The translations under genes were made by a program, and so were the position numbers. Positions 1-64,000 of a stretch of DNA of 64,000 nt are shown in pieces; positions within the stretch are counted from its first letter, which is position 1, and every line of letters starts with the position of its first letter. The notes below the pieces were generated by a model, which had not been told where the DNA came from, did not search any database, and saw nothing but the letters and a program-made list of their open reading frames with translations. Source of the DNA: Candidatus Latescibacterota bacterium (GTDB lineage: Bacteria > Latescibacterota > CBDEFO01); the NCBI GenBank assembly GCA_965237525.1, contig CBDEFO010000004.1, positions 205,951 through 269,950 of the forward strand, written 5' to 3'.

Positions 1-593
1 GAGTCTACGGGATAGACCCTTCTCGGAAGATGTTGACCGTAGCCAGACAATCCCTCACTTCCCCTCTGGTTCGATTTATCCGTGGATCAGCCGAAAGCAT
101 TCCGCTGGATGATAAAGTAGCCGACCTGGTGTTTCTTTCGATGGTCTATCACCATATCCAAGACCGAAGCGAGGCCATACGCGAGTTCAAGAGAATATTG
201 AGGATGGACGGATTCCTGTGTATTCGCACGTCGACCCGAGAAAGTATGGACTCCTACCGCTGGCTTGGGTTCTTCCCCAAGGCGCGCCAGATCGAACTTT
301 CCCGCACCTCATCCAGAAGAGGTATAACGGATTTCTTGCAGGACAATGGATTCGATCTAAAGGGACATACTGTTGTCCATCATCTATTCGCAGAAAACTT
401 TCACCACTACTTTGAGAAGATAAGTCTCAGGGGGTTATCGAGCCTCCAAGCGATCAGGGATGATGAGTTCAAAGAAGGTCTAATTGGACTGAAAAAGTAC
501 TGTCAGGAACAAAAAACAGGAGATGCCGTTTTCGAAGACATCGATCTTTTCGTCTTCCGTTTGCGACTATCGCCGACATCGCAAGTAGCTTGA
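1..593 (+). CDS. Class I SAM-dependent methyltransferase (Methyltransf_11-like), 5'-partial at window edge
   Basis: ORF 30..593 holds only post-motif-I regions of a SAM methyltransferase fold (DLVFLSMVYHHIQD...FKRILRMDGFLCIRT). The N-terminal GxGxG region is absent, so the gene starts upstream of the window. Confidence 0.55.
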   Translation, partial: VYGIDPSRKMLTVARQSLTSPLVRFIRGSAESIPLDDKVADLVFLSMVYHHIQDRSEAIREFKRILRMDGFLCIRTSTRESMDSYRWLGFFPKARQIELSRTSSRRGITDFLQDNGFDLKGHTVVHHLFAENFHHYFEKISLRGLSSLQAIRDDEFKEGLIGLKKYCQEQKTGDAVFEDIDLFVFRLRLSPTSQVA

Positions 594-633
594 ACGATCA
601 CAGAACGTAATGTCCACTGGAGAGTGAGATAAA

Positions 634-1089
634 ATGCAGAGATTGAGTATATCTGAAGAGATAAAGAGGAATTTAGAAGAGGTTTTGGATATTTCCTCAA
701 GAGCACATAAGATCACAGAAGGAATCCAGGATCTGGCCCGAGATCAAGATTTAGAAGTTCTGCATGAAAGAGTCGAGTACAGAGGAAAGTTGTTCTCTCA
801 AGTGGAAGCGATTCAGGGTGTCCTGGAGAGTTTGAAAGGGAAGTTGAAGGACGTCAACGAAAACGAAAAGCAACGCACCAAGAGACTCTGCCAACCCCTG
901 ATCGAGCAGATCCAGAATGTAATGAAGAAACACGGGAAGGTTGAAGAAGAGACAGTTCGATTCCTTCAAGACCAGATAAAAGATACAGAGGAGGGGCTAA
1001 AGGGTATCAGCGATCTCAAGAAGCTGTCGAAGGGCTATTTGGAGATGTGGAGAGATAAGGATCGGATCGTAGATATCCTCGGCGATTAG
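634..1089 (+). CDS. hypothetical coiled-coil protein
   Basis: 151 aa ORF, charged and heptad-rich. RBS-like gagtgagat precedes the ATG. No recognisable domain. Confidence 0.4.
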   Translation: MQRLSISEEIKRNLEEVLDISSRAHKITEGIQDLARDQDLEVLHERVEYRGKLFSQVEAIQGVLESLKGKLKDVNENEKQRTKRLCQPLIEQIQNVMKKHGKVEEETVRFLQDQIKDTEEGLKGISDLKKLSKGYLEMWRDKDRIVDILGD

Positions 1090-1200
1090 GTATCGTCTTC
1101 CCCTCAAAAAGTATCGGTGGGTCGGACCACTTCGTGACTTGTTGCCTCTCCGGCAAAGCGGCCACTCTGCCCAGTCTGACGAAGACCTCTTTCAGGGTCC

Positions 1201-1617
1201 TCAAAGCCGATAGAGCATCCAGTATACAATTACTCCTGTGACCGAGACGTACATCCATAAGGGAAGGCAGATTCGTGCGATCCTCATGTGTCTTTCAAAC
1301 TGCTCTTTCCATGCTCGGTAGAGGGTTATTGAGGCCAGTGGAAGGATAAGGACAGCAAGGGCAATGTGTGAAATGAGAATAGTAAAGTAAACGAGTCGAA
1401 TCGAGCCGCGTCCTAAAAAGGGCACTGATCCGACATGGTAGTGATAAAAAAGATAGGAAGTCAAAAATAGCACAGAGGTCGCAAACGCCGAGAGCATAAA
1501 GACCTTATGTGCCCTTACCATCCTTCGGCGAATGAACACGTAACCTGTGGTAAGCAAGAGGGCGCTGACGCCATTTAATGTAGCGTTGACTGTGGGCAGA
1601 TCAGATATGGAGATCAA
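1201..1617 (-). CDS. DUF420 family membrane protein (cytochrome oxidase/SCO1-associated)
   Basis: 138 aa with 4 predicted TM segments. Typical DUF420 length and position immediately downstream of SCO1, overlapping it by 4 nt. Confidence 0.6.
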   Translation of the reverse strand: MISISDLPTVNATLNGVSALLLTTGYVFIRRRMVRAHKVFMLSAFATSVLFLTSYLFYHYHVGSVPFLGRGSIRLVYFTILISHIALAVLILPLASITLYRAWKEQFERHMRIARICLPLWMYVSVTGVIVYWMLYRL

Positions 1618-2273
1618 ATGGACTCCTCCTTCAGCAGGACTCCCACGTCGGTTAAGATTCGCTGATGCAATTGTGTGTCGGTGCTGTGGTAGTATCCCCG
1701 AATCTGTCCCTGTCGGTCAACGAGTGCGAATCTGAGGCTGTGGACGATGGGCGCATCCATAATATCCGGGGCGTCCGGATTCCTGTCAAAATTGTCGCCG
1801 ACGCCCAGGTGGAATCCTTCCTTGGAGAGGCGGTAGATTGCCCCTTTCTCTCCGGTTAAAAAGAGCCATTGGCCCTGCTTTGCCCGGTAGTGATCGGCGT
1901 ACGCCGATAGAACCTCGGGAGTATCCCGTTCGGGGTCGACGCTAAAGGAGACCAAAAGGACGTCGTCCGCCCTGTCCAGTGAGATCTGCAGTGCGGACAT
2001 CTGAGAGGACATCAGTGGACAGGTACCCTGGCAGTTTGTGAAGATGAAATCAGCAATCCAGATTTTGCCCTGTAAGTCCCTCAGTCCCAGCGGTCTTCCG
2101 CTCCTTTCGATCAGAGAAAACTCCGGAACACGGCCGTAGACAGGCAGTGGCTTAAGACGCCCGCTTTGGCCTTCCACAAAGCTGTTCCAGGTCCATATCG
2201 CCGCGACTGCTACCAGAACCAGTACCAGAATGCCCCACAGGAGCTGATTTCGGATTAGGTTTTCTTTTTTCAT
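1614..2273 (-). CDS. SCO1/SenC family copper chaperone (thioredoxin-like)
   Basis: N-terminal TM anchor. CQGTCP (CxxxC) copper-binding motif and a conserved His-containing segment. Thioredoxin-fold length of 219 aa. Confidence 0.8.
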   Translation of the reverse strand: MKKENLIRNQLLWGILVLVLVAVAAIWTWNSFVEGQSGRLKPLPVYGRVPEFSLIERSGRPLGLRDLQGKIWIADFIFTNCQGTCPLMSSQMSALQISLDRADDVLLVSFSVDPERDTPEVLSAYADHYRAKQGQWLFLTGEKGAIYRLSKEGFHLGVGDNFDRNPDAPDIMDAPIVHSLRFALVDRQGQIRGYYHSTDTQLHQRILTDVGVLLKEESI

Positions 2274-2389
2274 CGCGGAACGGACATGAATACAAAGCCC
2301 ATGATATGTAGAAATTTCACAATGTGATAAAGGTTCTCCATTTTGGTCTCCTCTGATGGGACTGACACCTCAGAATAGCTCTGATACCT

Positions 2390-2968
2390 TCACTCCTGTG
2401 TTACCGCAGCCGGAACACCATCTGGCTCTATCTCAGCGGGAGGATGGATATCGAAGGCATCGGCGATGCGCACAAAGAGGTTGAAGAGCGCCCCATCGTA
2501 GACCGCCTCTGCGATCTGCGCGTCCGTCCATCCCACCTCACGAAGGGCCTGAACTTGTTCGTCGGTAATCCGATACGCATGCCGCGTCAAGGTGCCAACA
2601 AATTCTAGCAGAAGACGTTCCGCAGGGGTTACCGGCGCTTGGTCCAAGTCTCCGTCGCGCAGCGCCTTTGCCGTCTCGATGTATTCTTCTCCCTGCAACT
2701 GCAGGAACCACGTGTGGCTACTGAGTCAATAGTGACAGCGGTTCAGTGCCGACACGTACGAAGCGATCATCTCGTGTTGGGCACAGGTGAGCGCTCCATC
2801 CGAAAAGTGCAGGCGCGCCGCATCCGTTATCGCCGCTAAAAAGTCAGGACGTAGGCTCATCGTGTGTAAGATGTCAGGCACATGCCCGTCCTTTGATCGG
2901 GCTGCGTCGAAGAGTTCTGCAAGCTGCCCGCGAGCGTCAACATCCTCGATCCAAGCAATCCGTGGCAT
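2390..2968 (-). CDS. AhpD-like / carboxymuconolactone decarboxylase family protein with in-frame UGA (candidate selenoprotein, CxxUxxxH)
   Basis: ORFs 2726..2968 and 2390..2698 are the same frame, separated by a single TGA (plus-strand tca at 2726..2728). Read through, the sequence is ...ALNRCHY-U-LSSHTWFLQLQGEEYIE..., reproducing the AhpD catalytic CxxCxxxH motif with the second Cys replaced by UGA. An RNA hairpin UUCCUGC-AGUU-GCAGGGA sits about 20 nt downstream of the UGA. Confidence 0.6.
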
Positions 2969-3857
2969 GGTGAATATCCTCCTTTGGCTTAAAAATTTGC
3001 CTGGTGTTTTTCTTTAAAGACTTGTTGAGGCTCCTCCCAGTGGACGTTCCACCCGTGATGCGACGTTTCACCATAATCAGCGAGGTCACAAAGGTCGTCA
3101 TAGCAAAGAGGATCGTAATCGTCAAAGACAAAAAAAGTGAAGGAAGGGCTCCCGTCGGATGTCCAAGATAGAGGCAATGCCGCAAGGCGGCCATCCCATA
3201 GGTTACGGGATTTAGCCACATCACAACCTGAAGCCAAGAGGGAACTCCAGAGATTGGAAAGACCGCTCCGGAAAGGAGCCACAGTGGAATCAAAAAAAGG
3301 TTCATAATGGCGTGAAATCCGGCTGTGGAATCCATACACCATGCAATCGAAAACCCAAGACCCGTCATCCCGAAGGCGATCAGGAAGATCGTCCCCACAG
3401 TGTAGATGAAGCTTGCCGGGGTGGTGGAAATCCCCACAGTGAAGGATAATGCCAGAAAAAGGATCCCCTGAAAGAGCGCCATCGTGGCGCCTCCTGAGAT
3501 CTTCCCCAAGACGAGACTCGATCTGGAGATGGGGGAGACCAGAACGGACTGCAGAAATCCCTCCCGACGATCTTCCACGATGGAAATGGTGGAAAATATC
3601 GCCGTGAAGAGGAGGATCAAGAGGAGCGTCCCCGGATAAAAGTATTCTATGTAGGTTACATCTTCTGGCAAGGAAGACGAATGGAAGGAAGCGCCGAATC
3701 CTGATCCGATAAATATCCAGAAAAGCACCGGCTGTCCGAAAGCACCGATCATGCGATTTCGATCCCGATAAAACCTGACAAGCTCACGAACCCATAGGGT
3801 CGCGATGGGGAGCAGAAAACTTATCCGTTTGTTTTGGGTCTTATCCTCAGTAATCAT
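2937..3857 (-). CDS. ABC-2 type transporter permease
   Basis: 306 aa, 6 TM, ABC-2 family architecture. Overlaps the ATPase stop by 4 nt. Confidence 0.7.
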   Translation of the reverse strand: MITEDKTQNKRISFLLPIATLWVRELVRFYRDRNRMIGAFGQPVLFWIFIGSGFGASFHSSSLPEDVTYIEYFYPGTLLLILLFTAIFSTISIVEDRREGFLQSVLVSPISRSSLVLGKISGGATMALFQGILFLALSFTVGISTTPASFIYTVGTIFLIAFGMTGLGFSIAWCMDSTAGFHAIMNLFLIPLWLLSGAVFPISGVPSWLQVVMWLNPVTYGMAALRHCLYLGHPTGALPSLFLSLTITILFAMTTFVTSLIMVKRRITGGTSTGRSLNKSLKKNTRQIFKPKEDIHHATDCLDRGC

Positions 3858-4804
3858 GGCAAAGCAGTAACCTCTCCATCCACTTCAAAGCGGTGTCCTG
3901 TCTTTTGGATAAAGACATCCTCAAGGGTGGGTTTTCCAAAGGTTACTGATTGGATCTTCTCTTTGAAAGTGTCAAATAGCTGAGCCACAAATTGGTGCCC
4001 GTCCTGGCATTCGATCCGTATCGCGCTATTCAATATTGTGGACTCTACGCCGAATCTGCGAGAAATGTCCTCTTTAAGATCTTTCGGATCTTGGGTTTTA
4101 AGGACGATGACGTCCCCTCCGATCAATCTTTTGAGCGAATCGGGAGAATCCACTGCCGCGAGCTTGCCCTGATCTATGATCCCGATTCGGTCGCATCGTT
4201 CCGCTTCTTCGACAAAATGCGTCGTCAAAAGGACGGTGACGCTGTGTCGATCCCTCAACTCTTCAAGGTTCTTCCAAAAATTTCGTCGAGCCCCCGGATC
4301 CAATCCAGTAGACGGTTCATCAAATATGAGAAGGCCTGGTTTGTGCAGGAGTCCCTTGGCCAATTCGACTCGCCGCCGAAGCCCTCCAGACAGGTTTTCC
4401 ACAAGCTCCTCAGCACGGTCAGGTAGTCCTACAACCGTGAGGACTTCCTCCGTGCGAGACTTAAGATAGCTCCCGTAAAGGCCGTAAAGATGACCCTGGT
4501 GACGCAGGTTTTCCGTGACGGTTAATTTTCGGTCGAGGCTCGGATTTTGAAAAACGACGCCGATGCGCCTCCTTATCGCGTCGGGATTTTCAAAAATATC
4601 CAAACCGAAGATATGCACCCTCCCTTCGGTCGGACAGATGAGCGTGGAGAGAATCCTGAACAGAGTGGTCTTACCGCCTCCGTTGGGTCCAAGCAGCCCG
4701 AAGATCTCACCTTGCCCCACAGTAAAACTGATCCCACAAAGGGCTGTTCGTTCTCCGTAGTTGTGATAGAGGTCTTCAAGTTCTATGACGGATGGATCGC
4801 CCAT
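3854..4804 (-). CDS. ABC transporter ATP-binding protein
   Basis: Walker A GPNGGGKTTLFRIL, signature LSGGLRRRVELAKGL, Walker B LLIFDEPSTGLD, H-loop. First gene of an operon with the permease, AhpD-like gene, SCO1 and DUF420. Confidence 0.85.
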   Translation of the reverse strand: MGDPSVIELEDLYHNYGERTALCGISFTVGQGEIFGLLGPNGGGKTTLFRILSTLICPTEGRVHIFGLDIFENPDAIRRRIGVVFQNPSLDRKLTVTENLRHQGHLYGLYGSYLKSRTEEVLTVVGLPDRAEELVENLSGGLRRRVELAKGLLHKPGLLIFDEPSTGLDPGARRNFWKNLEELRDRHSVTVLLTTHFVEEAERCDRIGIIDQGKLAAVDSPDSLKRLIGGDVIVLKTQDPKDLKEDISRRFGVESTILNSAIRIECQDGHQFVAQLFDTFKEKIQSVTFGKPTLEDVFIQKTGHRFEVDGEVTALP

Positions 4805-5149
4805 TTTTCCCCAAAAAGTTCTGCGCGCACTTCTCCACCTCGCGGCTTCCTGCCTCCCAGTAAAGTGGCCATGTCACCCACGTTGTGGCTCGCTGACACT
4901 GTGTACCCCCTGCAAAAAGAGGTGGCAGCAACGCTATAGTGCACACACCACCTTTCTGGGGTTCCTCATAGTGCCCACTGCTATTGAAGATCACCTATGA
5001 GTTTTGTTACGCCTCGCATCTCCTCGGGGTTGAGGTTTGACCTATCGCAATGACATTGCTGGACTACGGCATTCAGTCATTGCACGCCGAAGCCGAGCGC
5101 GAAAGGAATTTTAAGCGAAGCAACCGCAATTCTCTCCCGGCGATGGGCG

Positions 5150-5443
5150 TTAAAAGAGTGTGCGATGCAGGTGTGTTTCTAAGATTCCAACAATGGCCAA
5201 TAGAACAGTTAGTGGCAGGGGAACGGCAGCGATCAGGATGAGCCTGCGTCTTTCAAACTTCAAGTGCATATAGTAGAGGGCAACTAACAGTGCCTTAGTG
5301 AGAGCAAAAGCCACCAGAAACAAAGCCATGTAGAATTTGGGAATGGGTAGATACCTGGCGCCCAGCACTTCAATCACTGTAAGCACCGTAAGCCACACCC
5401 ACACGGCCATGTAATTGTCCTGCTCTTTGTGAGAATCGTTCAT
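5150..5443 (-). CDS. cytochrome c oxidase subunit IV-like small membrane protein (COX4_pro-like)
   Basis: 97 aa, 2 TM. Conserved TKALLVALYYMHLKFE motif typical of the prokaryotic caa3/aa3 subunit IV family. Confidence 0.5.
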   Translation of the reverse strand: MNDSHKEQDNYMAVWVWLTVLTVIEVLGARYLPIPKFYMALFLVAFALTKALLVALYYMHLKFERRRLILIAAVPLPLTVLLAIVGILETHLHRTLF

Positions 5444-5772
5444 GAGGCTTTCTCCTTATCAAGTTACATGGATGCAACCAGATTACCATCGGATAATTGT
5501 CGCTGAAACACATCAAGTCGATGTTTTCATCGGGGCTTTCTCTGCCCTATGCTGACCTCTCTTTGTTTAAAGTGCATGCACAACCCCCAGGGCTATCCAC
5601 TAGGATATTGCGACGAAACTGACACATAAAAGTCTGATCGTTTGCTGTATATCTCTCTGTAGTCTGTGCCATCGGAAATTCTATGTCACAACCATCCTTC
5701 TCAGCCAGTGCGTCAGAGATCAGGTAGTTTCCAAACTAGACTGGGACACTTCCACTGACACCGAGCCTCCAT

Positions 5773-6680
5773 TCACTCAGTTGGATGTCCAAGGTCCAGC
5801 CAGGATGTCAGAACGCCATCCAGGAACACTTTGCTCTGCTTGGCCGCCGAGACCGGGTCGCTTTCATAGCCGGATCCGAATACATGCGCCGCGTACTCGA
5901 CGGAAATGTACCCATCGTAATCTGTCTCCAGCATGGCATGGACCAGCCCGGCCCAGTCCACCTCGCCTTTTTCCCAGTGGCGGGAATTCAAAGTTCTGCC
6001 GGCTCCCCTTGGCATCCTTGGCGTGCATATGGACAATACGCTCGCGCAAGCGGCCAAATGCCTCGACGGCGTCGTCGCCGGCGGCCTTGTAATGGGACGG
6101 ATCGAAGTTGACGTACAAGTCCTGACGCTCAATCAGCTCAATCAACCTGCAGATCGTCGAAAGGTTCCAGACTAAAAAACCTGGAAAGACGGCGGCCTCC
6201 ATGGCGACCTTCACGCCTGGCTGGCGTATAATCGAGGCACTCGCACAGTTCCTCCACCAGCCATAGCCAGCAATGGCTCTCAGAGACCCCGTCAGGAACA
6301 ATCCCGGAAAATACATGGACGACGTCTGTCCCCAGGTCCACTGCCAGGTCGACGGCGCCCTTGACAAAATTGCAGTTCACTTCGCGCCTGTACTCGTCAG
6401 GCTCAATGAGACTGACATGGGCACTCAAGGAGGATAGAGAAAGCCCTGCTGATCGCAGGGTCTGCCTAATTTCTTCGCGCTTGCTCTGTGCAAGGTCTGG
6501 CAAGATGTGTGGCTGGAAATGTGCTGCCGTCTCCATGTTCAACTCAATAGCCTGGTAACCGATCTCTCTCAGGATCTCCGTGGTCTGCTCTATGCCGTAA
6601 TCGGTGAAACCGCTTGAATGAAAGCTTATCCCTCCCCCACGCCGCATTCCTGCATCACTCCCTTCATGTAGCAGAAGCAC
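5773..6680 (-). pseudogene. sugar phosphate isomerase/epimerase (xylose isomerase-like TIM barrel), 2 frameshifts
   Basis: Three overlapping minus ORFs (6138..6680, 5864..6367, 5773..6132) together span a TIM-barrel of AP-endonuclease-2 / xylose-isomerase-like type. GC-rich. Shifts lie at short homopolymers. Confidence 0.45.
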
Positions 6681-7484
6681 TCGTCCTGCCAGACGTCCGG
6701 ATCGATAGGATGTCCTGCATACAGTTGAGCGGTGAGGAAACCGGTGTAGCCGACCTCCTTGAGGGTCTTGACAAACATCTTCCAGTTCATCGTTCCATGC
6801 CCAGGAATGTTGTGTGCCAGCCCTATGCCCTGGCCTTCGTTGTCGCTGAAGTGGACATAGTACAAATACGGCGCGACCTTTCGGACGGCGTCGGTGATGT
6901 TGACATCGGTGATGTTCTGGTCTGCGGTATCAATCATCAGCCTGCAGCCCGCCATGTGGATCTCACGCATCATTCTGATGGTATCGTCCAGGGTAACAAC
7001 GACCCGAGATTCCGAGGGCGTGAGCGTGTGCAGACACAGGGTCACTCAGGGAGGCGTGTTCTGCGACCTCTTTCATCCCCTCCCGGGGGTTCCAGGCCCA
7101 GGCCTGCTCGAAGTCGGTGTCGCTTATCATGTGACCGCTGATGACATTGATGCGAGGACAGCCGACTTGTGCCGCCACGTCCACACACTTCTTGTAGTAA
7201 TCGACGGTGTCGCGCCGGACCCACTCCTTAGAATACGAGAAGTTGTACTCCCGCGCCAGAGCCCCACCGACCACCGACAGCGCGGTGATCTCCAACCCCT
7301 GGTCTTCCACCAGCTTGCCAATTTCCTCGCGATCCCCGCGGTCACACACGACATCCAGGTGCGGACCATATGCCCAGATATCCACCCCCTGAAAGCCGGT
7401 CTTGGCAATCCGGCGTATAGCTTCCTCCAGCGTCGTGTAGTCCAGGTAGATCATCGTACAGGAAGATAGTTTCATTGCGATCAT
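6626..7484 (-). pseudogene. sugar phosphate isomerase/epimerase (xylose isomerase-like TIM barrel), 1 frameshift
   Basis: ORFs 6963..7484 (N-terminal part) and 6626..7045 (C-terminal part, LCLHTL...SDNEG motifs) overlap in different frames. Tandem paralog of the preceding gene. Confidence 0.45.
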
Positions 7485-7622
7485 CCCCTTAACATGCGAT
7501 CAGAATACCTCTACTGACAAGCAAAACCAGCTAACTCGACATCTTCGCCGTCCCAAGAGGAGCTGCCGCTTCATTGCCCCTCTCGAGCACTTACTTCGAG
7601 CTTACGCAGTCTCTCTTCAGAG

Positions 7623-8078
7623 TTATTTCAGTTCTACAAGAATAGCGCATCCTTCGCTGGAGCCAAGATTCTCTGTGGCGTGCTCCACCGCGTCTGCGAA
7701 AATTGCCTCGCCCGCTTTCAACTCAACTTCTGCGGTTCCCCCATCAGGTAAGGTGAAGTTGTACTTGCCATCGCTTATGCCAATGGCAACGAGAGCTGGG
7801 TGCGAATGCATATCTGTCTTTTGACCGGGCTTCATCCGACTTTCTAGCACCCGCACCCGATCGTCTCCAGTATAACCTTGTAGACATGCGGTGCCGCAGC
7901 CGTTGCATCTCTTGCCATTTTGCTCTTCCTTTATTCCTTTATAATGAACAGAGACCATCTCGGATAACGTTTGCCACCATACGAAGTTATGCATAACGAA
8001 GTAGAGCAGAATCCGAGAAAGCAAAGTGCAATAAGCCTTTCGTATAGTGCTGTTAGGTGCGCCGAGCGGAGGGGTCAC
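7623..8078 (-). CDS. cupin domain protein
   Basis: C-terminal 100 aa has a cupin beta-barrel signature (HSHPALVAIGISDGKYNF...GEAIFADAVEHATEN). The true start is probably an internal Met near 7955. Confidence 0.5.
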   Translation of the reverse strand: MTPPLGAPNSTIRKAYCTLLSRILLYFVMHNFVWWQTLSEMVSVHYKGIKEEQNGKRCNGCGTACLQGYTGDDRVRVLESRMKPGQKTDMHSHPALVAIGISDGKYNFTLPDGGTAEVELKAGEAIFADAVEHATENLGSSEGCAILVELK

Positions 8079-8080
8079 AT

Positions 8081-8359
8081 TCAGCTTTTTTTCAATCTAT
8101 AGAGTTGTGGTTTTGTCTTTGGTATTCTTTCTATAGTATTTCTTGCTTCGAGATCAAGTTTAATAACCTCTACATACCAAGATATCGAACCTTCGAATCC
8201 ATCCTTTAGGTTCTTTTCAACAGCTTTTGATAATGAAGCAAAAGTTAATTCTTTCGATTTTAAGGTTTCGACTATTGATTCTCGGATAACTTTATACTTC
8301 GCTTTGCTGATATTCACTCCCTTCTTTCCTTCAGGATGTTGAGTTAAAATTCTTTCCAT
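8081..8359 (-). CDS. hypothetical protein (92 aa)
   Basis: Clean ORF with ATG start, preceded by structured leader element E1. Confidence 0.4.
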   Translation of the reverse strand: MERILTQHPEGKKGVNISKAKYKVIRESIVETLKSKELTFASLSKAVEKNLKDGFEGSISWYVEVIKLDLEARNTIERIPKTKPQLYRLKKS

Positions 8360-8386
8360 TTAGCCTAAATGTCACCTAACGTTCCA

Positions 8387-8461
8387 CGGGTTAATGAACC
8401 CCTAAGGGGTTGGCGAAGCCCAAGCGGCGAACGCCGCGCAGCATTAACCCGCTGCTAACGG
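8387..8461 (-). ncRNA. structured RNA element E1 (four-stem leader, homologous to E2 at 18490..18563)
   Basis: On the minus strand, closing stem GGGUUAAUG/CAUUAACCC encloses three hairpins (GCGGC-GUUC-GCCGC, UUGG-GCUUCG-CCAA, AACCCC-UUA-GGGGUU). Located in the 5' leader of ORF 8081..8359. Confidence 0.4.
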
Positions 8462-8474
8462 AAGTGGTAATATT

Positions 8475-8717
8475 TCAATCTCTAAGTTCAGAAACGTCAT
8501 CCTGGTACCACACAGAGATAATTGTTTTGGATGGCTCTAAGCTGCCCCCACAGGACGTCTGCTGGATATCCTTGATTTGAATTTTTGGATTTTCTCTAAG
8601 CCAATTGTTGATTTCCTTCTCGAGAGCAGACGAGCTTCTTGACAAGGACCTGAAGTATCCCCTTTCTTTGGCAAACAATTTCACTAGCATGAAGACTCCT
8701 CTTCTGTGTAAGATCAA
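8475..8717 (-). CDS. hypothetical protein (80 aa)
   Basis: ORF only. No domain recognised. Confidence 0.3.
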   Translation of the reverse strand: MILHRRGVFMLVKLFAKERGYFRSLSRSSSALEKEINNWLRENPKIQIKDIQQTSCGGSLEPSKTIISVWYQDDVSELRD

Positions 8718-8947
8718 TGAGGTAATTTAGCTTACGCAAGTGAAGTCAACTGGGACACAGGGACGTGCTGTCTTCATATCCATTTCCGTTAACTCAAAAT
8801 CACCGAAACACTTCGTTTATGCTCCTAAATTGGAATATTTTTCGACGTACTTGGTTTATGCACTACTCTACGTGAGAACACAAAATGTAATTTTTGCTAT
8901 TTTCATCTTCTTCAAGGTCAAAGCTAAAAGCTCTATTCCCCGGGACG

Positions 8948-9556
8948 TCATATCAAATAGACGATAGTAAAGAGTATAATCCAGACAAGATCCACAAAGT
9001 GCCAGTACAGCCCAATTATCTCAACGCCGGTGTGATCTTCTTGTGAATAGCCGCCGCGGAACGCCTTTACCGTGACAAAGATCATGCAAAGGACTCCTAT
9101 AGTCACGTGGGCGCCGTGGAAGCCCGTCAAGGTGAAGAAACAGGCCCCGAAAAGGGTGCCGCTGACAACAAGCCCCCCGTGGATTAATTCACTGTATTCG
9201 TACGCCTGTACGCTCAAGAACAACGCCCCCAGGATCACGGTTCCCACAAGGTATTTCTTGAGCCCTCTTTGATCATCGTTCCCAATTGCCGCAAACGCCT
9301 TTACCATGGTCACACTGCTGCAGATCAGGATAAAGGTGTTAAGAGCAGTAAGCGGCACGTTAAGGATATCACCGGGGGTTGCCCAAAGGGGACTGTCGGG
9401 CCAGCTAAGGCTTCCGAACCGGAGCACAATATAAGATCCGATCAAACCCGTAAAAAACATGACCTCCGAGCCGAGAAATACCCACATCCCTAACTTCTTG
9501 GTCTCCAGACCGAGGCTCGTCTCAGAGGGAGGTGGCAACGGTATTGCTTCTGCCAT
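8948..9556 (-). CDS. ctaE: cytochrome c oxidase subunit III
   Basis: 202 aa, 5 TM. Typical subunit III motifs (FHGAHVTIG, WHFVDLVWI). Confidence 0.85.
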   Translation of the reverse strand: MAEAIPLPPPSETSLGLETKKLGMWVFLGSEVMFFTGLIGSYIVLRFGSLSWPDSPLWATPGDILNVPLTALNTFILICSSVTMVKAFAAIGNDDQRGLKKYLVGTVILGALFLSVQAYEYSELIHGGLVVSGTLFGACFFTLTGFHGAHVTIGVLCMIFVTVKAFRGGYSQEDHTGVEIIGLYWHFVDLVWIILFTIVYLI

Positions 9557-9580
9557 TTTATGGTTCTCCTTGTTTGATAT

Positions 9581-10576
9581 TCACGATAAAGGAACCTTGT
9601 CAAATATCATAACTGTCAACAATAGGGGAAGATAGATCAGTGAAGCTAACATAAGCATTCGGGCATACGCCTCGGTTCTGAAGAGGGCAAAACACAGGCT
9701 GCATCCTAAAAGTAAGAGACTCAGACAGAGTGCCACAAAGAAGTAGAGCACACCTACCATACCCAGAAAGGCAGGGATTAGGCTGAAAGACATCAGGACA
9801 AGACTATAAAGGGCGGCCTGTCGCCCCGTGCTTTTTCCATCAGGATCAAAAAAAGGCAGCATCTTGCAGCCAGCTTTTGCATAATCGTCCCTGTAGATCC
9901 AGGCGATTGAGAGGAAATGAGGAAATTGCCAAAAGAAGAGGATCAAAAAGAGCATCCAAGCCTCAGAATTGATCTGGCCCCTTGCTGCTGCCCAACCCCC
10001 TATGGAGGGAATCGACCCTGGAATTGCCCCTATCAGTGTATTCAAGGACGTCTTTCTTTTCAGAGGAGTGTACAAGAACAGATAGCTCGAGATGGTGACT
10101 ACAGAAAGCAAGCTGGTGGTAAGATTGACCAGAATGGCAAGGTATATAACCCCTGTGACAGATAGGCCAACGCCGAAGCGCAGGGCGTCCTCCGGGTCCA
10201 ATCGCCCAGATGGAAGAGGACGATCTTTCGTTCGCTGCATCTGTGAATCGAACTCGCGCTCAAGGAACTGGTTCAATGCAGCGGCTCCTCCTGCTACCAA
10301 TGCCGCCCCAGCAAGCGCGTGGAGCAGAAGAAAGATGTCAAGGGCACCTGTGGACCCGAGATAGAATCCAGACAGAGTGGTCAAAAGAACAAACGACGTA
10401 ATCCGGGGTTTTACAAGCTGAAGGTAATCCGATATTTTCTTGAGGACATCGTCGGATAGTCTAAATTCCCCTCTTGCAGCTAAAGAAACATTGGAGTTTC
10501 TTAGGCTTGGGACGCTATCTTTGCCCAAAGGACCGTCTGATGATAGATCGAGAGTATATGTATCCTCTTTCTGCAT
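9581..10576 (-). CDS. ctaB: protoheme IX farnesyltransferase (heme O synthase)
   Basis: UbiA-family polyprenyltransferase with an N-terminal extension. CyoE/CtaB motifs (DRPLPSGRL, WQFPHF). Confidence 0.8.
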   Translation of the reverse strand: MQKEDTYTLDLSSDGPLGKDSVPSLRNSNVSLAARGEFRLSDDVLKKISDYLQLVKPRITSFVLLTTLSGFYLGSTGALDIFLLLHALAGAALVAGGAAALNQFLEREFDSQMQRTKDRPLPSGRLDPEDALRFGVGLSVTGVIYLAILVNLTTSLLSVVTISSYLFLYTPLKRKTSLNTLIGAIPGSIPSIGGWAAARGQINSEAWMLFLILFFWQFPHFLSIAWIYRDDYAKAGCKMLPFFDPDGKSTGRQAALYSLVLMSFSLIPAFLGMVGVLYFFVALCLSLLLLGCSLCFALFRTEAYARMLMLASLIYLPLLLTVMIFDKVPLS

Positions 10577-10578
10577 CT

Positions 10579-11580
10579 TTACCGCGTCTCCAAGGTTCTC
10601 TCAGGAATGCCCAGCATCTGGTAGGATCTTAGCGTAAGGGTCAGGCTTGAGGCCAAAACGAGGGCGCCGACTCCTACGTGGGCAGTCGTCAGATAGACCT
10701 CTTTGGCCGTCCAGATGACGAACGCCCCAAGGAGGATCTGAATGACCAAAAGCCCCGCCATAAGGAGTGATGGAACTAAAAGTCTGACTTGATCTTTATA
10801 GTCCCTGATGATCTTTGTTACTGTCCACAGGCCTCCTATCGTCACGACCCCCGCTCCTACCCTATGGGCAAAGTGGATGAGGATTCCTGTCCGGTATTCG
10901 TCTAAAAGGGAGAAGATCGGAGGAACCAGGCGGCCGAAAGAAAGGGGAAAGTCAGGAATAGCAAGTCCTGATCCTGTGTGTCGCACAAGGGCACCCAACA
11001 AAAGCTGAAGATAGATAAATGCGGTAGTTGTAAGAGAAAGGGATCGTAAGGAGGGAATGCCTCTATCTTCAAGTTTATTCGGACAATTAGGACCGCTCGC
11101 ACCACGCTTCCATTCGGATGAAGTGAAAAGAGCCAGGCTGACGGTGATACCAAAGAAGGCCTGAGCCAAGCAGGCGTGAGTCACCGAGATGAAAGTCGGG
11201 AGTCGGTAGATAACAGTTAACCCTCCCAGGACTCCCTGAACAACGATAGTTGCCAGCGCTCCCATTCCCAGCGAGCGAACCCACCGGCGGGGTTCCTTGA
11301 ACCATAGCCAAAAAGAAAGGATCACCGTCAAAAAACCTACAGACATAGCGATCATGCGATGTCCATGTTCATAAAATATCCCTCCGACCATGGGAGGGAA
11401 GAGCGTACCATACGAAAGCGGCCAATCAGGCACTGAGAGGCCGGAGCCGGTGCTGGTGACCAGACCGCCTGCGATGATCAGAACGAACGTCCCCGCCGCT
11501 GTTAGCACGGCGAACCGATGGAGCCACAGATTATCCCTTGACCTGCTCACTTCAAGTGTGTTTCTACTTTCCACCATCGC
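10579..11580 (-). CDS. ctaA: heme A synthase (COX15/CtaA)
   Basis: 8 TM, paired His motifs (HRMIAMSVG, HFAHRVGAG). The ORF track starts at 11814, but that reading overlaps ctaD. The likely start is MVESRN at about 11580. Confidence 0.7.
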   Translation of the reverse strand, partial: AMVESRNTLEVSRSRDNLWLHRFAVLTAAGTFVLIIAGGLVTSTGSGLSVPDWPLSYGTLFPPMVGGIFYEHGHRMIAMSVGFLTVILSFWLWFKEPRRWVRSLGMGALATIVVQGVLGGLTVIYRLPTFISVTHACLAQAFFGITVSLALFTSSEWKRGASGPNCPNKLEDRGIPSLRSLSLTTTAFIYLQLLLGALVRHTGSGLAIPDFPLSFGRLVPPIFSLLDEYRTGILIHFAHRVGAGVVTIGGLWTVTKIIRDYKDQVRLLVPSLLMAGLLVIQILLGAFVIWTAKEVYLTTAHVGVGALVLASSLTLTLRSYQMLGIPERTLETR

Positions 11581-13375
11581 CCCCTGCGGGGACCTCTTCA
11601 AGATTGCGGGATTGAAGCAGCCAATCTTCCTGGACCTGGGGTGAACTGTACTCGTGTGGACCCCGATAGACCGTAGGGATCGTATCAAAGTTCCCGTGCC
11701 CCGGAGGAGAGGGACAGATCCATTCGAGCGTGTTCGCCCGCCAAGGGTTCTTGTCCGACACCTTCCCTCTGTAAAGAGAGTAGAAGAAGTTGATAAAGAA
11801 GGGGATTTGAGCAAATCCGAGCACGATGCTGCTGATCGTCATAAAGACATTTAACGGTTGAAGGGGCTGGAGGAATTCGTAAAAAGTGGGGTCGTATATT
11901 CTTCGCATCATTCCGCCGGCTCCCGCCATGTGCATTGGGAAGAAGACGCCATTCATACTGATGAAGGTCAACCAGAAGTGTACTTTACCCCAGCGTTCGT
12001 TCATCAAGCGTCCGAATATCTTGGGAAACCAGAAGTAGATTCCGGCGAAGATCGCCATCACGCTTCCCGTGAAGACGACATAGTGGATATGGGCGACGAT
12101 GAAGTAGGTATCGTGAATGAAGATGTCAACCGGCGTGGATGCCATAAAGATACCGCTTAAGCCGCCGATGATGAAGTGGGCTACAAACGCTATGGCAAAG
12201 CACATCGGTGTAGTAAACCAAATGGATGCGCCCCAAAGCGTTCCGAGCCAATTGAACGTCTTGACGGACGACGGAACGGCGATTACCATGGTGGAGATCA
12301 TAAAGGTCGTGCCCAAGACAGGGTTCATCCCGCTCTGGAACATGTGATGTCCCCAGACGATGAAGCCCAAACCCGCGATCGAAATCAAAGAGAAGACCAT
12401 CGCCTTATACCCGAAGATGGGCTTGCGGGCAAAGGTCGAGATTATGTCCGAGACTATGCCCATAGCCGGCAGAATCATAATATAGACCGCAGGGTGGGAG
12501 TAGAACCAGAATACATGCTGAAATAGGAGCGGTTGTCCTCCTGCGCCCTTCTCCAGCAGCGTTCCCCCAATCATAAGACCTTTCGGCAGGAAGAAGCTGG
12601 TTCCGAGGACCCGATCAAAAAACAACATTATCACGCCAGCGGTCAAGACGGGCGTTGCTAAGACCTGGAGAATTGCCGTTATAAAGAGAGACCAGATCGA
12701 AAGAGGAAGGCGCAGCATCGACATCCCAGGCGCCCTCAAATTTAGGATGGTCGTGACATAGTTCATCCCTCCTACTACGGACGACATCCCCACCAGACCG
12801 ATGCCTATGAGCCACAAGTTCGTTCCGTTGCCTGGCAGTGTAGCAGCAAGGGGAGGATATGTTGTCCAGCCGGCGCCGGCTGGCCCTCCTTCTGCCCAGA
12901 AGCTGGAAAATACGATGATCGCCGCAGGCCAGAACAACCAGTAGGAGATGGCGTTGAGTGTGGGAAACGCCATATCACGGTAGCCGATCTGCAGGGGAAT
13001 CAGGAAGTTTGCAAAAAAACCAGCCAGAAGAGGGATAATCACAAAAAAGATCATAATGGTGGCGTGCATTGTGAAGAGGTTGTTATAACCCTCCGGCAGG
13101 AGAATGTACTGCGTCTGGCCGGTCTCTTCGTTTACGCTTGTCTGGACGATGCTGTCCGGAAGCAGATATCCGAAGGGCATACTTTCTCCTGGATAGGCAA
13201 GCTGCCAGCGAACACCCAAAGCTAATAGACCGCCCACAACGAAGAAAAATAGGCTGGTAAAGAGGAACTGCTTGGCTATAACCTTGTGATCGGTGGACCA
13301 GATATATTTTCTAATGAAGCTCAGTTTGTGATGAACATCGTGGCCGGCCATCTCAGCGCCCTTATTATCGTTCAT
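11564..13375 (-). CDS. ctaD: cytochrome c oxidase subunit I
   Basis: 603 aa, 12+ TM. Heme/Cu ligands in canonical context (WFFGHPEVY-like HPAVYIMILP, HHMF). C-terminal soluble extension. Confidence 0.9.
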   Translation of the reverse strand: MNDNKGAEMAGHDVHHKLSFIRKYIWSTDHKVIAKQFLFTSLFFFVVGGLLALGVRWQLAYPGESMPFGYLLPDSIVQTSVNEETGQTQYILLPEGYNNLFTMHATIMIFFVIIPLLAGFFANFLIPLQIGYRDMAFPTLNAISYWLFWPAAIIVFSSFWAEGGPAGAGWTTYPPLAATLPGNGTNLWLIGIGLVGMSSVVGGMNYVTTILNLRAPGMSMLRLPLSIWSLFITAILQVLATPVLTAGVIMLFFDRVLGTSFFLPKGLMIGGTLLEKGAGGQPLLFQHVFWFYSHPAVYIMILPAMGIVSDIISTFARKPIFGYKAMVFSLISIAGLGFIVWGHHMFQSGMNPVLGTTFMISTMVIAVPSSVKTFNWLGTLWGASIWFTTPMCFAIAFVAHFIIGGLSGIFMASTPVDIFIHDTYFIVAHIHYVVFTGSVMAIFAGIYFWFPKIFGRLMNERWGKVHFWLTFISMNGVFFPMHMAGAGGMMRRIYDPTFYEFLQPLQPLNVFMTISSIVLGFAQIPFFINFFYSLYRGKVSDKNPWRANTLEWICPSPPGHGNFDTIPTVYRGPHEYSSPQVQEDWLLQSRNLEEVPAGGDGGK

Positions 13376-13398
13376 ACATCATCCCCGTACATAGACTT

Positions 13399-13462
13399 GG
13401 GCGAACACGTGGGTTCGCCCCTACATCCATCTTTTGTAGGGGCAGACCCGTGTGTCTGCCCT
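13399..13462. repeat. REP-like palindromic element pair (GGGCGAAC..GTTCGCCCCTACA / TGTAGGGGCAGAC..GTCTGCCC)
   Basis: Two adjacent hairpins sharing the TGTAGGGG/CCCCTACA terminus. The same family recurs at 57151..57202 and 63861..63990. Confidence 0.5.
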
Positions 13463-13478
13463 GAAAATGAGATTCTTC

Positions 13479-14324
13479 TTAATAATAATATTCCTCTTCA
13501 TCCAGTTTTTCCTCAAGTAATTCGTCGAGCCATGTCTGAAATTCTTCGGGTGTCTGGACAGTTATGAAACCTCTCATTCTGTAGTGCCCAAGACCACAAA
13601 GCTCGGCGCAGGCGATCTCCCAAGTTCCAGTTTGGGTCGCCACCACCCAGACGTTGGGAGAAATCATCCCCGGGAGAACATCGTGCTTGATGCGGAAGTG
13701 AGGCAGAAAGAAGCTGTGGATGACATCTTTGGACTGCAAAAGGAAGCGAACGTTTCGGTTGGCAGGAATATGGAGAATGTTAATCGTTGTCAGATCGTCC
13801 GCAGAGACAGGGTCGCTCCCGTCAATTCCGAGCGGGTTGTCGGAGGTTATCAGTTTTGGATCGCGTCTGGCGAACTTCCCATCCGGCCCAGAGTATCTAA
13901 AGTTCCAAGCGAATTGCTCCGCAACAACTTCTATGTCGAACGTATCTTCGGGAATATCATAGCGAAGATCTGACCAGATCGTGTTACTGTAGATCGCCAA
14001 ACCGATAAAAAAGATTGTCGGGACTATAGTCCAGACGAATTCAAGACGGGTATTACCGCGAGAATAGACGGCTCTGCGGCCCTCCCGACGGCGATAACGG
14101 ATCATAAAGTAAATCAGGAGACCCTCAGTGATTAGGAACACAAAGCCTGTAACCCCGAGGATAAAAAAGTACAAAGAGTCGATCTTGGAACCGTGGAGCG
14201 AGACATCTTCCGGAAAACTCCAGCTAAATAACCGAGAATCAATGGCAAACGCAGGGGCAGATCCTGAGGAGAGGATCGCAAGGACTGTCAAGATTAGCAA
14301 CTTAATCAAAGTACGCAGATTCAT
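13479..14324 (-). CDS. ctaC: cytochrome c oxidase subunit II (CuA, no fused heme c domain)
   Basis: Signal peptide plus 2 TM. CuA site H..CAELCGLGHYRM. Acidic C-terminus. Confidence 0.9.
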   Translation of the reverse strand: MNLRTLIKLLILTVLAILSSGSAPAFAIDSRLFSWSFPEDVSLHGSKIDSLYFFILGVTGFVFLITEGLLIYFMIRYRRREGRRAVYSRGNTRLEFVWTIVPTIFFIGLAIYSNTIWSDLRYDIPEDTFDIEVVAEQFAWNFRYSGPDGKFARRDPKLITSDNPLGIDGSDPVSADDLTTINILHIPANRNVRFLLQSKDVIHSFFLPHFRIKHDVLPGMISPNVWVVATQTGTWEIACAELCGLGHYRMRGFITVQTPEEFQTWLDELLEEKLDEEEYYY

Positions 14325-14420
14325 CTTCGGCCTTCTCCGTACGCAAGACTGTTGTGAAGAGTCCCGAAAAGTATCGAAAAACTTTCTTGGGGGAAGAGAG
14401 ACAGATTTCGGGTGTGACTC

Positions 14421-15146
14421 TTACTTAGATCTGCTCGGAGGTATAAAGGTGAAGTCGATAGTCTTGGTCTCCCCTGCTCCCACTTTCACAGTCTGGGTCC
14501 GGGTTCCGAAGACCTCGTGCCAGGCTTCGATAACGTATTCCCCAGGCGGAAGGGAGTTCAACTGGAAGGTTCCTTTTTCTCCGGTAACACAGTAGAAGGG
14601 GTGTTCAAGGACGCCGATATAGGCGGTCATCCAGGGATGAACATCGCACTTTACGGGCATCATGACCTCTTCGAACTCAAACTCCTTTACCATTTCCTTC
14701 AACTGTTTTGGCATCGATATGTTAAATTCGTCGTTCTCCTCGGGCATGCAATGGATATTATGGAGGATGCCGTCGCTGTTGAGTATCTTTAAAAGCTGTC
14801 CCACCTGAATCCCAACTATATGAGGAACGTACATACAGCCATTTTGATCCAGAACGACCGGCTCTTCAGGAGGCTCAAATCCCCCACCTTCGAGTCCCTC
14901 CCTGACATAGACGAAGACATTTCGGAGGGTACTGTCCTCATTGACAATGACCCTCTCACTTAGAGACGGTTCGGTGTGTTTGGCAGCGCAGACAGCATCT
15001 GCGTCCATCTTTATTTTCCTTCTCCTTAGAATCTTTCCGTCAAATGCCACTTTACCGGTGATGTTGCCACCGCCTGCAAGGACTTCGTCGAGGGTAAGAG
15101 ACAGAAGAACGATTGCAGAAAGAGATAGTAGCTTTCGAAGTTTCAT
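14421..15146 (-). CDS. secreted cupredoxin-like (type-1 copper) protein with carboxypeptidase-regulatory-like beta-sandwich domains, paralog 1
   Basis: Start taken at MKLRKLLSL (SD GGGAGG upstream). Signal peptide. C-x2-H-x2-M loop CDVHPWM, identical in spacing to the amicyanin CTPHPFM loop, with a candidate upstream His ligand HNIHC. Flanking GxFxLxxLPPGxY motifs. Confidence 0.55.
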   Translation of the reverse strand: MKLRKLLSLSAIVLLSLTLDEVLAGGGNITGKVAFDGKILRRRKIKMDADAVCAAKHTEPSLSERVIVNEDSTLRNVFVYVREGLEGGGFEPPEEPVVLDQNGCMYVPHIVGIQVGQLLKILNSDGILHNIHCMPEENDEFNISMPKQLKEMVKEFEFEEVMMPVKCDVHPWMTAYIGVLEHPFYCVTGEKGTFQLNSLPPGEYVIEAWHEVFGTRTQTVKVGAGETKTIDFTFIPPSRSK

Positions 15147-15186
15147 TGAGAACCTCCCAGGAGGATGCGGGTTACAAAAGGTAACT

Positions 15187-15510
15187 CTACGGTGAATTGG
15201 GATGCTCTTTTTTCTTCTGCTGGCGATAGGCGTTGAACACGAGAAGTCCGACAGCTCCGACCAACACAAAAGGAGAGAACATCATCACAAGGATGCTCCA
15301 GTAGAACCCTTGGGCAAGCTCAGCCGCGCTCTCGGAGTCTCCTTCGGTGGGAATAGCAGTCTTGCACATCTCACAAGCATCCGCAGCAGCAGAGGCGGTT
15401 AGCATGAGGAGCACGATAGCACAGAGCATTCTCAGGACGGACAATCCTTGGGAGAGGAAACTGGTCTTAGTGGAGATCTTTATGGGCCTAAAGTAAAATG
15501 GATTTGTCAT
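15187..15510 (-). CDS. small membrane protein with CEMC motif
   Basis: 107 aa, 2 TM, periplasmic CxxC. Embedded in the oxidase/cupredoxin operon. Confidence 0.4.
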   Translation of the reverse strand: MTNPFYFRPIKISTKTSFLSQGLSVLRMLCAIVLLMLTASAAADACEMCKTAIPTEGDSESAAELAQGFYWSILVMMFSPFVLVGAVGLLVFNAYRQQKKKEHPNSP

Positions 15511-15516
15511 AATCGT

Positions 15517-15553
15517 AGTAGTATCTCATAATCGTAGTAGTATAATGAGAATT
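15517..15553. repeat. tandem direct repeat (2 x 19 bp, unit CATAATCGTAGTAGTATCT)
   Basis: Immediately upstream of the start of 15187..15510. Confidence 0.6.
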
Positions 15554-15644
15554 ATTCCTAATAATAGCATGAAAAAGATAATCAAAAATGGGGCATAAAG
15601 CAAGACTTTTTTCGAGGCAATGGCGAAAGCTTCACAGCATTTTT

Positions 15645-16763
15645 CTATTCCTTCAGACTCACAAGATACGCCAGAAGATGGTTGAAATCGACCGTATACA
15701 GGAGATTGCCATAGTTGTCCGGCATCTTTGAGCGGACTCTCATCCTCCTTCCCGAAAGTTTACCTATGCCGTCTTTGGAGATTCTCCTGGGTTCCTCTCT
15801 GTCTTCTATCGTAAGAGTATCATCGTCCTCAGCGATCAAAGAGCCCTCCACGGTCGTCCCGTCCTTCATCTCTGCACTCACCCAGAAATAGCCGCCTTTG
15901 AGCATATCCTTCTTTCTTCGGGTCCTACTCACCTTAATGTCAGACTTGAACACCTTCTTTATCTCCTCACCTATCTTCAGGGTCACGCTCTCTTTGTCTT
16001 CATCTAATAAGATCCCTTCGAGCCTGCCTTCCTTATCCGATCTCAAGTACACCGCTCCGAAGCCTTTAACTATCTGGGCGTTGGGATGCAAAATCGACTC
16101 TTCGATGTAATCTATCGTGTTTATGGCCCCGATGTTCGTAAGGTCGGGACCAACTCCGCTCTTGTCAACCCCTTGCCCGCCCTGTCCGCCCTCGCCTTTG
16201 ACCCCATGACACGCCAGACACCCCATCGTCTCCTTAAAGATCTTTTCACCCCTTTTGGGGTCGCCCGTGATATTCCTTTCAAGAGCAGCGAGTACAAGAG
16301 CGGCCCTTTTTGTGTCCACAGGAGGTTCGAACGGAGTTATGTCGACTTCGCCCCCCTGACTTTGAAGGAAGGCTATCACTTTTGCAGTCTCTAAATTTGA
16401 GAGCGCAATAGGTGGCTTCCACACAGGAGGCATAATGTTCGGATAGCCCTTCACAACGTAAGCTTCGGGCCTGTAGAGAGATTCTATGAAGTACTCCTTA
16501 ACCGTCATGCCGGGCTTTCTCGTCACCGCATTAGCACCTACGTTCTCAAGGTCGGGACACCTTGCATCTGCTTTTGGACCGATGGAGTGGCAATTTGCAC
16601 ACTTGCCCTTGAAAATATCCTCTCCCGCCTTCACAAAGGCTTCCACGCTCCTTCCCACACCCCTGCCCAACTCCTCAGAGACCCGAGGGATTCCCTTGTC
16701 TGCGGAAGCGCAGGCAAAGAGTATAAAGATTGTGGAAGATAGCAATTTAAGAGGTTCTTTCAT
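15645..16763 (-). CDS. di-heme class I cytochrome c (periplasmic)
   Basis: Signal peptide. Two CxxCH motifs (CANCH, CLACH), each followed by the GPDL...MP pattern. Extra C-terminal beta domain. Confidence 0.8.
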   Translation of the reverse strand: MKEPLKLLSSTIFILFACASADKGIPRVSEELGRGVGRSVEAFVKAGEDIFKGKCANCHSIGPKADARCPDLENVGANAVTRKPGMTVKEYFIESLYRPEAYVVKGYPNIMPPVWKPPIALSNLETAKVIAFLQSQGGEVDITPFEPPVDTKRAALVLAALERNITGDPKRGEKIFKETMGCLACHGVKGEGGQGGQGVDKSGVGPDLTNIGAINTIDYIEESILHPNAQIVKGFGAVYLRSDKEGRLEGILLDEDKESVTLKIGEEIKKVFKSDIKVSRTRRKKDMLKGGYFWVSAEMKDGTTVEGSLIAEDDDTLTIEDREEPRRISKDGIGKLSGRRMRVRSKMPDNYGNLLYTVDFNHLLAYLVSLKE

Positions 16764-16913
16764 CTGTGCATATCCTCGGCTTACTTTTTGAGTTGACAGG
16801 GATACAAATAGTGTGGAGGCTGAAGATGTACGAGCAAAGTTACTTCCCCCTGAGAAAACTATGAAGCTTGTGCCTTTCAGTGACGGGAATACAAAGTCGC
16901 GTTCCTCGTTTTT

Positions 16914-17609
16914 CTACTTCTTCTTGGGAGAAAAGCTGAAGTCCATTTTTACCTCGCCCGTCGCAGGGACGGTCGCATCCTTGGATATTGTACGCAGCTC
17001 TTCGTGCCAGGCTGTGAGCTTATAGCTCCCTTCTGGAACGTCGGCAATCTTGAACGCCCCTTTGTCGTTTGATATGGCAAAATAGGGGTTTTCAAGGACT
17101 ACAATGTAGGCGTTCATCCACTTGTGGATGTCACATGCAAACTTAATCACCTCAGGATCGTAAACCTCGTAGGGCAAAGACATGTCCTTTTCGGGCATCG
17201 CCCAGTTTATGGCCTCGTTCTCTTCGGCGTTCGCGCGGACATTGTGGTTAACAGGGTCACTCGTATGTATATTGACTATCGTCCCTGCCAGTACAGGAAG
17301 CACGTGAGGATGATACTGACAGCTTCTCTGATCGAGCGTGGGCCCTTCTTCGTCCTCGGGCGGCTCGAACTCGCCTTCGACGCCTTCCACGTAGATCACT
17401 ATGTTCTTTATACCCTTGCACTTCTTGTCTACTACCAGATTCTCCGATGCCTGCGTGCCGAAATGATCCATGCAGAACTGATCCTTGTCAGCCTTTACCG
17501 TCTGGGCTTTCGGAAGGTCGCCGCTGAACGTGACGCTTCCCACAATCGTACCAGCCCAGGCAGAGTTGAAAGTCAACAGAACAGAAGCAATGATTATTAA
17601 TGTTTTCAT
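16914..17609 (-). CDS. secreted cupredoxin-like (type-1 copper) protein, paralog 2
   Basis: Start at MKTLIII (SD GGAGATG). Same architecture as paralog 1. Cu loop CDIHKWM. Confidence 0.55.
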   Translation of the reverse strand: MKTLIIIASVLLTFNSAWAGTIVGSVTFSGDLPKAQTVKADKDQFCMDHFGTQASENLVVDKKCKGIKNIVIYVEGVEGEFEPPEDEEGPTLDQRSCQYHPHVLPVLAGTIVNIHTSDPVNHNVRANAEENEAINWAMPEKDMSLPYEVYDPEVIKFACDIHKWMNAYIVVLENPYFAISNDKGAFKIADVPEGSYKLTAWHEELRTISKDATVPATGEVKMDFSFSPKKK

Positions 17610-17755
17610 TTTACATCTCCGTTGATGAATGATTTTTGTGATGTCGTTCAATATTTTCCCGCTGCTGGTCGATCTGAGCGACAGAAAGGAGCGACAGCGT
17701 AGCGCGGTCGGGTGAGGGACGCTAGCGGAGAAGTCGCCACCACAAAATCTCTATT

Positions 17756-18439
17756 TTAAAGGGCAGTTTGTAGCTCCTTTGTTATTATTGGATTTTCAAA
17801 ATCACTGTTCTTAATAACAATGTCAGCCTGTTCTTTTGGATTTGCTTTTTTAAAGTACAGTTTTTGTCCAGGTATGTAACGTTGGTTATATCTGTCAGTT
17901 ATTTCCTGCTCGGCTCCGATATATTCTCTCTCGGTACCTCTTCCTATGGCACGTTTGACAGCTATTTTGAAATCTACGTCAATGAATATCTTCAAATCCC
18001 AGTATTTGACTAGTTCAGGGCGAAATAAAAAGATTCCCTCCGTAATAAGTATTGAATCACTTGTCGCTATTTGAACTGGCAAGACGACTTCCGAATCTGT
18101 TGCGTAATCGAAGACAGCAGTTTCGTATTGAAAATTGCCAGAGCTCAAAGGATCCAATAGTACTTCTGCCATTGCTTCATGATTGAACGAATCGAAATAG
18201 TACCCCTCTGGTGAATCTTCTCCTTTGCTATAGCGGATGCCTTTAGGATTATGAAAACCAACAACAGAAGCCCTTATGATGTTACGGCCTGAACCTTTGA
18301 GTTCGTCTGCAAGCTCGTTTGCCAAAGTTGTTTTGCCAGAGGCATCTGCACCATCAATTCCTACAAGTATTGGGCGATCTTTTTGTACTGCGGCTACGGT
18401 GTCTGCTAGATGTCTTATTAATTCTTTTCGCTTTATAAT
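17756..18439 (-). CDS. P-loop nucleoside/uridine kinase-like protein (start codon unresolved)
   Basis: Walker A ILVGIDGADASGKTTLA lies upstream of the annotated TTG start. The frame stays open to a TAA at 18575..18577 but contains no ATG/GTG/TTG before the P-loop. Possible ATT/ATA start near 18439, or an indel error. Confidence 0.45.
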   Translation of the reverse strand: MIKRKELIRHLADTVAAVQKDRPILVGIDGADASGKTTLANELADELKGSGRNIIRASVVGFHNPKGIRYSKGEDSPEGYYFDSFNHEAMAEVLLDPLSSGNFQYETAVFDYATDSEVVLPVQIATSDSILITEGIFLFRPELVKYWDLKIFIDVDFKIAVKRAIGRGTEREYIGAEQEITDRYNQRYIPGQKLYFKKANPKEQADIVIKNSDFENPIITKELQTAL

Positions 18440-18489
18440 GAGAAGCTGTAAAGTACCCGAATATCGAAACGTTTTGTGGTGGAAATTTC

Positions 18490-18563
18490 GGCTAACGGCT
18501 TCTGGTTTGCGAACCGGCGAATGCCGGTTGCCCGAAGGGCCAACGCGCGGACGCGCCGTAGCG
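18490..18563 (-). ncRNA. structured RNA element E2 (homolog of E1)
   Basis: Minus strand. Closing stem GCUACGGC/GCCGU(U)AGC enclosing hairpins GCGCG-UC-CGCGC, UUG(G)CCC-UUC-GGGCAA and CCGGC-AUUC-GCCGG. Same four-stem architecture as E1, with different but compensating sequences. Confidence 0.4.
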
Positions 18564-18665
18564 CTAATCAGGTGTTACATGACGTGGCACACGGGTACGG
18601 ATTACTTGTAACCAAACAAAAACGGTTCGTCAGAGAGGTATTTCTTGCATTCCGGAATCAAGCAG

Positions 18666-19684
18666 TCAGGTAGCTCTCCTCCCCATGCACACCGCTGTGT
18701 TCGGGCAGCGATGAGTGCTCCTTCGACAAGTCGAACGAAATCGGGACTGCTGCGGGGCCACACTAGCGTAGCCATCAAGAAATCCCCGTCGCATCTCAGG
18801 AGCTTGTACGTCTACGAGGCACCACCCGATGTCATCGAACTGGTGCGTCAGTGCGCACAAGTCGAAGTCAATGGGCTTGTAGCGGTCTTCCTCCTCGACG
18901 CAATTTAGAACCCTGAAGTCGCCATGGGTCAGGCCCCACGGCTCGCCTCGTGCTTGACGGTTGCGCGTGACGGCTTCGATCGTGCGCTGAAGGAGCGCCA
19001 GCTCATCTCTGCTGAGGTTATTGTCTGTACGAACTTTCCAGTGATCGCGCTCGACCTCCTCCACATCACCCATCCAGTTTATTCGGATTCGATTGAAGCT
19101 GTCCGGGCGGGGCCAGGTCCGCCCATGATTGTGGAGGCGCCCGAGAACAAATTCCAAGCTCGTGCATCGTCGCTTTCGGCAGGTTGATGGGCTCATCCTC
19201 CTTGGCTATGTCCTTTCCTTTTACCCATCGTTGGACGGTGCACACCGCCGCTGGTCCGTCGGGTCTATGGTCGAGAAGCTGGCAAATTGCGCCCGCTTCG
19301 TCCCGCGACCGGAATCTGAATCTCTAACTCAGTGTCTCGATCAAGCGCGAGAAGCCACGAACACATGGATGCAACTTGTCGGTGCACTTCGTCCAGGGGG
19401 AAGTCGTCATAGGGGAAATGCACAGTCACCAGATGCGACGGTTCCGGACCCTCCGTGACAACGGCGAGAGCGAAGTCGCTGTACCCGAAGTTTCCCATGT
19501 GCCCCGCCAGACGCAGCTGCCTAGGTTCCAAGTGACATCGCGCCAGCGCCTCATTGGAGAGTTTGCGGAGCCGGGCCTCTTGCTCCTCCCAGGGGCGACC
19601 ATTGAGGTAACAGTTCGACCCGTCTGTGAGCGGTTCAGACTGATACAAGACCTGTGTCATTGGCGAGCACTCCGTTGCGTTCAT
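18666..19684 (-). pseudogene. phosphotransferase (APH/choline-kinase-like) family protein, frameshifted
   Basis: ORF 18666..19196 contains HGDFRVLNC and IDFDLCA (catalytic loop and DFD of the protein-kinase-like phosphotransferase fold). ORF 19265..19684 gives an N-lobe. GC-rich segment. Confidence 0.4.
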
Positions 19685-19989
19685 CCACAGCCTGATTGAA
19701 GTATTGTCACATTAGAAGTCAAAAATGCCAACTGATCAGTTCCACATTTTCATCCCATGTCAGGTAACGTGTTATATCCGATCTATTTCATATATCCTTC
19801 CATTTTGGTCTAATATCCGAAGATACATTCCGTTGCGTGAAACACCAGCATTGTGTTGTCTTCCCTCACACTGAACCGATGAATCTTCTTACAGGATTCT
19901 TCAGGGCAGACTAGCGAGGAAAACCTCTAACAACAGATGTAAGGGAGGCGAACGTACGGGTCGTCCTCCAATTTATCCTCTAACCTAAG

Positions 19990-22661
19990 CTACAGAGTCA
20001 GCAGATAATCTCTGAGCGCGTCTATCTGCATGTCCACCTGCTCTTTTTTGTACTCCTTATAGATCTTTCTCATTGAAGGAGCCGCGGGGATATATCTCCT
20101 CCTTTCGCCTCTTCCTACACCTATCCAGTTATTGGGCATCTTCGTGCCTTTTTGGATGCTTTGAGGGTCTTTGAGCCACCTTGCGATCCAGTCGTGCCTG
20201 AGCCTGTCTTTTGCCATCGTTAGATCAGGCGCCAGACTACCCACATCTAGATCGAGTGTCTGTCCCTTTGTCGGATGGCAGGACTTGCACTGCAACAGTG
20301 TAAATATCTCTTTTCCGACTTTGATCTGATCTTTTGAGATCTCGCCTTGGTCCACAAACTCGAAGGGGAAATCCACATCCGCAAGTGACGCAAAATACCT
20401 GGCGATGTCCAGTCGCTTCATCCTTCGAAAGGTTGAACGTGGGCATCTTGACGTTCAACCAAGGTCTTATAGGGACCGGATTCTTGAGGAAGTTGAAGAG
20501 CCACTCGGCTTGAACCTTGTCACCTTCGCCGTTTAAGTTCGGAGGCACCAAAGCGACCGCCTCGTCCCTGCTTTTACCTTCGGCGACCATAAAGTCGGAG
20601 ATAATAGGTGCGATGTCTCCGCCTCTATTCTCAATCTTGTGACACCCCACACAGTTGTACTTCTCGACAAGCCTTCTTCCCTTTTCGATCTCCTGTTCCT
20701 TCTTTGTGAGCATCCTGGCGTGATTTGGAGACATGTTGCCTCCTCTGAAGCTCTTCAGCAGGACAGTTAAGGCCTCTACCTCATCGTCGGTAAGTTCGAA
20801 GTCAGGCATCCTGGCTACAATCCTCTCGGTGGGCGAATAGTCCTCGGATTTTTGAGCTTGTTTTTGGTCCACGCCTCCCACGTGAAGTCTATTTCCGTGA
20901 CGTCTCCGAAGTCCAACGCCTCCGCTTCCTTGTTGCTAAACTCTGTAAGTTCCACACCTATTCTAGCGGCGTTTTCAAACCCTTTTATGTTATGACATCC
21001 AAAGCAGCCGTAATTCTGTATCAGTATCCTCCCTTTTTCTATCACTTGGGGATCGTTCAAGTGCAGGATGTGGTCTCCATAATCTTGGCTCTTTGTACTC
21101 ATAAGATATGCCGTAGTAGCCTTAGCCTCCCCATCCGACAGCCTGAGGTTCGGCATCTTGGTGCTGGAATTGTAAGAGGATGGGTCCTTGACCCATGCAA
21201 AGAGCCAATCGGGATCGACCTTGTCACCCACTCTGCTCAGATCGGGAGCGTAATCAAAATCTCCGTCTAAGTATGTCCCTTTTAAGATCGGACGGCCTTT
21301 CCCCAATAAAATGACACCCGTAACAGCCCACCTGTTCCACAATTTTCTTGCCGTCATCAATCATTTTCTCTGAGTACTCGACCTTTTCAAGCTCCGCCTC
21401 TTCAGATGTATTCAAAAGATACGCCGCTACGGACTCAGCTTCGTCTCTTGAGAACTTGAAGTTCGGCATCTTTGTATGCGGAAGATAACTTTTAGGATTC
21501 TCTATCCATCTTATGAGCCATTCGGGATTTGCAGTCTTCATCTTTAGCTTTGTCAGATCTGGTCCGACCTTCTCCAGATCCTCGTAGCCCTCGATCTTAT
21601 GGCATCCGTGACAGCCCAACTCTCTCAACAGTCTGTTTCCCTTGGAAAAGTGGGGTGCACCCTCAAGGTCCACCACCTGGAAGTGACACTTTTTGCAATT
21701 TGACTCTATAAAGAAGCCTTCTGCTACCGGGTCTTTCCAGTACTCGTTATCCCTTGACAGGGCGTCCTCGTACGTCATAGCTCTTCCCTGCCCTCCGTGA
21801 CACAATACGCATCCAAATTTGTCTATTGGATGATTGCCTAAAAGAAATTCTCTATTGGGATGAGCAGTATGAGGCTGAGGGAACTTCTGGACATCTGCAA
21901 ACTCCGGTTCGTCTATTCCAAGATGGCAGGAACTGCACCTGTCCACCATATCTATGTCCCTCAATCACCAACTGCTCTATCTTGGGGATCTTGCGCGCTA
22001 CGGCCTCCAATTTGAACTTATATTTATTCGCATCCGCTTTCAGTTCATCTATTTTTTTGGTCAGTTCCACAATCTCCTTTTCAACCTCATCCAAGTTAGC
22101 CAGTGCTTCATCTCTTTTTTCTTGAGCCTCGTCTATTTTCGGGAGGAACGAATTGGCAAACTTTTCCAGCTTATCCACTTCCGCCTTCTCCCCGGAAGCA
22201 TCCGATCCCCGATGCAGAGCGTGTTTATAGAGGTAAAAGGCTGCGTCTAATTCGCTCTTTGCGAACTGATACTTCTGGGTTACATCCTCAAGAGCGATCT
22301 CTTTATCTCTCAGATCTTGGCTGGCTTTTTTATATTCTTCGTTCTTTTCCAGATTCTTCTTTGCCTCCTCCAACTTCGCCGTCAGTTCCCTCTCCTCCTC
22401 GGGCATAGCCTTCAGTGCCTCTTCATACTCAGCCTTGGTCACTTCGTGCTCGTATTTGAAGAACTCCTCCTGAACCTTTTTCCAGGGTCGTCTGGTTATC
22501 GCCTCGTCGTATATAGTCCAGACCGTCACTAAGAGCATCACCATGATGGTCACAAGAAAGACGACACTGTAGGACTTGTCCTCCACCTTGAGTGTGTTAG
22601 ACTCTTCCTCCTGTGTTTCTTCTTCTTTCTTATTTTCCTGGTTTTCTTGATCTGACGCCAT
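19990..22661 (-). CDS. membrane-anchored multi-heme cytochrome c (N-terminal TM + coiled coil, at least 8 class-I heme domains), broken by about 4 frameshifts
   Basis: ORFs 21852..22661 (TM + coiled coil), 21254..21964 (CSSCH, CVLCH, CKKCH, CHGCH, CYGCH), 20815..21360 (CFGCH), 20237..20881 (CVGCH) and 19990..20421 (CKSCH) overlap in different frames. Repeated GPDL..W..W..NP..KMPN module. Shifts coincide with GGGGAAA or TTTTT runs. Confidence 0.6.
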
Positions 22662-22886
22662 GCTGTACCTTTCTAAAGAGTGGATAACCCGTTAAAAGGA
22701 CAGTTGTTACACGCTATGTTTTCCCTGAGACACTCTGGCTTGCATCTTCCCCGTTATCTTTCCTGAAGTACCCATGTTAGACACCCAGACGTCGAGCCAA
22801 CAGGCGCCCACCATCGTACCCAAGACCGCTAAAGTGACCGCTGCACTCAGGCGGCGGACCAAGTTCACGTCTGTCGCAAGATGCCT

Positions 22887-23183
22887 TCACTCTACATTTG
22901 CGATCTCAGCCTGTAATCTTAAGGCGTAGGTGGTGGCTGTGGATGGGGCGACGTACCACTTGCCTTTGTAGAGCAAATAAGATAACGCAAAACCCACGGC
23001 GACGCCCAAGATATTCAATATGACTAACCACTTGAATGCGTAGTCGTAAGGGGCGGTTCTATATTCTGTGAGGTGACAAGAAGTAAAGACATGAACGGGG
23101 AGAATTAAGAAGAGGTATATATATGAGGCGTTTCGGTATTTCCTTATGTGATTTGATAAGGGTGCTGTTGTTGATATATCCAC
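22887..23183 (-). CDS. small membrane protein (possible bc-complex accessory subunit)
   Basis: 98 aa, 2 TM, between cytochrome b and the multi-heme c gene. Confidence 0.35.
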   Translation of the reverse strand: MDISTTAPLSNHIRKYRNASYIYLFLILPVHVFTSCHLTEYRTAPYDYAFKWLVILNILGVAVGFALSYLLYKGKWYVAPSTATTYALRLQAEIANVE

Positions 23184-23264
23184 GATTTTGCCTTTGGAAT
23201 CACTGATAGCCCTAAACCCTTCTTCCCCTGATAAGAGGATAAGAGCAGGAGAGATGACAGGTCG

Positions 23265-24983
23265 CTATATGTTAAACCATGGAGTCACCCATACATATTT
23301 TATATTGAAGGCTATTCTCAGGAACATCTTTATAGGCAACGCCATCATACTCAGGAACAAAAAGGCGGTCACCGCGTACTTGATCGGATAGTTCTTGAGG
23401 TATGCGCTTTTATTTTTTCTGACAAAGTAATAGATGACCCCAAAAAAGTAATAACCTCCTACAACTATGGCACCGAAAATAGAGGCCATAAAGTTGTCCC
23501 TTATACCCAGGGCATAAGTCAGGTTCACGTTTGTCAGGGCTACCACTTTGTGGGGGTCCCATCTTTCCCAGGGGAAGAAAAAGTTCCATCCAGGTCCCCT
23601 CAGAAACGTCCCCATCATTATGAGGAACACCCATAGGACTATAAAGCCAAAACAGAACATGGTTATGGCGAACTTTCTCTCTTTGAACGTATAGTATCCC
23701 TGTCCCAACTTGTTCGTATCTACATAAGGAATAGCCATCAACCCTATAACGATCAGAGTCGGAAGTACGACGCCGGCTATCCATGGATCGAAATAGACGA
23801 GCATCTCCTGAAGCCCCAAAAAGTACCAGGGTGCCTTGGAAGGATTGGGTGTCTTGGAAGAATTAGCTATATCCTCCAAAGGAGCATCTATCCCAATTGA
23901 CCACACTGTAAGCAGGATCATACCCATCAAAAGACACAGAAACTCCGATCTCGTCAGATAGGGCCACACCAACACCTTGTCGTTCTCCACCTCCTCGGCG
24001 GACTTCTTTCCCTGTGCCTTCCGCCTGTCATTTTTTACCGCCTGCCTCATAGCTATATAAAGGCAGAAAAAGACCAATAGTAACATCCCGGCGATGGGTA
24101 TATTATCCGGTTTGCTCAATATTTTTATGAGGTTTTCCATATTATTACTGCCTGAAAACTCATGCGATGTGGAGTGGTTAGGTACCTTTGCTTTTCTAAA
24201 TTGGACCCGAGATTCCCCGTCCTTCCTTATCCTCCAGAAGTGGACAGCCATAAGTATGCTCGCCACAAGGGGGATAAAAATGCAGTGGAGAACATAGAAC
24301 CTCAAGAGCGTAGGGGGCCCGACCACAGTCCCACCCAGAAGGACGAATCTCACGTCGTTGTCTGGTTTCATTCCCAGATACTCGGAGAACGGGCCTTCGT
24401 GCCCCAGAAGAGGAGTCGCTCGCGCCATGTTCGTCCCGACTGTCACAGCCCATATTGAAAGCTGATCCCACGGCAGAAGATAACCGGTGAAGCTCAAAAG
24501 GAGCGTGAGCACCAGAAGAATGACGCCCACTGCCCAGTTGAACTCCCTTGGGGGTTTGTACGACCCCGTCAGAAAGACCCTGAACATGTGAAGCCAGACG
24601 GCGATCACCATCCCGTGAGCTGCCCAGCGGTGCATATTTCTCAGCATCATTCCGAACGGAACGTCGAACTGGAGGTATTTCATGTCGGAGTAGGCGTCAG
24701 CGGTCGGCCGGTAGTAGAACATCAAAAAGATACCTGTGACCACGGTCACAAGGAACATCAAAAACGTTATTCCGCCCATGCACCAGGTGAATCTTATCCT
24801 GAGAGCGTGTCTGGGGAGCTTGATGGGATGCAGGTGAAGAAAGACGTTGTCCAGTATCTGCAGCAACCTGTTGCGAGGTGTATCCTTATAGTCGTGTCTG
24901 AACGCTGATGTCCATATCTGCGACTTGGTTATTTTGTCCTTAAGCTGTTTGACGTTCAACATTTCCTCCTTATGATTGTGCAA
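23265..24983 (-). CDS. cytochrome b (long form, b6 + subunit IV fused) of a bc-type complex
   Basis: 572 aa, at least 8 TM. Cytochrome b signatures ([31 protein letters not shown], His ligands). Confidence 0.85.
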
Positions 24984-25109
24984 AGATACTCAAAGTTCCC
25001 TTTAGCGTCTAAATCAGAGCAATAAAAGATAACAACTACTATATCTCTTGTCAAGCCTCTTAGCCAAAATTTTTTTGGAAAATTTTCTGGAATAATGAAT
25101 TGACTTTAG

Positions 25110-26629
25110 AAGCCTTGTGAAAAACCCTTAGATTCAGAAAGTAGTATAGAACAAGCATTGATAAAGCAGCTCCGATGTATTATATTATGTTATTGATAAT
25201 ATTATACATGGAGGAAACAATGACCCCACAAAAGCAGGAACAGACAAATCCGGTGTTTCACTATTTTCAGATGGAGGATTTAGTTCCCGAGGATCATATC
25301 CTTCGTCAGATTGATGAGGCAGTTGATTTTTCATTTGTACGAGACGTTGTATCAGATTGTTATTGCCCTGACAATGGCAGACCCGGTATTGATCCTGAAT
25401 TAGTTGTTCGAATGATCCTTATTGGCTATCTGTATAATTTGAGTGAGAATCGGCTCTGTCAGGAAGTGGGGATGCATGCGGCATATCGGTTGTTTTGTCA
25501 TCAGACATTTGATGATGCGGTTCCGGATAGGAGCACGATCAACAAGCTTCGCAATCACAAGTGGGCATCCAGTGGGTTGTTTGAACGGATAATGCGTCAG
25601 GTAGTCCAGTGTTGTATAGATGTCGGTGTTGTGAGCGGTAAACACCTTAGTGTCGACGGCACTCAGATACAAGCTGATGCTTCAGTGAAAAGTATTGAGC
25701 CGATAGAACCCCCTTTTTCTCTTGATGATTATCTCAAGGGAATCGGTTTTGAAGGTGATAAGACAAAGGGTAGGTCCCGGGCATCCTCAGGATAAAGACT
25801 TTCATGGTGAAAAGTGGACGAACCAAACACACCGTTCGACTACAGACCCCGACGCGCGCTTATACAGCAAATCGAAGGGCAAAGGGGCTTTTCTCTCGTT
25901 TATGGGCCATGATCTGATCGACACAAAAAGCAGAGTAATCCTTGAGACTCAGGGCACGCAGGCGACAGGGACAGCAGAGCCCGAAAGTGCCCTTAAGATG
26001 GTAGATGACCTTGAAACATACACCATGCCCAAAGACATTCAGACACTTAGTGCCGATACCGGTTACGGTTCTGGTAATTTTATCGCTGATGTACTTGACC
26101 GGGGAATCATACCCCATATTCCTCTGCGAGCCGATGAGAAGATTGAACCGATTCCTACATGGAAAAACAAGACAAATTCAGCACATATTCAGGCCGAACG
26201 GGATAGAAAAGTGCGAGAGGCGAAAGCCAGAAATCATGCACGGTCTATCTCATTAACAGCTGACTACAAACTCTCCCGGAGACTCCGTAAACGCAGTGAA
26301 CATATCTTTGCTGAAGCCAGGCAACAACACGGTATGGGACGAGCCCGTTACAGAGAACTAGCCTCACTGAATGAACAGTTGAATCTTGTTGCAACAGTAC
26401 AGAATCTCAAGAGGCTTGTATCTTTCATAAGAAGGGGGAAAGCGTCTATGTGTGCCCTGTCTGTCAAAGACAGTGCATCCTGTTCTTCAAACAGCTCCTA
26501 TTCCTTGCTGACCAGAACTCTGATAAGACTATTTTGCTTATTCCACAGCAAAACGATACGATATGCTACTCTTTGACCCATAATCGGCGCTTCAGACGCT
26601 GCCTGGGACATAACTATTTCACAAGGCTT
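25110..26629 (+). mobile_element. IS copy A (1520 bp; IS5/IS1182-like DUF772+DDE transposase, +1 frameshift), TSD TTAG
   Basis: Terminal IR AAGCCTTGTGAAA / TTTCACAAGGCTT. Flanking 4 bp direct repeat ttag (25106..25109 and 26630..26633). Transposase split into ORFs 25175..25795 and 25722..26576 by an extra C near 25780. Confidence 0.85.
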
Positions 26630-27149
26630 TTAGTGAATAGATCTTCCTTAGTCTCTATGTCATTTTTCTTTGCAATGAGCAAAGTGGCTGGCAAATCCGT
26701 GGTCAGCGTAGTACCTTGCATTTTCAAATAGTTCATCACCTCTCTATACAAGTTTATGACCTTTAGCTCGGAGTATTGTTCTTCCGCCAGATTTACCATC
26801 TTTTCCCTGGCCGACCCTGACAAAACCCAAGCGACCTTCTCTAAACCTACGGGAATGTTTCTGTTTTTTTCCAGCTCAAGCCACTTTACCATTTCATCCA
26901 AAATAGCCTCATAGTCCTCATGCACTTCAACTTCACCTGAACTGTCAAAGGAAGTGTTCCATTTGTTAGCCTTAGCGTAGAGTCGAGCTAGAACTGTTCC
27001 CATAGAGTCTTCCCCAGCACAGACCAATAACTTAATACTTTTCTCGGGGCCGGCCGACTTAAAAAAGAGGCCGATTTTCCCCACATCTTGCGAGAGTCTG
27101 AATATGGACCCTATGATCTTATACTTTTCCTCTTCCTTCTCCTCTCTAA

Positions 27150-28668
27150 AAGCCTTGTGAAAAACCCTTAGATTCAGAAAGCAGTATAGAACAAGCATTG
27201 ATAAAGCAGCTCCGATGTATTATATTATGTTATTGATAATATTATACATGGAGGAAACAATGACCCCACAAAAGCAGGAACAGACAAATCCGATGTTTCA
27301 CTATTTTCAGATGGAGGATTTAGTTCCCGAGGATCATATCCTTCGTCAGATTGATGAGGCAGTTGATTTTTCATTTGTACGAGACGTTGTATCAGATTGT
27401 TATTGCCCTGACAATGGCAGACCCGGTATTGATCCTGAATTAGTTGTTCGAATGATCCTTATTGGCTATCTGTATAATTTGAGTGAGAATCGGCTCTGTC
27501 AGGAAGTGGGGATGCATGCGGCATATCGGTTGTTTTGTCATCAGACATTTGATGATGCGGTTCCGGATAGGAGCACGATCAACAAGCTTCGCAATCACAA
27601 GTGGGCATCCAGTGGGTTGTTTGAACGGATAATGCGTCAGGTAGGCCAGTGTTGCATAGATGTCGGTCTTGTGAGCGGTAAACACCTTAGTGTCGACGGC
27701 ACTCAGATACAAGCTGATGCTTCAGTGAAAAGTATTGAGCCGATAGAACCCCCTGTTTCTCTTGATGATTATCTCAAGGGAATCGGTTTTGAAGGTGATA
27801 AGACAAAGGGTAGGTCCGGGCATCCTCAGGATAAAGACTTTCATGGTGAAAAGTGGACGAACCAAACACACCGTTCGACTACAGACCCCGACGCGCGCTT
27901 ATACAGCAAATCGAAGGGCAAAGGGGCTTTTCTCTCGTTTATGGGCCATGATCTGATCGACACAAAAAGCAGAGTAATCCTTGAGACTCAGGGCACGCAG
28001 GCGACAGGGACAGCAGAGCCCGAAAGTGCCCTTAAGATGGTAGATGACCTTGAAACATAGACCATGCCCAAAGACATTCAGACACTTAGTGCCGATACCG
28101 GTTACGGTTCTGGTAATTTTATCGCTGATGTACTTGACCGGGGAATCATACCCCATATTCCTCTGCGAGCCGATGAGAAGATTGAACCGATTCCTACATG
28201 GAAAAACAAGACAAATTCAGCACATATTCAGGCCGAACGGGATAGAAAAGTGCGAGAGGCGAAAGCCAGAAATCATGCACGGTCTATCTCATTAACAGCT
28301 GACTACAAACTCTCCCGGAGACTCCGTAAACGCAGTGAACATATCTTTGCTGAAGCCAGGCAACAACACGGTATGGGACGAGCCCGTTATAGAGGACCAG
28401 CCTCACTGAATGAACAGTTGAATCTTGTTGCAACAGTACAGAATCTCAAGAGGCTTGTATCTTTCATAAGAAGGGGGAAAGCGTCTATGTGTGCCCTGTC
28501 TGTCAAAGACAGTGCATCCTGTTCTTCAAACAGCTCCTGTTCCTTGCTGACCAGAACTCTGATAAGACTATTTTGCTTATTCCACAGCAAAACGATACGA
28601 TATGCTTCTCTTTGACCCATAATCGGCGCTTCAGACGCTGCCTGGGACATAACTATTTCACAAGGCTT
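27150..28668 (+). mobile_element. IS copy B (1519 bp), transposase with TAC>TAG nonsense, TSD CTAA
   Basis: Same IRs. TSD ctaa (27146..27149 and 28669..28672). Transposase ORF 27215..28060 stops at ...DDLET* where the intact copies read ...DDLETYTMPKD. Confidence 0.85.
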
Positions 28669-29419
28669 CTAAGTATACTTGGAGCCAAGAAGATAGGAAG
28701 CTCTGCTATGAGAGGAACATCGTCCTTAGCGAGCTCTTTTTTTATTTGGCCAAGATCAATGGCTATAGGCTCGGCTGTGAGCCTGATATCTTGTTTAAGA
28801 GACACAATTAAGGACTTGTACTCCTCCTTTAAGACCTTCAGATAGAGGAATTTTAATTCCTGGTTATTCATCATTATTGCTCCTTTAACCTGTCTTTAAC
28901 CTGTGGTCCCCTCTATAACTACTTTGGGTGTTACTGCTTCTCTATAATAAAGTATGACAAGCTTGTCTGCAAGCATTATTTAATGGTTAAAGAAATAGTA
29001 AGGTCTGGAAGGTGATTAAGAGATTAGAGCTATCTCAGGCTGTTAATCTTAATCAGAAAAGTACCCTGAGGAATATTCCTCCTAAGAATAACTAAGCTTC
29101 TATTTTTAATGTTCTTGTGCTTATTCATCATTTACAAACCTCTTGCTCTTAGATATCTTTTAGTTACGTAACTTTTCGTTATCCCATAGCACAACGGTGG
29201 TTGGCTGGTGTCTCTGCTGTAAGATCGTTCTGGCAAATGCCGGTCCCGGGGAACAGCCCGAACTGGATGATGGACTGTGTCGAGAAGATGTGCCGGAGAA
29301 CTTGGGCGAGGAATAAAGGGGATAAAAAAAGGTCGAAATATAATCCCTAATGAATGTGATATGGGGAATGTCGGTTTCTAACTAAAACGGTGAAGTTGAA
29401 TGAAAGGAGGTTGAAAAAG

Positions 29420-30232
29420 ATGAGTCTGTTCAGGGATGTAATACGAAGCATACATGGCTTCCTGTCTGATTCAGAATCAGAAGAGAAGCCAAAAGCCAAA
29501 CCTCGTATTCAAGAGCTTGCTACCCAGAGGGTTCAAGCCCTGCAAGGGAGATGGGAGGTTGTTGAGGCTCAGGTAAAGTTGGCGGCCCAAACACGTCAAG
29601 AGCTCAAAAAGCTCGTGGCAGAAGCCAAAGCCGTAGAAACGATTGGCATAAGAGCAATGGCTGCCAACAACAACAAGAAAGCGGAAGCTGCCCAGGCACG
29701 GTATGTAATTTTGCAGGAAACTATCCAGCAGATGACTACTCAAGCTCAGACTGCTGATCAAGAAGCCCAAGAGGCGTTGGTAAGCTTTAAGACGGAAGCC
29801 AATGCCGCCAGGAGATCAGTCTCAGAAGCCAAAGCCCTGGCTCAACTTGAGCACGTGCTAGAGCTTCAAAAGAAGCATCGGGCACTCGAAATAACACAGT
29901 CAACAGCGGCTGATGAGTTCGAAGAGGCCAAAGACCAGCTTCTTTTGGAGACATCAGTTCAGGCTGCTACCCAGAATATTCAGAAAGGAGAAGATGAACT
30001 GGCTGGGGAGATAGCGGCCGAATTACAAGATTTCAAGGCTCAACAGATCGGAGAAGAGTGGAGAAAGAGACTGGCTGAGGCGAATGGTAAAGTCGATGCT
30101 GAATTTGAGATTATAAGCAGCGATGCCAGTGAAGAGGCCATCCAATTTCTGGATCGACCTGTTTTGGGGGGCTTACTTGGTCATCAGGCCACTACTCCTG
30201 AAGACGAAGATTCAGAGGGTTCAAATGAGTAG
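29420..30232 (+). CDS. PspA/IM30 (Vipp1) family membrane-stress protein
   Basis: MSLFRDVIRS... N-terminal amphipathic helix. Long coiled coils (QELATQRVQALQ...). Acidic C-terminus. SD AGGAGG 7 nt upstream of ATG 29420. Confidence 0.7.
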   Translation: MSLFRDVIRSIHGFLSDSESEEKPKAKPRIQELATQRVQALQGRWEVVEAQVKLAAQTRQELKKLVAEAKAVETIGIRAMAANNNKKAEAAQARYVILQETIQQMTTQAQTADQEAQEALVSFKTEANAARRSVSEAKALAQLEHVLELQKKHRALEITQSTAADEFEEAKDQLLLETSVQAATQNIQKGEDELAGEIAAELQDFKAQQIGEEWRKRLAEANGKVDAEFEIISSDASEEAIQFLDRPVLGGLLGHQATTPEDEDSEGSNE

Positions 30233-30250
30233 GCAGCAGAAGGAAAGGGG

Positions 30251-30964
30251 GTGAGTATTATGACAGAGCTGCTCTATTGGTGGAACTTGATTTTTGTTCT
30301 ACCTTTTGTCGCAGCACTGTTCTACATCCTGCTACTGACTACTGGAACAGGAGCGGCCCACCATGGTCATGGAACAGATGTTGATCATGACGTCGATCAT
30401 GATGTGGGCATCGAACATGACGTAGCTGACACTGGCCATGATTTTGGACATGGTGTTGAGCACGGATGCGAGGCCGGAACCTTTTTAAGAGGCCTAAGCT
30501 TCCTGGGAATCGGAAGAGTTCCTGTCTCTATCATTGTGGTCTCTTTCTGTTTCATCTGGGGATTTAGTGGTTGGGCAAGCAATAGGATGTTAGACGAGAT
30601 TCTTCCAGCCACGTTGTTTTTCTGGCCATCGTTGGTTATCGCTCTTCTAGCCTCAGTATTTGTTACTCGCATTTTGGCCACAGGCATTTCAAAAATAATG
30701 CCGGCCACCGAGACGTATGCTGTTTCCGAAGGTCAGTTAACTGGCAGGATAGCCGAAGCGGTTACCAATATTGATGACAGTTTTGGCCAAGCCCAAGTTC
30801 ACGATGACTCAGGGTTCCTCCACACTATTTCCTCTCGGGTAAAACCGGGAGAGAAAAAAATTCCCCGGGGAACCCAGGTGGTACTTATGTATCACAACCA
30901 GGAAGAGCGCTTCTTTTTTGTAAACAGCGAGCTTCCGTCAACTGAAGGACTGACCGAGGAGTGA
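30251..30964 (+). CDS. NfeD-like membrane protein with His/Asp-rich loop and C-terminal OB-fold
   Basis: TM helices. Loop HHGHGTDVDHDVDHDVGIEHDVADTGHDFGHGVEHG. C-terminal NfeD-type beta domain (GQLTGRIAEAV...GTQVVLMYHNQEERFFFV). Precedes flotillin, as in yuaF-floT pairs. Confidence 0.6.
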   Translation: MSIMTELLYWWNLIFVLPFVAALFYILLLTTGTGAAHHGHGTDVDHDVDHDVGIEHDVADTGHDFGHGVEHGCEAGTFLRGLSFLGIGRVPVSIIVVSFCFIWGFSGWASNRMLDEILPATLFFWPSLVIALLASVFVTRILATGISKIMPATETYAVSEGQLTGRIAEAVTNIDDSFGQAQVHDDSGFLHTISSRVKPGEKKIPRGTQVVLMYHNQEERFFFVNSELPSTEGLTEE

Positions 30965-30998
30965 GTCAATTTACTCACCAGAAAAGAAAGGGGGAAAA

Positions 30999-32999
30999 AT
31001 GATGGGCGCACTAATAGTAGTTGTTGCCCTGGCCTTTGTCACTCTGCCTCTGGTTTCCAGCGACTATGTCCAGGGGATCAGCCAGATACTCATTGTTGGT
31101 TTTGGAGTTCTGCTGCTGGTGCTGGTATCGGGTATTCGCATTATAACCCGTCTCTACCGAAGAACAGCCGCAGACGAAGCGTTCGTGAGAACAGGAATGG
31201 GCGGGCAAAAAGTTATTATTGATGGCGGTGCTCTTGTTGTTCCTGCTGTACACGAATTAATTCCAGTATCCCTCAGCACCATGAGGCTTGATGTTGAAAG
31301 GACAGGACCCCATGCTCTTATTACTGGAGATAAACTCCGAGCTGACATCGAGGCAGAATTCTACATCAAGGTTCAGAAAGAAAGAGATGACGTGGTCAAT
31401 GCCGCAACCTCTCTTGGCGAGAGGTCGGTTACTCCAGAAAACGTCAAAGAGCTAGTTTTTGACAAGCTGGTTTCAGCACTCAGAACCGTTGCTGCTACCA
31501 AAGATCTTCATGATCTGAACGAGAAGCGGGATGAGTTTGCTCACGCGGTCCAGAACATAGTGGAAAAAGACCTCAAGCATAATGGTCTGACATTGGAGAC
31601 GGTCACTGTTTCAATGTTGGATCAGACCCCGCCGGATAAGATGCGGGCGGACTCAAACGTTTTTGACGCTGAAGGCACGAGGAAGATCGCTGAGATCACC
31701 CAGAAGATGCGGGTGGAAACAAACGCCATCGCGCGTAAGGCGGACAAGGAAGTCAAACAACAGGACGTTGAGAAGGATAAGTTCGTCTACACGCAAGAAC
31801 TTGGACGTGCCACTGCCGAGGCTATCCAAGACAGCGATATCCAACAAGCCCAAGCTGAAGCTGCGCAGAAAGCGGACACTTTCACTGCCGAGCAGGAAGA
31901 ACAAGCCCGCGTTCGTGAGGTAGAAAGAGACCAGGCCATCCAGGTTTCGGGAGTCGAAAAGGCAAAACAAATCCAGGTGGCTAATGAGCAGCGCGAGCAG
32001 GCCCAGCAAGAAGCTGCGATTAAGAAACAAAAGGCTGTGGCCGATAGAAACAAAGAGAAAGCCGAAGCTGAAGCTGCGCAGAAAGCGGCTGAGACTGAAC
32101 GCGAGAAAGAAGCTCAGAATGTACAGACCGTTGCCATCACTGAAGAGGCAAAACGGACGGCTGAAAAAGGGTACATTGCAAAAGCCCGAGAGATTGACCA
32201 AGATGCGTACGAAAAGGAGCGTCAAGCTGAAGCAGAGCGGGTAGCCGCTGCAAGAGAAGCCGAGGCTCGTAAGACAAAAGCTGTGGCTGAAAAGGAGGCT
32301 CTGACAGACGAGGCTGAAGGTAAGACTGCTAGCGAAATGGTTCCAGTCAACGTTGAAAGAAAGAAGGTTGAAGTTGAACAGTCTCGAGTCAACGATGTGA
32401 CCAAACCACAGTTGGCAGCCAAAGCTGAGTTCCAGGAAATCTCCGTAAAGCTCGAGCTTGGCCTGAAGAACATCGAGGTCAATGGTGAGGTTCAAAAAGC
32501 TTTTGCCGATGCTATGGGGCTATCTCTTAGCGAGGCTGATATGAACATCTTCGGTGACCCTACCACTCTGGGTAAAATGATGACCATGTTCAGGAACGGT
32601 CAAGCTCTTTCAACCGGAATTGATGGTTTCATGAAAAGTGTTGACCCGGATGCCCTTGGTCTCATCGGGGATATTGTCTCAGGTGTCAAAGACACTCTCA
32701 CTGGAATCTTCCAGGGTATCTTTGGTAAAACCCTAGAAGATAGTACTGTTCAGGCTCTGGCTGCTAAGATTACTGAACAGCCTGAGATTCTCGAGCAGAT
32801 CCAGGAGAAAGTAGTTTCGGCCCTCAAATCCCCGAGGGATGAAGCTGGGCTGGCTCAATACTTGGCTGCTACCTTTGGAGATGATTTTGATCTTAAGAGT
32901 GTTTCTGCTCTAATCGAAACCATCAAGGAGAAGCCGGCGATTCTTGGTCAGCTCAATCAAGCTTTTTCTAAACTTCAAGTCGCTGGTGCGACTGAGTAA
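30999..32999 (+). CDS. flotillin (SPFH/Band-7 domain) with long Glu/Ala/Lys-rich coiled coil
   Basis: N-terminal TM hairpin. SPFH domain (GGQKVIIDGGALVVP...). About 250 aa EA-rich coiled coil, then a C-terminal flotillin tail. Confidence 0.75.
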   Translation: MMGALIVVVALAFVTLPLVSSDYVQGISQILIVGFGVLLLVLVSGIRIITRLYRRTAADEAFVRTGMGGQKVIIDGGALVVPAVHELIPVSLSTMRLDVERTGPHALITGDKLRADIEAEFYIKVQKERDDVVNAATSLGERSVTPENVKELVFDKLVSALRTVAATKDLHDLNEKRDEFAHAVQNIVEKDLKHNGLTLETVTVSMLDQTPPDKMRADSNVFDAEGTRKIAEITQKMRVETNAIARKADKEVKQQDVEKDKFVYTQELGRATAEAIQDSDIQQAQAEAAQKADTFTAEQEEQARVREVERDQAIQVSGVEKAKQIQVANEQREQAQQEAAIKKQKAVADRNKEKAEAEAAQKAAETEREKEAQNVQTVAITEEAKRTAEKGYIAKAREIDQDAYEKERQAEAERVAAAREAEARKTKAVAEKEALTDEAEGKTASEMVPVNVERKKVEVEQSRVNDVTKPQLAAKAEFQEISVKLELGLKNIEVNGEVQKAFADAMGLSLSEADMNIFGDPTTLGKMMTMFRNGQALSTGIDGFMKSVDPDALGLIGDIVSGVKDTLTGIFQGIFGKTLEDSTVQALAAKITEQPEILEQIQEKVVSALKSPRDEAGLAQYLAATFGDDFDLKSVSALIETIKEKPAILGQLNQAFSKLQVAGATE

Positions 33000-33065
33000 A
33001 CCTAAAAACAGGGAACGCTGGGTCTTTTTAGGAGACCCTGCACTCTCCTCTTAAGGAGAAGAGCC

Positions 33066-33542
33066 ATGGAAGCAACACCTGGAGATGATATTAAGCCAAA
33101 GGTACTGGTGATTTCCTGCTCCGATGGTAGGTTTGCTCAAGCAAAGCAGCAGTTCCTAACTGAAGATTTAGAGCTTACAGTTTTTGACGAAGTTACTGTA
33201 CCGGGAGGGCCAGCCAGAGTTCTCATTTCCGGAACTAACTTCTTTGCGGTCCAGGATGATATAAAGATGCTTGCTAAGGCACACGCAACAGAAAGGGTAA
33301 TTGCCATTGCACATTTCGATTGTGCCTACTACCACAACAAGCATCCAAGATTAGAAGAAGAGGCAGACCTAAGGGAAAAGCAGAAAAATGACCTTCTTGA
33401 ATTTGCCGAGGAGATCAAGAATCTTGTTCCCAATGTCTTGGTGGAACTCTATCGGGAAAATGTTGAAGATGGCCAAGTAGTTTTCCGTGAGATTAAACCA
33501 ACAACTTTAGGAGGTGATGAAAATGGGCTGGTTGATACATAA
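33066..33542 (+). CDS. small beta-carbonic-anhydrase-like Zn-motif protein (CxDxR ... HxxC)
   Basis: VLVISCSDGRF and IAHFDCAYY reproduce the beta-CA Cys-Asp-Arg / His-x-x-Cys ligand pattern. At 158 aa the assignment is tentative. Confidence 0.3.
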   Translation: MEATPGDDIKPKVLVISCSDGRFAQAKQQFLTEDLELTVFDEVTVPGGPARVLISGTNFFAVQDDIKMLAKAHATERVIAIAHFDCAYYHNKHPRLEEEADLREKQKNDLLEFAEEIKNLVPNVLVELYRENVEDGQVVFREIKPTTLGGDENGLVDT

Positions 33543-34434
33543 CCCCATTGCCGATATGTATGGCCACGATTTTCTACTCTTTTACGGGGGCATCATTGTG
33601 CTGACGCTGGTAGCCTGTTGGCTGAAACTGCGTCAATCTGACCCGACGGCATCCATGCCCCTACCACCGGTCCCTTCCGAACCGAATCCCTATGAAACCG
33701 CTTACCTGCGCGGCGGGGAGAATGAAGTAACGCGAGTGGTAATCTTCGGCTTGACCCAGCGAGGATACTTACAGGTGACAGAGGAAGCGGACAAACGGAT
33801 AGAACAGGCGCCGGACCATCCTGACCCTGCCCACCTGCCCCAACTGGAACGCGCCGTGTTTGAAGCGTTACAAATACCCCTGAGCGCCGAGGACATCTTT
33901 AAAAGCGTGAGCTTGTCCTCCACGGTTCGGTCATACTGCACTACTTACGAGCAGACACTTCAGAACGAGCAATTACTCACAGCCGACGAGGTGAAGACGG
34001 CCGCCAAGAGAATCGGACTTACAGGGGCTGCGGTTATCTTCGGCTTGGGAGGTTACAAGCTACTCATCGCTTTAGCGAAGGGTTACTCCAACGTGGGTTT
34101 CCTTATTGTTATGGGCATTGTTTCGCTTGTAATTCTCTTCATAATTTGCGAGTCGGACCGTCTTAGCAGCAGGGGAAAGAAGTATTTGGAGCGTCTCCAG
34201 TTAGCATTCGAGCGGCTGAAGGGGTCTGCTGCCAGTGTCCCCTCTGCGGCGGTGGACTCAACTCTATTGCTGCTCGTGGGAGTCTTCGGCGTCGAACTGC
34301 TTGCGGGAACCCCCTACGCCTACTACCAAGAAATGTTCCAGAGGTCTTCGTCAGGTGGGGGATCTTGTGGCGCTGGCTGTGGCTCAGGTGGAGGAGACGG
34401 GTGTGGCGGCGGCTGCGGCGGCTGCGGGGAATAG
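33514..34434 (+). CDS. polytopic membrane protein with C-terminal Gly/Cys-rich tail (TIGR04222-like); putative MNIO substrate
   Basis: About 4 TM. C-terminal 27 aa SSSGGGSCGAGCGSGGGDGCGGGCGGCGE with 7 Cys. SD AGGAGGTG before the ATG cluster at 33514..33523. Stop lies 8 nt before the DUF692 start. Confidence 0.55.
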   Translation: MMKMGWLIHNPIADMYGHDFLLFYGGIIVLTLVACWLKLRQSDPTASMPLPPVPSEPNPYETAYLRGGENEVTRVVIFGLTQRGYLQVTEEADKRIEQAPDHPDPAHLPQLERAVFEALQIPLSAEDIFKSVSLSSTVRSYCTTYEQTLQNEQLLTADEVKTAAKRIGLTGAAVIFGLGGYKLLIALAKGYSNVGFLIVMGIVSLVILFIICESDRLSSRGKKYLERLQLAFERLKGSAASVPSAAVDSTLLLLVGVFGVELLAGTPYAYYQEMFQRSSSGGGSCGAGCGSGGGDGCGGGCGGCGE

Positions 34435-34442
34435 TGAGAACT

Positions 34443-35285
34443 ATGGAAGGTATACTTTCACATCTGCCGGCATTGGGCGTTGGTCTAGGTTTTCGCGAGC
34501 CGTTCCGCAGTGACCTCTTTCTGCACCAAAAGAAGGTTGACTTTCTTGAGATCACGGCGGATCACTATCTCGATGCGCCGCCAGAGAAGGAGCAAGAGCT
34601 GGAATTGCTCTCAGAGCATTTCACGCTCATCCCGCATGGGATCAACCTGTCCCTGGGAAGCGCTGAGGGAGTAGATGCCGCTTACGTTCGTAAGCTGGCA
34701 GCACTCATTCGGCGGCTGAATCCACCGTGGTGGAGTGAACACATCGCCTTCACGCAAGCGGGCGGTGTGGACATCGGGCATTTGTCACCTTTGCCCTTCA
34801 CGCGCGAGGCGGTGGAGGTGCTTTCCCACAACATTGAAGCCGTGCGCCGCCAAATTGACGTGCCACTGATTTTAGAGAACATCACCTACTTGGTGCCCAT
34901 ACCAGGTGCGGAGATGACCGAAGCTGAGTTCCTGAGGGAAGTGCTGGAGCATACCGATTGCGGGCTGTTGTTAGATGTCACTAACCTACACATTAATGCT
35001 GTCAACTACGCCTATGACGTTCAGGCGTTTTTAGAGCAATTGCCATTGGAGCGCATAGTGCAGCTTCACTTCGTTGGAGGACATTGGCATAACGGTGTGA
35101 TCATTGACAGCCACTCGCAACCAACACCGCCTGAGGTGTGGACACTTATGGAAGCAGTCGTCGCTCATGCGCCGGTGAAAGGGATCATTCTGGAGCGGGA
35201 TGAGAACATACCTCCGTTTGAAGAACTGCTAGGAGAGATAGAACAGGCACGCTCCATTGGAAGACAGCACGAACGATGGGATTAG
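34443..35285 (+). CDS. DUF692 family protein (MbnB/TglH-like multinuclear non-heme iron oxidative enzyme, MNIO)
   Basis: Start at MEGILSHLP (ATG 34443; the annotated ORF start at 34365 gives an implausible Arg/Trp-rich leader). TIM-barrel xylose-isomerase-like fold, with the conserved blocks characteristic of DUF692 proteins (LGVGLGFREP, EHF..IPHGINLSLGS, LILENITYL, LLDVTNLHINA). Confidence 0.7.
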   Translation: MEGILSHLPALGVGLGFREPFRSDLFLHQKKVDFLEITADHYLDAPPEKEQELELLSEHFTLIPHGINLSLGSAEGVDAAYVRKLAALIRRLNPPWWSEHIAFTQAGGVDIGHLSPLPFTREAVEVLSHNIEAVRRQIDVPLILENITYLVPIPGAEMTEAEFLREVLEHTDCGLLLDVTNLHINAVNYAYDVQAFLEQLPLERIVQLHFVGGHWHNGVIIDSHSQPTPPEVWTLMEAVVAHAPVKGIILERDENIPPFEELLGEIEQARSIGRQHERWD

Positions 35286-35977
35286 CGCAGATACAGCGAG
35301 TTTTGAGCCAGCTTTACACCGATGATGTCTTGCGGGAACGTTTCTTTGCGGATCCACAAGCGGTAGGTGAAGTGTTGGGACTTAGTTCTGCTGAGACACA
35401 TCAGCTTGCTCAACTATCAGCCCAGCATGTCAACTTCTTCGCCAGGTCACTGAAGCGCAAACGGCTAAACGTAGTGTGCAAACTGCTGCCGCTCACGCAT
35501 CGAGTGTTGGGTAAGCGATTTTCCGGGCTTTTCCTTCAATATGCCGATACCCATGTGCCGATGGGGACGAAGAAACATCGAGAAGATGCCGGTGCTTTCT
35601 CTAAATTTGTCGAACAGGCCGCTCGTGTGGACGGCATTGAACCGCCTTGGATCATGGAGCTAGTTCGTTACGAAGCGTCGTGTCTGGAAGCAGCGGACAC
35701 AACTTGCTGGTGGATAATGCGCTGGTTTCGTTACCCCCCAGTTAAGCTGGTGCGAAGTTTGATGCAGGGTGATGGAGCCCCATTGCCATTGGCGCAGCCT
35801 ACTATTGCTCTCTGGTTTCGCTTCTCGCGGCGAAATCGGCTTCGGCATATCGCTCTGACGCTGCCGCGTCCATTCATAGGCAAAAGCGAGGCGTACATAG
35901 GCCAGCAACTTCGGAGGCATCCCTGGACCGTTAGGATTACTTGCCATAGAGACATGGAAATCACAGGAATGAAATAG
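35276..35977 (+). CDS. DUF2063-like partner protein of the MNIO (MbnC/TglI-type)
   Basis: Overlaps the DUF692 stop by 10 nt. N-terminal region matches the DUF2063 pattern (RF..YRN-like RERFFADP..., helical bundle). Typical gene order DUF692 then DUF2063. Confidence 0.5.
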   Translation: MGLAQIQRVLSQLYTDDVLRERFFADPQAVGEVLGLSSAETHQLAQLSAQHVNFFARSLKRKRLNVVCKLLPLTHRVLGKRFSGLFLQYADTHVPMGTKKHREDAGAFSKFVEQAARVDGIEPPWIMELVRYEASCLEAADTTCWWIMRWFRYPPVKLVRSLMQGDGAPLPLAQPTIALWFRFSRRNRLRHIALTLPRPFIGKSEAYIGQQLRRHPWTVRITCHRDMEITGMK

Positions 35978-36076
35978 AGTTAAGATCATCTTCTATCTTT
36001 CTCTGTGTCTTTGTGGTCAAATGGATTAACCCGACGATTAAGGGTCACTACCAAATAATCTAGCTCTTTGTTATAG

Positions 36077-36106
36077 GGGAAGTCCCAGTGACTTCCCTTT
36101 TTTATT
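36077..36106 (+). terminator. rho-independent terminator of the PspA..DUF2063 operon
   Basis: GGGAAGTC-CCAGT-GACTTCCC followed by TTTTTTATT. Confidence 0.65.
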
Positions 36107-36465
36107 ACAATATCTGACCTGGGGGTAGCTAGAGGCCCAGTCATCCGACTGGGCAAGGAATTGCCCGTACAATGTGCAGCCAAAATAGGCAGAGGGCTGT
36201 GAACAGTACAATGTTTGGAAGACAGACGAGACAGAACTTACTGGAGAAGACAGATGGAAGGGCAAGAACTTAGTGTTCTGGAATAGGCTTACTTGATACT
36301 AACAGATAGCTACGCAGGTACCACGGGTACGACCACTACGAGGTCCTCTATAGTAACTTTTCAAAAAAACAAAGGGAAATGGAAATAATAAAGTTTGTGT
36401 GCGTGCCCTCGTACTGGTCGTACTTGCAAAAAAGAAGGGGCAAGATTAAAGAGGTTTTTTTGTGA

Positions 36466-36523
36466 TTGACATCTGAAGCAAAGTTTTGTATCTTTTTCTT
36501 TGAAACTGTGATCTATGTCACAG
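36466..36523 (+). promoter_or_regulatory. sigma70-like promoter (TTGACA-17-TATCTT) with downstream 18 bp palindrome CTGTGATCTATGTCACAG
   Basis: -35 at 36466..36471, -10 at 36489..36494. Perfect inverted repeat 36506..36523 (possible operator) upstream of ORF 36657. Confidence 0.4.
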
Positions 36524-36656
36524 ATTCCTTCAGAGCTACTGATTAAGGTATAGCAAATGGCAAATGAAGGATAGCAAATTCATAGCCAGAGTCTTCGATG
36601 CCAATACACAGGTTATTTCCGGAAGACTTTCCTCGGACTATCGGAAGTAGGTTACT

Positions 36657-37592
36657 ATGCTGATTGCGACTGAAACGACTCTATACTTTCAGGAAGGGGG
36701 CGGGAATCAGAATTCTCCCTCGGTACGATTAGAAAGGGAGGGCATAGAGCGTGTTGAGGAAGGAGTCCAATCTGAGGTTATAGCGCTGGCGAGCGGGGAG
36801 ATCGTTCTCCTTTCCAAAGACGAATTACAGCGCATCTCCACCGGGATCGAAGATCCTATCGAATCGCTGGCGATTCTGCATGAAGGCCCCCTGGATCTGT
36901 TGATCGGCACAGAGGGACCGCATCTCTACAGGCTTTCAGGCGACGCCGGCGCAGTCCAGTGTATCCCTTCGTTTGAGGCGCTGGACTGCCGCAAGGAGTG
37001 GTACACGCCGTGGGGTGGGCCCGCATCCGTCCGAAGCCTTGCCTGTACAAAAGATGGTTGGGTCTACGCCGATATCCACGTGGGGAGCATCATGCGCTCT
37101 TCCGACCGGGGAGACTCGTGGGAGCCTGTTACGCCAGACCTGTACAAGGACGTCCACCAGGTGGCGACCTGTCCAGAGTCGGATCGCCGGATCTATGCGA
37201 ACACGGCCAACGCTGTCTATCTCAGCGAAGATCGAGGGCAGTCGTGGCTGCACCGCGCAGACGGGATGAGAGAACGCTACGGTAGGGCTATCGCCGTCCA
37301 TCCCACGGATCCCGACTGTCTCCTTGCGACTGCCAGCCACGGTCCCGGCGGAGACGTTCAGGGCCAGCTCTACCGGTCAGAAGATGCGGGGTTGACCTGG
37401 GCGCATGTCACGGAGGGATTCCCGACATCCACAAGGAAAAACATCGATACCTTCCACGTCGCCTTTTCGTCCGAAGGCCTTGCGTGGGCGGTTGTGGAAG
37501 CGACCCTGTTCGTGAGTCAGAACCGCGGTAGGAGTTGGGAATCTTTCTGGGAGGCCCCGGAGCAGATCATCATGATCTCTTGTCGGCGCTGA
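36657..37592 (+). CDS. BNR/Asp-box repeat protein (sialidase / Ycf48-like beta-propeller)
   Basis: Repeated SxDxGxTW motifs (SEDRGQSW, SEDAGLTW, SQNRGRSW). Confidence 0.55.
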   Translation: MLIATETTLYFQEGGGNQNSPSVRLEREGIERVEEGVQSEVIALASGEIVLLSKDELQRISTGIEDPIESLAILHEGPLDLLIGTEGPHLYRLSGDAGAVQCIPSFEALDCRKEWYTPWGGPASVRSLACTKDGWVYADIHVGSIMRSSDRGDSWEPVTPDLYKDVHQVATCPESDRRIYANTANAVYLSEDRGQSWLHRADGMRERYGRAIAVHPTDPDCLLATASHGPGGDVQGQLYRSEDAGLTWAHVTEGFPTSTRKNIDTFHVAFSSEGLAWAVVEATLFVSQNRGRSWESFWEAPEQIIMISCRR

Positions 37593-37691
37593 CGGCAAGT
37601 AAGAACAGGAACAACATAATAAAAAGAAGCGATTGCTTCGCCCATCCACTTGGTGGTTTGCCGGCATTTCGTGCCCCCTGCAATCACCCCC

Positions 37692-37713
37692 CTGTATCCC
37701 CCCTTGATAAGGG
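37692..37713. repeat. small palindromic repeat CTGTATCCCCCCTTGATAAGGG (second copy at 63927..63957)
   Basis: Near-identical palindromic hairpin sequence at two distant intergenic sites. Confidence 0.4.
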
Positions 37714-37822
37714 AGGAATGAAAGGGGCGTGGCAGCAACGCACACAGTGCCCACGCCCCCCAACGATTCTATCGGCGGTTTATCCCGAAGCAATCTCAAC
37801 CCCTACAGATTCGGCGGATATT

Positions 37823-38425
37823 ATGTTGAACAAAGAGGAATGCCTGAGGAAAATAGCCGAATGCCGCACCCAGGAGATAGTCATAACGACTATGGGAACG
37901 GCAAGACCCTGGGCGAGTGTTTCGCATCACGATTTAGATTTCGCTTCGGTGGGTAATGCAATGGGTCACGCTGCGGATTTTGCCCTGGGGATAGCCTTGG
38001 CACGCCCCGAAAGGAGAGTTATCTGCATCAACGGAGACGGGAGCCTGCTTATGAGTCTGGGAATATTGGTGACTGTAGCCAATCTCGCCCCTAAGAACTA
38101 CGTGATGGTCGTCTTTGAGAACGGGACTTACGAAGTGACGGGAAACCAGCCGATACCGGGCGCAGGAAATTCCAGCCTGGCACAGATGGCAAGAGGGGCC
38201 GGTTTAGAGCAGGTCTATGAGTTCAGCCAGATAGACGAATTTGAAGGACAGATCGCCCAGATATTAAAAGCAGAGGGTCCGGTCTTCTTGAGTCTAGAGG
38301 TAGAGCCCGGAGACGAGGATCCTCCGATGAGGAGAGCGGACCATCCAGCGTGGTATCTTACAAATACACTTAGCGAAGATGCACTTGCGTTGAAGAAGAA
38401 GTTGGAATCTTCATTCCCTACCTAG
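37823..38425 (+). CDS. thiamine-pyrophosphate enzyme, C-terminal TPP-binding domain protein (sulfopyruvate/phosphonopyruvate decarboxylase beta-subunit-like)
   Basis: GDGS Mg-TPP motif (ICINGDGSLLMSLG). About 200 aa stand-alone PP-binding domain. Start at MLNKEECL 37823. Confidence 0.55.
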   Translation: MLNKEECLRKIAECRTQEIVITTMGTARPWASVSHHDLDFASVGNAMGHAADFALGIALARPERRVICINGDGSLLMSLGILVTVANLAPKNYVMVVFENGTYEVTGNQPIPGAGNSSLAQMARGAGLEQVYEFSQIDEFEGQIAQILKAEGPVFLSLEVEPGDEDPPMRRADHPAWYLTNTLSEDALALKKKLESSFPT

Positions 38426-40250
38426 CGGGAATGAGAGGCAGCAAGACATGCGAAGTATGTCCCCTGTCATGATATACCGTGTTCTGAGCTATCACAAGCC
38501 TCCTCTCACAGCCGAGCGGACCGCCCGTGTTCGGATTTACGTCGAATCTCGGGAAATTGCTGCTTGAGACATCTACCCTTATCCTGTGACCCTTCTTGAA
38601 CAGGTTGGACGTAGGATACATCACGATCTCGAATCTGTATATCTTTCCCGGTTGCATCAATTCCGCACTTTCTCTGGAGTTCCTGTAGCGGGCCCTTATT
38701 ATGCTGTCGGAGATGTTCATATCGAACCCCGAAGGATAGTCCTCATTGGGAGGATATACGTCTAAAAGCTTGACCGTAAAGTCCGTATCCAGGGCAGATG
38801 AAGACGCCCAAAGCACGAATGTAAGTGGCCCCGTAACCTCAACTTCCTTTTCCAAGACATCAGTTTGGAATACCAATACATCGTTCCTTGCCGAAAGGGG
38901 CATACTATCCCTGCAACCCAAGAAATCTTCCCTTCCTCTCTGATCGAACGCCCCTGCCGGTATCACGTCATCTGCGGCTGATATATTGCCCCCGATAGTC
39001 GGCACAGGATCGCGCGGATCGAAAGTGTAGCTGCTTGGAGGATCGTCATCCGGGACATCGGTAGAGAGGCGTCCGTCCAGATGGATGTAATACTTAGTAT
39101 ATATAGTCCTTTCCAAAGGCCATTGGTTCTCAAACCTCCACCTGCCGCCGTGATTTAGCCCTTCGTCTATAGTCTTCCTGCCGTCACCTCCTCCCATAAC
39201 GAATATTTTGACCGGTGGATCGTCCATAATCCCCGTATCCAATCCCTTGAGATTGTAGTCGAACCACCTTAACCTGAAATCGTTGTAGTCCAGAGCGGCA
39301 TCTGCGCCGAACTCCACATCACCGCAGCGGGACAATTCCAAAGTCTGCGCGCCGTGCGACCAGGGACCCATAATCAGCCTTATCGGCTCCTTTTTCATAG
39401 TGGACAGGCGCACATAATTGTCCGTCGTGGCTCTCGTGTAAGAGTCGTACCATCCCCCTAAGTAGTACGCAGGCACATCGGCGTGTTCGTCATAGTATTC
39501 CTCGATGCTGTATCCCCTCTGTTTCCAATACTCATTATAGTCCCCTGTGGTCATGATGTCCAGTATCCACTGCTCATAAGTTGGGAAGAGACTCAAAGGC
39601 GAAGTCCCCTTCCCGTGCGGGTGTCTGGTCAGCCAATGTCCTACGTTCCTGTAGGCCTGCTCAGCAGCTGCCCTTTTAGCGGGGTCTTTCAAGGCCTCCT
39701 TGCTTGATAAGGCCATGCGAAAGGCATAGACGAAGAACGTGAGTTCACATGCCCCGTTGTGCCTCATAGAACAGGTGTGATAGTTAGATGCCCCCTCGCT
39801 TACGAACATGCACTTTAGATGAGGCGGATTCATAGTGGCCAGAGCGCTTTGATCGCTTCCGCTGTAGGAAAGACCCATAGTCCCCACCTGGCCATCGCAC
39901 CACTTCTGTTGCGCTATCCACTCGACTGCGTCGTACCCATCTGGCGCCTCATTTGCAAAGGCATACCATACGCCTTCAGAATCGAATCTGCCTCTGACAT
40001 CCTGGATGGCGACCACATAACCCCTTCGGGCGAAGTAGTTGCCGCTTTTGACCATATCCAGCCTTATCTGTTTGCCGTACGGACTCCGCTCCAAAATGGC
40101 CGGGAATCTCCCCTTCGCAGGACTACCCTCCAGCGCGGGAAAATAGATGTCCGTCGCCAATTTCACACCGTCCCGCATTGACACAATCACGTTCCTCTCT
40201 ACGACCACTTCATACTGCTGATGCGAGCCCTGTCTGCCAGAATCTGACAT
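38418..40250 (-). CDS. CocE/NonD family alpha/beta hydrolase (X-Pro dipeptidyl-peptidase S15-like)
   Basis: 610 aa. N-terminal alpha/beta-hydrolase with nucleophile Ser in GLSYSG, plus a C-terminal beta-sandwich. Confidence 0.7.
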   Translation of the reverse strand: MSDSGRQGSHQQYEVVVERNVIVSMRDGVKLATDIYFPALEGSPAKGRFPAILERSPYGKQIRLDMVKSGNYFARRGYVVAIQDVRGRFDSEGVWYAFANEAPDGYDAVEWIAQQKWCDGQVGTMGLSYSGSDQSALATMNPPHLKCMFVSEGASNYHTCSMRHNGACELTFFVYAFRMALSSKEALKDPAKRAAAEQAYRNVGHWLTRHPHGKGTSPLSLFPTYEQWILDIMTTGDYNEYWKQRGYSIEEYYDEHADVPAYYLGGWYDSYTRATTDNYVRLSTMKKEPIRLIMGPWSHGAQTLELSRCGDVEFGADAALDYNDFRLRWFDYNLKGLDTGIMDDPPVKIFVMGGGDGRKTIDEGLNHGGRWRFENQWPLERTIYTKYYIHLDGRLSTDVPDDDPPSSYTFDPRDPVPTIGGNISAADDVIPAGAFDQRGREDFLGCRDSMPLSARNDVLVFQTDVLEKEVEVTGPLTFVLWASSSALDTDFTVKLLDVYPPNEDYPSGFDMNISDSIIRARYRNSRESAELMQPGKIYRFEIVMYPTSNLFKKGHRIRVDVSSSNFPRFDVNPNTGGPLGCERRLVIAQNTVYHDRGHTSHVLLPLIPAR

Positions 40251-40332
40251 GCGTCTGTTCCTATATTAGTAATCGAAGCAAAATATCCCGCACAGTGACG
40301 GCTCCTCCCTTCTGCACCATCTACAGAACCAA

Positions 40333-40376
40333 GCAACGTCATTGCTACGCCCCCCGATTGAATCTATCGGGGGTTA
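40333..40376. repeat. left copy of 45 bp inverted repeat (GCAACGTCATTGC + CCCCCGATTGAATCTATCGGGGG hairpin)
   Basis: Reverse complement of 41473..41517. The two copies flank the SDR gene 40559..41365. Confidence 0.6.
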
Positions 40377-40558
40377 ACTCGGGGATAGCTAAGTAATCTC
40401 ACTTATACTACTTACCCTGAGTTTGGTACTGCTTCCCAACTCCTGACAGCGTCGGATCTGGTACCTTTTCCCCAGAGCTTTTTCGATACCTCCAATTGCA
40501 ATGGCTGAAAGCCGAATGAATACGGAAAGACTTTACACTTTCAGCGTTGCCCTTGGAA

Positions 40559-41365
40559 CTAACACATATATCTCCCACCGTTCACGTCAATAGTGGCGCC
40601 CGTTATGTAGCTCGAATCGTCAGAAGCTAAAAAGACAACTGCCGGAGCTAATTCCTCCGGCTCGCCGAACTTCCTCAGTGGGACAGACTTTAAAAACTCC
40701 TTCTTAAATTCCTCATCCCTGCTGTTCCAAAGGTCCCTTACCCTCTGAGTGCTCATGAAGAGTCCCGGAGCTACAGCGTTGACGGTTACCCCGAAAGGCC
40801 CGAATTCGTACGCCAGTTGCCGTGTCAACCCCCCTAATCCCGCCTTTGCGCTTGAGTAGTGCACTCCCGAGAGTTGCGCGCCGTGCATTCTCCCCGATAG
40901 GGAGGAGACATTCACAATCTTTCCGTACCTCATCTCCTTCATATACTTCCAGACCTCCCGACAGCACAGGAAAACAGCCCTCAGATTAGTGTCCACAACC
41001 TTATCCCAGTCCTCCTCCGTCAGTTCCTCGAAGAATACAGGAGTGAAGAGCGCTCCCCCGGCGTTGTTCACTAAAATGTCCACCTTTCCGAACTCTGAGA
41101 TGGCCTTCTGGACCATCTCTCTGATCTGATCTATCTTTCGTATATCTCCCTTTGCTATGATCGCCCTCCGTCCCAGCGCTTCTATCTCTGCGCCAGTCTC
41201 CTCCATAGCCTCCACGTCCCTGCCATTTACCACTATATCCGCGCCCTCTTTAGCCATCGCTATGGCCATTGCTCTTCCCAAGCCCTTCGACGATCCTGTG
41301 ATAATAGCAGACCTACCCTCCAGTCTCATTTCTACCTCCCATATTGAGAAATCAACCATCTGCAA
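40559..41365 (-). CDS. SDR family oxidoreductase (3-oxoacyl-ACP reductase-like)
   Basis: TGSSKGLGRA Rossmann motif, catalytic YxxxK (YSSAKAG), NNAG. Confidence 0.85.
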   Translation of the reverse strand: MQMVDFSIWEVEMRLEGRSAIITGSSKGLGRAMAIAMAKEGADIVVNGRDVEAMEETGAEIEALGRRAIIAKGDIRKIDQIREMVQKAISEFGKVDILVNNAGGALFTPVFFEELTEEDWDKVVDTNLRAVFLCCREVWKYMKEMRYGKIVNVSSLSGRMHGAQLSGVHYSSAKAGLGGLTRQLAYEFGPFGVTVNAVAPGLFMSTQRVRDLWNSRDEEFKKEFLKSVPLRKFGEPEELAPAVVFLASDDSSYITGATIDVNGGRYMC

Positions 41366-41472
41366 GCGTCTTTTTTGAAATCCTCCCCAGCAAGAAAGAT
41401 AAAGAAAGAATCACAACCAAGTCAACACAAAACTCTCCCCATAATTGAGATTGCTTCGCCACCCCTGAATTA

Positions 41473-41517
41473 AACCCCGATAGATTCAATCGGGGGGGGG
41501 GATCGCAATGACGTTGC
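41473..41517. repeat. right copy of 45 bp inverted repeat (hairpin + GCAATGACGTTGC)
   Basis: See 40333..40376. Confidence 0.6.
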
Positions 41518-41646
41518 GAATCTCAACGGAGGAGATGCGCTGCAGCCGTCTTGGGAAAATTCGGTTGACTTTTCAGCTTCAGAACATATATTTACACAAC
41601 GTGTATTCTATTGCAGGCAGACAGAAAGGGCCGTAAAGGTAAGTGA

Positions 41647-43946
41647 ATGACAACCTTCCAAAGTAAAGATACAAAAGTAGACAGCAAACATGAAGAAAAG
41701 ATGCCCGCCATACTGTCGAATTACAACTGTCTACTCATATTATCCCTCCTCCTGGTGTTCGTGGTAGCCACCTTTCTCTATCTGAACACGCTCGGCAACA
41801 GCTTTGTGTGGGACGATGTGTTCATAGTAGAGTATAATCCCCGGATTAAGGACTGGGACCAATTGGGAAAGATCTTCACGGGAGATTTTTTTCCCCAGAA
41901 GGAAGAAAGGTCGGGCTTCTACAGACCTGTCACCACACTGTCGTTCGTCGCAGATCACAGCATCTGGGGCCTGAACGCCGCCGGATATCATCTGTCCAAT
42001 GTGCTGATGCATTCTGTGGCCTCCGCGCTGGTCTTCTTTCTGGGATATGCCATTCTGGAGAGCATGCTCGGGGCGGTTTTCGTATCCCTCCTTTTTGCCC
42101 TGCACCCCGTTCATACCGAATCCGTCGCATGGATATCGGGCAGGACGGATATACTCGCCGCAATATTCTTCCTCTCAGCCCTTTTGGCCTTCATCCGCTC
42201 TCAGAAAGTGGTGCAACCACTTCGTCGTGAATATAGAGGGCCTCTTTTCTACTCCCTATGCGTAGTCCTCTTTGCCCTTGCGCTCCTGTCCAAAGAGGTG
42301 GCCATAACCTTCCCTCTAATCGCAGCACTGTACGATTGGTATTACATATCTGAGGGAGATTTTAGGCTTTTCAAAAGGAACTTTATACGAAGATACACCC
42401 CCCTTGTCACAACAGCCGCGGCTTACGTCTTCCTACACCTTTCCCTAATCGGAGACAGGGCGATGGAAAGAGGGTACGACTACCCTGAGAACCCTATCTT
42501 AGCCTTTATCGAAACCCTTCAGATATTTGCGCATTACGTTAAAATCCTGATCTTGCCTCTATGGTTGGACGCTGAAGTTCACATCTTTCCGCCCGAATCT
42601 CTGCTCCAGATTACGAATCTTGTATCCATAGCAGTCACAGCAGCGGTAATATATGCGGGCATCATGACGCTACGGAGTGGTCGCACCACCAAAAGGGCCA
42701 GGAAGTCTCATTTGGCATATTCTGGTTTCTATGTCTCTTTCCGTTCATATCGGGCATAATCCCCAGTTGGGAGCTGATAGCCGAAAGATTCTTATACATC
42801 CCCTCCCTCGGCTTCTGCATAGCGCTGGGAGCGATTCTGGAAAGTGCCATTTCGGGAAGGTCTGTGGAACGTCCACTTCAGGCAGAGCATCCACGGCAAA
42901 TCCTCTCTTTCAATATCGCAAAATCCATCGCTTCCATAGCCTTCCTGTGCCTCATATGCTCCTACTCCGTTATTGTAATCAGGCGCAATAAAGACTGGGA
43001 AAATGACTACACCATATTTTCCAAATCGCTGGAGAACCCGAAAAATGCGGATAACTCAAGACTGCACTATAATATGGCTTCCGCCTATATCAATATAAAA
43101 GGGTCTCTAACAGATGCCATACTGGAGCTTGAGAAGGCCGTGAGCCTGGATTTTCCCGAAAAAAAGGCCTTCAGGGCCTTAGGCAAAGCATATCTTATAA
43201 AAGGCAGGACACACGATGCGATAGGAGTCCTGAGAAAGGCTTTAGATGTTGACCCTCATAAGCACGACATCTACAACGGCCTGGGGGGAGCTTACTTCGT
43301 AAACGGAATGATCGAAGAGGCCATAAGTAACTATAAAGAGGGAGTGAGAGAAAACCCAGATTACGATGAACTGCAGTACAACCTTGCCAATGTCTACGTC
43401 TATGTAGATTCCCTCGATAAAGCTGTATTTCACTACACAGAGGCATTAAGGATCAATAGCGATTACGCCAACGCCCACAATAATCTGGGAAACGTCTACT
43501 TAATAAAGGGGAAAATAGAGCGGGCCATATTCCATTTTAAAGAGGCGTTGAGAATATATCCCGATCACGAGATGGCGCATTACAATTTGGGAGACGCCTA
43601 TATGGAAAGCGACTCCACAGAGCAGGCGATAAGGCACTATATGAGGGCGATAAGTCTGGATTCGACGTACACAAGCGCGCACAACGCCTTGGGCAAAGCA
43701 TACGTCTTTAGGGGTATGCCCCAGGACGGAATCGAACACTACAAGGAGGCGATAAGGATAGACTCCAACTTCGCAGATGCCCACTATAATTTAGGATTCA
43801 GCTATCACGATCTTGGGAGAGATTACGACAGAGCAATTTTCCATATGAAAGAAGGATTGAGGCTGCATCCCGATCACGTGCTCTCGGACCGAGCCAAGGA
43901 GATAGTTGAGAACCATAAGGAGCACATCCATGCGCCAAAACAATAG
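41647..43946 (+). CDS. TMTC-like protein: N-terminal multi-TM glycosyltransferase-39-like domain fused to C-terminal TPR repeats, with one frameshift near 42700
   Basis: ORF 41647..42759 (about 10 TM). The +1 frame continues ...IAERFLYIPSLGFC... into ORF 42864..43946 (about 9 TPR repeats). The shift lies at CCACCACCAAAAGGG. Confidence 0.6.
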
Positions 43947-43979
43947 ATCTATCAGAGCGTCAGAAGAAAGGAAAAACCT

Positions 43980-44783
43980 ATGAAACTTGAGAACAAAAGA
44001 GCCATCGTCACAGGCGGGGGGGGCGGCATAGGGCGAGGAATAGTCCTGTGCCTTGCAGGTGAGGGGGCGGACATAGCAATAGCCGACCTGGACACGGAGA
44101 GCGCCCAAAATACAGCCGATGAGGTGAAGGCCCTGAAACGCCGAGTCATGGTAATCAAGACAGATGTCACAAAAAGAGAAGACGTGGAAAACATGGTGTC
44201 CGGGGTCGTAAAGGAGTTCGGAGGTGTAGACATACTCGTAAACAACGCCGGGGCTTGGGGGCACAACCTCGGAATGCCATTCACCGAAGACGATGAGGAC
44301 AACTGGGATTTCAACTACTCCATAAACATGAAAGCCCCTTTTATCGTCACAAGAGCCGTCGCTCCTCACATGATAGAACAGAAAAGCGGCAAGATAGTCA
44401 ACATAAGCTCCATCGCTTCCAAGAGAAATCCCCCTATGTTGGCACCCTACTGCGCAACCAAGGCCGCGCTTCTTAGCTTTACCAAAGTTGTGGCCAAAGG
44501 CCTTGCACCTCATAATATCAACGTCAACGTCATTTGTCCGGGGATAATATGGACACCCTTCTGGGAGAGACTCGCTCCTCTTATGGCAGAGACCTATCCT
44601 GAACTTCAAGGACTCAGCGCAAGAGAGGCGTTCGACAAATGGGTCACCAACGCCGTCCCGCTAAATAGAGAGCAGACCCCGGAAGACATTGGGAAAGGCG
44701 TAGTCTTTTTCAGCTCTGAAGACTCCAAGAACATAACCGGACAGACCATGCACATAGACGGCGGCGTGATTATGGAGTTGTAA
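43980..44783 (+). CDS. SDR family oxidoreductase
   Basis: TGGGGGIGRG, NNAG, YCATKAA (YxxxK). Confidence 0.85.
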   Translation: MKLENKRAIVTGGGGGIGRGIVLCLAGEGADIAIADLDTESAQNTADEVKALKRRVMVIKTDVTKREDVENMVSGVVKEFGGVDILVNNAGAWGHNLGMPFTEDDEDNWDFNYSINMKAPFIVTRAVAPHMIEQKSGKIVNISSIASKRNPPMLAPYCATKAALLSFTKVVAKGLAPHNINVNVICPGIIWTPFWERLAPLMAETYPELQGLSAREAFDKWVTNAVPLNREQTPEDIGKGVVFFSSEDSKNITGQTMHIDGGVIMEL

Positions 44784-44843
44784 TCCCCAATAACACTACG
44801 GACTCAAATTAACCTGTCAGTTTATGAACAAGGAGTTCTGAAG

Positions 44844-45836
44844 ATGAAGCGGAAGATTTGGTCTATTACCGTAGTGGTGACGGCAGTACTTCTAGCCTGT
44901 TGCATCGCCTCGGCGAAAGCCCAAAGTCTCTTTAAAGACCCCGAGCTTGTTTTCTCCGCTCCAGAAGGGGCCAATCCAGGAGAGTTTGGACGGCTTGATC
45001 CAAAACCAGAAGGTGAGCCGCGGTACCCATCTGATTTCACGATTGACTCCAAAGGTAACTTCTGCATTCAAGACGATGTGAATCGTCGGATACAGAAATT
45101 TAACAGGGATGGCAGTTTCATACTTTCCTGGAGGCCCCCTCGTGAAGGCGGATGGATACAAGTAGGCGCAAGTTTAGAGGTAGATAGTCAGGATAATATT
45201 TATGTATTGACAGACCACGATGAGGGTTTGAGAGGCTGGAAATTAGACAATCAAGCCAAGTTTGTGAGCCACTTTGAGGTTGAGTTTGGAAGTGGCATTG
45301 AACTTTGGCTACGCGTCAATTCGAAAGGGAATATTTTCATATCGAGCGGTAGACGTTCGTTATTTCTCAACAAGGCTGGAAAGACTGTGCTACGGAGAGG
45401 AGGTGTTCGGAGAATATATACCTCAGGCTTTTCAGATTACATCTTCTTAGAAAATTTTGGAGTACAAGGAAAGCGTTGGCCCTCGTTTGAACGACATGCC
45501 CAAATACCTGAAAAAGGTATCTCTGGATTGTCTACATCCATAAACAAGCAAGGATCGAGCTATGGCGTAATGTCCGCGATTAATGGACAAGGGAACTTAT
45601 TTATTCTTAAAGTGGAAGGTCGAAGTAGAATTATGGGGTTTTATGGTAGGGGTGGAGAATACCTTGGGAAAGTTCCTGATTGTCCTAAGGAAACCCAACC
45701 CAGACCAAATGGTGGAGATGATTTTGTCACAGATGCAGATGGGAATCTCTACCAGTTACAGCTATTTCATACCCAAATAGGGCGGAAAACAGCTGAAGGG
45801 TGGGTCAAGATCTGGAAGTGGGATAGGATAAAGTGA
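44844..45836 (+). CDS. secreted NHL-repeat protein, paralog 1 (intact)
   Basis: Signal peptide. NHL repeat (PSDFTIDSKGNFCIQDDVNRRIQKFNRDG). Conserved C-terminus ...KIWKWDRIK. Confidence 0.6.
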   Translation: MKRKIWSITVVVTAVLLACCIASAKAQSLFKDPELVFSAPEGANPGEFGRLDPKPEGEPRYPSDFTIDSKGNFCIQDDVNRRIQKFNRDGSFILSWRPPREGGWIQVGASLEVDSQDNIYVLTDHDEGLRGWKLDNQAKFVSHFEVEFGSGIELWLRVNSKGNIFISSGRRSLFLNKAGKTVLRRGGVRRIYTSGFSDYIFLENFGVQGKRWPSFERHAQIPEKGISGLSTSINKQGSSYGVMSAINGQGNLFILKVEGRSRIMGFYGRGGEYLGKVPDCPKETQPRPNGGDDFVTDADGNLYQLQLFHTQIGRKTAEGWVKIWKWDRIK

Positions 45837-45924
45837 TGATACTTGGACAGGATATTCCCCAGAGGCAAAAATTCCATTATGAACTCATATTAACCTCTCA
45901 TTTTATCAACAAAGAGTTCTGACG

Positions 45925-46924
45925 ATGAAGCGAAAGATATGCTCGATTTCCATAGTGGTGACAGCAGTACTTCTGAGCAGTTACATCGCCTCGGCGAAAG
46001 CCCAAAGTCTCTTTAAAGACCCCGAGCTTGTTCTCTCCGCTCCCGAGGGAACTGAGCAAGGAGCATTTGGAATGCATCTTGCAGTATCCAGAAGGTTAGT
46101 CTCTATATCCATATGATTTTACTATTGACTCGAAAGGTAACTTCTGGATTCAAGACGATGTGAATGGTAGAATACAGAAGTTTAACAGGGATCGAGAGTT
46201 CATCCTTGCCTGGAGTCCGCCTGATGAAGGATGGGAGATACGCGTAGGGGCAAGTCTAGAGGTGGATGGGCAAGATAACATTTATGAAGTGGAAGAACAT
46301 AATACTGAAGAGGGCGCGAGAGGCACGAAGTTAAATAGTCAAGCTAAGTTTGTGAGCCACTTTCAGGTTGATTTTGAGAGTGGAGTTGAATTCTCCTTAC
46401 GTGTTAACTCTAAAGGGGATATATCAATATTCAGTGGGTCACGTGCTTTATTTCTTAACAAGGAAGGCAAGACGTTGCTATCACGGGGTAGGGTTTACCG
46501 AATAATTACCTCAGCCTTTTCCGATAACATTTTGTTAGAAACTTTTCCAGAAGGTAGAGACGAATGGGCGGCGTTTGAGAGGTATTCACAAAACCCTGGA
46601 AAAGGCAACTCAGGACTGCAAGTAACATTAAACAAGCAGGGATCGGGACATGGAACAGTATCCGCAATTGATGTACAAGGAAATTCATTTGTTGTTGCAC
46701 TTGATGATCGAGAGAGAAGTATGGAATTTTATAGTAGTGGTGGAGAGTACCTTGGGAAAGTTCCCCATTGTCCTAAGAAATCCTTACCTAGAGCAGGTGG
46801 TGGAGATGATTTTGTCACGGATGGGGATGGTACCCTATACCGATTAGAGCTATTTCCTCCTTGGTGGGGGCGGAAAACAGCTGAAGGCTGGATCAAGATA
46901 TGGAAGTGGGAGAGGATAAAGTGA
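45925..46924 (+). pseudogene. secreted NHL-repeat protein, paralog 2 (frameshift + TAG nonsense near 46080..46120)
   Basis: ORFs 45925..46116 and 46160..46924. Alignment with paralog 1 shows GEP>G* and a frame change. Confidence 0.55.
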
Positions 46925-47000
46925 TGATACTTGGACAGGATATTCCCCAGAGGCAAAAATTCCATTTTGAACTCATATTAACCTCTCAATTGATCAGCCG

Positions 47001-49522
47001 ATGGTTCTGAAGATGAAGCGAAAGATTTGGTCTATTCCCATAGCAGCCACAGCAGTACTTCTGGCCTGTTGCATTGTCTCAGCGAAAGCCCAGAGTCTGT
47101 TTAAAAAACCCGAGCTTGTACTCTCAGCAGCAGAGGGGACTAATCCAGGAGAGTTAGGACTGCGTGTTCCCCAGCCAGAAGGTGAGATCTCATTTCCATC
47201 AGATTTTGCTGTCGATGCTAAAGGTAACTTCTGGATCCTAGATGATGTGAATCGTCGGATTCAGAAGTTTAACACCAATGGCGACTTCGTCCTTGCGTGG
47301 GATGGTGATGGAAGGAGCATACTCTCAGGGGCAATTTTGGAGGCAGATAACGAGGGTAACATTTATGTAATGGTGAGTGATACAGAGAGACATTGGTGGA
47401 TAGCGAAATTGAATACAGAAGCCCAGATCGTGAGACACTTTCTCGTTAGTGATCCACCTATTAGTGATTTTTACCTTCGTGTTAATTCTAAAGGCGCAAT
47501 GTGCATCAACAGCGGTTTTCGTGCTCGATTTCTTGACAAGGAAGGCAACACTGTGCTATCAAGAGGAAGTGTTTACCGCATATTTACCTCAGCCTTTTCA
47601 GAAAAAATTTCGTTAAGAACTCTCTCAGAGGGTGGAGACATTTTGACTTTAGAGCGATATGTGCAAATCCCTGAAAAAGGCATCCCTGGATTGTCTGTAT
47701 CATTAAAAGCCTTGTGAAATAGTTATGTCCCAGGCAGCGTCTGAAGCGCCGATTATGGGTCAAAGAGTAGCATATCGTATCGTTTTGCTGTGGAATAAGC
47801 AAAATAGTCTTATCAGAGTTCTGGTCAGCAAGGAACAGGAGCTGTTTGAAGAACAGGATGCACTGTCTTTGACAGACAGGGCACACATAGACGCTTTCCC
47901 CCTTCTTATGAAAGATACAAGCCTCTTGAGATTCTGTACTGTTGCAACAAGATTCAACTGTTCATTCAGTGAGGCTGGTCCTCTATAACGGGCTCGTCCC
48001 ATACCGTGTTGTTGCCTGGCTTCAGCAAAGATATGTTCACTGCGTTTACGGAGTCTCCGGGAGAGTTTGTAGTCAGCTGTTAATGAGATAGACCGTGCAT
48101 GATTTCTGGCTTTCGCCTCTCGCACTTTTCTATCCCGTTCGGCCTGAATATGTGCTGGATTTGTCTTGTTTTTCCATGTAGGAATCGGTTCAATCTTCTC
48201 ATCGGCTCGCAGAGGAATATGGGGTATGATTCCCCGGTCAAGTACATCAGCGATAAAATTACCAGAACCGTAACCGGTATCGGCACTAAGTGTCTGAATG
48301 TCTTTGGGCATGGTGTATGTTTCAAGGTCATCTACCATCTTAAGGGCACTTTCGGGCTCTGCTGTCCCTGTCGCCTGCGTGCCCTGAGTCTCAAGGATTA
48401 CTCTGCTTTTTGTGTCGATCAGATCATGGCCCATAAACGAGAGAAAAGCCCCTTTGCCCTTCGATTTGCTGTATAAGCGCGCGTCGGGGTCTGTAGTCGA
48501 ACGGTGTGTTTGGTTCGTCCACTTTTCACCATGAAAGTCTTTATCCTGAGGATGCCCGGACCTACCCTTTGTCTTATCACCTTCAAAACCGATTCCCTTG
48601 AGATAATCATCAAGAGAAACAGGGGGTTCTATCGGCTCAATACTTTTCACTGAAGCATCAGCTTGTATCTGAGTGCCGTCGACACTAAGGTGTTTACCGC
48701 TCACAAGACCGACATCTATGCAACACTGGACTACCTGACGCATTATCCGTTCAAACAACCCACTGGATGCCCACTTGTGATTGCGAAGCTTGTTGATCGT
48801 GCTCCTATCCGGAACCGCATCATCAAATGTCTGATGACAAAACAACCGATATGCCGCATGCATCCCCACTTCCTGACAGAGCCGATTCTCACTCAAATTA
48901 TACAGATAGCCAATAAGGATCATTCGAACAACTAATTCAGGATCAATACCGGGTCTGCCATTGTCAGGGCAATAACAATCTGATACAACGTCTCGTACAA
49001 ATGAAAAATCAACTGCCTCATCAATCTGACGAAGGATATGATCCTCGGGAACTAAATCCTCCATCTGAAAATAGTGAAACATCGGATTTGTCTGTTCCTG
49101 CTTTTGTGGGGTCATTGTTTCCTTCATGTATAATATTATCAATAACATAATATAATACATCGGAGCTGCTTTATCAATGCTTGTTCTATACTACTTTCTG
49201 AATCTAAGGGTTTTTCACAAGGCTTTTAAACAAGCAGGGATCTAGTGCAAGAGCAATAGAAGCAATTGATGGGCAAGGGAATTCATTTGTTACTGCATTT
49301 AAGGATCGCAAGAGAATTATGGAATTCTATGGTAGTGGAGGGGAATACCTTGGTCTAGTTCCTGATTGTCCGAAGAGAACGTTAGGCAACCCAGGTAGCG
49401 GAGATGATTTCGTTACAGATGGAAATGGGAATCTATACCAGATACAGCTAACTCCTTCCTGGTGGGAGCGCGAATCAGCTAAGGGGTCGGTCAAGATATG
49501 GAAGTGGGAGAGGATAAAGTGA
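47001..49522 (+). pseudogene. secreted NHL-repeat protein, paralog 3, interrupted by IS copy C (pieces 47001..47706 and 49226..49522)
   Basis: Removing IS copy C and one TTAA restores the frame ...GLSVSLNKQGSSARAIEAIDGQGNSF..., colinear with paralog 1. Confidence 0.7.
47707..49225 (-). mobile_element. IS copy C (1519 bp, intact 466 aa transposase), TSD TTAA
   Basis: IRs AAGCCTTGTGAAA. ttaa at 47703..47706 and 49226..49229. Transposase ORF 47760..49160. Confidence 0.9.
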
Positions 49523-49588
49523 TGATACTTGGACAGGATATTCCACTTCAAACCAGACCACAATATTAAGGAGGAAACTTAAAAAAAC

Positions 49589-50425
49589 ATGGCCTTCTAC
49601 ACTGAGAAAGAGATCAGGAATCGCCTGGCGGTGTCGACATTTATTTTTCGCCGCAAAAGGCCTTTGGATCGAGAGACGTTGGGCGAGATCAAAAAGAACG
49701 ACATCGGGACTATTGAGATCGGCTTCCCCGAGGATCCCGATCACTTTGCATTGGACGATCCCAAGTCAATGAAGATAATCAAGGATATATGTAATGATCT
49801 TGGACTCGCCGTCGGGACGTATCATTCCGGCAAAACCAACTTTGAGGTGGACAGCGAAGCCGAAAGGCGCAAAAGGGTGGATAATTGCAAAAGGCAGATT
49901 GGCACACTGCTGTGGATGGGCGGAAATATCTGGGGATGCCACGGGCGCGTCAAGACACCTGCCACCTGGAAGAGCTTTGAAGAACTCCTCCGACACTTTG
50001 AAGGAGAGGACGTGCACCTGCTGGTCGAGAACTTCGGGCCGGGACAGACCATTGAGGACAACATAGAGTTTATCGACTCCATCGGTCATCCTCAGCTTGG
50101 GATGATCATCGACATCGGGCACGTGCGCAATTCAGAAGGTCAAAACCCTATGACACTTTCTGGAGTCCCAACCGAAAAGTTCCATAAGGTCGGTTCCAGG
50201 CTGCGCCATGTCCACCTTCACGACTTCTACGATGGGATAGATCACCGCGCCCCGTTCGACGGTAATATGCCGTGGCTGGAGATCTTCCAGGCGCTTTACG
50301 ACATCGACTATAAGGGATTCATCCACTTTGAAGTGGCTCCCCCGCCGCGCTCTGTGGATGCCCTCCCCAAGATCAAAGAGGTGCCCAAAAAGATTATGGA
50401 ACTACACGCGCAACAGGATGGATAA
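49589..50425 (+). CDS. sugar phosphate isomerase/epimerase (xylose isomerase-like TIM barrel)
   Basis: 278 aa. LLVENFGPGQ, IIDIGH, HVHLHD metal-site motifs. Confidence 0.7.
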   Translation: MAFYTEKEIRNRLAVSTFIFRRKRPLDRETLGEIKKNDIGTIEIGFPEDPDHFALDDPKSMKIIKDICNDLGLAVGTYHSGKTNFEVDSEAERRKRVDNCKRQIGTLLWMGGNIWGCHGRVKTPATWKSFEELLRHFEGEDVHLLVENFGPGQTIEDNIEFIDSIGHPQLGMIIDIGHVRNSEGQNPMTLSGVPTEKFHKVGSRLRHVHLHDFYDGIDHRAPFDGNMPWLEIFQALYDIDYKGFIHFEVAPPPRSVDALPKIKEVPKKIMELHAQQDG

Positions 50426-50430
50426 TTGCT

Positions 50431-50600
50431 CCACTTCAAACCGGACCATAATATTAACGAGGAAGCTTAAGAAAACATGGGCTTCAATACTGAGGAAGAA
50501 ATTACTAATCCCTTGTCAGTGTACACATTCATTTTCCGGGGCATAAGGCCTCTTCCGGGGCATAAGGCCTCTGGATCGGGAGACGTTCAAAGTCGTTAAT
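50431..50600 (+). pseudogene. degenerate duplicate of the 5' region of gene 49589 (gene remnant) containing a 19 bp tandem duplication
   Basis: 50431..50520 parallels 49541..49640 (same RBS context, MGFNTEEEI vs MAFYTEKEI), then decays. CCGGGGCATAAGGCCTCT repeated twice at 50533..50570. Confidence 0.5.
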
Positions 50601-50647
50601 CTAAATTATATTTTGCTACTTTACACCTGACTGGAAAGGAGATTAAA

Positions 50648-50836
50648 ATGCCTTACGTAACTGTCAAGATGTTAGGAGGACGCACGGATGAACAGAAGAA
50701 AAGGCTTGTGGAGGCTATAACAAACGATATGGTGGAAATATGCAACGCCAAGGCTGAGGCCGTGGTCATCACTATCGAGGAGCTCCCCAAGGAACATTGG
50801 GCAGTCGGAGGAGTGCGCCTTTCCGACATGGAGTGA
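50648..50836 (+). CDS. 4-oxalocrotonate tautomerase family protein
   Basis: 62 aa beginning MPYVTVKML (Pro1 catalytic), typical 4-OT length. Confidence 0.75.
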   Translation: MPYVTVKMLGGRTDEQKKRLVEAITNDMVEICNAKAEAVVITIEELPKEHWAVGGVRLSDME

Positions 50837-51011
50837 AGCCTAATCTATGAGGAGGCGTTGCGGATCGGATTTTTGCGGATCGGGAAGGAAGCTCTACAGC
50901 TAAATCCAGATGACAGCTTGTCGCTATCTATCGGTTGCTTATCCAAAGAAAGAGCCGTAATGTGGATAGTTTGTAAGGAAAGATCTCAAGAGTTCGTTAC
51001 TAATTTTTAGG

Positions 51012-51040
51012 TTGACAACCTTGGTCTTATATGTTATATT
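51012..51040 (+). promoter_or_regulatory. sigma70-type promoter of tRNA-Asp (TTGACA-17-TATATT)
   Basis: -35 at 51012..51017, -10 at 51035..51040, 10 nt before the tRNA 5' end. Confidence 0.55.
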
Positions 51041-51050
51041 CTCATCGTGC

Positions 51051-51128
51051 GGGGTAGTAGCTCAGTTTGGTTAGAGTGACGGCCTGTCACGCCGTAGGTC
51101 GCGGGTTCGAGTCCCGTCTACCCCGCCA
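51051..51128 (+). tRNA. tRNA-Asp (anticodon GTC), CCA encoded
   Basis: Cloverleaf with acceptor GGGGTAG/CTACCCC, D-arm GCTC..GAGT, anticodon stem ACGGC/GCCGT with loop CTGTCAC, T-arm GCGGG-TTCGAGT-CCCGT, discriminator G + CCA. Confidence 0.85.
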
Positions 51129-51146
51129 CTTTTCTCTACGGCTTTC

Positions 51147-52664
51147 TTATTCCTCCTGTGGAAGTTCGACTGTCTTAAACATCTTTCTTCCATCTCTTAA
51201 GATTCGGAACACTATCACTTCATCGTCATTACGTTTTTCCAAAGCCTTCTCAAAATCGCTCACCGACTTTATCTTGTCCTTGTTCTTTCCGACACCTATC
51301 TCCAGGATAATGTCCCCTCTGCTTATTTCCCCTTCATAGGCAGGACTGTACCTTGCTACGTCATTTACGATCACGCCCTCCTCTCCTTCGTATCTGTATC
51401 GTTGGGCGTCCTCTCTTGTGAGATCTCGGACAGAAAGCCCTAAATCCTTTATCTGTGCTCCTTCTTTGGATGCAAGCACATCCGCAAAGTCCTCCTTTTC
51501 CCCCAGGACGACCTCTACCGTCTTTTCGTCCGCATCCCTGATAATCTTAATCTTGATCCTGTCGCCCGGTCTTTTCCTTGCAACTTTATCCTGAATCTGG
51601 TTGATACGATCTACCCTTTGACCGTCTATTTCAACTATAACATCCTCCACTTTCAATCCGGCTTTATCAGCGGGGGTGTTGGGGAAGACATCGTCTATTA
51701 AGACCCCTATAGGCCTCTCCAGGCCGAATCCCTTCGCTGTCGCCTCATCTATCGGTAACATTGCAATCCCCAAAAATCCCCTGACGACCCTTCCGTGGGT
51801 TATGAGGTCCTCCATGACTTTCTTGGCCAGATTAATAGGGATAGCAAAACCGTAGCCTATGTAAGTGCGAAGAGATCGTTCCGTTTGGATAGCGGTATTA
51901 ATGCCTATGACCTCGCCGCTCAGATTCACCAACGGTCCGCCGGAGTTCCCAGGATTTATAACAGCGTCGGTCTGTATAAAATTCTCGATGCTGTAGGGTT
52001 GCTCAATGAGCTCTACATCCCTTCCCAGGGCACTTATGACTCCTCCTGTGACTGTAGAAGTCAGCGCCATTGGGTTCCCGATGGCCAGAACCCATTCGCC
52101 GATCTGGATCTTCTCCGAATCCCCCAGACTTGCCACCGGAAGATCGTCCGGCTCTATCTTGACCACCGCTACCTCGGTCAGTTCGTCGCGGCCGATGACC
52201 TTTGCCTTGAACTCCCTCTTATCTATAAGGGTCACCAGGATCTTATCCGCGTCTTTGACCACATGATTATTGGTCAGGATATATCCCTCTTTGCTGACTA
52301 TGATGCCCGACCCGAGACCCCTTCTCTTATACTCCTCAGGCGGCTCACGGAAGAAGGGTAAGAACTCGTGGAAAGGGCTTCGAGGCGCTGAACTTCTCCT
52401 GCGCCTTATCGTCTCAGTAGTCGCTATGCTCACAACTGCGGGTCTCACCTCCTTTGAGATAGCTATGGACGCTTCGCTAATATTCTTGGCGTTTAATATG
52501 TCTTCAGGTATTTCTTCATTGGATCCTAACTCTACCTTATCCGGTATATCTAAGGCCGTGCCCTTTTGGGTTATCCCGAAATTTGCAGATAGGAGAATGC
52601 CGATTAATACGCCGATGACGACAAATGCCGAAGCCATAAAAAGTGGTCTTTTCAAGTCGTGCAT
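51147..52664 (-). CDS. HtrA/DegP family periplasmic serine protease (trypsin domain + 2 PDZ)
   Basis: Signal anchor, catalytic His, Asp and Ser (GNSGGPLVN). Two PDZ domains. Confidence 0.85.
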   Translation of the reverse strand: MHDLKRPLFMASAFVVIGVLIGILLSANFGITQKGTALDIPDKVELGSNEEIPEDILNAKNISEASIAISKEVRPAVVSIATTETIRRRRSSAPRSPFHEFLPFFREPPEEYKRRGLGSGIIVSKEGYILTNNHVVKDADKILVTLIDKREFKAKVIGRDELTEVAVVKIEPDDLPVASLGDSEKIQIGEWVLAIGNPMALTSTVTGGVISALGRDVELIEQPYSIENFIQTDAVINPGNSGGPLVNLSGEVIGINTAIQTERSLRTYIGYGFAIPINLAKKVMEDLITHGRVVRGFLGIAMLPIDEATAKGFGLERPIGVLIDDVFPNTPADKAGLKVEDVIVEIDGQRVDRINQIQDKVARKRPGDRIKIKIIRDADEKTVEVVLGEKEDFADVLASKEGAQIKDLGLSVRDLTREDAQRYRYEGEEGVIVNDVARYSPAYEGEISRGDIILEIGVGKNKDKIKSVSDFEKALEKRNDDEVIVFRILRDGRKMFKTVELPQEE

Positions 52665-52820
52665 CTTAAGATTACTCCTCCTTACAATAAAATATGGTTT
52701 AGAATCTCTTACACTTATTCAACGCCATCTCTGCCCAGATTCCGCGGTTTGGAACCTCCTCTGGCAGCTTATCGATCAGCCACACAGTTCACCTTTTGAG
52801 AATGACTCCCGTAGCTGCGT

Positions 52821-54092
52821 TTAAGTTCCACTTTCTATCTTGCTTATCATCTTTACGATCTCCCTTATAGTCGTCCTTTCCACCCATCTTTGGGGTAGAT
52901 AATCTACCGAACCGTCCGTTCCGACGGCTCTGTAGAGGATGTCATTTTGTTCTAATTTAGATAGAACCTTTCCCACTCTATCTTTATCCTCTCCTATTTT
53001 TTCTGAAAGCTCACCTACGCATAAAGTTCCTTTACCGTCAAGGAAGCTTTCTCCTATAGCCATCACCAGTCTGACAGCAAGGCAGACTTCATCTGAAAAG
53101 GATTCATCGCGGCGGCTCCTGATCGCCTCTAAAGGATCGGGGTTCTGAATCACATAGCAGGTCTCTACTCCCCACAGGATAACGACCCACGTAAAATATA
53201 TCCATGCCAAAAATGCCGGCATGATGCTCAAGGAGCCGTACACCTTGTGCACCTCGACCATAGTCGATACATACCAGTCGAACCCTAACTTGCCAAACTC
53301 CCACATAGTTCCGGCGACGATACCTCCAATAAGAGCGGTCTTCATCTTGACCTGAGTGTTCGGAAGCAATATATATCCCAATATTAAAGCCGTCCACGTA
53401 AATAGGGATGGGATCAGGTAGAAGATTATTCCGCTTACCACCGATATGTTCATCAAGCCGCCAATGATGGGCATATCCTTCAAATTTGTAGAAAGATAAA
53501 TAGATGTCCCTAAAAGTATAGGGCCCAGAGTTATGAGGCTCCAGAAGGATATAAACCTTGCCACCAACGGCCTTCTATTCTTGACCCTCCATATTTGATT
53601 AAACGAGCTTTCTATGGTGTTGAACACAAAAAGGGAGGCCAATATCAATATGACCGATCCCACAAAGCCGATGGTCCCCGCCTTTTCAGCAAATCCAGTT
53701 ATATGAACTATCACTATTTCGCTGGAGGAGGGAAGCAGGTGTCCGGAGAGGAATTTCCTGATCGTAGCTCCTATCCCGGCCGCTCCTTCCTTTCCTGAGA
53801 AAGTAGCTAAAATGGAAAGACTTATAGCAGTCACAGGCACCAACGCCAAAACAGTAGTGAAAGAAAGAGCGGCTGCCTCCATAAAGCCGTCGTCCTCATA
53901 GAACTCCTCCCAGATGTGACGCACTTGCTTAGCTCTATCGTGCCACTTTCCGTCAAACAGTTCTTTCGCCTTATCTTTACAGTTCTTCCACATAGCCTGG
54001 ATACCCAGGAGAAGATACAAGTAGCGAAGTACTTTAGATTGCTTGCTTTTGCCTGCAGTCAAGCCAGGGGTAGATCCCCGAAGCACTCTCAA
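52821..54092 (-). CDS. YihY/BrkB family membrane protein with C-terminal soluble domain
   Basis: 6 TM YihY core plus about 100 aa C-terminal extension. Confidence 0.65.
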   Translation of the reverse strand: MRVLRGSTPGLTAGKSKQSKVLRYLYLLLGIQAMWKNCKDKAKELFDGKWHDRAKQVRHIWEEFYEDDGFMEAAALSFTTVLALVPVTAISLSILATFSGKEGAAGIGATIRKFLSGHLLPSSSEIVIVHITGFAEKAGTIGFVGSVILILASLFVFNTIESSFNQIWRVKNRRPLVARFISFWSLITLGPILLGTSIYLSTNLKDMPIIGGLMNISVVSGIIFYLIPSLFTWTALILGYILLPNTQVKMKTALIGGIVAGTMWEFGKLGFDWYVSTMVEVHKVYGSLSIMPAFLAWIYFTWVVILWGVETCYVIQNPDPLEAIRSRRDESFSDEVCLAVRLVMAIGESFLDGKGTLCVGELSEKIGEDKDRVGKVLSKLEQNDILYRAVGTDGSVDYLPQRWVERTTIREIVKMISKIESGT

Positions 54093-54242
54093 TTGTGTCG
54101 TCGAAACTATTTTCGATACACGAACAGGTCGCCTTGAAAGTCTTTGAGCTGGAACTTCCGATATGCAAATATAAAGAATCAGGCTCGTAAATACAACCGA
54201 TTTTGCCTGTAAACCTGCTCCGTTCTCCTGCAGGTTATCTAT

Positions 54243-55475
54243 TTACATATTCTCGACTATCGCCTGCCCGAACTCGGAGCATTTGACCTCTTTGGCTCCC
54301 TGTGTCAATCGGGCAAAGTCGTAGGTCACAATCTTCTGAGATATAGTCCTTTCCAATCCACCGATTATAAGATCCGCCGCTTCGGGCCATCCGATGTGTC
54401 TGAGCATGAGGACTCCTGACAGAATGACAGATCCGGGGTTTACCTTATCCTGATTCGCGTATTTAGGAGCCGTGCCGTGCGTGGCTTCAAAGATGGCTTG
54501 TCCCGTGTCGTAATTGATGTTCCCTCCCGGAGCGATGCCTATCCCACCTACCTGAGCGGCTAAGGCGTCGGAGATATAATCGCCGTTCAAGTTCATCGTT
54601 GCGATTACGTCGAACTCGTCGGGTCTTGTGAGTATCTGCTGTAAGGATATGTCGGCTATGGCGTCTTTTATCAGTATCTTCCCATCTGGCACATCGCCTT
54701 TGCACTCATCCCAACTTACGACAGAATCCTTGAACTCTTCGGCAGCAAGTTGGTAGCCCCACGCCCTGAAAGCCCCCTCGGTGAACTTTTGAATGTTGCC
54801 CTTATGCACCAAGGTAACGCTCTTTCTGTTGTTCTCTATGCCGTACTTGATCGCAGCCCTGATAAGCCGTTTACTCCCGAACTCAGATATAGGTTTTATG
54901 CCGACTCCTGAATCGGGCCTTATCTTCCAGCCGAACTCCTTTTCAAGATATGATATAAGCTTCTTTACCTCTGCTGTCCCTTCTTTAAGTTCCAATCCTG
55001 CGTAGACATCCTCTGTGTTCTCTCTGAAGACTACCATATCCACCTTCTCAGGGTGCCGCACAGGGCTTGGGACTCCTTTAAACCACTTTACAGGGCGGAG
55101 ACAGACGTAAAGATCCAGGGTCTGTCTCAGCGCCACGTTCAGGCTCCTTATGCCTCCGCCCACCGGTGTCGTAAGTGGTCCTTTGATCCCGACTATATAG
55201 TCCTTGAACGCATTCACAGTCTCCTCGGGCAGCCACTCTTCTGTCAGCGTGTAAGACCTCTCTCCTGCGTAAACCTCCATCCAGTGGATCCTTCTCTTCC
55301 CCGAGTATGCCTTCTCCACAGCGCTGTCGAAGACCCCCACGGACGCTTTCCATATATCGGGGCCTGTTCCGTCACCCTCAATGAACGGTATAATAGGATT
55401 GGAAGGCACGTTCAACTTCCCGTTCTCGACCTGTATCTTCTCTCCGTCTTTAGGCACTACGATACTTGACATCAC
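54243..55475 (-). CDS. icd: NADP-dependent isocitrate dehydrogenase
   Basis: 410 aa. Isocitrate/isopropylmalate dehydrogenase family motifs ([26 protein letters not shown]). Confidence 0.9.
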
Positions 55476-55605
55476 AATCCTCCGTTTTTCTCCAAGAAGT
55501 TCTTAGATACCCCTCTCAAAGGGCCAAGACATCACCCCTGGTTGCTTCTTCTACCTCTCATCTAAAATTAACATCAAAAATTCTGTGGCGTCAAGGACTA
55601 TCTAA

Positions 55606-57124
55606 AAGCCTTGTGAAATAGTTATGTCCCAGGCAGCGTCTGAAGCGCCGATTATGGGTCAAAGAGTAGCATATCGTATCGTTTTGCTGTGGAATAAGCA
55701 AAATAGTCTTATCAGAGTTCTGGTCAGCAAGGAACAGGAGCTGTTTGAAGAACAGGATGCACTGTCTTTGACAGACAGGGCACACATAGACGCTTTCCCC
55801 CTTCTTATGAAAGATACAAGCCTCTTGAGATTCTGTACTGTTGCAACAAGATTCAACTGTTCATTCAGTGAGGCTGGTCCTCTGTAACGGGCTCGTCCCA
55901 TACCGTGTTGTTGCCTGGCTTCAGCAAAGATATGTTCACTGCGTTTACGGAGTCTCCGGGAGAGTTTGTAGTCAGCTGTTAATGAGATAGACCGTGCATG
56001 ATTTCTGGCTTTCGCCTCTCGCACTTTTCTATCCCGTTCGGCCTGAATATGTGCTGAATTTGTCTTGTTTTTCCATGTAGGAATCGGTTCAATCTTCTCA
56101 TCGGCTCGCAGAGGAATATGGGGTATGATTCCCCGGTCAAGTACATCAGCGATAAAATTACCAGAACCGTAACCGGTATCGGCACTAAGTGTCTGAATGT
56201 CTTTGGGCATGGTGTATGTTTCAAGGTCATCTACCATCTTAAGGGCACTTTCGGGCTCTGCTGTCCCTGTCGCCTGCGTGCCCTGAGTCTCAAGGATTAC
56301 TCTGCTTTTTGTGTCGATCAGATCATGGCCCATAAACGAGAGAAAAGCCCCTTTGCCCTTCGATTTGCTGTATAAGCGCGCGTCGGGGTCTGTAGTCGAA
56401 CGGTGTGTTTGGTTCGTCCACTTTTCACCATGAAAGTCTTTATCCTGAGGATGCCCGGACCTACCCTTTGTCTTATCACCTTCAAAACCGATTCCCTTGA
56501 GATAATCATCAAGAGAAACAGGGGGTTCTATCGGCTCAATACTTTTCACTGAAGCATCAGCTTGTATCTGAGTGCCGTCGACACTAAGGTGTTTACCGCT
56601 CACAAGACCGACATCTATGCAACACTGGACTACCTGACGCATTATCCGTTCAAACAACCCACTGGATGCCCACTTGTGATTGCGAAGCTTGTTGATCGTG
56701 CTCCTATCCGGAACCGCATCATCAAATGTCTGATGACAAAACAACCGATATGCCGCATGCATCCCCACTTCCTGACAGAGCCGATTCTCACTCAAATTAT
56801 ACAGATAGCCAATAAGGATCATTCGAACAACTAATTCAGGATCAATACCGGGTCTGCCATTGTCAGGGCAATAACAATCTGATACAACGTCTCGTACAAA
56901 TGAAAAATCAACTGCCTCATCAATCTGACGAAGGATATGATCCTCGGGAACTAAATCCTCCATCTGAAAATAGTGAAACATCGGATTTGTCTGTTCCTGC
57001 TTTTGTGGGGTCATTGTTTCCTCCATGTATAATATTATCAATAACATAATATAATACATCGGAGCTGCTTTATCAATGCTTGTTTTATACTACTTTCTGA
57101 ATCTAAGGGTTTTTCACAAGGCTT
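55606..57124 (-). mobile_element. IS copy D (1519 bp, intact transposase), TSD CTAA, 130 bp upstream of icd
   Basis: ctaa at 55602..55605 and 57125..57128. Transposase ORF 55659..57059. Confidence 0.9.
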
Positions 57125-57150
57125 CTAAACTGGAAGGCAAATAAGAAATA

Positions 57151-57202
57151 ATGTAGGGCTTGGGTAACCCAGCCCCTGGGGCGAGGGAACCTCGCCCCTA
57201 CA
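57151..57202. repeat. REP-like palindromic element (TGTAGGGCTTGGGTAACCCAGCCC / GGGGCGAGGGAACCTCGCCCCTACA)
   Basis: Two stacked hairpins. Same family as 13399..13462 and 63861..63990. Confidence 0.5.
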
Positions 57203-57394
57203 CGGATCAATCAGACGAACACAGAATCGGCGCAAAAGCCACTTGCTTTTTTCCAAAGATTTACTTACTTTGAAAGTCCCAGGGCGGCGCGGCCGATTTT
57301 CTGGAGGAGAGGCAGCGAACCGTAAAGTGGTGGGGTAAAGACCTCGTAATTTGACTATGAACGCGCTTTCAACCGGACAAAACACAACTGACGA

Positions 57395-60364
57395 ATGAGC
57401 GTCGGAGGCGCAACACAAATGCTATGGAGAGTTGAAGTCAGCATAAGGCCGGGCTTTTTTGATTCCCAGGGCGAAGGCATAAAGAAGGGAATAGAGGATC
57501 TCGGCATTCTTGCTGTCACATCTTGCTCGACATCGCAAGTATATTATATACAGGGGGAAATACCAAAAGAGGATGTCGCCCTCATCTCCCGGAGACTACT
57601 GATGGACAGTGTGACCCAGGATTACTCGATCAGCCTGCTTTGTGGTTTGCTGCCTCCTCTCCCGAACAAAGCGCCCACGGCGCCGAGCCGCGATATCCGC
57701 ACTGTGGAGGTGGCGTACAACCCCGGGGTCATGGACCCTGTAGAGGCGAGTGTTAAAAGGGGTATAGAGGACCTCGGAGTCGGGGGAGTTTCTGCCCTTA
57801 AGACGGCCGTGAAATACGTTATAAGGGGTAAGATCACAGATTCCCAGTTGATAACCATCAGGGACAATCTGCTCCTGAACGATATTATACAGCACCAGGC
57901 CGGAAGTTCTGAGTCTCCCTTTGTTGATCCTCCCTGCTACAGATTCGAGCCGGTCTATGTCCAGGTATTGGGCGCACACGACGACAATCTAAATGAGATC
58001 AGTCGGACAGGGCAGCTCTCTTTGAACCTGGACGAGATGCGGGCGATAAGGAACCACTTTACATATCTGGGCAGAAATCCTACGGACGCTGAACTTGAGA
58101 CTATAGCTCAAACGTGGTCGGAGCACTGTGTGCATAAGACTTTCAAGGGCATTATAGAATATGAGGGAGAGAGGATCGATAATCTTCTCAAGAGCACTAT
58201 AATGAAGGTCACAGAGGAGCTTGATAAGGACTGGTGCGTTTCCGTCTTCGAGGACAACGCCGGGATTGTCAAATTCGATGAAAACTATAACCTGTGTTTC
58301 AAGGTTGAGACTCACAATCATCCGTCGGCTTTAGAGCCCTACGGAGGGGCCGGGACGGGAACAGGGGGAGCAATAAGAGACCCGCTCGGCACCGGGCTGG
58401 GGGCAAAGCCCATCATAAACACGGACGTCTTCTGCTTCGGCCCGCTGGATCTGCCGTACGATAAGCTCCCGTCCGGATGTCTGCATCCCAAACGGGTCTT
58501 CAAGGGCGTCGTAGCGGGCGTGGGGGATTACGGCAACAGGATGGGTATTCCGACTGTCAACGGAGCTATATATTTTGACGAAGGCTACATAGGCAATCCA
58601 CTGGTCTATTGCGGAAATGTGGGCATCCTCCCAGTGGACAAGTCGTTCAAAAAGCTCAAAGATGGAGACTATATCGTCCTGGTCGGGGGCCGCACGGGGA
58701 GAGACGGGATTCACGGCGTCACGTTCTCCTCAGACGCCCTGACGGATAGTCTCTCCAGCGGGGTCGTGCAGATCGGAAACGCCATAACCGAAAAGAAGAT
58801 GGTAGATGTGATTATGGAAGCCAGAGACCTGGATCTCTACAGTTCGATCACTGACTGCGGAGGAGGTGGACTCTCCTCTGCGGTCGGCGAGATGGGGGTG
58901 GAGATAGGGGCCGAGGTAGATCTGGATAGAGTCCCGCTCAAATATGAAGGCCTCAGCTACACGGAGATATGGATCTCGGAGTCGCAGGAGCGGATGATAT
59001 TAGCTGTGCCTCCTCAAAATGTGCAAGAACTGATACAGCTCTGCGCTGAGGAGGACGTGGAGGCAACGGTCATAGGGAAATTTACGGGCGACAAGAGGCT
59101 CAAGCTGCGCTATGAGAGAAATGTCGTATGCGACCTGGATATGAACTTTCTGCACAACGGCCTCCCGAGATTGAATCTGAAGGCGACATGGGATAAGCCC
59201 TATTTCGAAGAGCCTGATCTCCCTGATCCATCGGATTTAACCCCTATTCTGAAGTCCATATTGTCATCTCCCAACGTATGCAGCAAAGAATGGGTGATAA
59301 GACAGTACGACCACGAGGTTCAGGGGGGCAGCGTGCTTAAACCTCTTCAGGGCGTAAGGAACGACGGGCCGGGAGATGCCTCTGTCACAAGGCCAGTTAT
59401 GAATTCTACAAAGGGCATCGTTCTATCTGTCGGTCTGAATCCAAAATATGGGAAGATAGACCCCTATCACATGGCGGCATCCGCCATTGACGAGGCACTG
59501 AGACAGGTAATATCGGTCGGAGGGACTTTGGAGCATACAGCCCTTCTGGATAACTTCTGCTGGGGGAGTCCCTATGAACCCGAGGGGCTCGGGGGGCTTG
59601 TCAGAGCAGCTAAGGCCTGCTACGACATAGCCAGGGTATATGAGACCCCCTTTATCTCCGGCAAGGACAGCTTGAACAACGAGTTTGTCGTACGTGGAAA
59701 GAGTGTTCCTATTCCCCCGGCTCTTTTGATCTCTGCTATATCTGTTGTAGACGACGTCCAGAAAGTCATCTCGATGGATTTTAAAGAGCCGGGCAACCTG
59801 ATCTACGTCGTGGGCACGACTTACGATGAACTCGGGGCTTCACACTTCTACGATCTTAACGGCTATACCGGCAACAACTGCCCCGTTGTCCGCCCTTCTG
59901 AGGGGAAAAGGACGATGGACGCCCTGAGCGCAGCCTCCTCTGAGAGGCTCATAAGGGCCTGTCACGATTGCAGCGAAGGGGGTATAGGAGTTGCCGTATC
60001 CGAGATGTGCTTTTCAGGGGAAGTAGGAGCTTCCATTTCACTTGCCGAAGTTCCCACGTCACACGACAATGCAGGGGCAGGCCCACGCGTCTACCCGATA
60101 GAAAGAAACGACACGATCCTCTTTTCGGAGTCCAACTCGCGCTTTATCGTAGAGGTAGCCCTCGAGAATAGAGGCAGATTTGAAGAGATTCTAAAGGATG
60201 TGGCTTTTGGAGTCATAGGTAAGACCACAGCCGACACAGAACTGGTCATAACGCGGCTTCTGGCCATAACGGGACTTAATGAGGCAGAAGTCGTACGGGC
60301 AGTCGTACGGGCAGATATATTTGAACTGAAGGAGGCCTGGCAATCGCCCTTACGGGATATTTAA
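57395..60364 (+). CDS. purL: phosphoribosylformylglycinamidine synthase, PurS-PurS-PurL fusion (FGAM synthase II type)
   Basis: 989 aa. Two N-terminal PurS-like domains, then the small-PurL AIRS/AIRS_C domains (HNHPSALEPYGGAGTG, GKDSLNNE). 12 bp tandem duplication at 60290..60313 (VVRAVVRA). The stop codon lies inside the TSD of IS copy E. Confidence 0.85.
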   Translation: MSVGGATQMLWRVEVSIRPGFFDSQGEGIKKGIEDLGILAVTSCSTSQVYYIQGEIPKEDVALISRRLLMDSVTQDYSISLLCGLLPPLPNKAPTAPSRDIRTVEVAYNPGVMDPVEASVKRGIEDLGVGGVSALKTAVKYVIRGKITDSQLITIRDNLLLNDIIQHQAGSSESPFVDPPCYRFEPVYVQVLGAHDDNLNEISRTGQLSLNLDEMRAIRNHFTYLGRNPTDAELETIAQTWSEHCVHKTFKGIIEYEGERIDNLLKSTIMKVTEELDKDWCVSVFEDNAGIVKFDENYNLCFKVETHNHPSALEPYGGAGTGTGGAIRDPLGTGLGAKPIINTDVFCFGPLDLPYDKLPSGCLHPKRVFKGVVAGVGDYGNRMGIPTVNGAIYFDEGYIGNPLVYCGNVGILPVDKSFKKLKDGDYIVLVGGRTGRDGIHGVTFSSDALTDSLSSGVVQIGNAITEKKMVDVIMEARDLDLYSSITDCGGGGLSSAVGEMGVEIGAEVDLDRVPLKYEGLSYTEIWISESQERMILAVPPQNVQELIQLCAEEDVEATVIGKFTGDKRLKLRYERNVVCDLDMNFLHNGLPRLNLKATWDKPYFEEPDLPDPSDLTPILKSILSSPNVCSKEWVIRQYDHEVQGGSVLKPLQGVRNDGPGDASVTRPVMNSTKGIVLSVGLNPKYGKIDPYHMAASAIDEALRQVISVGGTLEHTALLDNFCWGSPYEPEGLGGLVRAAKACYDIARVYETPFISGKDSLNNEFVVRGKSVPIPPALLISAISVVDDVQKVISMDFKEPGNLIYVVGTTYDELGASHFYDLNGYTGNNCPVVRPSEGKRTMDALSAASSERLIRACHDCSEGGIGVAVSEMCFSGEVGASISLAEVPTSHDNAGAGPRVYPIERNDTILFSESNSRFIVEVALENRGRFEEILKDVAFGVIGKTTADTELVITRLLAITGLNEAEVVRAVVRADIFELKEAWQSPLRDI

Positions 60365-61883
60365 AAGCCTTGTGAAATAGTTATGTCCCAGGCAGTGTCT
60401 GAAGCGCCGATTATGGGTCAAAGAGTAGCATATCGTATCGTTTTGCTGTGGAATAAGCAAAATAGTCTTATCAGAGTTCTGGTCAGCAAGGAACAGGAGC
60501 TGTTTGAAGAACAGGATGCACTGTCTTTGACAGACAGGGCACACATAGACGCTTTCCCCCTTCTTATGAAAGATACAAGCCTCTTGAGATTCTGTACTGT
60601 TGCAACAAGATTCAACTGTTCATTCAGTGAGGCTGGTCCTCTGTAACGGGCTCGTCCCATACCGTGTTGTTGCCTGGCTTCAGCAAAGATATGTTCACTG
60701 CGTTTACGGAGTCTCCGGGAGAGTTTGTAGTCAGCTGTTAATGAGATAGACCGTGCATGATTTCTGGCTTTCGCCTCTCGCACTTTTCTATCCCGTTCGG
60801 CCTGAATATGTGCTGGATTTGTCTTGTTTTTCCATGTAGGAATCGGTTCAATCTTCTCATCGGCTCGCAGAGGAATATGGGGTATGATTCCCCGGTCAAG
60901 TACATCAGCGATAAAATTACCAGAACCGTAACCGGTATCGGCACTAAGTGTCTGAATGTCTTTGGGCATGGTGTATGTTTCAAGGTCATCTACCATCTTA
61001 AGGGCACTTTCGGGCTCTGCTGTCCCTGTCGCCTGCGTGCCCTGAGTCTCAAGGATTACTCTGCTTTTTGTGTCGATCAGATCATGGCCCATAAACGAGA
61101 GAAAAGCCCCTTTGCCCTTCGATTTGCTGTATAAGCGCGCGTCGGGGTCTGTAGTCGAACGGTGTGTTTGGTTCGTCCACTTTTCACCATGAAAGTCTTT
61201 ATCCTGAGGATGCCCGGACCTACCCTTTGTCTTATCACCTTCAAAACCGATTCCCTTGAGATAATCATCAAGAGAAACAGGGGGTTCTATCGGCTCAATA
61301 CTTTTCACTGAAGCATCAGCTTGTATCTGAGTGCCGTCGACACTAAGGTGTTTACCGCTCACAAGACCGACATCTATGCAACACTGGACTACCTGACGCA
61401 TTATCCGTTCAAACAACCCACTGGATGCCCACTTGTGATTGCGAAGCTTGTTGATCGTGCTCCTATCCGGAACCGCATCATCAAATGTCTGATGACAAAA
61501 CAACCGATATGCCGCATGCATCCCCACTTCCTGACAGAGCCGATTCTCACTCAAATTATACAGATAGCCAATAAGGATCATTCGAACAACTAATTCAGGA
61601 TCAATACCGGGTCTGCCATTGTCAGGGCAATAACAATCTGATACAACGTCTCGTACAAATGAAAAATCAACTGCCTCATCAATCTGACGAAGGATATGAT
61701 CCTCGGGAACTAAATCCTCCATCTGAAAATAGTGAAACATCGGATTTGTCTGTTCCTGCTTTTGTGGGGTCATTGTTTCCTCCATGTATAATATTATCAA
61801 TAACATAATATAATACATCGGAGCTGCTTTATCAATGCTTGTTCTATACTACTTTCTGAATCTAAGGGTTTTTCACAAGGCTT
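60365..61883 (-). mobile_element. IS copy E (1519 bp, intact transposase), TSD TTAA overlapping the purL stop
   Basis: ttaa at 60361..60364 and 61884..61887. Transposase ORF 60418..61818. Confidence 0.9.
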
Positions 61884-61908
61884 TTAAGTCGGTATATGCT
61901 TTTTTTGC

Positions 61909-61937
61909 TTGACAAGAGGACGGACATTCATTATATT
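61909..61937 (+). promoter_or_regulatory. sigma70-type promoter (TTGACA-17-TATATT) for the HTH gene
   Basis: -35 at 61909..61914, -10 at 61932..61937. RBS AAAGGGGGA before ATG 61991. Confidence 0.5.
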
Positions 61938-61990
61938 TTCCCCTGTGTACTGAACATTAGTATAATACTGTCGAGACGAAAGGGGGAAAA

Positions 61991-62254
61991 ATGGATATGG
62001 AGGAGATCTCTATAAGACCAGTGTTCTGGGACAGTAAGTTGAGTAACGCAGCAAAGGTCTTGTATTTTGCTATTATTATGTGGGACTATAACGGCAGCTG
62101 TGCTGCAGGGATAAGTAGAATATGCAAAACCCTTGGCAAGTCCCCAAGCGCTATAAGCATGAGATTGAAAGAACTGGCGGACGGTGGGTATGTAACCGTA
62201 AAATATCGAGGTCAGGGTCGAACTGCGGTCATAATAGCTTCAATTTCGCCATGA
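61991..62254 (+). CDS. small winged-helix/HTH DNA-binding protein (Rep- or regulator-like)
   Basis: 87 aa. ISRICKTLGKSPSAISMRLKELADGGYV helix-turn-helix segment. Confidence 0.5.
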   Translation: MDMEEISIRPVFWDSKLSNAAKVLYFAIIMWDYNGSCAAGISRICKTLGKSPSAISMRLKELADGGYVTVKYRGQGRTAVIIASISP

Positions 62255-62284
62255 CATCCACAGAATATTGGGCATCAAAATCTA

Positions 62285-62470
62285 AAAGAAGCTGAGGATC
62301 ACTATCAAGACCTCTAATACATTTGGAGACCAAGGTCTGCAAGAAGCTAAAGATCAAGCGTAAGATCTACGAGACATTGAAGACCCAGACCTCCAAAGGG
62401 TTAGAGATCAGCTAGTGAGACTTACAAGATATTAAGGATCAAGACCTCCAAAGACGTAGAGATCAAGGTA
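62285..62470. repeat. iteron-like degenerate direct repeats (GATCAAGACCTCCAAAG.. units)
   Basis: Five or more GATCA(A/C) cores. Two about 30 bp units (agacccagacctccaaagggttagagatca / aggatcaagacctccaaagacgtagagatca). Non-coding. Confidence 0.45.
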
Positions 62471-62724
62471 ATGTATTGGATCTAAATGCACAATCTGTCA
62501 CTAATTCAAAGGATTGATGGAGGATCTGGAAAATTGGAAGTGCTTGTTAAACAATGTCTTTGGCGGTAAGGCCAAGCAATCTATGCATACGGTGCATACC
62601 TTACTGTACTTGTTGTCTACAAAAAGATATTTTGTGTGGCAAAGTTATATATACGTATGCAGGGTATGCACGGTCTACACACTTTGCATAGCCTCCTCCG
62701 TCTACTATTTCCAGCAGCAGACTA

Positions 62725-63798
62725 ATGCCCATATTCTCACACACTGACTTGAGAGAACTTTCCGTTTGTATATTCAAAAACGCCGGTGTCGCCTCAGATG
62801 AAGCAGAGATCATAAGCGATCATCTTGTGGATGCCAATCTGTGCGGCCACGACTCGCACGGTGTTTTAAGGATTTCCAGCTACGTAACCGAGATCCAAGC
62901 GGGACACGCGCTCCACAGCGAGGCCAGCGCAGGTCGCTGCCAGATTGTAAAAGAGACTCCGTGCACGGCTGTGATAGACGCCAGGGGAGGATTCGGGATC
63001 GTGGCGGCGCTGAGGGCGATGCAGATGGCCATAGAAAAGGCAAGAGAACACACCTTCGGCTCAGTCGGCGTCCATCGCTGCACTCATACGGGACGTCTGG
63101 GAGACTATCCGCCAAGGGCCGCAAGAGAGGGGATGATCGGGATTGTTCTTCTAAATGGCGGCGGCCGGTTTGTCGCTCCATTCGGCGGGAGTGAGCGCAG
63201 GCTGCCCCCGAATCCGATCTCTGTGAGCGTTCCAAAAGCTGACGGAGAACCGATTATGCTGGACATCACGACCAGCGTGGTCGCAGGAGGCAAGATAGAA
63301 CTAAAAGCCGCAAGGGGTGAAAAGATGCCAGAGGGATGGATGAAGAAAAGCGATGGGAGTCCAACTACTGATCCCAGAGATTTTGGCGAAGATCCCTCCA
63401 CTTTCGTCCCACCCTTAGGCGGACCTGCAGGGCACAAAGGGTTCGGACTCGGGATGATCGTGGACCTGCTCGCAGGGGGTCTCTCCTGGGCGGGATGCAG
63501 TCAGCCCGACCCGACGCGCGGCGCCTGCGGTTTTTTGGCTATGGCTATCAAGATAGAGAGTTTCATTGACCTTGAGGAATATGAAAGAGAGGCTCAGATC
63601 CTAACAGACTGGGTGAAATCCTCAAAGACGCTGCCCGGAGTCGAGAGGATATACGTCCCCGGAGAGATAGAGCAAGAGACCCGAAAGGCAAGACTCAAAG
63701 CTGGCATATACATAGAGGAGTCCACGTGGAATAAGATAAGAAGCACAGCAGAGGACTTAAACGTCCCCGTCCCTAGGCAAGTGGAGAGTGGTCAGTAG
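62725..63798 (+). CDS. Ldh_2 family malate/L-lactate (ureidoglycolate-type) dehydrogenase
   Basis: 357 aa. Ldh_2 motifs (CGHDSHGVLR, HTGRLGDY, GHKGFGLG). Confidence 0.75.
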   Translation: MPIFSHTDLRELSVCIFKNAGVASDEAEIISDHLVDANLCGHDSHGVLRISSYVTEIQAGHALHSEASAGRCQIVKETPCTAVIDARGGFGIVAALRAMQMAIEKAREHTFGSVGVHRCTHTGRLGDYPPRAAREGMIGIVLLNGGGRFVAPFGGSERRLPPNPISVSVPKADGEPIMLDITTSVVAGGKIELKAARGEKMPEGWMKKSDGSPTTDPRDFGEDPSTFVPPLGGPAGHKGFGLGMIVDLLAGGLSWAGCSQPDPTRGACGFLAMAIKIESFIDLEEYEREAQILTDWVKSSKTLPGVERIYVPGEIEQETRKARLKAGIYIEESTWNKIRSTAEDLNVPVPRQVESGQ

Positions 63799-63860
63799 CT
63801 CCGACCCCCAACAGCATCAATTTGGGTCAGGGACAGGCAAGGACAGACACACCCATTAGA

Positions 63861-63990
63861 CACTAGACAGAATGTTGTAGGGGCGAGGTCCACTCGCCCC
63901 AAGGCAGACACACGGGTCTGCTGACCCCTCTGTATCCCCCCTTAATAAGGGGGGATACAGAGGGGTTGAATGTAGGGGCGATCCCCGATT
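63861..63990. repeat. cluster of REP-like hairpins (TGTAGGGGCGAGG..CTCGCCCC; CAGACACACGGGTCTG; TATCCCCCCTTAATAAGGGGGGATA)
   Basis: Three hairpins whose cores match elements at 13399..13462, 57151..57202 and 37692..37713. Confidence 0.5.
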
Positions 63991-64000
63991 GAGCCATTCG

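Follow-up and report, generated by a model that had tools for sequence, protein, structure and literature searches.

The minus strand of the window (by which we mean the whole 64-kb stretch of DNA analysed here) holds, at 2968..2390, an open frame of 192 codons plus a stop, whose sole interruption is a TGA at 2728..2726, corresponding to codon 81 (Table 1). ORF calling divides this frame into an 80-aa ORF (2726..2968) and a 102-aa ORF (2390..2698). The first-pass annotation had proposed that these two neighbouring minus-strand ORFs are one frame broken only by TGA, and translation confirmed this: both lie in the same frame, and 2968..2390 is one gene, not two. Around the interruption, the translation reads N-R-C78-H79-Y80-*81-L-S-S-H85. 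A variant genetic code does not account for this, since TGA serves as a regular stop across the window, where it ends 14 of 39 long ORFs; when the same window was scanned for further ORFs broken by TGA alone, none made a convincing second selenoprotein gene. The encoded protein, of about 191–192 residues, has neither a signal peptide nor a membrane segment.

The genes around it are arranged in the order ABC ATPase, ABC-2 permease, selenoprotein, SCO1, DUF420, directly after a COX2-COX1-CtaA-CtaB-COX3-COX4 cluster. Genes of this operon are co-directional and either overlap or are tightly spaced, and the gap between the selenoprotein stop and SCO1 contains no terminator-like site. Pfam searches bore out the ABC-transporter/SCO1/DUF420 context described in the first-pass annotation, with all four genes on the minus strand.

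Table 1. Features of the predicted selenoprotein gene and its neighbours in the window.
Feature	Position	Strand	Details
DUF420 membrane protein	1201..1617	-	Pfam DUF420 4e-42; 4-nt overlap with the SCO1 gene
SCO1/SenC copper chaperone, downstream neighbour	1614..2273	-	Pfam SCO1-SenC 8e-25; 116 nt after the selenoprotein stop
Predicted AhpD-like selenoprotein gene, complete	2390..2968	-	ATG 2968..2966, Sec codon 81, true stop TGA 2392..2390
Putative SECIS hairpin UUCCUGC-AGUU-GCAGGGA	2690..2707	-	7 bp here, starting 18 nt after the A of UGA
Conserved hairpin core UCCUGC-AGUU-GCAGGG, 6 bp	2691..2706	-	19 nt 3′ of UGA; RNAalifold consensus
Apical loop AGUU	2697..2700	-	Conserved G-U
Active-site motif C78-H-Y-U81-L-S-S-H85	2714..2737	-	Residue numbering from translation
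In-frame UGA, predicted selenocysteine codon (U81)	2726..2728	-	Aligned to the invariant Cys of full-length homologues; TGA in 78/80 species genomes
Glu66, predicted fifth proton-relay residue	2771..2773	-	Residue numbering from translation
ABC-2 permease, upstream neighbour	2937..3857	-	Pfam ABC2_membrane 1e-33; 32-nt overlap of its 3′ end with the start of the selenoprotein gene
Shine-Dalgarno AAGGAGG	2978..2984	-	9 nt 5′ of ATG, direct sequence reading
ABC transporter ATPase	3854..4804	-	Pfam ABC_tran 2e-32

To which protein family does the gene product belong? With U81 entered as C for the HMM and Pfam searches, residues 7–176 matched positions 6–175 (of 178) of TIGR01926, named "peroxidase-related enzyme", at 88.6 bits versus a curated cutoff of 81.8, and the Pfam CMD domain was matched at 5e-11. 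Structures in the PDB described as AhpD-like or "uncharacterized peroxidase-related protein" (3c1l, 2prr, 2oyo, 2pfx, and 6k40) gave E-values from 1e-16 to 7e-14, with matches that span nearly the whole protein (residues 19–179 at 1e-16) and align the C-x-x-C. Glu66, Cys78, Tyr80, Sec81, and His85 would form a proton-relay set whose positions fit the spacing E-x11-C-x2-C-x3-H.

Two further assignments within this fold were considered and dropped. The protein is not a canonical AhpD orthologue, as TIGR00777 scores only 18.3 bits versus a cutoff of 192; an ahpC/peroxiredoxin domain was found by Pfam in none of the 59 window ORFs scanned. Nor is it a gamma-carboxymuconolactone decarboxylase proper: true gamma-CMD enzymes have neither the proton-relay residues nor a CxxC motif (PMC3141380), whereas the window protein has a CxxU motif together with the relay, and its Pfam CMD match represents the shared helical domain.

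For comparison, relatives were taken from one-genome-per-species data and the best 80 loci were examined. These stem from at least eight phyla, including Chloroflexota, Dormibacterota, Acidobacteriota, and Latescibacterota, and carry TGA at exactly codon 81 in 78 cases and TGC in the other two; the same TGA is also found in many metagenome contigs. Both halves of the gene are kept at 65–97% amino-acid identity. The first-pass annotation had read the site as an AhpD CxxCxxxH motif with its second Cys replaced and had named an alignment with Cys homologues as a check. In that alignment, the UGA column is the invariant second Cys: all full-length homologues (48–75% identical) have Cys here, while the first Cys, retained in 79/79 Sec forms, is sometimes Thr or Asn in these homologues.

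These counts bear directly on the idea that a TGC or TGT has mutated to TGA, or was misread as such, so that the locus is a pseudogene or a sequencing error from which only an 80-residue fragment is made. There are grounds for such a worry, in that the contig name suggests low coverage ("4.72x") and two TIM-barrel genes nearby are split by frameshifts, and an argument from the single sequence alone would be weak. It is removed, however, by the comparative data, namely the identical TGA in independent species genomes and metagenome contigs and the conservation of both halves. Also, the Latescibacterota orthologue L010 (97% identical) retains the TGA as well as the hairpin described below, and its 8 synonymous and 4 non-synonymous differences from the window gene are scattered over both halves, being mostly synonymous on each side of the TGA. 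We consider an error or a decayed gene to be next to impossible.

Alternatively, the locus could comprise two small genes, with an 80-aa N-terminal protein ending at the UGA and a C-terminal one of ~102 aa that has its own initiation. This is how every gene caller annotates it (ORFs of 80–82 aa plus 102–108 aa); ~100 database proteins, 75–88% identical, hold the C-terminal half alone, the gene callers having ended at the TGA, and TTG at 2698 is a possible start. However, the restart positions and codons that the gene callers picked vary from genome to genome, and the 7–10 codons between the UGA and these putative restarts show purifying selection at the codon level: Ser+2 alternates between AGY and TCN yet remains Ser, His+4 is conserved in 100% of sequences with CAT and CAC freely chosen, and Trp+6 is kept in 77/79. 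If there were two genes, this invariant His85 of the catalytic motif would stay untranslated; moreover, the full-length Cys homologues are single polypeptides. Separate initiation of the second half is thus extremely improbable in our view. Judged by their substitutions, the codons from the TGA to any possible restart evolve as translated sequence, and the UGA is translated through.

Is the UGA accompanied by a signal for its decoding? A 7-bp stem with an AGUU loop, which the first-pass annotation had placed about 20 nt 3′ of the UGA, is indeed present and starts 18 nt after it. Folding of the single sequence does not set this hairpin apart, with the 101-nt stretch doing no better than shuffles (z = +0.54). 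That the hairpin goes beyond chance follows not from folding energy but from the comparative data, in which both TGA and hairpin are retained, the latter with covariation. In the RNAalifold consensus and covariation analysis of 58 distinct sequences, pair 34-45, formed in the window by C at 2704 and G at 2693, is C-G in 48, U-A in 10, and broken in none, the changes being synonymous and falling in two different codons. The position of the hairpin is fixed, indels being absent from all Sec-form sequences, and hardly any site in it varies, synonymous ones included. Its loop contains a G, as is typical of the apical loop of bacterial SECIS elements (PMC1088965). The true stop UGA at 2392..2390 has no such hairpin. 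As to its dimensions, the stem is short (6–7 bp) and includes one covarying pair only, because the remaining pairs are invariant. Rfam, searched at E <= 10 over 2600..2800, gave no match, and hence no catalogued SECIS model applies. In BSepDB, about 13% of SECIS elements are reported to be non-canonical.

Could the hairpin be a mere by-product of a conserved F-L-Q-L-Q-G peptide, devoid of any function in the RNA? In support of this, W-F-L-Q-L-Q-G is conserved, partly in Cys homologues too, and six of the seven pairs scarcely vary. Yet, synonymous freezing is confined to the hairpin: Leu+10 is encoded by TTG in 79/79 sequences compared to 9.8% of the Leu codons elsewhere in the same genes, Leu+8 never uses CTC compared to 33% elsewhere in these genes, and Gln+9 is CAG in 79/79 Gln codons. 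In addition, the variable pair was altered on both sides together in all ten instances of change, and Cys homologues with the same F-L-Q-L-Q-G carry codons that destroy the stem (TTT TTA CAG CTG CAA or TTC CTC CAG CTA CAA). A hairpin dictated by the peptide alone is, accordingly, very improbable. Covariation, frozen synonymous codons, and loss in Cys homologues all support the earlier designation as a bacterial SECIS-like element, and on this comparative evidence we take the hairpin to be a bacterial SECIS, i.e. to be under RNA-level constraint.

Which residue, then, is inserted? Searches for a dedicated machinery were negative within their scope. In the 64-kb window, ARAGORN and Rfam (gathering thresholds) returned only tRNA-Asp and no tRNA-Sec, and neither Pfam on the 59 ORFs nor tblastn with the E. 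coli proteins revealed SelA, SelB, or SelD. ARAGORN on 84 related loci (10 kb flanks) gave ordinary tRNAs only, without a tRNA-Sec, and when the window and all loci (1.32 Mb) were searched by tblastn with SelA, SelB, and SelD of E. coli, the sole matches were to GTPase domains, in L023, L033, L048, and L026. The one in L033, a candidate SelB, reads as translation initiation factor IF-2 when translated. Likewise, an AIRS-domain protein of the window (57395..60364), a candidate SelD, turned out to be a PurS/PurL FGAM synthase. Literature on Latescibacteria and selenocysteine, as well as the BSepDB supplements, offered no usable record.

The UGA might therefore be recoded to a residue other than selenocysteine, be it Cys delivered by a tRNASec-like tRNACys with the help of SelB and the hairpin, or Trp or Cys through near-cognate read-through. 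Mukai et al. are said to have described, in 2016, the insertion of Cys by a tRNASec-like tRNACys in a few bacteria. The lack of Sec machinery within the window is in line with such a scenario, and a hairpin alone cannot reveal the residue that SelB delivers. However, Cys-recoding tRNAs of the tRNASec type are rare, and maintaining a costly UGA plus a SECIS in 78 genomes for the sake of Cys would be unparsimonious where a TGC suffices, as in the two relatives that carry one (L067 and L078). Furthermore, the gene belongs to a family that is catalogued as a Sec family (PMC2398784, PMC13188914). We rate decoding as anything but selenocysteine as highly unlikely.

Together, this makes it very probable that 2968..2390 encodes a soluble, cytoplasmic AhpD-like (TIGR01926/COG2128) thiol/selenol oxidoreductase, in which selenocysteine takes the place of the second Cys of the motif. 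How might such an enzyme be made and operate? At UGA81, the downstream mRNA hairpin would recruit SelB-GTP-Sec-tRNASec to the ribosome, and Sec would be inserted in place of release-factor termination. By what is known of the family, a low-pKa U81 selenolate may then be positioned by a Glu66/Tyr80/His85 proton relay and attack an oxidised substrate, which could be a peroxide or else a partner peroxiredoxin in its sulfenic acid or disulfide form. The adduct would be resolved by Cys78, giving rise to an intramolecular selenenyl-sulfide to be re-reduced by a cellular thiol reductant. For the window protein itself, we infer SelB dependence, selenium content, substrate, and reductant.

Does the genomic position hint at a physiological role? 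The first-pass annotation saw in the selenoprotein a thiol/selenol redox partner of SCO1, a suggestion left unsupported by our data, as the neighbourhood is lineage-specific and the topology unfavourable. The SCO1/DUF420/ABC neighbourhood is restricted to the window and the 97%-identical L010 (2/81 genomes) and occurs in 0/79 of the others carrying the gene; no partner genes conserved beyond single clades emerged from tblastn of the window neighbours against all loci or from clustering of flanking ORFs at 82 loci. With regard to topology, SCO1 bears an N-terminal hydrophobic anchor, i.e. is membrane-anchored, while the selenoprotein is soluble and lacks a signal peptide, so that the redox centres of the two should sit across the membrane from each other.

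A related idea is that, in this Latescibacterota lineage, the selenoprotein was recruited into the biogenesis of the aa3-type cytochrome c oxidase and fulfils a dedicated role there, for which it could serve as a cytoplasmic selenol reductant or a peroxide guard coupled to copper/haem delivery. The close, co-directional genes without a terminator-like site between them are compatible with recruitment, but the occurrence of this arrangement in only two closely related genomes out of 81 and the apparent location of the protein on the side of the membrane opposite the SCO1 copper site speak against it, and we deem it unlikely. If true, this would be the first functional assignment in this uncharacterised selenoprotein family.

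The window gene is a new, in itself ordinary, member of the known AhpD-like selenoprotein family, and its biological weight is small, given that AhpD-like CxxU proteins, on record since 2005, count among the commonest selenoprotein families of bacteria. What matters in practice is that this gene and ~100 of its closest relatives in databases are wrongly annotated, each as a pair of small hypothetical ORFs, whereby the active site is missing from protein databases. Besides, the soil and sediment clade (Chloroflexota, Dormibacterota, Acidobacteriota, and Latescibacterota) amounts to a natural experiment of unusual clarity on a minimal SECIS, composed of a 6-bp stem, an AGUU loop, and a single covarying pair; where Sec has recently reverted to Cys in this clade, a fossil hairpin is still present. 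The gene also marks its source, a Latescibacterota-like organism, as a probable user of selenocysteine.

How does the gene compare with known systems? That AhpD-like selenoproteins are established, as the first-pass annotation held, is borne out by the literature on the CxxU family (PMC1088965, PMC2398784, PMC13188914). Zhang, Fomenko and Gladyshev were the first to describe the family, in their 2005 work on the Sargasso Sea selenoproteome (PMC1088965); the GOS study called it "AhpD-like 1" (PMC2398784), and reviews of 2022 and 2026 list it (PMC9312934, PMC13188914), the 2026 one as "AhpD-like protein, TIGR01926, CxxU" (PMC13188914). Its members number in the hundreds in communities that use Sec (PMC2398784, PMC13188914). 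With this family (COG2128 YciW/TIGR01926), the window gene shares an HMM score above cutoff, Sec at the second CxxU position, a SECIS-like hairpin that directly follows the UGA and has a small loop with a G, widespread Cys homologues, and an uncharacterised substrate. We tie it to the published family, of which MCB9421940.1 is the representative, via TIGR01926 and the motif. Unlike the published sets, which are mainly marine, the present clade consists mostly of MAGs from soil, groundwater, and sediment, dominated by Chloroflexota, Dormibacterota, and Acidobacteriota, with the window gene coming from a Latescibacterota relative. A position in a cytochrome oxidase cluster, within an SCO1/DUF420 operon, has not been reported for the family.

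Another CxxU selenoprotein with a distant AhpD-type domain, NF041238 (AhpD_rel_CFYUT, the Sargasso "hypothetical protein 1"), is distinct from the window protein, which scores 62.3 bits versus a cutoff of 175 and aligns only to positions 151–333 of ~357, the C-terminal half of the model. As for characterised enzymes, the predicted Glu66-x11-Cys78-x-Tyr80-Sec81-x3-His85 shares its two-helix catalytic motif and its spacing with P. aeruginosa PA0269 (Glu36, Cys48, Tyr50, Cys51, and His55; PMC3141380) and with M. tuberculosis AhpD (Glu118, Cys130, His132, Cys133, and His137; PMC3141380). Compared to both, the window protein would have Sec for the second Cys.

At the RNA level, the closest reference is the fdhF-type SECIS of E. 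coli, relative to which the window stem is shorter and has no evident bulged U, SelB binding is putative, and no Rfam model is matched. The fdhF SECIS begins closer to its UGA than the 19 nt seen for the window hairpin. In common, however, are a hairpin that lies inside the coding region a short way 3′ of the UGA and a small apical loop containing G-U; in one relative (L082), the loop even reads GGUC.

Does the AhpD-like gene at the end of the oxidase cluster encode a selenoprotein? The first-pass annotation had read two adjacent minus-strand ORFs as one frame broken by a lone TGA, with the motif C-H-Y-UGA-L-S-S-H and a hairpin ~20 nt 3′ of the UGA, and direct reading bore out each of these details. 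The mechanical ORF list splits this frame into an 80-aa (2726..2968) and a 102-aa ORF (2390..2698), the residues around the UGA read N-R-C78-H79-Y80-[UGA]81-L-S-S-H85, and a Shine-Dalgarno sequence (AAGGAGG) lies 9 nt upstream of the ATG. A reassigned genetic code is ruled out as an explanation, since TGA is an ordinary stop in this window, where it ends 14 of 39 long ORFs (G+C content, 49%). Against shuffles, the region's folding energy is not singled out (z = +0.54); single-sequence folding thus being uninformative, the case rests on cross-genome comparison. Frame, family, UGA/Cys match and hairpin comparisons together support an AhpD-like selenoprotein, and we consider this very probably a genuine Sec-decoding gene.

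Features of the window, in window numbering
Feature	Position	Strand	Remark
COX2	13479..14324	minus	
COX1	11564..13375	minus	
Haem A synthase-like ORF		minus	listed between COX1 and CtaB/UbiA
CtaB/UbiA	9581..10576	minus	
COX3	8948..9556	minus	
Segment missing from L010	5716-8172		~2.4 kb
Cupin gene	7623-8078		within this segment
Xylose-isomerase-like TIM-barrel gene	6963-7484 / 6626-7045		frameshift-split
Xylose-isomerase-like TIM-barrel gene	6138-6680 / 5773-6132		frameshift-split
COX4	5150..5443	minus	followed by ABC ATPase, ABC-2 permease, selenoprotein, SCO1, DUF420
AhpD-like selenoprotein gene	2968..2390	minus	single frame, 192 codons + stop
In-frame TGA, codon 81	2728..2726	minus	sole interruption of the frame
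Hairpin UUCCUGC-AGUU-GCAGGGA	2707..2690	minus	begins 18 nt after UGA
Terminal UGA	2392..2390	minus	no hairpin
IS copies	~25105-26636, 27140-28678, 47697-49230, 55600-57134, 60357-61887		
Direct repeats	44700-47200, 49226-49525		~1.08 kb, 62-84% identity
Tandem paralogous ORFs	44844-45836, 46160-46924, 47001-47717		match the repeats
FGAM synthase ORF	57395-60364	plus	989 aa; PurS + FGAR-AT linker + PurL-type AIRS/AIRS_C fused

Matches among 5.8 billion proteins searched fell into two classes: full-length homologues of ~190 aa (48–75% identity) and about 100 short proteins of ~105–110 aa (75–88% identity) covering the C-terminal half only. The UGA column holds Cys in every full-length homologue—the second of the CxxC, as had been anticipated—and the motif's first Cys is sometimes Thr or Asn. 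As only the UGA-column Cys is invariant, the Sec position is that of the indispensable residue. On the contigs of the short proteins, an 82-aa ORF ends in TGA 12–21 nt upstream in the same frame, and translating through this TGA yields ...C-H-Y-*-L-S-S-H...; the short proteins are gene-calling artefacts. Some 100 of the nearest database entries (proteins P0028–P0120; loci L001–L009) are such C-terminal halves, labelled 'alkylhydroperoxidase family enzyme' or hypothetical, and no entry carries U; in this clade, annotation appears to split Sec forms systematically, and wrongly, into two ORFs.

Among the 80 best loci from a GTDB scan with one genome per species, TGA stands at the site in 78 and TGC in two (both Pseudonocardiaceae). 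Carriers were labelled Chloroflexota (many classes), Dormibacterota, Acidobacteriota, Latescibacterota, Verrucomicrobiia, Eisenbacteria, Actinomycetes/Acidimicrobiia, Clostridia, Thermodesulfobacteriota and Proteobacteria. The closest relative, L010 on the Candidatus Latescibacterota chromosome OZ252149.1 (97% protein identity), is syntenic with the window at ~97% DNA identity and retains both TGA and hairpin; its eight synonymous and four non-synonymous substitutions relative to the window gene are distributed over both halves.

Downstream of the UGA, codon +1 is CTG, CTC, CTA or TTA and encodes Leu in all sequences, while codon +2 encodes Ser with just three exceptions among 79, written as AGT/AGC or as TCC/TCA/TCG, a switching between codon families that is only sensible under amino-acid-level selection. 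His+4 is invariant with free use of CAT and CAC, and Trp+6 is present in 77 of 79 sequences. Judging by these codons, the interval between UGA and restart evolves like translated sequence. Moreover, the restart sites chosen by gene callers vary by genome (Leu codon +8, Leu codon +10, or GTG at +5). Together, these two observations exclude both a pseudogene and two separate genes.

RNAalifold, applied to 58 distinct sequences, gave one consensus structure, a 6-bp stem (columns 32–37 with 42–47) with a 4-nt loop at constant distance from the UGA; the window's seventh base pair is a standard pair in just 14 of the 58. Pair 34–45 is C-G in 48 sequences, U-A in 10 and never broken. It joins the first base of Leu+8 (CTG/TTG) to the third base of Gln+11 (CAG/CAA), and since both codons keep their amino acid, this is a doubly synonymous compensatory change. 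The U-A version occurs amid dissimilar flanks (Anaerolineae-type Chloroflexota, L034, L048, L053, L072). Every one of the 79 Leu codons at +10 is TTG (9.8% in the rest of the same genes), Leu+8 is never CTC, though CTC makes up 33% elsewhere, and all 79 Gln codons at +9 are CAG. The hairpin is thus selected at the RNA level, with synonymous sites within it frozen. The apical loop is AGUU (GGUC in locus L082), so that the guanosine common in bacterial SECIS loops (PMC1088965) is found here as well. No Rfam model matches the hairpin region, which is unsurprising for a short bacterial SECIS inside coding sequence.

Cys-form homologues with these amino acids serve as a natural control: L091 and L092 encode F-L-Q-L-Q-G as TTT TTA CAG CTG CAA and TTC CTC CAG CTA CAA, respectively, and the stem cannot form. 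The closest Cys forms, L090, L067 (635..) and L078 (1009..), the latter two from Pseudonocardiaceae MAGs, retain a decaying copy, as would be expected after recent Sec-to-Cys replacement; they look like recent reversions with a fossil SECIS. These TGC relatives are nested within the Sec forms and have kept most of the hairpin, reading TTCCTGCAGTCGCAGGGC, TTCCTGCAGTTGCACGGC and CATCTGCAGTTGCAGGGT.

Within the window, neither Pfam scans of 59 ORFs nor tblastn with the E. coli proteins found SelA, SelB or SelD, and tRNA-Asp is the sole tRNA, with no tRNA-Sec. A SelB-like tblastn match in locus L033 reads as IF-2 on translation, and plus-strand AIRS domains that might pass for SelD belong to the FGAM synthase.

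The genomic setting of the gene is the end of a cluster for aa3-type cytochrome c oxidase. The end of the ABC-2 permease overlaps its start by 32 nt, and the 116-nt gap before SCO1 holds one weak promoter-like match and no terminator-like site, making co-transcription plausible. The first-pass annotation's further suggestion, a redox partnership with SCO1, found no support: the arrangement is shared by the window with its 97%-identical sister alone, and in other genomes neighbours differ, with none shared beyond single clades. Maximum 19-residue hydropathy is 0.98 in the selenoprotein, which lacks any hydrophobic segment, against 2.44 in SCO1, which is anchored in the membrane by its N-terminus; the selenoprotein is therefore unlikely to exchange thiol/selenol directly with SCO1's copper site outside the cytoplasm. 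A looser link may exist, either through peroxide defence expressed together with aerobic respiration or through a cytoplasmic oxidase-maturation step.

Elsewhere, a ~1.53-kb insertion sequence, whose 466-aa transposase has the Pfam domains DUF772 + DDE_Tnp_1, occurs in five 99% identical copies, the two at 25–28.7 kb in tandem with broken transposase ORFs. This suggests recent expansion or an assembly artefact of a low-coverage contig; the name of the ENA metagenome contig (ERZ26167216, ctg479145_4.72x_l) suggests ~4.7x. In L010, the flanks of the missing segment are joined directly, and the split TIM-barrel genes that the segment holds in the window are either decaying or carry indel errors. 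The repeat ORFs have no clear Pfam assignment, one giving a weak NHL-repeat match.

With U81 entered as Cys, the protein matched Pfam CMD (5e-11) and, over nearly the whole model, NCBIfam TIGR01926 "peroxidase-related enzyme" (88.6 bits; curated cutoff 81.8). It fell far under the cutoffs of canonical AhpD (TIGR00777; 18 bits, cutoff 192) and of the AhpD-related selenoprotein model NF041238 (62 bits, cutoff 175). The nearest solved structures are 3c1l, 2prr, 2oyo and 2pfx (structural-genomics "uncharacterized peroxidase-related proteins") and AhpD 6k40, matching residues 11–180 at 1e-16 to 7e-14, with their C-x-x-C aligned to C78/U81. The spacing Glu66-x11-Cys78-x-Tyr80-Sec81-x3-His85 reproduces the five-residue proton relays of P. 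aeruginosa PA0269 (Glu36, Cys48, Tyr50, Cys51, His55) and M. tuberculosis AhpD (Glu118, Cys130, His132, Cys133, His137) (PMC3141380). At the sequence level, the gene has all the hallmarks of the AhpD-like CxxU selenoprotein family.

By the established bacterial pathway, SelB-GTP-Sec-tRNASec would bind the hairpin with UGA81 in the A site and deliver Sec, and the hairpin-less terminal UGA would terminate. By analogy with AhpD, the U81 selenolate, helped by Glu66, Tyr80, His85 and a structural water, might attack a peroxide or the oxidised cysteine of a partner; resolution by Cys78 would turn the adduct into a selenenyl-sulfide, from which a thiol reductant would regenerate the enzyme. We infer selenium incorporation, substrate and reductant from the family. 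Cys133, the second of the two in M. tuberculosis AhpD, was reportedly identified as the attacking nucleophile by Koshkin and colleagues in 2003, which fits both Sec at exactly this position and its lone invariance among Cys homologues.

That AhpD-like selenoproteins were already established from metagenomes holds true: the first report of CxxU forms came from the Sargasso Sea (27 sequences, COG2128; PMC1088965), and in the GOS selenoproteome "AhpD-like 1, COG2128, CxxU" took fourth place with 299 sequences (PMC2398784). They are also present in sequenced Clostridia (PMC1794560), reviews from 2022 and 2026 list "AhpD-like protein, COG2128/TIGR01926, CxxU" (PMC9312934, PMC13188914), and the family can be browsed on a page of its own in BSepDB. 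The window gene is a new, previously mis-annotated member rather than a new kind of thing; it is mildly new that the host belongs to Latescibacterota, that the Sec form dominates in soil/sediment phyla, that the minimal SECIS is so clean and that the gene stands, in this lineage specifically, in a cytochrome oxidase biogenesis operon.

What the first reader, a model, noticed from the sequence alone, without database searches (positions are those of the whole stretch)
8387..8461. Structured four-stem RNA element E1 in a 5' leader, with a diverged homolog E2 at 18490..18563
Both elements lie on the minus strand immediately upstream of minus-strand genes (a hypothetical 92 aa protein and a P-loop kinase). 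Both fold as a closing stem enclosing three hairpins of similar length and order: a GC-rich hairpin with a short pyrimidine loop, a UUGG/UUG...CAA hairpin and a third hairpin. Primary sequences differ, but base pairs are maintained by compensatory changes (GGGUUAAUG/CAUUAACCC versus GCUACGGC/GCCGUAGC; GCGGC/GCCGC versus GCGCG/CGCGC; AACCCC/GGGGUU versus CCGGC/GCCGG). That pattern argues for a conserved RNA structure, such as a riboswitch-like or protein-binding leader or a small ncRNA family, and against chance palindromes.
Basis: seen in the sequence. Interest (0 to 1): 0.55.

Follow-up and report, generated by a model that had tools for sequence, protein, structure and literature searches.

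The report
Integron-type cassette recombination sites (attC)
The two folded elements are real and related, but they are most likely DNA recombination sites (attC) at the ends of two stray mobile gene cassettes rather than regulatory RNAs, which is a known kind of element.

Summary
E1 (full extent 8369-8462, minus) and E2 (18485-18582, minus) are homologous members of a ~97-nt family. I found 43 full-length copies, including three Candidatus Latescibacterota MAGs and several metagenome contigs. There they form co-oriented arrays with one or a few ORFs between sites: GNAT, methyltransferase, glyoxalase, APH, toxin-antitoxin.

Each copy starts with nnnTAAC and ends with GTTA[G/T]nn, the attC inverse-core and core boxes. 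Inside is an 8-bp stem (P1, L-box-like) enclosing three short hairpins. All five helices covary (86.5% paired; 159 double changes vs 53 in shuffles). G·T wobbles are nearly absent, which points to a DNA-level constraint.

Each site's left arm is complementary to the 10 nt after GTTA of the previous site. That is the signature of circular cassettes cut at G|TT.

E1 ends a 413-bp cassette (8380-8792) flanked by GTTA. A 97%-identical genome lacks exactly this segment. E2 ends a ~1.27-kb cassette carrying a decayed APH-like gene.

No integrase lies in the window or in the fetched flanks, so both are isolated cassettes (SALIN-like).

The leader-RNA or riboswitch reading is not supported. This is a known kind of element and a new family member.

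The parts
8369..8462 (-). E1, complete attC-type site (top strand = window minus strand)
   Evidence: CM R1 hit, 88.2 bits, model 1-97. nhmmer E 5e-20.
8454..8460 (-). E1 R'' box, CGTTAGC (family consensus nnnTAAC; G replaces the second A)
   Evidence: Alignment and box table. With the upstream CCACTTC it pairs 9/10 with the start of its own cassette, TTAACGGAAATGG (read from the sequence; fold).
8442..8450 (-). E1 P1 5' strand (L''-like), GGGTTAATG
   Evidence: Pairs with 8388-8396. Helix 2 covaries across the family, with 7 of 8 pairs changed on both sides.
8424..8437 (-). E1 hairpin P2, GCGGC-GTTC-GCCGC
   Evidence: helix 3.
8410..8423 (-). E1 hairpin P3, TTGG(G)C-TTC-GCCAA
   Evidence: helix 4.
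8399..8409 (-). E1 hairpin P4, CCCC-TTA-GGGG
   Evidence: helix 5, 96% paired.
8388..8396 (-). E1 P1 3' strand (L'-like), CATTAACCC
8374..8380 (-). E1 R' box, GTTAGGT (GTTRRRY). Cassette boundary falls within GTTA, canonically between G 8380 and T 8379
   Evidence: Three-way junction alignment with the empty site in L002. Box table.
8380..8792 (-). 413-bp gene cassette ending in E1. Present in the window, L001, L003 and L004; absent from L002
   Evidence: BLAST of L002 against the window. Sequences. Alignment A3. Flanked by GTTA at 8790-8793 and 8377-8380.
8475..8717 (-). Orphan ORF of the E1 cassette (80 aa from TTG, 71 aa from the ATG at 8690)
   Evidence: Only near-identical homologs exist among 5.8 billion proteins. 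No Pfam family.
18485..18582 (-). E2, complete attC-type site
   Evidence: CM R1 hit, 80.4 bits, model 1-97. About 75% identical to Latescibacterota copy L005:4961-5058.
18574..18580 (-). E2 R'' box, ATGTAAC
18562..18569 (-). E2 P1 5' strand, GATTAGCG (pairs with 18504-18511, two mismatches)
18514..18556 (-). E2 three hairpins: P2 GCGC-GTCC-GCGC (18545-18556), P3 TTGGCCC-TTC-GGGCAA (18528-18543), P4 CCGGC-ATTC-GCCGG (18514-18527)
18504..18511 (-). E2 P1 3' strand, CGCAAACC
18490..18496 (-). E2 R' box, GTTAGCC
19755..19768 (-). Predicted 5' junction of the E2 cassette, GTTACCTGACATGG. It is 12/14 complementary to E2's left arm CCACGTCATGTAAC
   Evidence: the only hit with 2 or fewer mismatches other than the self-match. 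Sequence. Reconstructed circle junction folds at z -4.4.
18496..19767 (-). Inferred ~1.27-kb cassette ending in E2. It carries an APH-like gene broken into at least three frames
   Evidence: (PF01636 on 18666-19196).

Best explanation
E1 and E2 are attC-type recombination sites at the 3' ends of two isolated integron-style gene cassettes.

Each site is a ~95-bp imperfect palindrome with this layout:
- an outer R box (5' nnnTAAC, 3' GTTAnnn)
- an unpaired spacer
- an inner 8-bp stem (P1, equivalent to the L box and keeping the TT/AA of GTT/AAC)
- a terminal structure of three short GC hairpins

By analogy with characterised integrons, one DNA strand folds when single-stranded. A tyrosine recombinase of the IntI type would bind the R and L boxes and cut at AA|C on the bottom strand (G|TT on the top). 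It would then exchange that strand with another att site or a genomic GTT site, and replication would resolve the product.

In this window one 413-bp cassette (orphan ORF plus E1) has been inserted, or in the sister strain excised, at a GTTA 21 nt upstream of the DUF6958 start codon in the cox gene cluster. A second cassette (decayed APH-like gene plus E2) sits upstream of a P-loop kinase gene. Neither has an integrase nearby, so both are SALIN-type stray cassettes.

Shown: family membership, covarying structure, box motifs, array organisation, the cassette boundary within GTTA, and cassette-phase complementarity.

Inferred: folding as single-stranded DNA, bottom-strand choice, and catalysis by an IntI-type enzyme.
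For: 1. Family. A pattern scan of GTDB genomes and JGI metagenomes, followed by nhmmer and a covariance model, gives 43 full-length copies. They form co-oriented arrays: at least 12 in 13 kb in L033, 7 in L005, 4 in 2.5 kb in L041.
2. Ends. The 5' end is nnnTAAC (T 28/29, A 29/29, A 23/29, C 29/29). The 3' end is GTTA (27-28/29) followed by G/T. This matches RYYYAAC/GTTRRRY.
3. Cassette phase. Each site's left arm pairs with the 10 nt after GTTA of the previous site at 6.3-6.5/10. The same site gives 3.7 and unrelated sites 3.75 +/- 1.5; permutation p < 1e-5.
4. Polymorphism. L002 (97% identical) has the empty site cttaaGTTAGGAGACATTT. The window has GTTA|ACGG...413 bp...GGAAC|GTTAGGTGACATTT.
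5. Own-junction folding. Joining each site to its own cassette start improves the fold to z -4.4 for both. Native-context values are -2.8 and -0.8.
6. Covariation. 86.5% of cells are paired against 72% in shuffles. There are 159 double changes against 53. Slid controls give 27-41% paired.
7. Watson-Crick only. Of 1002 cells, 854 are WC and 16 are G·T on the sense strand.
8. Array cargo is typical of chromosomal cassette arrays: GNAT, methyltransferases, glyoxalase, APH, TumE/HVO_A0114 and Gp49/HTH toxin-antitoxin pairs, with IS insertions.
9. Length is 86-120 nt, median 97.
10. Literature. attC is defined as R box, L box, UCS, EHBs and a VTS that can be branched (PMC2727003, PMC11641012). Taxon-specific attC sequence and structure families are known (PMC8352920). 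Isolated cassettes (SALINs) arise by insertion at genomic GWT sites (bioRxiv 10.1101/2022.09.11.507474).
Against: - No integron integrase was found. A tblastn with IntI1 (sequence recalled from memory) gave no hit in the 64-kb window or in any array locus. That includes about 3-4 kb upstream of the arrays in L005, L008 and L015/L028.
- The unpaired spacer is asymmetric in the non-canonical direction: 4-5 nt on the R'' arm and 7-8 nt on the R' arm. By definition, canonical extrahelical bases lie on the R''-L'' arm (PMC2727003).
- The standard attC detectors (IntegronFinder, HattCI) could not be run.
- E1's R'' has G where the family has A. E2's P1 has two mismatches. Either site may therefore be inactive.
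- The direction of the E1 event, insertion or precise excision, is not resolved.
Confidence: 0.85

Rival explanations
1. The sites belong to a cassette system that is integron-like in layout but uses a different or highly divergent recombinase. The conserved three-hairpin cloverleaf and the long R'-side spacer would be its specific recognition features.
For: No IntI homolog next to any of the arrays whose upstream flank is visible. Spacer asymmetry is opposite to canonical attC. The loops and junctions of the three hairpins (CTGCG, TTGG..CAAC, TTCG) are conserved across all 38 distinct copies. No match in plasmids or viral contigs.
Against: The TAAC/GTTA boxes, the TT/AA in the inner stem, the G|TT-phase cassette structure and the cargo all match integrons. 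Clusters of attC sites without an integrase are common in ordinary integron biology (10.1101/2022.09.11.507474). Only a few kb of flank were visible. Conserved whole-site sequence is normal for chromosomal integrons, e.g. the VCRs with a 65-bp branched VTS (PMC2727003).
Confidence: 0.08
2. One reading: a cis-regulatory or protein-binding RNA in the 5' leader of the downstream gene, or a small ncRNA family.
For: The elements would be transcribed if the flanking ORFs are co-transcribed. The structure covaries. E1 ends 15 nt before the DUF6958 start codon.
Against: The orthologous DUF6958 gene in L002 lacks E1. Downstream genes are unrelated across the family. There is no wobble tolerance on the sense strand. 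Both strands fold equally well. No Rfam hit. The outer arm pairs with sequence 330-1270 nt upstream, across the cassette.
Confidence: 0.03
3. REP/BIME- or MITE-like selfish intergenic palindromes, or intrinsic terminators.
For: GC-rich, intergenic and palindromic on both strands. The genome does carry other REP-like palindromes.
Against: Only two copies in 64 kb. There are no terminal inverted repeats and no T-run after the stems. There is no GTAG head. Copies occur as one site per one or a few ORFs in co-oriented arrays with phase complementarity, which REPs and MITEs do not show.
Confidence: 0.02

Closest known systems
Integron attC sites (59-base elements), especially taxon-specific chromosomal families such as the Vibrio cholerae repeats (VCR)
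   Same: RYYYAAC-type and GTTRRRY-type boxes at the two ends. An inner second inverted repeat (L box) separated from the R box by an unpaired spacer. Length within 57-141 bp. Position at the 3' end of promoterless ORFs in co-oriented arrays. Cassette boundary at G|TT. Whole-site sequence conserved within a lineage. A branched terminal structure is allowed (PMC2727003, PMC8352920, PMC11641012).
   Different: The terminal structure is a conserved set of three 4-6 bp hairpins, giving a cloverleaf with P1. The R'-side spacer is 7-8 nt against 4-5 nt on the R'' side, so the surplus of unpaired bases is on the arm opposite to canonical extrahelical bases. No IntI or attI was seen in the available flanks. 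The family was found in Latescibacterota MAGs and metagenomes, not in plasmids.
[quoted passage not shown]
   Same: One ORF plus one attC, with no integrase or other att site nearby. The E1 junctions fall at GTT. The cassette is present or absent between close strains.
   Different: The target (GTTAGGAGACATTT in L002) itself resembles the family's post-crossover consensus GTTA-nnn-GAnAT. The recipient may therefore be the head of an older cassette rather than an arbitrary attG. Direction (insertion or excision) is not established.
REP/BIME elements and IS200/IS605 subterminal hairpins
   Same: Short GC-rich palindromes that act as folded single-stranded DNA substrates.
   Different: No GTAG head, no Y1 transposase or TnpB context, and no dispersed high copy number. 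Units carry cargo ORFs and are cut at GTT.

Membership tests
Integron attC site | Inverse core site R'' (RYYYAAC) at the 5' end and core site R' (GTTRRRY) at the 3' end, mutually complementary | tested here: met
   TAAC in 23-29 of 29 copies and GTTA in 27-28 of 29. E2 has ATGTAAC/GTTAGCC. E1 has CGTTAGC/GTTAGGT, with one deviation in R''.
Integron attC site | Second inner inverted repeat (L''/L') forming an L box, separated from the R box by an unpaired central spacer | tested here: met
   P1 is 8 bp, 86.6% paired, with 7 of 8 pairs changed on both sides. It keeps TT/AA as in GTT/AAC. Unpaired spacers lie on both arms.
Integron attC site | Two or three extrahelical bases on the R''-L'' arm that set strand choice | tested here: inconclusive
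   No conserved single-base bulge on the R''-L'' arm appears in the model consensus. The surplus of unpaired bases (7-8 vs 4-5 nt) is on the R'-L' arm. Some copies have an extra T in L'' (e.g. L005:4961-5058).
Integron attC site | Length about 57-141 bp with a variable terminal structure | tested here: met
   Length 86-120 nt, median 97. The terminal structure is three hairpins.
Integron attC site | Lies at the 3' end of a cassette ORF; arrays of co-oriented sites and ORFs | tested here: met
   All sites in an array are on one strand, spaced mostly about 0.4-1.2 kb apart with wider gaps up to ~2.9 kb, several holding transposase genes. ORFs are on the same strand. In the window, E1 follows ORF 8475-8717 and E2 follows the APH-like fragments.
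Integron attC site | Cassette boundary (crossover) at G|TT of R', so that R'' pairs with the first bases of its own cassette | tested here: met
   The E1 presence/absence junctions fall within GTTA. Phase complementarity is 6.3-6.5/10 vs 3.75 +/- 1.5. The E2 partner lies at 19755-19768.
Integron attC site | Recombined by an integron integrase (IntI) as a folded bottom strand | not testable with these tools
   Needs an assay. No IntI homolog was found in the window or in the array flanks.
Integron attC site | Detected by the curated attC covariance model (IntegronFinder/HattCI) | not testable with these tools
   The model is not in Rfam and not available here. Rfam gives no match.
Complete integron | intI gene, attI site and Pc promoter adjacent to the cassettes | tested here: not met
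   tblastn with IntI1 (recalled from memory) found nothing below E = 3 in the window and loci L001-L013, and nothing at E <= 1e-3 in any attC-bearing locus among L014-L046.
SALIN (single attC lacking integron-integrase) | One CDS with one attC, no other att site or integrase nearby | tested here: met
   There are only two model hits in the 64-kb window, 10 kb apart. There is no integrase. No partner site lies downstream of the kinase or DUF6958 genes.
Riboswitch / cis-regulatory leader RNA | Conserved position upstream of orthologous or functionally related genes; RNA-type covariation with G-U; a known family model | tested here: not met
   Absent upstream of the L002 ortholog. Downstream genes are unrelated. 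16 G·T among 1002 cells. No Rfam hit.
REP/BIME or MITE | Many dispersed intergenic copies; GTAG head (REP) or terminal inverted repeats plus target duplication (MITE) | tested here: not met
   Two copies in 64 kb. No TIRs. The arrayed one-site-per-ORF organisation occurs elsewhere.
Intrinsic terminator | GC-rich stem directly followed by a T/U run | tested here: not met
   The sequence after E1 is GTGGAACGTTAGGTGAC and after E2 is CGAAATTTCCACC.

The most novel reading that the evidence does not exclude
These cloverleaf sites define a separate lineage of cassette-capture system in Latescibacterota-like and related uncultured bacteria. Its recombinase is not encoded next to the arrays and recognises a three-hairpin terminal structure with an inverted spacer asymmetry. 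Such a system would be either a deeply divergent integron class or a non-IntI enzyme. It was active recently enough to differ between strains that are 97% identical.
Probability: 0.1. Interest if true: 0.6.

Novelty: new member of a known kind. Interest (0 to 1): 0.3.

Why it matters
It removes a false riboswitch or ncRNA candidate and replaces it with a concrete explanation. It also adds three useful things:
- a well-defined, covarying attC family from poorly studied phyla, with a model of 97 positions and 28 pairs and 38 distinct copies
- a natural presence/absence polymorphism of a single cassette inside a respiratory (cox) gene cluster, which fits the recently described spread of cassettes to non-integron genomic sites
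- a conserved three-hairpin terminal structure and unusual spacer geometry that could help explain how integrases read attC shape

None of this changes the current understanding of integrons.

Tried and rejected
- Rfam at gathering and at E <= 10 gave only noise.
- tRNA or tRNA-like: ARAGORN finds only tRNA-Asp at 51051. The loops are too short.
- Generic clusters of three hairpins are no more frequent in the window than in shuffles (16 vs 11-22). The hairpin cluster alone is therefore not evidence.
- Sliding-window MFE ranks E1 only about 17th in the window.
- I first thought E2's region was an insertion relative to L002. It is instead a 2.08-kb deletion in L002 at a 9-bp microhomology, and L002 keeps the kinase 3' end.
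- IS200/IS605-type element for the 413-bp segment was rejected: no transposase or TnpB, no left-end hairpin, and the family occurs in arrays.
- The strict metagenome pattern CGTTCGSSSSTTGGSCTTCGSCAAC gave 0 hits.
- Six of the nine GTDB pattern hits (L006, L007, L009, L010, L012, L013) are chance matches in GC-rich DNA. The CM scores them at 19 bits or less, or not at all.
- DUF6958 homologs elsewhere (L047, L048) have no family site. DUF6958 is therefore not shown to be a cassette gene.
- The APH gene next to E2 is unrelated to the APH cassette in L033.
- No partner attC exists for the kinase or DUF6958 segments.
- No copies in plasmids or viral contigs.
- Host taxonomy could not be resolved: the next-best COX1 hit is 66% identical and named hits are scattered over phyla. 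Cluster look-up gave no names.
- A literature search for integrons in Latescibacteria found nothing specific.

Full report
**1. Observation**

On the minus strand, E1 reads GGGTTAATG-CTGC-GCGGC GTTC GCCGC-TTGGGC TTC GCCAA-CCCC TTA GGGG-TT-CATTAACCC. The plus strand folds just as well at z -3.0.

E2 contains three comparable hairpins. In its native context the MFE is a different fold and is not unusual (z -0.8).

Three adjacent 4-bp hairpins alone occur at chance frequency in this window (16 observed, 11-22 in shuffles). E1 is only about the 17th most stable 80-mer after GC correction. Rfam finds nothing at either site, and ARAGORN finds only an unrelated tRNA-Asp. The case therefore rests on homology and context, not on folding energy.

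**2. Context in sister genomes**

The 92-aa protein downstream of E1 is a DUF6958 protein. Its near-identical homologs led to two kinds of contig:
- ENA contigs that are 99.6-99.8% identical to the window (L001, L003, L004)
- a 4.54-Mb contig that is about 97% identical (L002)

L002 is collinear with the window across the cox cluster but lacks E1. The three-way junction alignment shows this:
- L002: …GTGATCTTAA-GTTA-GGAGACATTTCGGCTAAATGG…
- Window, left: …GTGATTTTGA-GTTA-ACGGAAATGG…
- Window, right: …CCCGTGGAAC-GTTA-GGTGACATTTAGGCTAAATGG…

The window therefore carries a 413-bp segment (8380-8792) bounded by GTTA on both sides. It contains an orphan 71-80-aa ORF, whose only homologs are near-identical copies, with E1 at its 3' end. 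E1 thus belongs with the ORF upstream of it, not with DUF6958. The first bases of the segment (TTAACGGAAATGG) are complementary at 9 of 10 positions to the sequence just 5' of E1 (CCACTTCCGT).

The E2 region is absent from L002 for a different reason. L002 has a 2.08-kb deletion at a 9-bp microhomology and retains the kinase 3' end.

**3. A family**

E1 and E2 share GGTTG-N-CGAAG-N-CCAA followed by SSSSCGRACGSSSS on the plus strand. A scan of 185,579 species-representative genomes with this combined pattern returned nine loci.

Four matches in three Candidatus Latescibacterota MAGs (L005, L008, L011) align with E1 and E2 over about 100 nt, including the flanks. The other six are isolated hits in GC-rich DNA.

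A second pattern on JGI metagenomes returned 33 loci, after a stricter pattern found none. An nhmmer profile and then a covariance model (R1: 97 positions, 28 pairs) identify 43 full-length copies. They are arranged as follows:
- at least 12 in the 13-kb contig L033
- 7 in L005
- 4 in 2.5 kb in L041
- 4 in L028
- 3 each in L011, L015 and L019

Sites within an array are always on one strand and typically 0.4-1.2 kb apart. In the window the model finds only E1 (88 bits) and E2 (80 bits), and it finds nothing in L002.

**4. What the family looks like**

Read in the direction of the neighbouring ORFs, the consensus of 38 distinct copies is:

tCnnnTAAC-Ancnc-ggTtnnCG-CtgC-[GccgC nTnC GcncC]-[TTGGcc ttc ggCAA]-[CCcgc tnc gcgGG]-TT-CGnaaAcc-ggnnanaC-GTTAnnn-GanAt

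- **5' box:** nnnTAAC.
- **3' box:** GTTA[G/T]nn. These are the inverse-core (RYYYAAC) and core (GTTRRRY) sites of integron attC elements.
- **Inner stem P1:** it keeps TT on one strand and AA on the other, like the L''/L' boxes.

All five helices covary. 86.5% of cells are paired against 71.7% in shuffles. There are 159 cells changed on both sides against 53. The covariation score is 0.339 against 0.05 for every slid control, and 0 of 500 shuffles reach any observed measure.

E1's GGGTTAATG/CATTAACCC is the equivalent of the family's GGTTTGCG/CGCAAACC. For E2 the family helix is GATTAGCG/CGCAAACC.

Of 1002 paired cells, 854 are Watson-Crick. Only 16 are G·T on the sense strand and 29 on the other strand. 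That pattern is what a DNA-level constraint predicts, not an RNA one.

**5. Cassette behaviour**

In arrays the ORFs are co-oriented with the sites. They encode GNAT acetyltransferases, methyltransferases, a glyoxalase, an APH, an SDR and two toxin-antitoxin pairs (TumE/HVO_A0114, Gp49/HTH). IS elements are inserted here and there. This is the usual cargo of chromosomal cassette arrays.

The sharpest test is phase. If units are circles opened at G|TT, each site's left arm should pair with the bases after GTTA of the previous site, not its own. The observed scores are:
- previous site: 6.3-6.5 of 10
- same site: 3.7
- unrelated sites: 3.75 +/- 1.5, permutation p < 1e-5

The three variable bases next to TAAC/GTTA match almost perfectly between neighbours (GGC/GCC, CGA/TCG, GTA/TAC, and so on).

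Applying the rule to E2 predicts a cassette start of GTTACATGACGTGG. GTTACCTGACATGG is found at 19755-19768, on the correct strand just upstream of the APH-like gene fragments. By my estimate, a match this good has a chance of about 0.006 within 2 kb.

Joining each site to its own predicted start gives folds with a 12-14 bp outer stem, an internal loop, P1 and three hairpins. Both reach z -4.4 on the bottom strand.

**6. Interpretation**

These features match the published definition of attC. [quoted passage not shown] Its variable terminal structure ranges from 3 nt to a large branched structure, and it is cut in the AAC of the R box on the bottom strand (PMC2727003, PMC11641012). Taxon-specific conservation of attC sequence and fold is well documented (PMC8352920).

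Isolated cassettes without an integrase are named SALINs. They are common and have been shown experimentally to arise by integrase-mediated insertion at genomic 5'-GWT-3' sites (bioRxiv 10.1101/2022.09.11.507474). E1 fits that description and E2 probably does too.

The E1 target in L002 (GTTAGGAGACATTT) and the sequence after E2 (GTTAGCCGAAATTT) both resemble the family's post-crossover consensus GTTA-nnn-GAnAT. DUF6958 and the kinase may therefore themselves head older cassettes that have lost their own sites. I found no partner site for either.

**7. Limits**

- A tblastn with IntI1, whose sequence I recalled from memory, found no integrase in the window, in L002 or in any array locus. That includes the 3-4 kb visible upstream of the arrays in L005, L008 and L015/L028. 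The enzyme is inferred, not shown.
- The unpaired spacer is 4-5 nt on the R'' arm and 7-8 nt on the R' arm. Canonical extrahelical bases are defined on the R''-L'' arm (PMC2727003). This is a real difference from textbook attC sites.
- IntegronFinder and HattCI could not be run.
- The family is absent from the plasmid and viral collections.
- I found no paper describing integrons in Latescibacterota.
- The host of the window is an unidentified lineage: the next-best COX1 hit is 66% identical.
- Whether the 413-bp difference is an insertion in the window lineage or an excision in L002 is unresolved.

**8. Verdict**

The structural observation is essentially correct and reflects a real, covarying family. 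The RNA-leader interpretation is not supported. The elements are attC-type recombination sites of two stray gene cassettes. This is a known kind of element, represented here by a previously undescribed family with a three-hairpin terminal structure. Interest is modest.

Noticed in passing
window 25105-26636, 27140-28678, 47697-49230, 55602-57134, 60357-61887: Five 99%-identical copies of a ~1.53-kb insertion sequence encoding a 466-aa DDE transposase (DUF772 + DDE_Tnp_1). Two are in one orientation and three in the other.
   Followed up: partly
window 44700-47640: Tandem repeats of about 1085 bp at 62-84% identity, lying in or next to an NHL-repeat protein gene.
   Followed up: no
window 13391-13470, 57150-57200, 63880-63980, 37686-37727; L002 ~900-930: GC-rich palindromes with ends like TGTAGGGGCG…CGCCCCTACA, i.e. 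REP-like with a GTAG head. The copy at 13387-13465 is absent from the 97%-identical genome L002.
   Followed up: no
window 40350-40406 and 41441-41497: An SDR gene (40559-41365, minus) is flanked by 57-nt inverted copies of an element that contains the hairpin CCCCCGATAGATTCAATCGGGGG. It is not a member of the E1/E2 family.
   Followed up: partly
window 17756-18448 (minus): The P-loop (PRK/uridine kinase-like) gene has no ATG, GTG or TTG upstream of its P-loop; the first is the TTG at 18325. In strains L003 and L004 an IS4-like element (PF13701) abuts window position 18409 inside its 5' end. The gene is probably decaying.
   Followed up: partly
window 5716-8172 and 17798-19879 vs L002: L002 lacks both segments. 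The first deletion truncates DUF6958 and removes the cupin and AP_endonuc_2 genes. The second is bounded by the 9-bp microhomology GAAAATCCA.
   Followed up: yes
window 6138-7484: The AP_endonuc_2 (sugar phosphate isomerase-like) gene between the cupin gene and COX4 is called as three consecutive ORFs, probably a frameshifted pseudogene.
   Followed up: no
window 8794-8944 vs L002 9753-9937: The ~150 bp between the COX3 stop and the cassette junction is only about 75% identical between the two genomes and has a 39-bp indel. The surrounding DNA is about 97% identical. This marks a local hot spot of change next to the insertion site.
   Followed up: partly
L005 3709-4908; L015 1125-2339 and 5696-6932; L033 6327-7643: The cassette arrays in other genomes are interrupted by IS481-, Mutator-, ISAZ013- and IS110-family transposase genes.
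   Followed up: no

Follow-up and report, generated by a model that had tools for sequence, protein, structure and literature searches.

We consider it probable that the seven genes described here (g1-g7) represent two independent, previously described modules that a recent exchange of a cassette brought together in a single strain lineage. The genes lie within the window, a 64,000-nt stretch of a Candidatus Latescibacterota contig. Module A (g1-g4) encodes a divergent PspA-like protein and an NfeD-like YqiJ protein, followed by a long flotillin of the SPFH type and a member of the Pro_CA_2 family, while module B (g5-g7) encodes a membrane protein of the TIGR04222 family whose tail is rich in Gly and Cys, followed by an MNIO enzyme and the partner of that enzyme. 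As the cassette swap joined the modules in this strain lineage only, the pairing does not constitute a conserved new system and is best explained as a strain-level regulatory accident or convenience.

Gene layout and transcription signals

All seven open reading frames are present on the plus strand, with spacings from g1 to g7 of 18, 34, 66, -20, 8 and -10 nt. This confirms the collinear, tightly packed arrangement given in a preliminary description of the sequence, whose positive gaps of 19, 35 and 67 nt were each one nucleotide too high. The features are:

27147..28678, +, IS element copy immediately ahead of the operon; transposase frame broken into parts of 281 and 183 aa
29131..29159, +, weak sigma-70-like promoter candidate TTTACA-17-TATCTT (consensus scan)
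29403..29410, +, Shine-Dalgarno sequence of g1, AAAGGAGG, read from the sequence, 9 nt before the g1 ATG
29420..30232, +, g1, 270-aa soluble all-helical protein, divergent PspA/IM30 (ESCRT-III superfamily)-like by remote homology
30251..30964, +, g2, YqiJ-family (NfeD-like) membrane protein with a His/Asp-rich loop (Pfam YqiJ_N)
30999..32999, +, g3, 666-aa long flotillin/YqiK-type SPFH protein (Pfam Band_7)
33017..33041, +, hairpin in the g3-g4 spacer, lacking a U-run and not a canonical terminator
33066..33542, +, g4, 158-aa Pro_CA_2 (beta-carbonic-anhydrase-like) protein (Pfam Pro_CA_2)
33508..36360, +, strain-variable cassette of 2853 bp with g5-g6-g7, the terminator and a unique stretch of 255 nt (BLASTN against sister strain L165)
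33509..33514, +, Shine-Dalgarno sequence AGGAGG of g5, with which the cassette opens; spacing to the ATG at 33523 is 8 nt
33523..34434, +, g5, TIGR04222 membrane protein (NCBIfam TIGR04222)
34351..34431, +, Gly/Cys-rich C-terminal tail of g5, presumed MNIO substrate region
34443..35285, +, g6, MNIO (DUF692) enzyme (PF05114)
35276..35977, +, g7, MNIO partner of the SCO6045_C or 'PME-type 2' kind (PF26136)
36075..36106, +, rho-independent terminator with a 10-bp stem (36075-36099), five G-C pairs and a T-run, inside the cassette

The terminator previously noted after g7 was confirmed. Its stem is followed by UUUUUUAUU, the folding z-score is -2.99, and none of 200 shuffled sequences folded equally well; no other convincing terminator was found within the cluster. 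The 66-nt g3-g4 spacer contains a hairpin (-23 kcal/mol for a 78-nt stretch), which was rejected as a canonical terminator because of its missing U-run and a z-score of -1.41. A search for a sigma-54 or sigma-70 promoter ahead of g1 had been proposed. The candidate at 29131..29159 is the sole sigma-70-like site on the plus strand between 28600 and 36359 and is conserved in L165 (positions 8130-8158), whereas no sigma-54-like site was found upstream of g1. The number of sigma-70-like sites was not above chance (4 found versus 7.1 expected, using an E. coli-type consensus). Scanning with this type of consensus revealed neither a promoter-like nor a terminator-like site between g4 and g5, and no promoter of module B's own; an internal promoter may be located within g4. 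Because the g4 stop codon lies within g5, no such site separates the two genes and the only strong terminator follows g7, a single transcription unit spanning g1-g7 is plausible, and co-transcription of both modules appears likely from these sequence features. Module B, with no detectable promoter and with its own ribosome-binding site and terminator, would thus most likely depend for its expression on read-through from the promoter of module A.

Module A resembles a membrane-scaffolding operon

No direct Pfam, PDB or PspA match was obtained for g1. Its AF2 model consists of helices at residues 2-20, 26-81 and 85-225, and hhalign comparison of a nine-member family alignment (A7) with PspA/Vipp1 gave a probability of 93%, in register, over columns 1-174 versus 1-176. 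In addition, one distant family member matches PF04012 at 8e-5. The earlier PspA/IM30 label therefore holds as remote homology, but not as a direct match. The g1 family is very small (11 matches among 1.84 billion representatives), and every close relative keeps g1 ahead of YqiJ-flotillin.

The other three genes bore out their first labels, namely NfeD-like with a His/Asp-rich loop, flotillin and beta-CA-like. g2 matches YqiJ_N (5.1e-12, 46.5 bits versus a cut-off of 23) and has three hydrophobic segments and a loop with 9 His and 8 Asp in 45 residues, whose DHD-rich character is conserved in close homologues; translation may instead begin at the ATG at 30260, the start assigned in the sister genome. 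g3 matches Band_7/SPFH at 5.6e-18, and its homologues carry the source names YqiK or flotillin; the FloT equivalog model scored far below its cut-off. g4 matches Pro_CA_2 (6.6e-12, 46.2 bits versus a cut-off of 30), and its beta-CA zinc motifs CSDGR (C18-S-D-G-R22) and HFDC (H83-F-D-C86) are invariant in alignment A3. The order g1-g2-g3 occurs in all seven close flotillin relatives with enough upstream DNA, and g2-g3 in 46 of 84 flotillin loci. g4 follows flotillin in L165 and, as a 54% identical homologue, in locus L081. Module A is best explained as a membrane-scaffolding or repair operon.

Module B is a TIGR04222-MNIO-partner cluster

The product of g5 matches TIGR04222 at 5.7e-33 (114.5 bits versus a cut-off of 43), contains four hydrophobic segments and ends in the tail GGGSCGAGCGSGGGDGCGGGCGGCGE. 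Five cysteines (282, 286, 294, 298 and 301) fall within the last 22 residues, in agreement with its description as a Cys-tail membrane protein, and a comparison of 41 homologues shows the tail motif G-C-G-G-C-G to be conserved. We place the start at the ATG at 33523, following AGGAGG; a start at the GTG at 33514 is less probable. The DUF692 assignment of g6 was verified by PF05114 (8.7e-88 over the full model). With 237 bits against the BufB model (2e-70; equivalog cut-off 310) and 223 against the HvfB model (cut-off 360), g6 scores as close to these maturases without being an equivalog; its PDB relatives are 3bww and TglH (8hci). For g7, the proposed DUF2063 identity had to be rejected, as none of 13 family members gave a DUF2063 match in Pfam. 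The precomputed match is instead PF26136 (SCO6045_C), corresponding to the literature's 'PME-type 2' MNIO partner, and the protein carries an NHLP-like N-terminal motif (1.8e-6).

The order g5-g6-g7 occurs in about 55 of 78 TIGR04222 genome loci, where the g7-type partner always directly follows the MNIO gene, and g5-g6-g7 are 30-75% identical to these clusters. They are found in Cyanobacteria, Acidobacteria, Armatimonadota, Planctomycetota, Actinomycetota, Bacteroidota and other phyla. From the related clusters of PMC12452194, the g5 tail is presumed to be the MNIO substrate. By analogy with the bufferin enzymes, the iron-dependent MNIO and its partner would convert the tail cysteines of the TIGR04222 protein into metal-binding heterocycles.

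Module B occupies a strain-variable site

BLASTN of the window against L165 showed 97.7% identity over 29037-33507 and 93.5% over 36361-38843, and no match between 33507 and 36361. Exactly where module B sits in the window, L165 carries a 1311-bp segment with a single Nramp gene. The aligned junctions place the breakpoints at 33507/33508 and 36360/36361. The cassette has a GC content of 0.527 versus 0.485 in g1-g4; its module begins with a ribosome-binding site at the g4 stop codon. The last 11 codons of g4 derive from the cassette side of the junction, and g4 encodes 158 aa in the window versus 147 aa in L165. Either Nramp or module B may have been the ancestral occupant of the site.

The pairing is not conserved

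A synteny check, as proposed in the preliminary description, showed that the gene order is not conserved. None of 84 flotillin-anchored loci contained g5, g6 or g7, and none of 78 TIGR04222-anchored loci had g1-g4 upstream. The closest TIGR04222 relatives have other neighbours and no flotillin. The seven-gene order was limited to one strain lineage, comprising the window and L166, a contig from a second sample (99.6% identical, 45 mismatches). It had been suggested that the modified membrane protein functions in flotillin microdomains, or that PspA buffers the envelope stress of its production. This is unsupported, since the adjacency is unique to this strain lineage and L165 has Nramp in place of g5-g7.

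A selected functional coupling, in which the flotillin/YqiJ scaffold has the TIGR04222 protein as a client or the PspA-like protein buffers its membrane stress, is in our judgement unlikely. It would fit the overlap of g4 and g5, the lack of a terminator before g7 and the cooperation of PspA and SPFH proteins in other operons (PMC11237479, PMC8581546). It would also fit an independent adjacency in two Xenococcaceae cyanobacteria, where a TIGR04222-MNIO-partner-YqiJ-flotillin series lies on a single strand, its genes 33-200 nt apart, in a different order and with a distant flotillin that is only 28-30% identical to g3. However, g1-like and g4-like genes are absent there. The pairing is further missing from 76 of 78 TIGR04222 loci, from all 84 flotillin loci and from the related Pleurocapsales genomes L060 and L069, and the genes downstream of flotillin are otherwise heterogeneous. 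As the Xenococcaceae case exceeds a chance expectation of roughly 0.01-0.03 among the lineages sampled (a rough estimate, not a computation), some selective benefit of co-location is hinted at, and the modules may share a weak functional affinity.

Still less probable is a metal-handling 'cargo slot' after g4. In this reading, membrane proteins with a metal-related role would replace one another at the site, be it a divalent-metal importer of the Nramp type or a Cys-tail protein whose maturation depends on an iron enzyme, and would act together with the His/Asp-rich YqiJ loop and the zinc-site Pro_CA_2 protein. Nramp and module B share the exact site, and in both cases a separate Shine-Dalgarno sequence directly follows g4; the g2 loop is rich in His and Asp, with DHD repeats conserved in close homologues, g4 retains the beta-CA zinc ligands, and bufferins, products of related MNIOs, bind copper (PMC12452194). 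Yet all these links are circumstantial, no metal theme emerges downstream of flotillin in 25 other loci (Nramp, MNIO and Pro_CA_2 are all absent), the proteins encoded after g4 in L081 are acidic and unrelated, and the Xenococcaceae YqiJ loops contain no His.

The window holds five IS copies of about 1.53 kb that are 99% identical (self-BLAST). The copy at 27147..28678 is missing from L166, and IS insertions upstream of g1 differ among three strains; the neighbourhood of the operon is therefore plastic. An assembly chimera at the g4-g5 junction, which such copies might favour and for which an ENA contig of the same sample ending inside g3 (L079) could be cited, is effectively refuted, as the g3-g4-g5 junction is present in L079 itself (99.99% identical) and in L166, and neither breakpoint carries an IS. 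Its presence in a second sample shows that the arrangement is real.

Relation to known systems

Both modules have already been described; their juxtaposition alone is undescribed, as had been supposed, since none of the papers searched links MNIO/DUF692 to flotillin, SPFH or PspA. TIGR04222-MNIO-'PME-type 2' clusters were reported in 2025 (Leprevost et al., Microb Genom, PMC12452194). They share with module B the gene order, a TIGR04222 protein above the NCBIfam cut-off with a C-terminal Gly/Ser/Cys tail, an MNIO near the bufferin-type enzymes and a partner without DUF2063 signature. In contrast, module B shows no detectable promoter of its own and is attached to the 3' end of an operon for flotillin; that paper and its supplements mention no flotillin, SPFH, PspA, NfeD or Nramp neighbours. 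Bufferin clusters (BufA precursor, BufB MNIO, BufC DUF2063 partner) likewise combine a closely related MNIO, a partner directly downstream and Cys-rich targets. They differ in the g7 family and the sub-equivalog BufB score of g6, and the putative substrate here is a 303-aa polytopic membrane protein without signal peptide, whereas bufferin is a small secreted peptide.

For module A, PspA and NfeD-flotillin had been named as known modules, consistent with the PspA/YjfJ-Band-7/flotillin-YqiJ/YuaF operons of Ravi et al. (mSystems 2024, PMC11237479). E. coli yqiJK and B. subtilis yuaF-floT group with these as the closest known systems. Unlike them, module A has a g1 too divergent for the PspA_IM30 model, lacks a CesT/Tir chaperone or AAA+ ATPase gene and carries an extra Pro_CA_2 gene after flotillin. 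The B. subtilis pspA-ydjGHI operon, linked to membrane stress handling (PMC8581546), differs in its accessory proteins and SPFH subtype and has no YqiJ and no link to a peptide- or protein-modifying enzyme; like module A, it unites PspA with an SPFH protein.

A seven-gene cluster with a single terminator

The cluster and the signals around it comprise the following features:

29420-35977, plus strand: seven collinear open reading frames, g1 to g4 (PspA-like, YqiJ, flotillin/SPFH and Pro_CA_2; module A) and g5 to g7 (TIGR04222, MNIO and MNIO partner; module B)
29131-29159, plus strand: weak sigma-70-like site
33523: most likely ATG start codon of g5, 8 nt past AGGAGG
36075-36099: 10-bp stem of an intrinsic terminator, followed by a U-run

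With the best-supported start codons, the spacings from g1 to g7 are 18, 34, 66, -20, 8 and -10 nt; g4 and g5 are thus overlapping genes, and the MNIO gene g6 begins 8 nt 3' of g5. These positions bear out the seven-gene layout of the preliminary description, whose counts were off by one. The sequence AAAGGAGG lies just 5' of g1. The terminator that had been proposed after g7 was recovered, with a folding z-score of -2.99 and none of 200 shuffles folding equally well. The 66-nt spacer between g3 and g4 contains a hairpin without a U-run (z -1.41), and no promoter or terminator signal was found internally in g1-g7. On the plus strand between 28600 and 36359, the weak sigma-70-like site is the only one of its kind, and this count is not above chance. 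Of the two promoter types suggested before g1, the sigma-70 type is represented by this weak candidate. No sigma-54-like site was found in 28870-29420, and the count of such sites in the whole window is below chance. An Rfam scan of the window returned only one tRNA and no structured RNA, riboswitch or leader near the cluster. Judged by these sequence signals, it is plausible that g1-g7 form a single operon.

The MNIO cassette is replaced by an Nramp gene in a sister genome

Clustered at 90% identity, g3 and g4 have fellow members on a 4.54 Mb contig from the same sample, and g5 has none there. In this sister genome (L165), the gene order is g1, YqiJ, flotillin, Pro_CA_2 and a single Nramp gene, after which follow the same BNR/sortilin-like, TPP-enzyme and PepX genes as behind the window cluster. 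The two DNAs are 97.7% identical over window positions 29037-33507 and 93.5% over 36361-38843; nothing aligns between. On the left, the breakpoint coincides exactly with the stop codon of g4: here the sister genome has ...ACTTAA, then a ribosome-binding site of its own and the ATG of Nramp, and the window has ...ACTTTAGGAGGTGATGAAAATG. In consequence, g4 is extended by 11 codons and overlaps g5. On the right, the breakpoint lies 255 nt beyond the terminator. Given these breakpoints, the window-specific segment of 2853 bp (the cassette) comes with a ribosome-binding site of its own, three genes and the terminator; no promoter was recognised in it. At 0.527, its GC content is slightly higher than in g1-g4 (0.485) and close to that of Nramp (0.531). 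No flanking repeats marking a mobile element were found at the left cassette end. A 34-nt imperfect inverted repeat (36327-36360 and 36390-36423, 74% complementary) straddles the right breakpoint; one arm is unique to the cassette, and the other lies in sequence that the sister genome shares.

An assembly chimera was ruled out by a contig from a different sample (L166), which carries the seven-gene version with 45 mismatches over 11.8 kb (99.6% identity). The comparison with the 97.7%-identical sister genome shows that the MNIO cassette was exchanged, in whichever direction, as a unit without a promoter.

Linkage of the two modules is not conserved

The preliminary description had coupled the membrane genes to the MNIO genes as one system. 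As a conserved system, this coupling did not hold: beyond the Nramp gene in the sister strain, the seven-gene linkage was absent from both of our comparison sets. The first was anchored on TIGR04222 and comprised 78 loci, taken from bacterial genomes at one genome per species and including, as far as the contigs reached, up to 10 kb of flanking DNA per side. The g5-g6-g7 trio occurs in the same order in about 55 of these loci, and tblastn and custom HMMs detected relatives of g1-g4 upstream in none (0/78). As the retrieval left out the closest relatives, these were looked up separately. A 58%-identical g5 homologue in a 5.66 Mb genome of the same sample sits after TctA/TctB, and no flotillin neighbours were found beside three further g5 homologues of about 55% identity. 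The second set was anchored on flotillin (n = 84 loci). Here, the YqiJ-flotillin pair, with g2 encoded directly 5' of the SPFH gene, is present in 46 loci, and the g1-g2-g3 triad in all seven close flotillin relatives with enough upstream DNA. A g4 relative occurs in a single locus (L081), and g5, g6 and g7 in none (0/84). In 25 other flotillin loci, the downstream genes are heterogeneous; a general 'metal cargo' theme behind flotillin genes was not seen there.

Both parts have been described before, PspA with Band-7/flotillin and YqiJ/YuaF (PMC11237479) and TIGR04222-MNIO with PME-type 2 partners (PMC12452194). In agreement with the earlier remark that their fusion is undescribed, a link between a flotillin-type operon and an MNIO cluster was found neither in PMC12452194 and its supplements nor in the other literature searched. 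Modules A and B are two modules, each of known kind, and not one system.

The linkage recurs once in another order. In two Xenococcaceae cyanobacteria (L054 and L058), TIGR04222, MNIO, partner, YqiJ and a canonical flotillin are encoded on the same strand, 33-200 nt apart. Since this flotillin shares only 28-30% identity with g3 and the gene order is reversed with respect to the window, we regard the arrangement as an independent event. As a rough estimate, about 0.01-0.03 such cases would be expected by chance, assuming that each genome of about 5000 genes has a single such pair and that the independent lineages number a few dozen. The signal for coupling is nevertheless thin, because it comes from one lineage only, the related Pleurocapsales L060 and L069 lack the TIGR04222-flotillin linkage, and no g1-like or g4-like gene was found in the Xenococcaceae clusters. 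The idea that the modified membrane protein functions in flotillin microdomains gains one recurrence and is at odds with the 84 flotillin and 78 upstream comparisons.

Module A encodes a putative divergent PspA-like protein, YqiJ, a long SPFH protein and a Pro_CA_2 protein

The direct assignment of g1 to PspA/IM30 failed, as the protein had no match in Pfam, NCBIfam, the PDB (phmmer) or with a 4-sequence profile, and PF04012 (PspA_IM30) did not match g1 and its close homologues even at E<=10. An exhaustive HMMER search identified 11 g1 relatives among 1.84 billion representatives, and PF04012 was matched by one distant family member only (8.1e-5). A remote relationship did emerge from profile comparison. 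While a shallow 6-sequence g1 alignment reached only 5.9% probability against PspA in hhalign, the g1 family alignment of nine sequences gave 93% (E 3.5e-7) against a PspA/Vipp1 alignment, an approximate reference of three sequences; columns 1-174 and 1-176 matched in register, spanning helices alpha0-alpha3. Searched against the PDB, the family profile found Vipp1 sll0617 in register at an E of only 0.15. The AF2 single-sequence model of g1 (pLDDT 77.7) places helices at residues 2-20, 26-81 and 85-225, a layout that resembles the short N-terminal helix and long hairpin expected of PspA. Foldseek with this model returned Vipp1, PspA, Shrub and CdvB at E 0.09-0.23 amid many other coiled coils and was non-specific. 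Despite the absence of a direct match, the remote profile match and the one PF04012 match lead us to label g1, with moderate confidence, as a putative divergent PspA-like protein. A by-product of this analysis is a small, very divergent PspA-like family that is always encoded 5' of YqiJ-flotillin.

The NfeD-like, flotillin and beta-carbonic-anhydrase-like assignments of the next three products proved sound, all scoring above the Pfam cut-offs. g2 matches YqiJ_N (46.5 bits, cut-off 23), and its C-terminal residues 150-237, where an NfeD-type OB-fold would lie, had no Pfam match. Residues 36-80 (window 30356-30490) contain nine His and eight Asp in 45 residues, with DHD repeats. A His/Asp-packed loop, cytoplasmic or periplasmic, is also present in the YqiJ homologues of L165 and three comparison loci (L081, L082 and L084), and the Xenococcaceae loops contain Asp/Glu only. 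The loop of the g2 type may be a metal-binding feature. g3 matches Band_7 (SPFH; 66.1 bits, cut-off 23.6), with hydrophobic segments at 1-19 and 30-48, N-terminal to the SPFH domain, and its homologues carry the source names YqiK or flotillin. Because its score against the FloT equivalog NF058507 is far too low (48.8 bits, cut-off 700) and the Flot domain PF15975 was not matched in Pfam, we classify g3 as a YqiK-like long SPFH protein and not as FloT itself.

g4 is a predicted beta-carbonic-anhydrase-like protein of the Pro_CA_2 family (PF20393, 46.2 bits, cut-off 30), in which the beta-CA zinc ligands (CxDxR ... HxxC) appear as CSDGR and HFDC, invariant in the g4 alignment. A word-index search for homologues returned g4 itself only, and a metagenome scan with the g4 alignment returned none. 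In L081, the only distant genome with Pro_CA_2 after flotillin, the next two genes (9856-11694) encode paralogous, highly acidic proteins of about 300 aa with no Pfam match.

Module B encodes a Cys-tailed TIGR04222 protein, an MNIO and its partner

The product of g5, earlier described as a Cys-tail membrane protein, matches TIGR04222 (114.5 bits, cut-off 43), adjoins the MNIO gene and has four hydrophobic segments and five Cys in its last 22 residues; this Gly/Cys low-complexity tail is kept across 41 homologues. The DUF692 (MNIO) identity of g6 was likewise upheld by a full-length PF05114 match (8.7e-88, model positions 1-261 of 263), with 3bww, 8hci (TglH) and 7dz9 (MbnB) as relatives in the PDB. 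g6 is related to the BufB and HvfB equivalogs, but scores below both (237.1 against a cut-off of 310, and 222.8 against 360).

For g7, DUF2063 ('PME-type 1') had to be abandoned: no such signature was found in g7 or 12 homologues at E<=1, and no partner structure was found, the g7 family profile retrieving neither NGO1945 nor TglI from the PDB. Its precomputed annotation is PF26136 (SCO6045_C), and the AF2 single-sequence model (pLDDT 42.7) was too poor for a fold search. The 'PME-type 2' MNIO partners are a class defined by the absent DUF2063 signature (PMC12452194), for which a DUF2063-like helical fold is expected, and since g7 directly follows the MNIO gene and carries no such signature, it would fit this class. 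Residues 3-60 of g7 (window 35276-35460) resemble nitrile-hydratase-like leader peptides (NF038399, 1.8e-6; TIGR04509, 7e-4), and NHase alpha chains in the PDB are weakly matched by the g7 family profile as well (0.018); such a leader-like motif is odd in a partner protein.

Some TIGR04222 loci deviate from the trio. In L167-L169 (ENA ERZ17993755 and others), a TIGR04222 protein 55% identical to g5 (gene 5686-6789) is followed by an overlapping radical SAM/SPASM gene, with no MNIO; Cys-tail proteins of this family may therefore also be served by another maturase class. In L080, the closest complete-genome relative, the MNIO gene (10854-11722) is broken into pieces of 243 and 45 aa, through either a frameshift or a sequencing error, and this copy may be inactive. 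Two TIGR04222 genes lie in or beside one locus in L021, L025, L029, L064, L069, L074 and L075; five of these genomes have the pair 5' of one MNIO gene only, L069 has its second copy behind the partner gene, and no MNIO was matched in L064.

Possible functions of the combined locus

In the best-supported reading, module A would act as a membrane scaffold and repair operon, and module B would be a protein-modification cassette in which, in analogy to the maturation of bufferins (PMC12452194), the MNIO and its partner modify the cysteines in the TIGR04222 tail. Because insertion or exchange placed module B at the 3' end of the module A operon, it would in this strain lineage be transcribed via read-through from module A, as far as sequence signals indicate. 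The functional coupling of the MNIO cassette to the flotillin operon is not conserved and most likely incidental. The locus illustrates that tight spacing and a common terminator alone do not show a conserved functional system.

That module B interacts functionally with flotillin, or that a common metal theme exists, is possible but unsupported. Three features might hint at metals, namely Nramp in its role of alternative cargo, the His/Asp-rich loop of g2 and the predicted zinc site in g4. In a more specific version, which we consider improbable, the site after flotillin/Pro_CA_2 would be a docking site for swappable membrane 'client' cassettes (Nramp or TIGR04222-MNIO), and the Cys-tail TIGR04222 protein would be active within the flotillin/YqiJ scaffold or owe its assembly to it, perhaps to handle metals. 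If true, the Xenococcaceae clusters would represent this partnership a second time, and the uncharacterised TIGR04222 branch of MNIO substrates would gain its first functional context. The locus provides a natural near-isogenic strain pair, cassette versus Nramp, and the cyanobacterial recurrence a second independent example of a flotillin-linked TIGR04222 gene; together, they make a link of TIGR04222 to membrane scaffolds or metals cheaply testable.

Local plasticity around the cluster

The region 5' of the operon is an insertion hot spot. Within 400-750 nt 5' of g1, the three strains show three different IS states:

L165 (sister genome), 6773-8035, corresponding to window position ~29040: IS3-type insertion
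Window, 27150-28667: extra 1.5 kb IS copy
L166 (second-sample contig): neither of the two, one of the upstream IS copies of the window being absent

The IS of about 1.53 kb is present in five copies in the window and encodes a DDE transposase of 466 aa:

25104-26633, plus strand: IS copy
27147-28678, plus strand: IS copy
47703-49229, minus strand: IS copy
55595-57128, minus strand: IS copy
60355-61887, minus strand: IS copy

The first two are near-tandem just 5' of the operon, the nearest having a split transposase frame. As all five copies are mutually 99% identical, they point to a recent IS expansion in this genome. Further downstream, the adjacent segments of about 1.8 kb at 44802-46561 and 45883-47639 share 76% identity and apparently arose by tandem duplication; they cover the genes at 44844-45836 and 46160-46924.

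Follow-up and report, generated by a model that had tools for sequence, protein, structure and literature searches.

Can an MNIO enzyme act on the tail of an integral membrane protein as well as on small secreted peptides? The question is raised by three consecutive genes in a 64,000-nucleotide stretch of a Candidatus Latescibacterota genome (contig CBDEFO010000004.1), hereafter referred to as the window. The genes encode a membrane protein with a Cys-rich C-terminus (T), an MNIO enzyme of the DUF692 family (M), and a protein initially described as DUF2063-like (P).

Three types of MNIO systems are relevant to this locus. The MNIO models closest to M, BufB and HvfB, belong to the bufferin, oxazolin, and fontiphorin systems (BufABC, HvfABC, and FonABC), collectively called captophorins, whose product is a copper-binding 5-thiooxazole (PMC13097082). 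The 5-thiooxazole chemistry was shown for MNIOs that have PME-type 1 partners and precursors with Sec signals (PMC12452194, PMC13097082), and FonBC, a system of this kind, prefers Cys-Gly dyads (PMC13097082). In the TglHI system of the 3-thiaglutamate pathway (PDB 8hci), a single C-terminal Cys is added to a small peptide, and TglH excises the beta-carbon. The third type was proposed from genomes: some subsets of TIGR04222 proteins carry a Cys-rich segment near the C-terminus, and these proteins are putative substrates of MNIOs that are encoded next to them and have a PME-type 2 partner (PMC12452194, Microb Genom 2025). The arrangement found in the window is therefore not new in itself. The original prediction had called it biochemically uncharacterized, and this still applies: in the literature that could be searched, we found no experimental work on TIGR04222 proteins or on MNIO-modified membrane proteins.

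Organization of the locus

The features of the locus are listed in Table 1. The cassette is compact, with three genes in 2.5 kb. The TAG stop codon of T (34432-34434) is separated by an 8-nt spacer (tgagaact) from the ATG of the M gene, and the M and P genes overlap by 10 nt (35276-35285), both exactly as first described. The mechanical open reading frame of T opens at GTG 33514 (33514-34434, + strand), and the start at ATG 33523 is backed by the homologue consensus and by the gene call on an identical contig. Overall, the initial observation of a Cys-tailed TIGR04222 protein directly 5' of an MNIO gene and its partner was partly confirmed, with the composition of the tail and the family of the partner revised below.

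Upstream of the cassette, and in the same orientation, are genes for an NfeD/YqiJ-like protein and a flotillin, with only short intergenic distances. A link between this pair and the T-M-P cassette is possible but unproven. The next gene, encoding a Pro_CA_2 protein, overlaps the start of T by 20 nt and is probably co-transcribed with it; no Pro_CA_2 homologue was found in the related loci, and the gene is not conserved beside T elsewhere. The promoter and terminator scan returned a promoter-like site at 29131 and a hairpin that probably marks where the transcription unit ends. Both operon boundaries are only suggestive, since the counts of such sites did not exceed the shuffled expectation. 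Pfam scans of the window ORFs noted no copper-homeostasis gene, which counts against a role in copper binding, and no DoxX gene near the cassette. Two Xenococcaceae loci (L045 and L048) also contain an NfeD/flotillin gene pair, placed directly 3' of T-M-P.

Table 1. Features of the T-M-P locus (window coordinates)
Feature	Position	Strand	Description
NfeD/YqiJ-like membrane protein	30251-30964	+	PF21001 YqiJ_N match
Flotillin/SPFH protein	30999-32999	+	PF01145 Band_7 match
Pro_CA_2 gene	33066..33542	+	Putative carbonic-anhydrase-like; PF20393 46 bits
T, TIGR04222 membrane protein	33523..34434	+	303 aa from ATG 33523
Pre-tail conserved segment LAGTPYAYYQEMFQR	34300..34344	+	Alignment and AF2 helix
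Tail coding region SSSGGGSCGAGCGSGGGDGCGGGCGGCGE	34345..34431	+	Gly/Ser/Cys; candidate substrate (core) region
M, MNIO/DUF692	34443..35285	+	280 aa; PF05114 294.4 bits
P, MNIO partner	35276..35977	+	233 aa; TglI/NGO1945 fold (DUF2063-like plus RRE-like)
Terminator-like hairpin	36075..36099	+	10-bp stem then T run, about 100 nt 3' of the partner gene

MNIO enzyme and its partner

The assignment of M to DUF692 was upheld by the match to PF05114 (MbnB_TglH_ChrH; cut-off 25 bits), which covers profile positions 1-261 of 263. TglH has nine iron ligands (H71, H107, E151, D184, N187, H216, D229, H231, and E258), and each of them has its counterpart in M, namely H65, H100, E145, D178, N181, H209, D222, H224, and E251. 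Among the NCBIfam models, the closest are BufB (NF050167, 237.1 bits) and HvfB (NF003818, 222.8 bits), yet M is a member of neither, as the equivalog cut-offs are 310 and 360 bits, respectively; ApyH (121 bits), ChrH (74 bits), and MbnB (49 bits) follow. Among PDB sequences, M is closer to the HvfB-like protein 3bww (131 bits) than to TglH (8hci_D, 116 bits) or MbnB (48 bits).

The description of P as DUF2063-like stands for the fold and fails for the family. Its fold is of the NGO1945 (3dee) and TglI (8hi7/8hci) type, with TglI as the top Foldseek match. The DUF2063 model (PF09836) had no match at E<=10 in the window protein and three relatives, nor at E<=1 in any of 37 aligned family members, which rules out membership in that family and leaves a likeness at the fold level. 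P is encoded directly after the MNIO gene, lacks the DUF2063 signature, and has an NGO1945/TglI-related structure, the features that characterize PME-type 2 partners (PMC12452194). Its relatives have about 180-230 aa, and the last 35 or so residues of the window protein are neither conserved nor ordered. A precomputed PF26136 (SCO6045_C) match exists for the gene product on an identical contig and for 60 of 63 homologues; our local Pfam scans of the P family returned no such match, apparently because the local copy lacks that model. A search of PDB sequences with P, both as a single sequence and as a profile, gave only noise. P was also considered as an NHLP-type precursor on the basis of weak matches at residues 5-60 (NHLP, LigA, NHase_alpha, and Frankia_peptide). 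This candidate was rejected because the matches were under the cut-offs, the Cys residues are not conserved, and the full-length protein folds like TglI.

Since M scores under both equivalog cut-offs, its chemistry may differ from that of BufB and HvfB. The tail of T could then be an MNIO substrate that undergoes another reaction (beta-carbon excision as in TglH, oxazolone/thioamide formation as in MbnB, or Cys cross-linking) and yields a redox or structural motif in place of a copper chelator. The PME-type 2, TglI-like character of P fits this alternative, and MNIO reactions are diverse. Moreover, the locus has neither the PME-type 1 partner nor the Sec-signal precursor of the MNIOs for which 5-thiooxazole formation was shown. 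On the other hand, the BufB and HvfB scores of M are about twice that of ApyH and 3-5 times those of ChrH and MbnB. Together with the tail composition and the sister loci described below, this makes a different chemistry unlikely in our view.

Membrane protein with a conserved Cys-Gly tail

T matches TIGR04222 with 114.5 bits (cut-off 43; profile positions 2-228 of 229), in agreement with the resemblance noted earlier, and scores 31.4 bits against DUF2207_C (Pfam PF20990), just under the cut-off of 33; precomputed PF20990 matches are present in many T homologues. Four hydrophobic segments (residues 21-39, 169-187, 194-212, and 245-263) bear out its description as a polytopic membrane protein. 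The AF2 model of T has a pLDDT of 90.4 and a disordered tail, with pLDDT <50 over residues 280-297.

The tail SSSGGGSCGAGCGSGGGDGCGGGCGGCGE contains 5 of the 8 Cys of the protein in 29 residues (tail positions 8, 12, 20, 24, and 27), which corrects the 7 Cys in 27 residues counted originally. Each of the five precedes Gly, as do 629 of 685 tail cysteines (92%). Of the 120 best matches, 119 are full-length homologues, and every one of them has a Gly/Ser/Cys tail resembling CGGGCGGCGG, with 3-9 Cys in the last 45 aa. With this tail encoded 8 nt before an MNIO gene, T fits the TIGR04222 subset proposed as MNIO substrates, which is defined by a Ser/Gly-rich, Cys-interspersed C-proximal tail beside an MNIO gene. 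The prevalence of Cys-Gly matches the dyad preference of FonBC and thus counts for 5-thiooxazole chemistry and against the other MNIO reactions considered above.

The tail is preceded by the conserved segment LAGTPYAYYQEMFQR, with the family consensus LAGTxYxxYxxMF, in which T263 and F272 are nearly invariant in the alignment and AF2 predicts a helix at residues 266-280. We infer that this segment is a candidate recognition element.

The family-wide K+R count is 7.3 in the TM3-TM4 loop, 0.2 at the N-terminus, and 1.6 in the tail. By the positive-inside rule, this would place the tail on the outer face, and modification would accordingly take place in the cytoplasm and precede the insertion of the last hydrophobic segment. 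The fourth segment is short (an AF2 helix of about 15 residues) and contains Asp/Glu, which makes this topology tentative.

Conservation of the gene order

The co-occurrence of the Cys-tailed protein with the MNIO/partner pair, proposed as a check in the original note, was borne out as T-M(-P) synteny: about 52 of 69 genome loci show it, and so do 51 of 60 other informative loci, which were drawn from 80 metagenome loci and L073-L075. The nearest genome locus is from a Latescibacterota MAG, with 64% identity for the partner protein. The T-M spacing is tight in the window and in most loci. In 13 loci, 2-3 tandem copies of T precede one M-P pair, as in multi-precursor RiPP clusters. Of the 71 T-family ORFs adjoining MNIO/partner genes, 68 have the tail, among them every tandem copy. 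One apparent T::MNIO fusion (L072) was a frameshift artefact, in a contig whose record name contains "2x", which was taken to mean low coverage.

The conserved gene order bears on the alternative that T is not the substrate and serves as an anchor, exporter, receptor, or immunity factor, while M and P modify a small peptide, either unannotated or encoded elsewhere. The classical MNIO substrates are small peptides, and some M-P pairs, a minority, lack a T within a distance of 5 kb (L040, L042, L062, L064, and L065). Against this, no separate precursor gene was found: every conserved six-frame segment lies inside T, M, or P, in a search that short divergent precursors can escape because it relies on phmmer. 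The findings that would have refuted the original prediction, a gene at 34443 that fails DUF692 or lacks the iron ligands, and orthologous loci that have lost the Cys tail or carry a small precursor gene, were not observed, and the prediction is supported. The tight spacing and the retention of the Cys tail in nearly all adjoining T copies also argue for T itself as the substrate, and we give little credence to a separate peptide.

A further alternative is that the tail functions without modification, either as a thiolate ligand of the metallothionein type, as an Fe-S or disulphide motif, or as a flexible linker, with the MNIO linkage reflecting co-regulation. MNIO is absent in a third of the genomes that carry a TIGR04222 gene, and one in four TIGR04222 proteins lacks Cys near the C-terminus (PMC12452194); in our set, four informative loci have a Cys-tailed T with no recognized maturase adjoining, and one of these (L131) contains the partner gene without an MNIO. 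However, a maturase lies directly 3' of T in 56 of the 60 informative loci of this subfamily, the gene overlaps suggest translational coupling, and a dedicated substrate-binding partner with an RRE-like domain is conserved together with the pair. An unmodified tail thus appears quite improbable, and we retain the tail of T as the probable target of M and P.

Radical SAM enzymes in sister loci

In five sister loci (four of them distinct), a radical SAM/SPASM enzyme is encoded 3' of a tailed T, in place of the MNIO and its partner. Among the NCBIfam models, it is most similar to SbtM and to the radical SAM protein of ACGX systems, at 147-158 bits, far below the cut-offs of 350-400, and the first 190 or so positions of the 516-position SbtM model are left uncovered. 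ACGX systems are characterized by a repeated Ala-Cys-Gly-X motif in their peptides. Both SbtM/SbtA and ACGX systems are associated with Gly-Cys or Ala-Cys-Gly-X peptides. SbtM forms a thio(seleno)oxazole from Gly-Cys (PMC9204691), the same ring, and the resemblance of the sister-locus maturase to this enzyme argues further against a different chemistry. The likeness to SbtM and ACGX systems is confined to the sister loci, whereas the window carries an MNIO and no such radical SAM enzyme. A maturase of this kind behind a tailed T is an independent pointer to the tail as a maturase substrate; the pairing of the T family with a second, unrelated class of peptide maturases also speaks against a separate precursor peptide.

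Discussion

The window trio is another member of the TIGR04222-MNIO-PME-type 2 cluster type of PMC12452194, and nothing essential differs. It shares with these clusters three components in the same order: a TIGR04222 protein that lacks a signal peptide and carries a Ser/Gly/Cys tail near its C-terminus, an MNIO similar to those of the bufferin and oxazolin systems, and a partner with the NGO1945/TglI fold and without the DUF2063 signature. The published TIGR04222 proteins are mostly from Actinomycetota, whereas the relatives found here span at least five phyla: Cyanobacteria, Latescibacterota, Acidobacteriota, Armatimonadota, and Verrucomicrobiota. The text of that study is silent on the flotillin/NfeD neighbourhood and on the radical SAM alternative. 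As with captophorins, the partner gene lies directly 3' of the enzyme gene, and many Cys stand in a Cys-Gly context. Captophorin precursors, however, are small and carry a Sec signal, while the candidate substrate here is the tail of a protein of about 300 aa with four TM segments, and captophorin partners are PME-type 1 proteins detected by the DUF2063 model that P fails. As the candidate substrate is not a short leader/core precursor, cleaved off and/or exported, of the kind that defines RiPPs in the strict sense, the system is better called a RiPP-like protein modification than a RiPP.

We consider it somewhat probable that T, M, and P form a three-gene protein-maturation cassette, in which M and P convert the tail cysteines of T to give a membrane-tethered, metal-binding tail. 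In this mechanism, M would work with P on the disordered C-terminal tail. Both proteins are predicted to be cytoplasmic, the sole basis being that the N-terminus of M starts as those of its homologues do and that the AF2 model of P is soluble. The Cys-Gly cysteines would be oxidized, most probably to 5-thiooxazoles, a four-electron oxidation corresponding to -4 Da per Cys. The modified tail would remain on its four-helix membrane anchor, since the conserved cassette contains no protease or transporter/exporter gene, and the product would bind a soft metal, probably copper. More tentatively, and with rather less confidence, the tail may be a 5-thiooxazole chelator made by an MNIO here and by an SbtM-like radical SAM enzyme in sister genomes, that is, a permanent membrane metallophore in place of a released peptide, perhaps co-transcribed in this genome with NfeD/flotillin genes.

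The central idea was already put forward in PMC12452194, and the value of the present analysis therefore lies in confirmation and additional comparative evidence and not in discovery. If the tail is modified, MNIO chemistry would reach beyond small secreted peptides and include tails of integral membrane proteins, and T would be the first bona fide integral membrane protein proven to be an MNIO substrate. A thiooxazole array anchored to the cell would then offer another means of buffering copper and other soft metals, or of handing them over, at the membrane. If the SbtM-like enzyme does the same on this protein family, two enzyme superfamilies would be interchangeable on one substrate, and the sister loci with a radical SAM/SPASM enzyme offer a natural comparison as to whether the same ring is formed. 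The cassette is widespread in cyanobacteria and soil phyla.

Gene organization and the tailed membrane protein

The genes encoding T (a membrane protein of the TIGR04222 family with a Gly/Ser/Cys tail), M (an MNIO/DUF692 enzyme) and P (the partner protein of M) are co-directional within 33514-35977 in the ORF map of the window. The coordinates and spacings given in the original prediction are correct: the T stop codon TAG is separated from the M start codon ATG at 34443 by 8 nt (tgagaact), and the end of M at 35285 overlaps the start of P at 35276 by 10 nt. The observation as a whole is real, except for the count of seven cysteines in the tail. The C-terminus of T, SSSGGGSCGAGCGSGGGDGCGGGCGGCGE, has 5 Cys in a 29-residue tail, and each of them directly precedes a Gly; over its full length T contains 8 Cys.

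T matches TIGR04222 from NCBIfam at 114.5 bits (cut-off 43) and DUF2207_C slightly below threshold. It contains four hydrophobic segments, and its AF2 model (pLDDT 90.4) is confident apart from the disordered tail. Among 69 aligned T proteins, Lys and Arg residues average 7.3 in the 33-residue loop between TM3 and TM4, 0.2 in the N-terminus and 1.6 in the tail. By the positive-inside rule, this distribution points to a topology with the N-terminus outside, the 130-residue soluble domain and the TM3-TM4 loop inside, and the tail outside. Segment 4, however, is short and contains acidic residues, so that the tail may instead lie on the cytoplasmic side.

Among the best 120 homologues of T, all 119 full-length sequences have a tail of Gly, Ser and Cys, the last 45 residues containing 3-9 Cys, and nearly always terminate in ...CGGGCGGCGG; the one other hit, P0092, is a truncated or frameshifted product of 214 aa. 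The homologous tails consist of 48% Gly, 17% Ser and 14% Cys, with Gly following 629 of the 685 tail cysteines and a Cys-Cys spacing of mostly 3-5 residues.

The MNIO enzyme and its partner

The assignment of the second gene to DUF692 is upheld by a PF05114 match of 294 bits. M can be aligned to the solved MNIOs 3bww, TglH and MbnB, and retains all nine iron ligands of TglH as given in PMC10880893 (H65, H100, E145, D178, N181, H209, D222, H224 and E251). Its top NCBIfam equivalog scores are to BufB (237 bits) and HvfB (223 bits), followed by ApyH (121), ChrH (74) and MbnB (49). Since M scores best against BufB and HvfB yet falls below both cut-offs, by sequence comparison it is a relative of the 5-thiooxazole-forming clade that belongs to neither named family.

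The proposed membership of the third gene in DUF2063 was not borne out. In local Pfam HMM scans, P had no match to any family, DUF2063 included, and DUF2063 was also unmatched by 36 other aligned members of the P family; a precomputed match to PF26136 (SCO6045_C) is recorded for the P gene product on an identical contig. The AF2 model of P, built from 37 sequences (pLDDT 86.8), places residues 1-140 in a helical domain and residues 146-195 in a small beta/alpha/beta-beta domain, and a Foldseek search with this model retrieved TglI (E 5.6e-5). Taken together, the missing DUF2063 match, the predicted fold and the TglI match identify P as an MNIO partner of the type termed PME-type 2 in PMC12452194. 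The N-terminal residues 5-60 of P (window 35288-35455) repeatedly gave weak matches to NHLP, LigA, nitrile hydratase alpha and Frankia_peptide, all below cut-off; the helices with these weak hits share the motif ...lYtd..lRerFFadP...geelGLs.

Conservation of the gene order

A search with the partner alignment yielded 69 genome loci from Nostocales, other cyanobacteria, Latescibacterota, Blastocatellaceae/Pyrinomonadaceae, Armatimonadota and Limisphaerales. In about 52 of them T, M and P follow one another on one strand, with genes usually overlapping or nearly abutting, and 68 of the 71 T-family ORFs at these loci have the Cys tail, the other three being fragments. A second sample, derived from T, comprised 80 metagenome loci and L073-L075. 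Its 60 informative loci, those with enough downstream sequence, include 51 with T and M (with or without P), 5 with T and a radical SAM gene, and 4 with no recognised maturase. The co-occurrence of the Cys-tailed membrane protein with the M-P pair, suggested as a check, is found in both samples. On long contigs, T-M-P stands amid unrelated flanking genes.

Two or three tandem copies of T are present in 13 of the 69 genome loci (L008, L013-L015, L017, L031-L034, L054, L055, L058 and L067, upstream of position 6001), resembling the multi-precursor clusters of RiPPs. In many Nostocales, 2-3 tandem T genes precede a single M-P pair, and every copy ends in a Cys-rich tail of its own except for one truncated copy of 270 aa with 1 Cys in L017.

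There are exceptions to this gene order. A few pairs of M and P, in L040, L042, L062, L064 and L065, stand without T nearby. Other loci are decayed remnants: in L029 (5596-6183, protein P0054) an in-frame deletion has fused the N-terminus of T to P, L131 (3938-5566) has a T-P pair with M missing, and in L057 and L066 partner genes lie beside MNIO fragments around 5800-6500. An apparent 503-aa T-MNIO "fusion" (L072:1488-2999) was rejected as a frameshift artefact in the GC-rich tail region; the record name of L072 reads '2x', which we took as low coverage.

When the flanks of the window were compared in all six frames with the loci used for this search, the window's own contig (L070) excepted, no separate small precursor was detected at phmmer sensitivity, and the conserved segments were confined to T, M and P. 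The Cys-rich tail is kept at orthologous loci.

A radical SAM enzyme in place of the MNIO pair

In L074, L076, L077/L078 and L088 (5 of the 60 informative loci, 4 of them distinct), a radical SAM/SPASM gene, and not M-P, follows close relatives of T and overlaps the T gene. These relatives are 47-53% identical to T and have the same N-terminus and tail. The best NCBIfam matches of the radical SAM proteins are SbtM and the ACGX-system radical SAM, both far under the cut-offs; two full-length proteins rank SbtM first (147-158 bits), and the truncated copy in L076 reaches 106 bits. The likeness to SbtM is thus a lead, short of a family assignment. SbtM turns the Cys/Sec of a Gly-Cys motif into a thio(seleno)oxazole; the product is 4 Da lighter and absorbs at 304 nm (PMC9204691). 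The MNIOs BufB, HvfB and FonB install the same ring. As an independent argument, the presence of two unrelated classes of peptide maturases behind the same tailed T is hard to explain unless the tail is the target of both. This radical SAM alternative is absent from the text of PMC12452194.

Genomic context in the window

Features of the window and of a related locus
Feature	Position	Strand	Remark
Coiled-coil protein	29390-30232	+	
NfeD/YqiJ-like protein	30251-30964	+	
Flotillin (SPFH)	30999-32999	+	
Pro_CA_2 protein	33066-33542	+	putative carbonic-anhydrase-like
T ORF	33514-34434	+	homology-supported start ATG 33523, 303 aa
M	34443-35285	+	280 aa
P	35276-35977	+	233 aa
Insertion sequence copy	25175-26576		
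Insertion sequence copy	27215-28615		
Insertion sequence copy	47760-49160		
Insertion sequence copy	55659-57059		
Insertion sequence copy	60418-61818		
T-radical SAM pair	L074:6001-8030		

Upstream of T, the coiled-coil, NfeD, flotillin and Pro_CA_2 genes are separated by 18, 34 and 66 nt, and the last overlaps the start of T by 20 nt; among the related loci used for comparison, none showed a Pro_CA_2 homologue beside T. In a promoter/terminator scan that was not above chance, a promoter-like site came up at 29131 and, beyond P, a strong hairpin at 36075; together they would enclose one seven-gene unit, which is suggestive only. The NfeD and flotillin pair also directly follows T-M-P in two Xenococcaceae loci (L045:3055-6002 and L048:6675-9533). 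It is missing from the other ~65 related loci, so that its link to the cassette is only a hint, and an association of the cassette with membrane microdomains is possible. A His/Asp-rich loop in the NfeD/YqiJ-like protein (window 30353-30466), AAHHGHGTDVDHDVDHDVGIEHDVADTGHDFGHGVEHG, resembles a metal-binding stretch; in the homologues from Xenococcaceae the corresponding loop is acidic and lacks His. No copper-homeostasis gene was noted when the ORFs of the window were scanned against Pfam.

One insertion sequence, with a DUF772 and DDE_Tnp_1 transposase, is present in five copies; in three, on the minus strand, the 466-aa ORF is intact, and the two plus-strand copies, each split into two ORFs, flank a 193-aa ORF (26614-27198) with no Pfam match. 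An aa3-type cytochrome c oxidase cluster (COX2, COX1, CtaA, CtaB/UbiA) with cytochrome c and b genes (9581-16763 and 20237-24983, minus strand) is an ordinary respiratory context with no evident tie to the cassette.

Proposed mechanism and relation to published work

Going further than the evidence from families, folds and synteny, we infer as the most economical reading that M-P would bind the newly made C-terminus of T in the cytoplasm, perhaps recognising either the cytoplasmic domain of T or its conserved segment LAGTxYxxYxxMF, and would then oxidise the Cys-Gly cysteines of the tail, which would remain tethered after modification. Both M and P are predicted cytoplasmic proteins: the N-terminus of M starts like those of its homologues, and P is modelled as a soluble protein. 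Radical SAM/SPASM enzymes are likewise cytoplasmic proteins. The Cys-Gly context of the T tails agrees with the measured substrate preference of FonBC (PMC13097082).

According to PMC12452194, TIGR04222 accounts for 40% of the Cys-containing proteins without signal peptides encoded before MNIO genes, and the post-translational modifications of such proteins are still to be investigated. The original idea is sound, but the same proposal is already published there; the original interpretation is supported overall, with the partner family corrected from DUF2063 to PME-type 2 and the arrangement already described. Its claim that the arrangement is biochemically uncharacterised agrees with the searchable literature, where no experimental paper on TIGR04222 proteins or MNIO-modified membrane proteins was found. 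The biochemistry of the T-M-P arrangement is readily testable.
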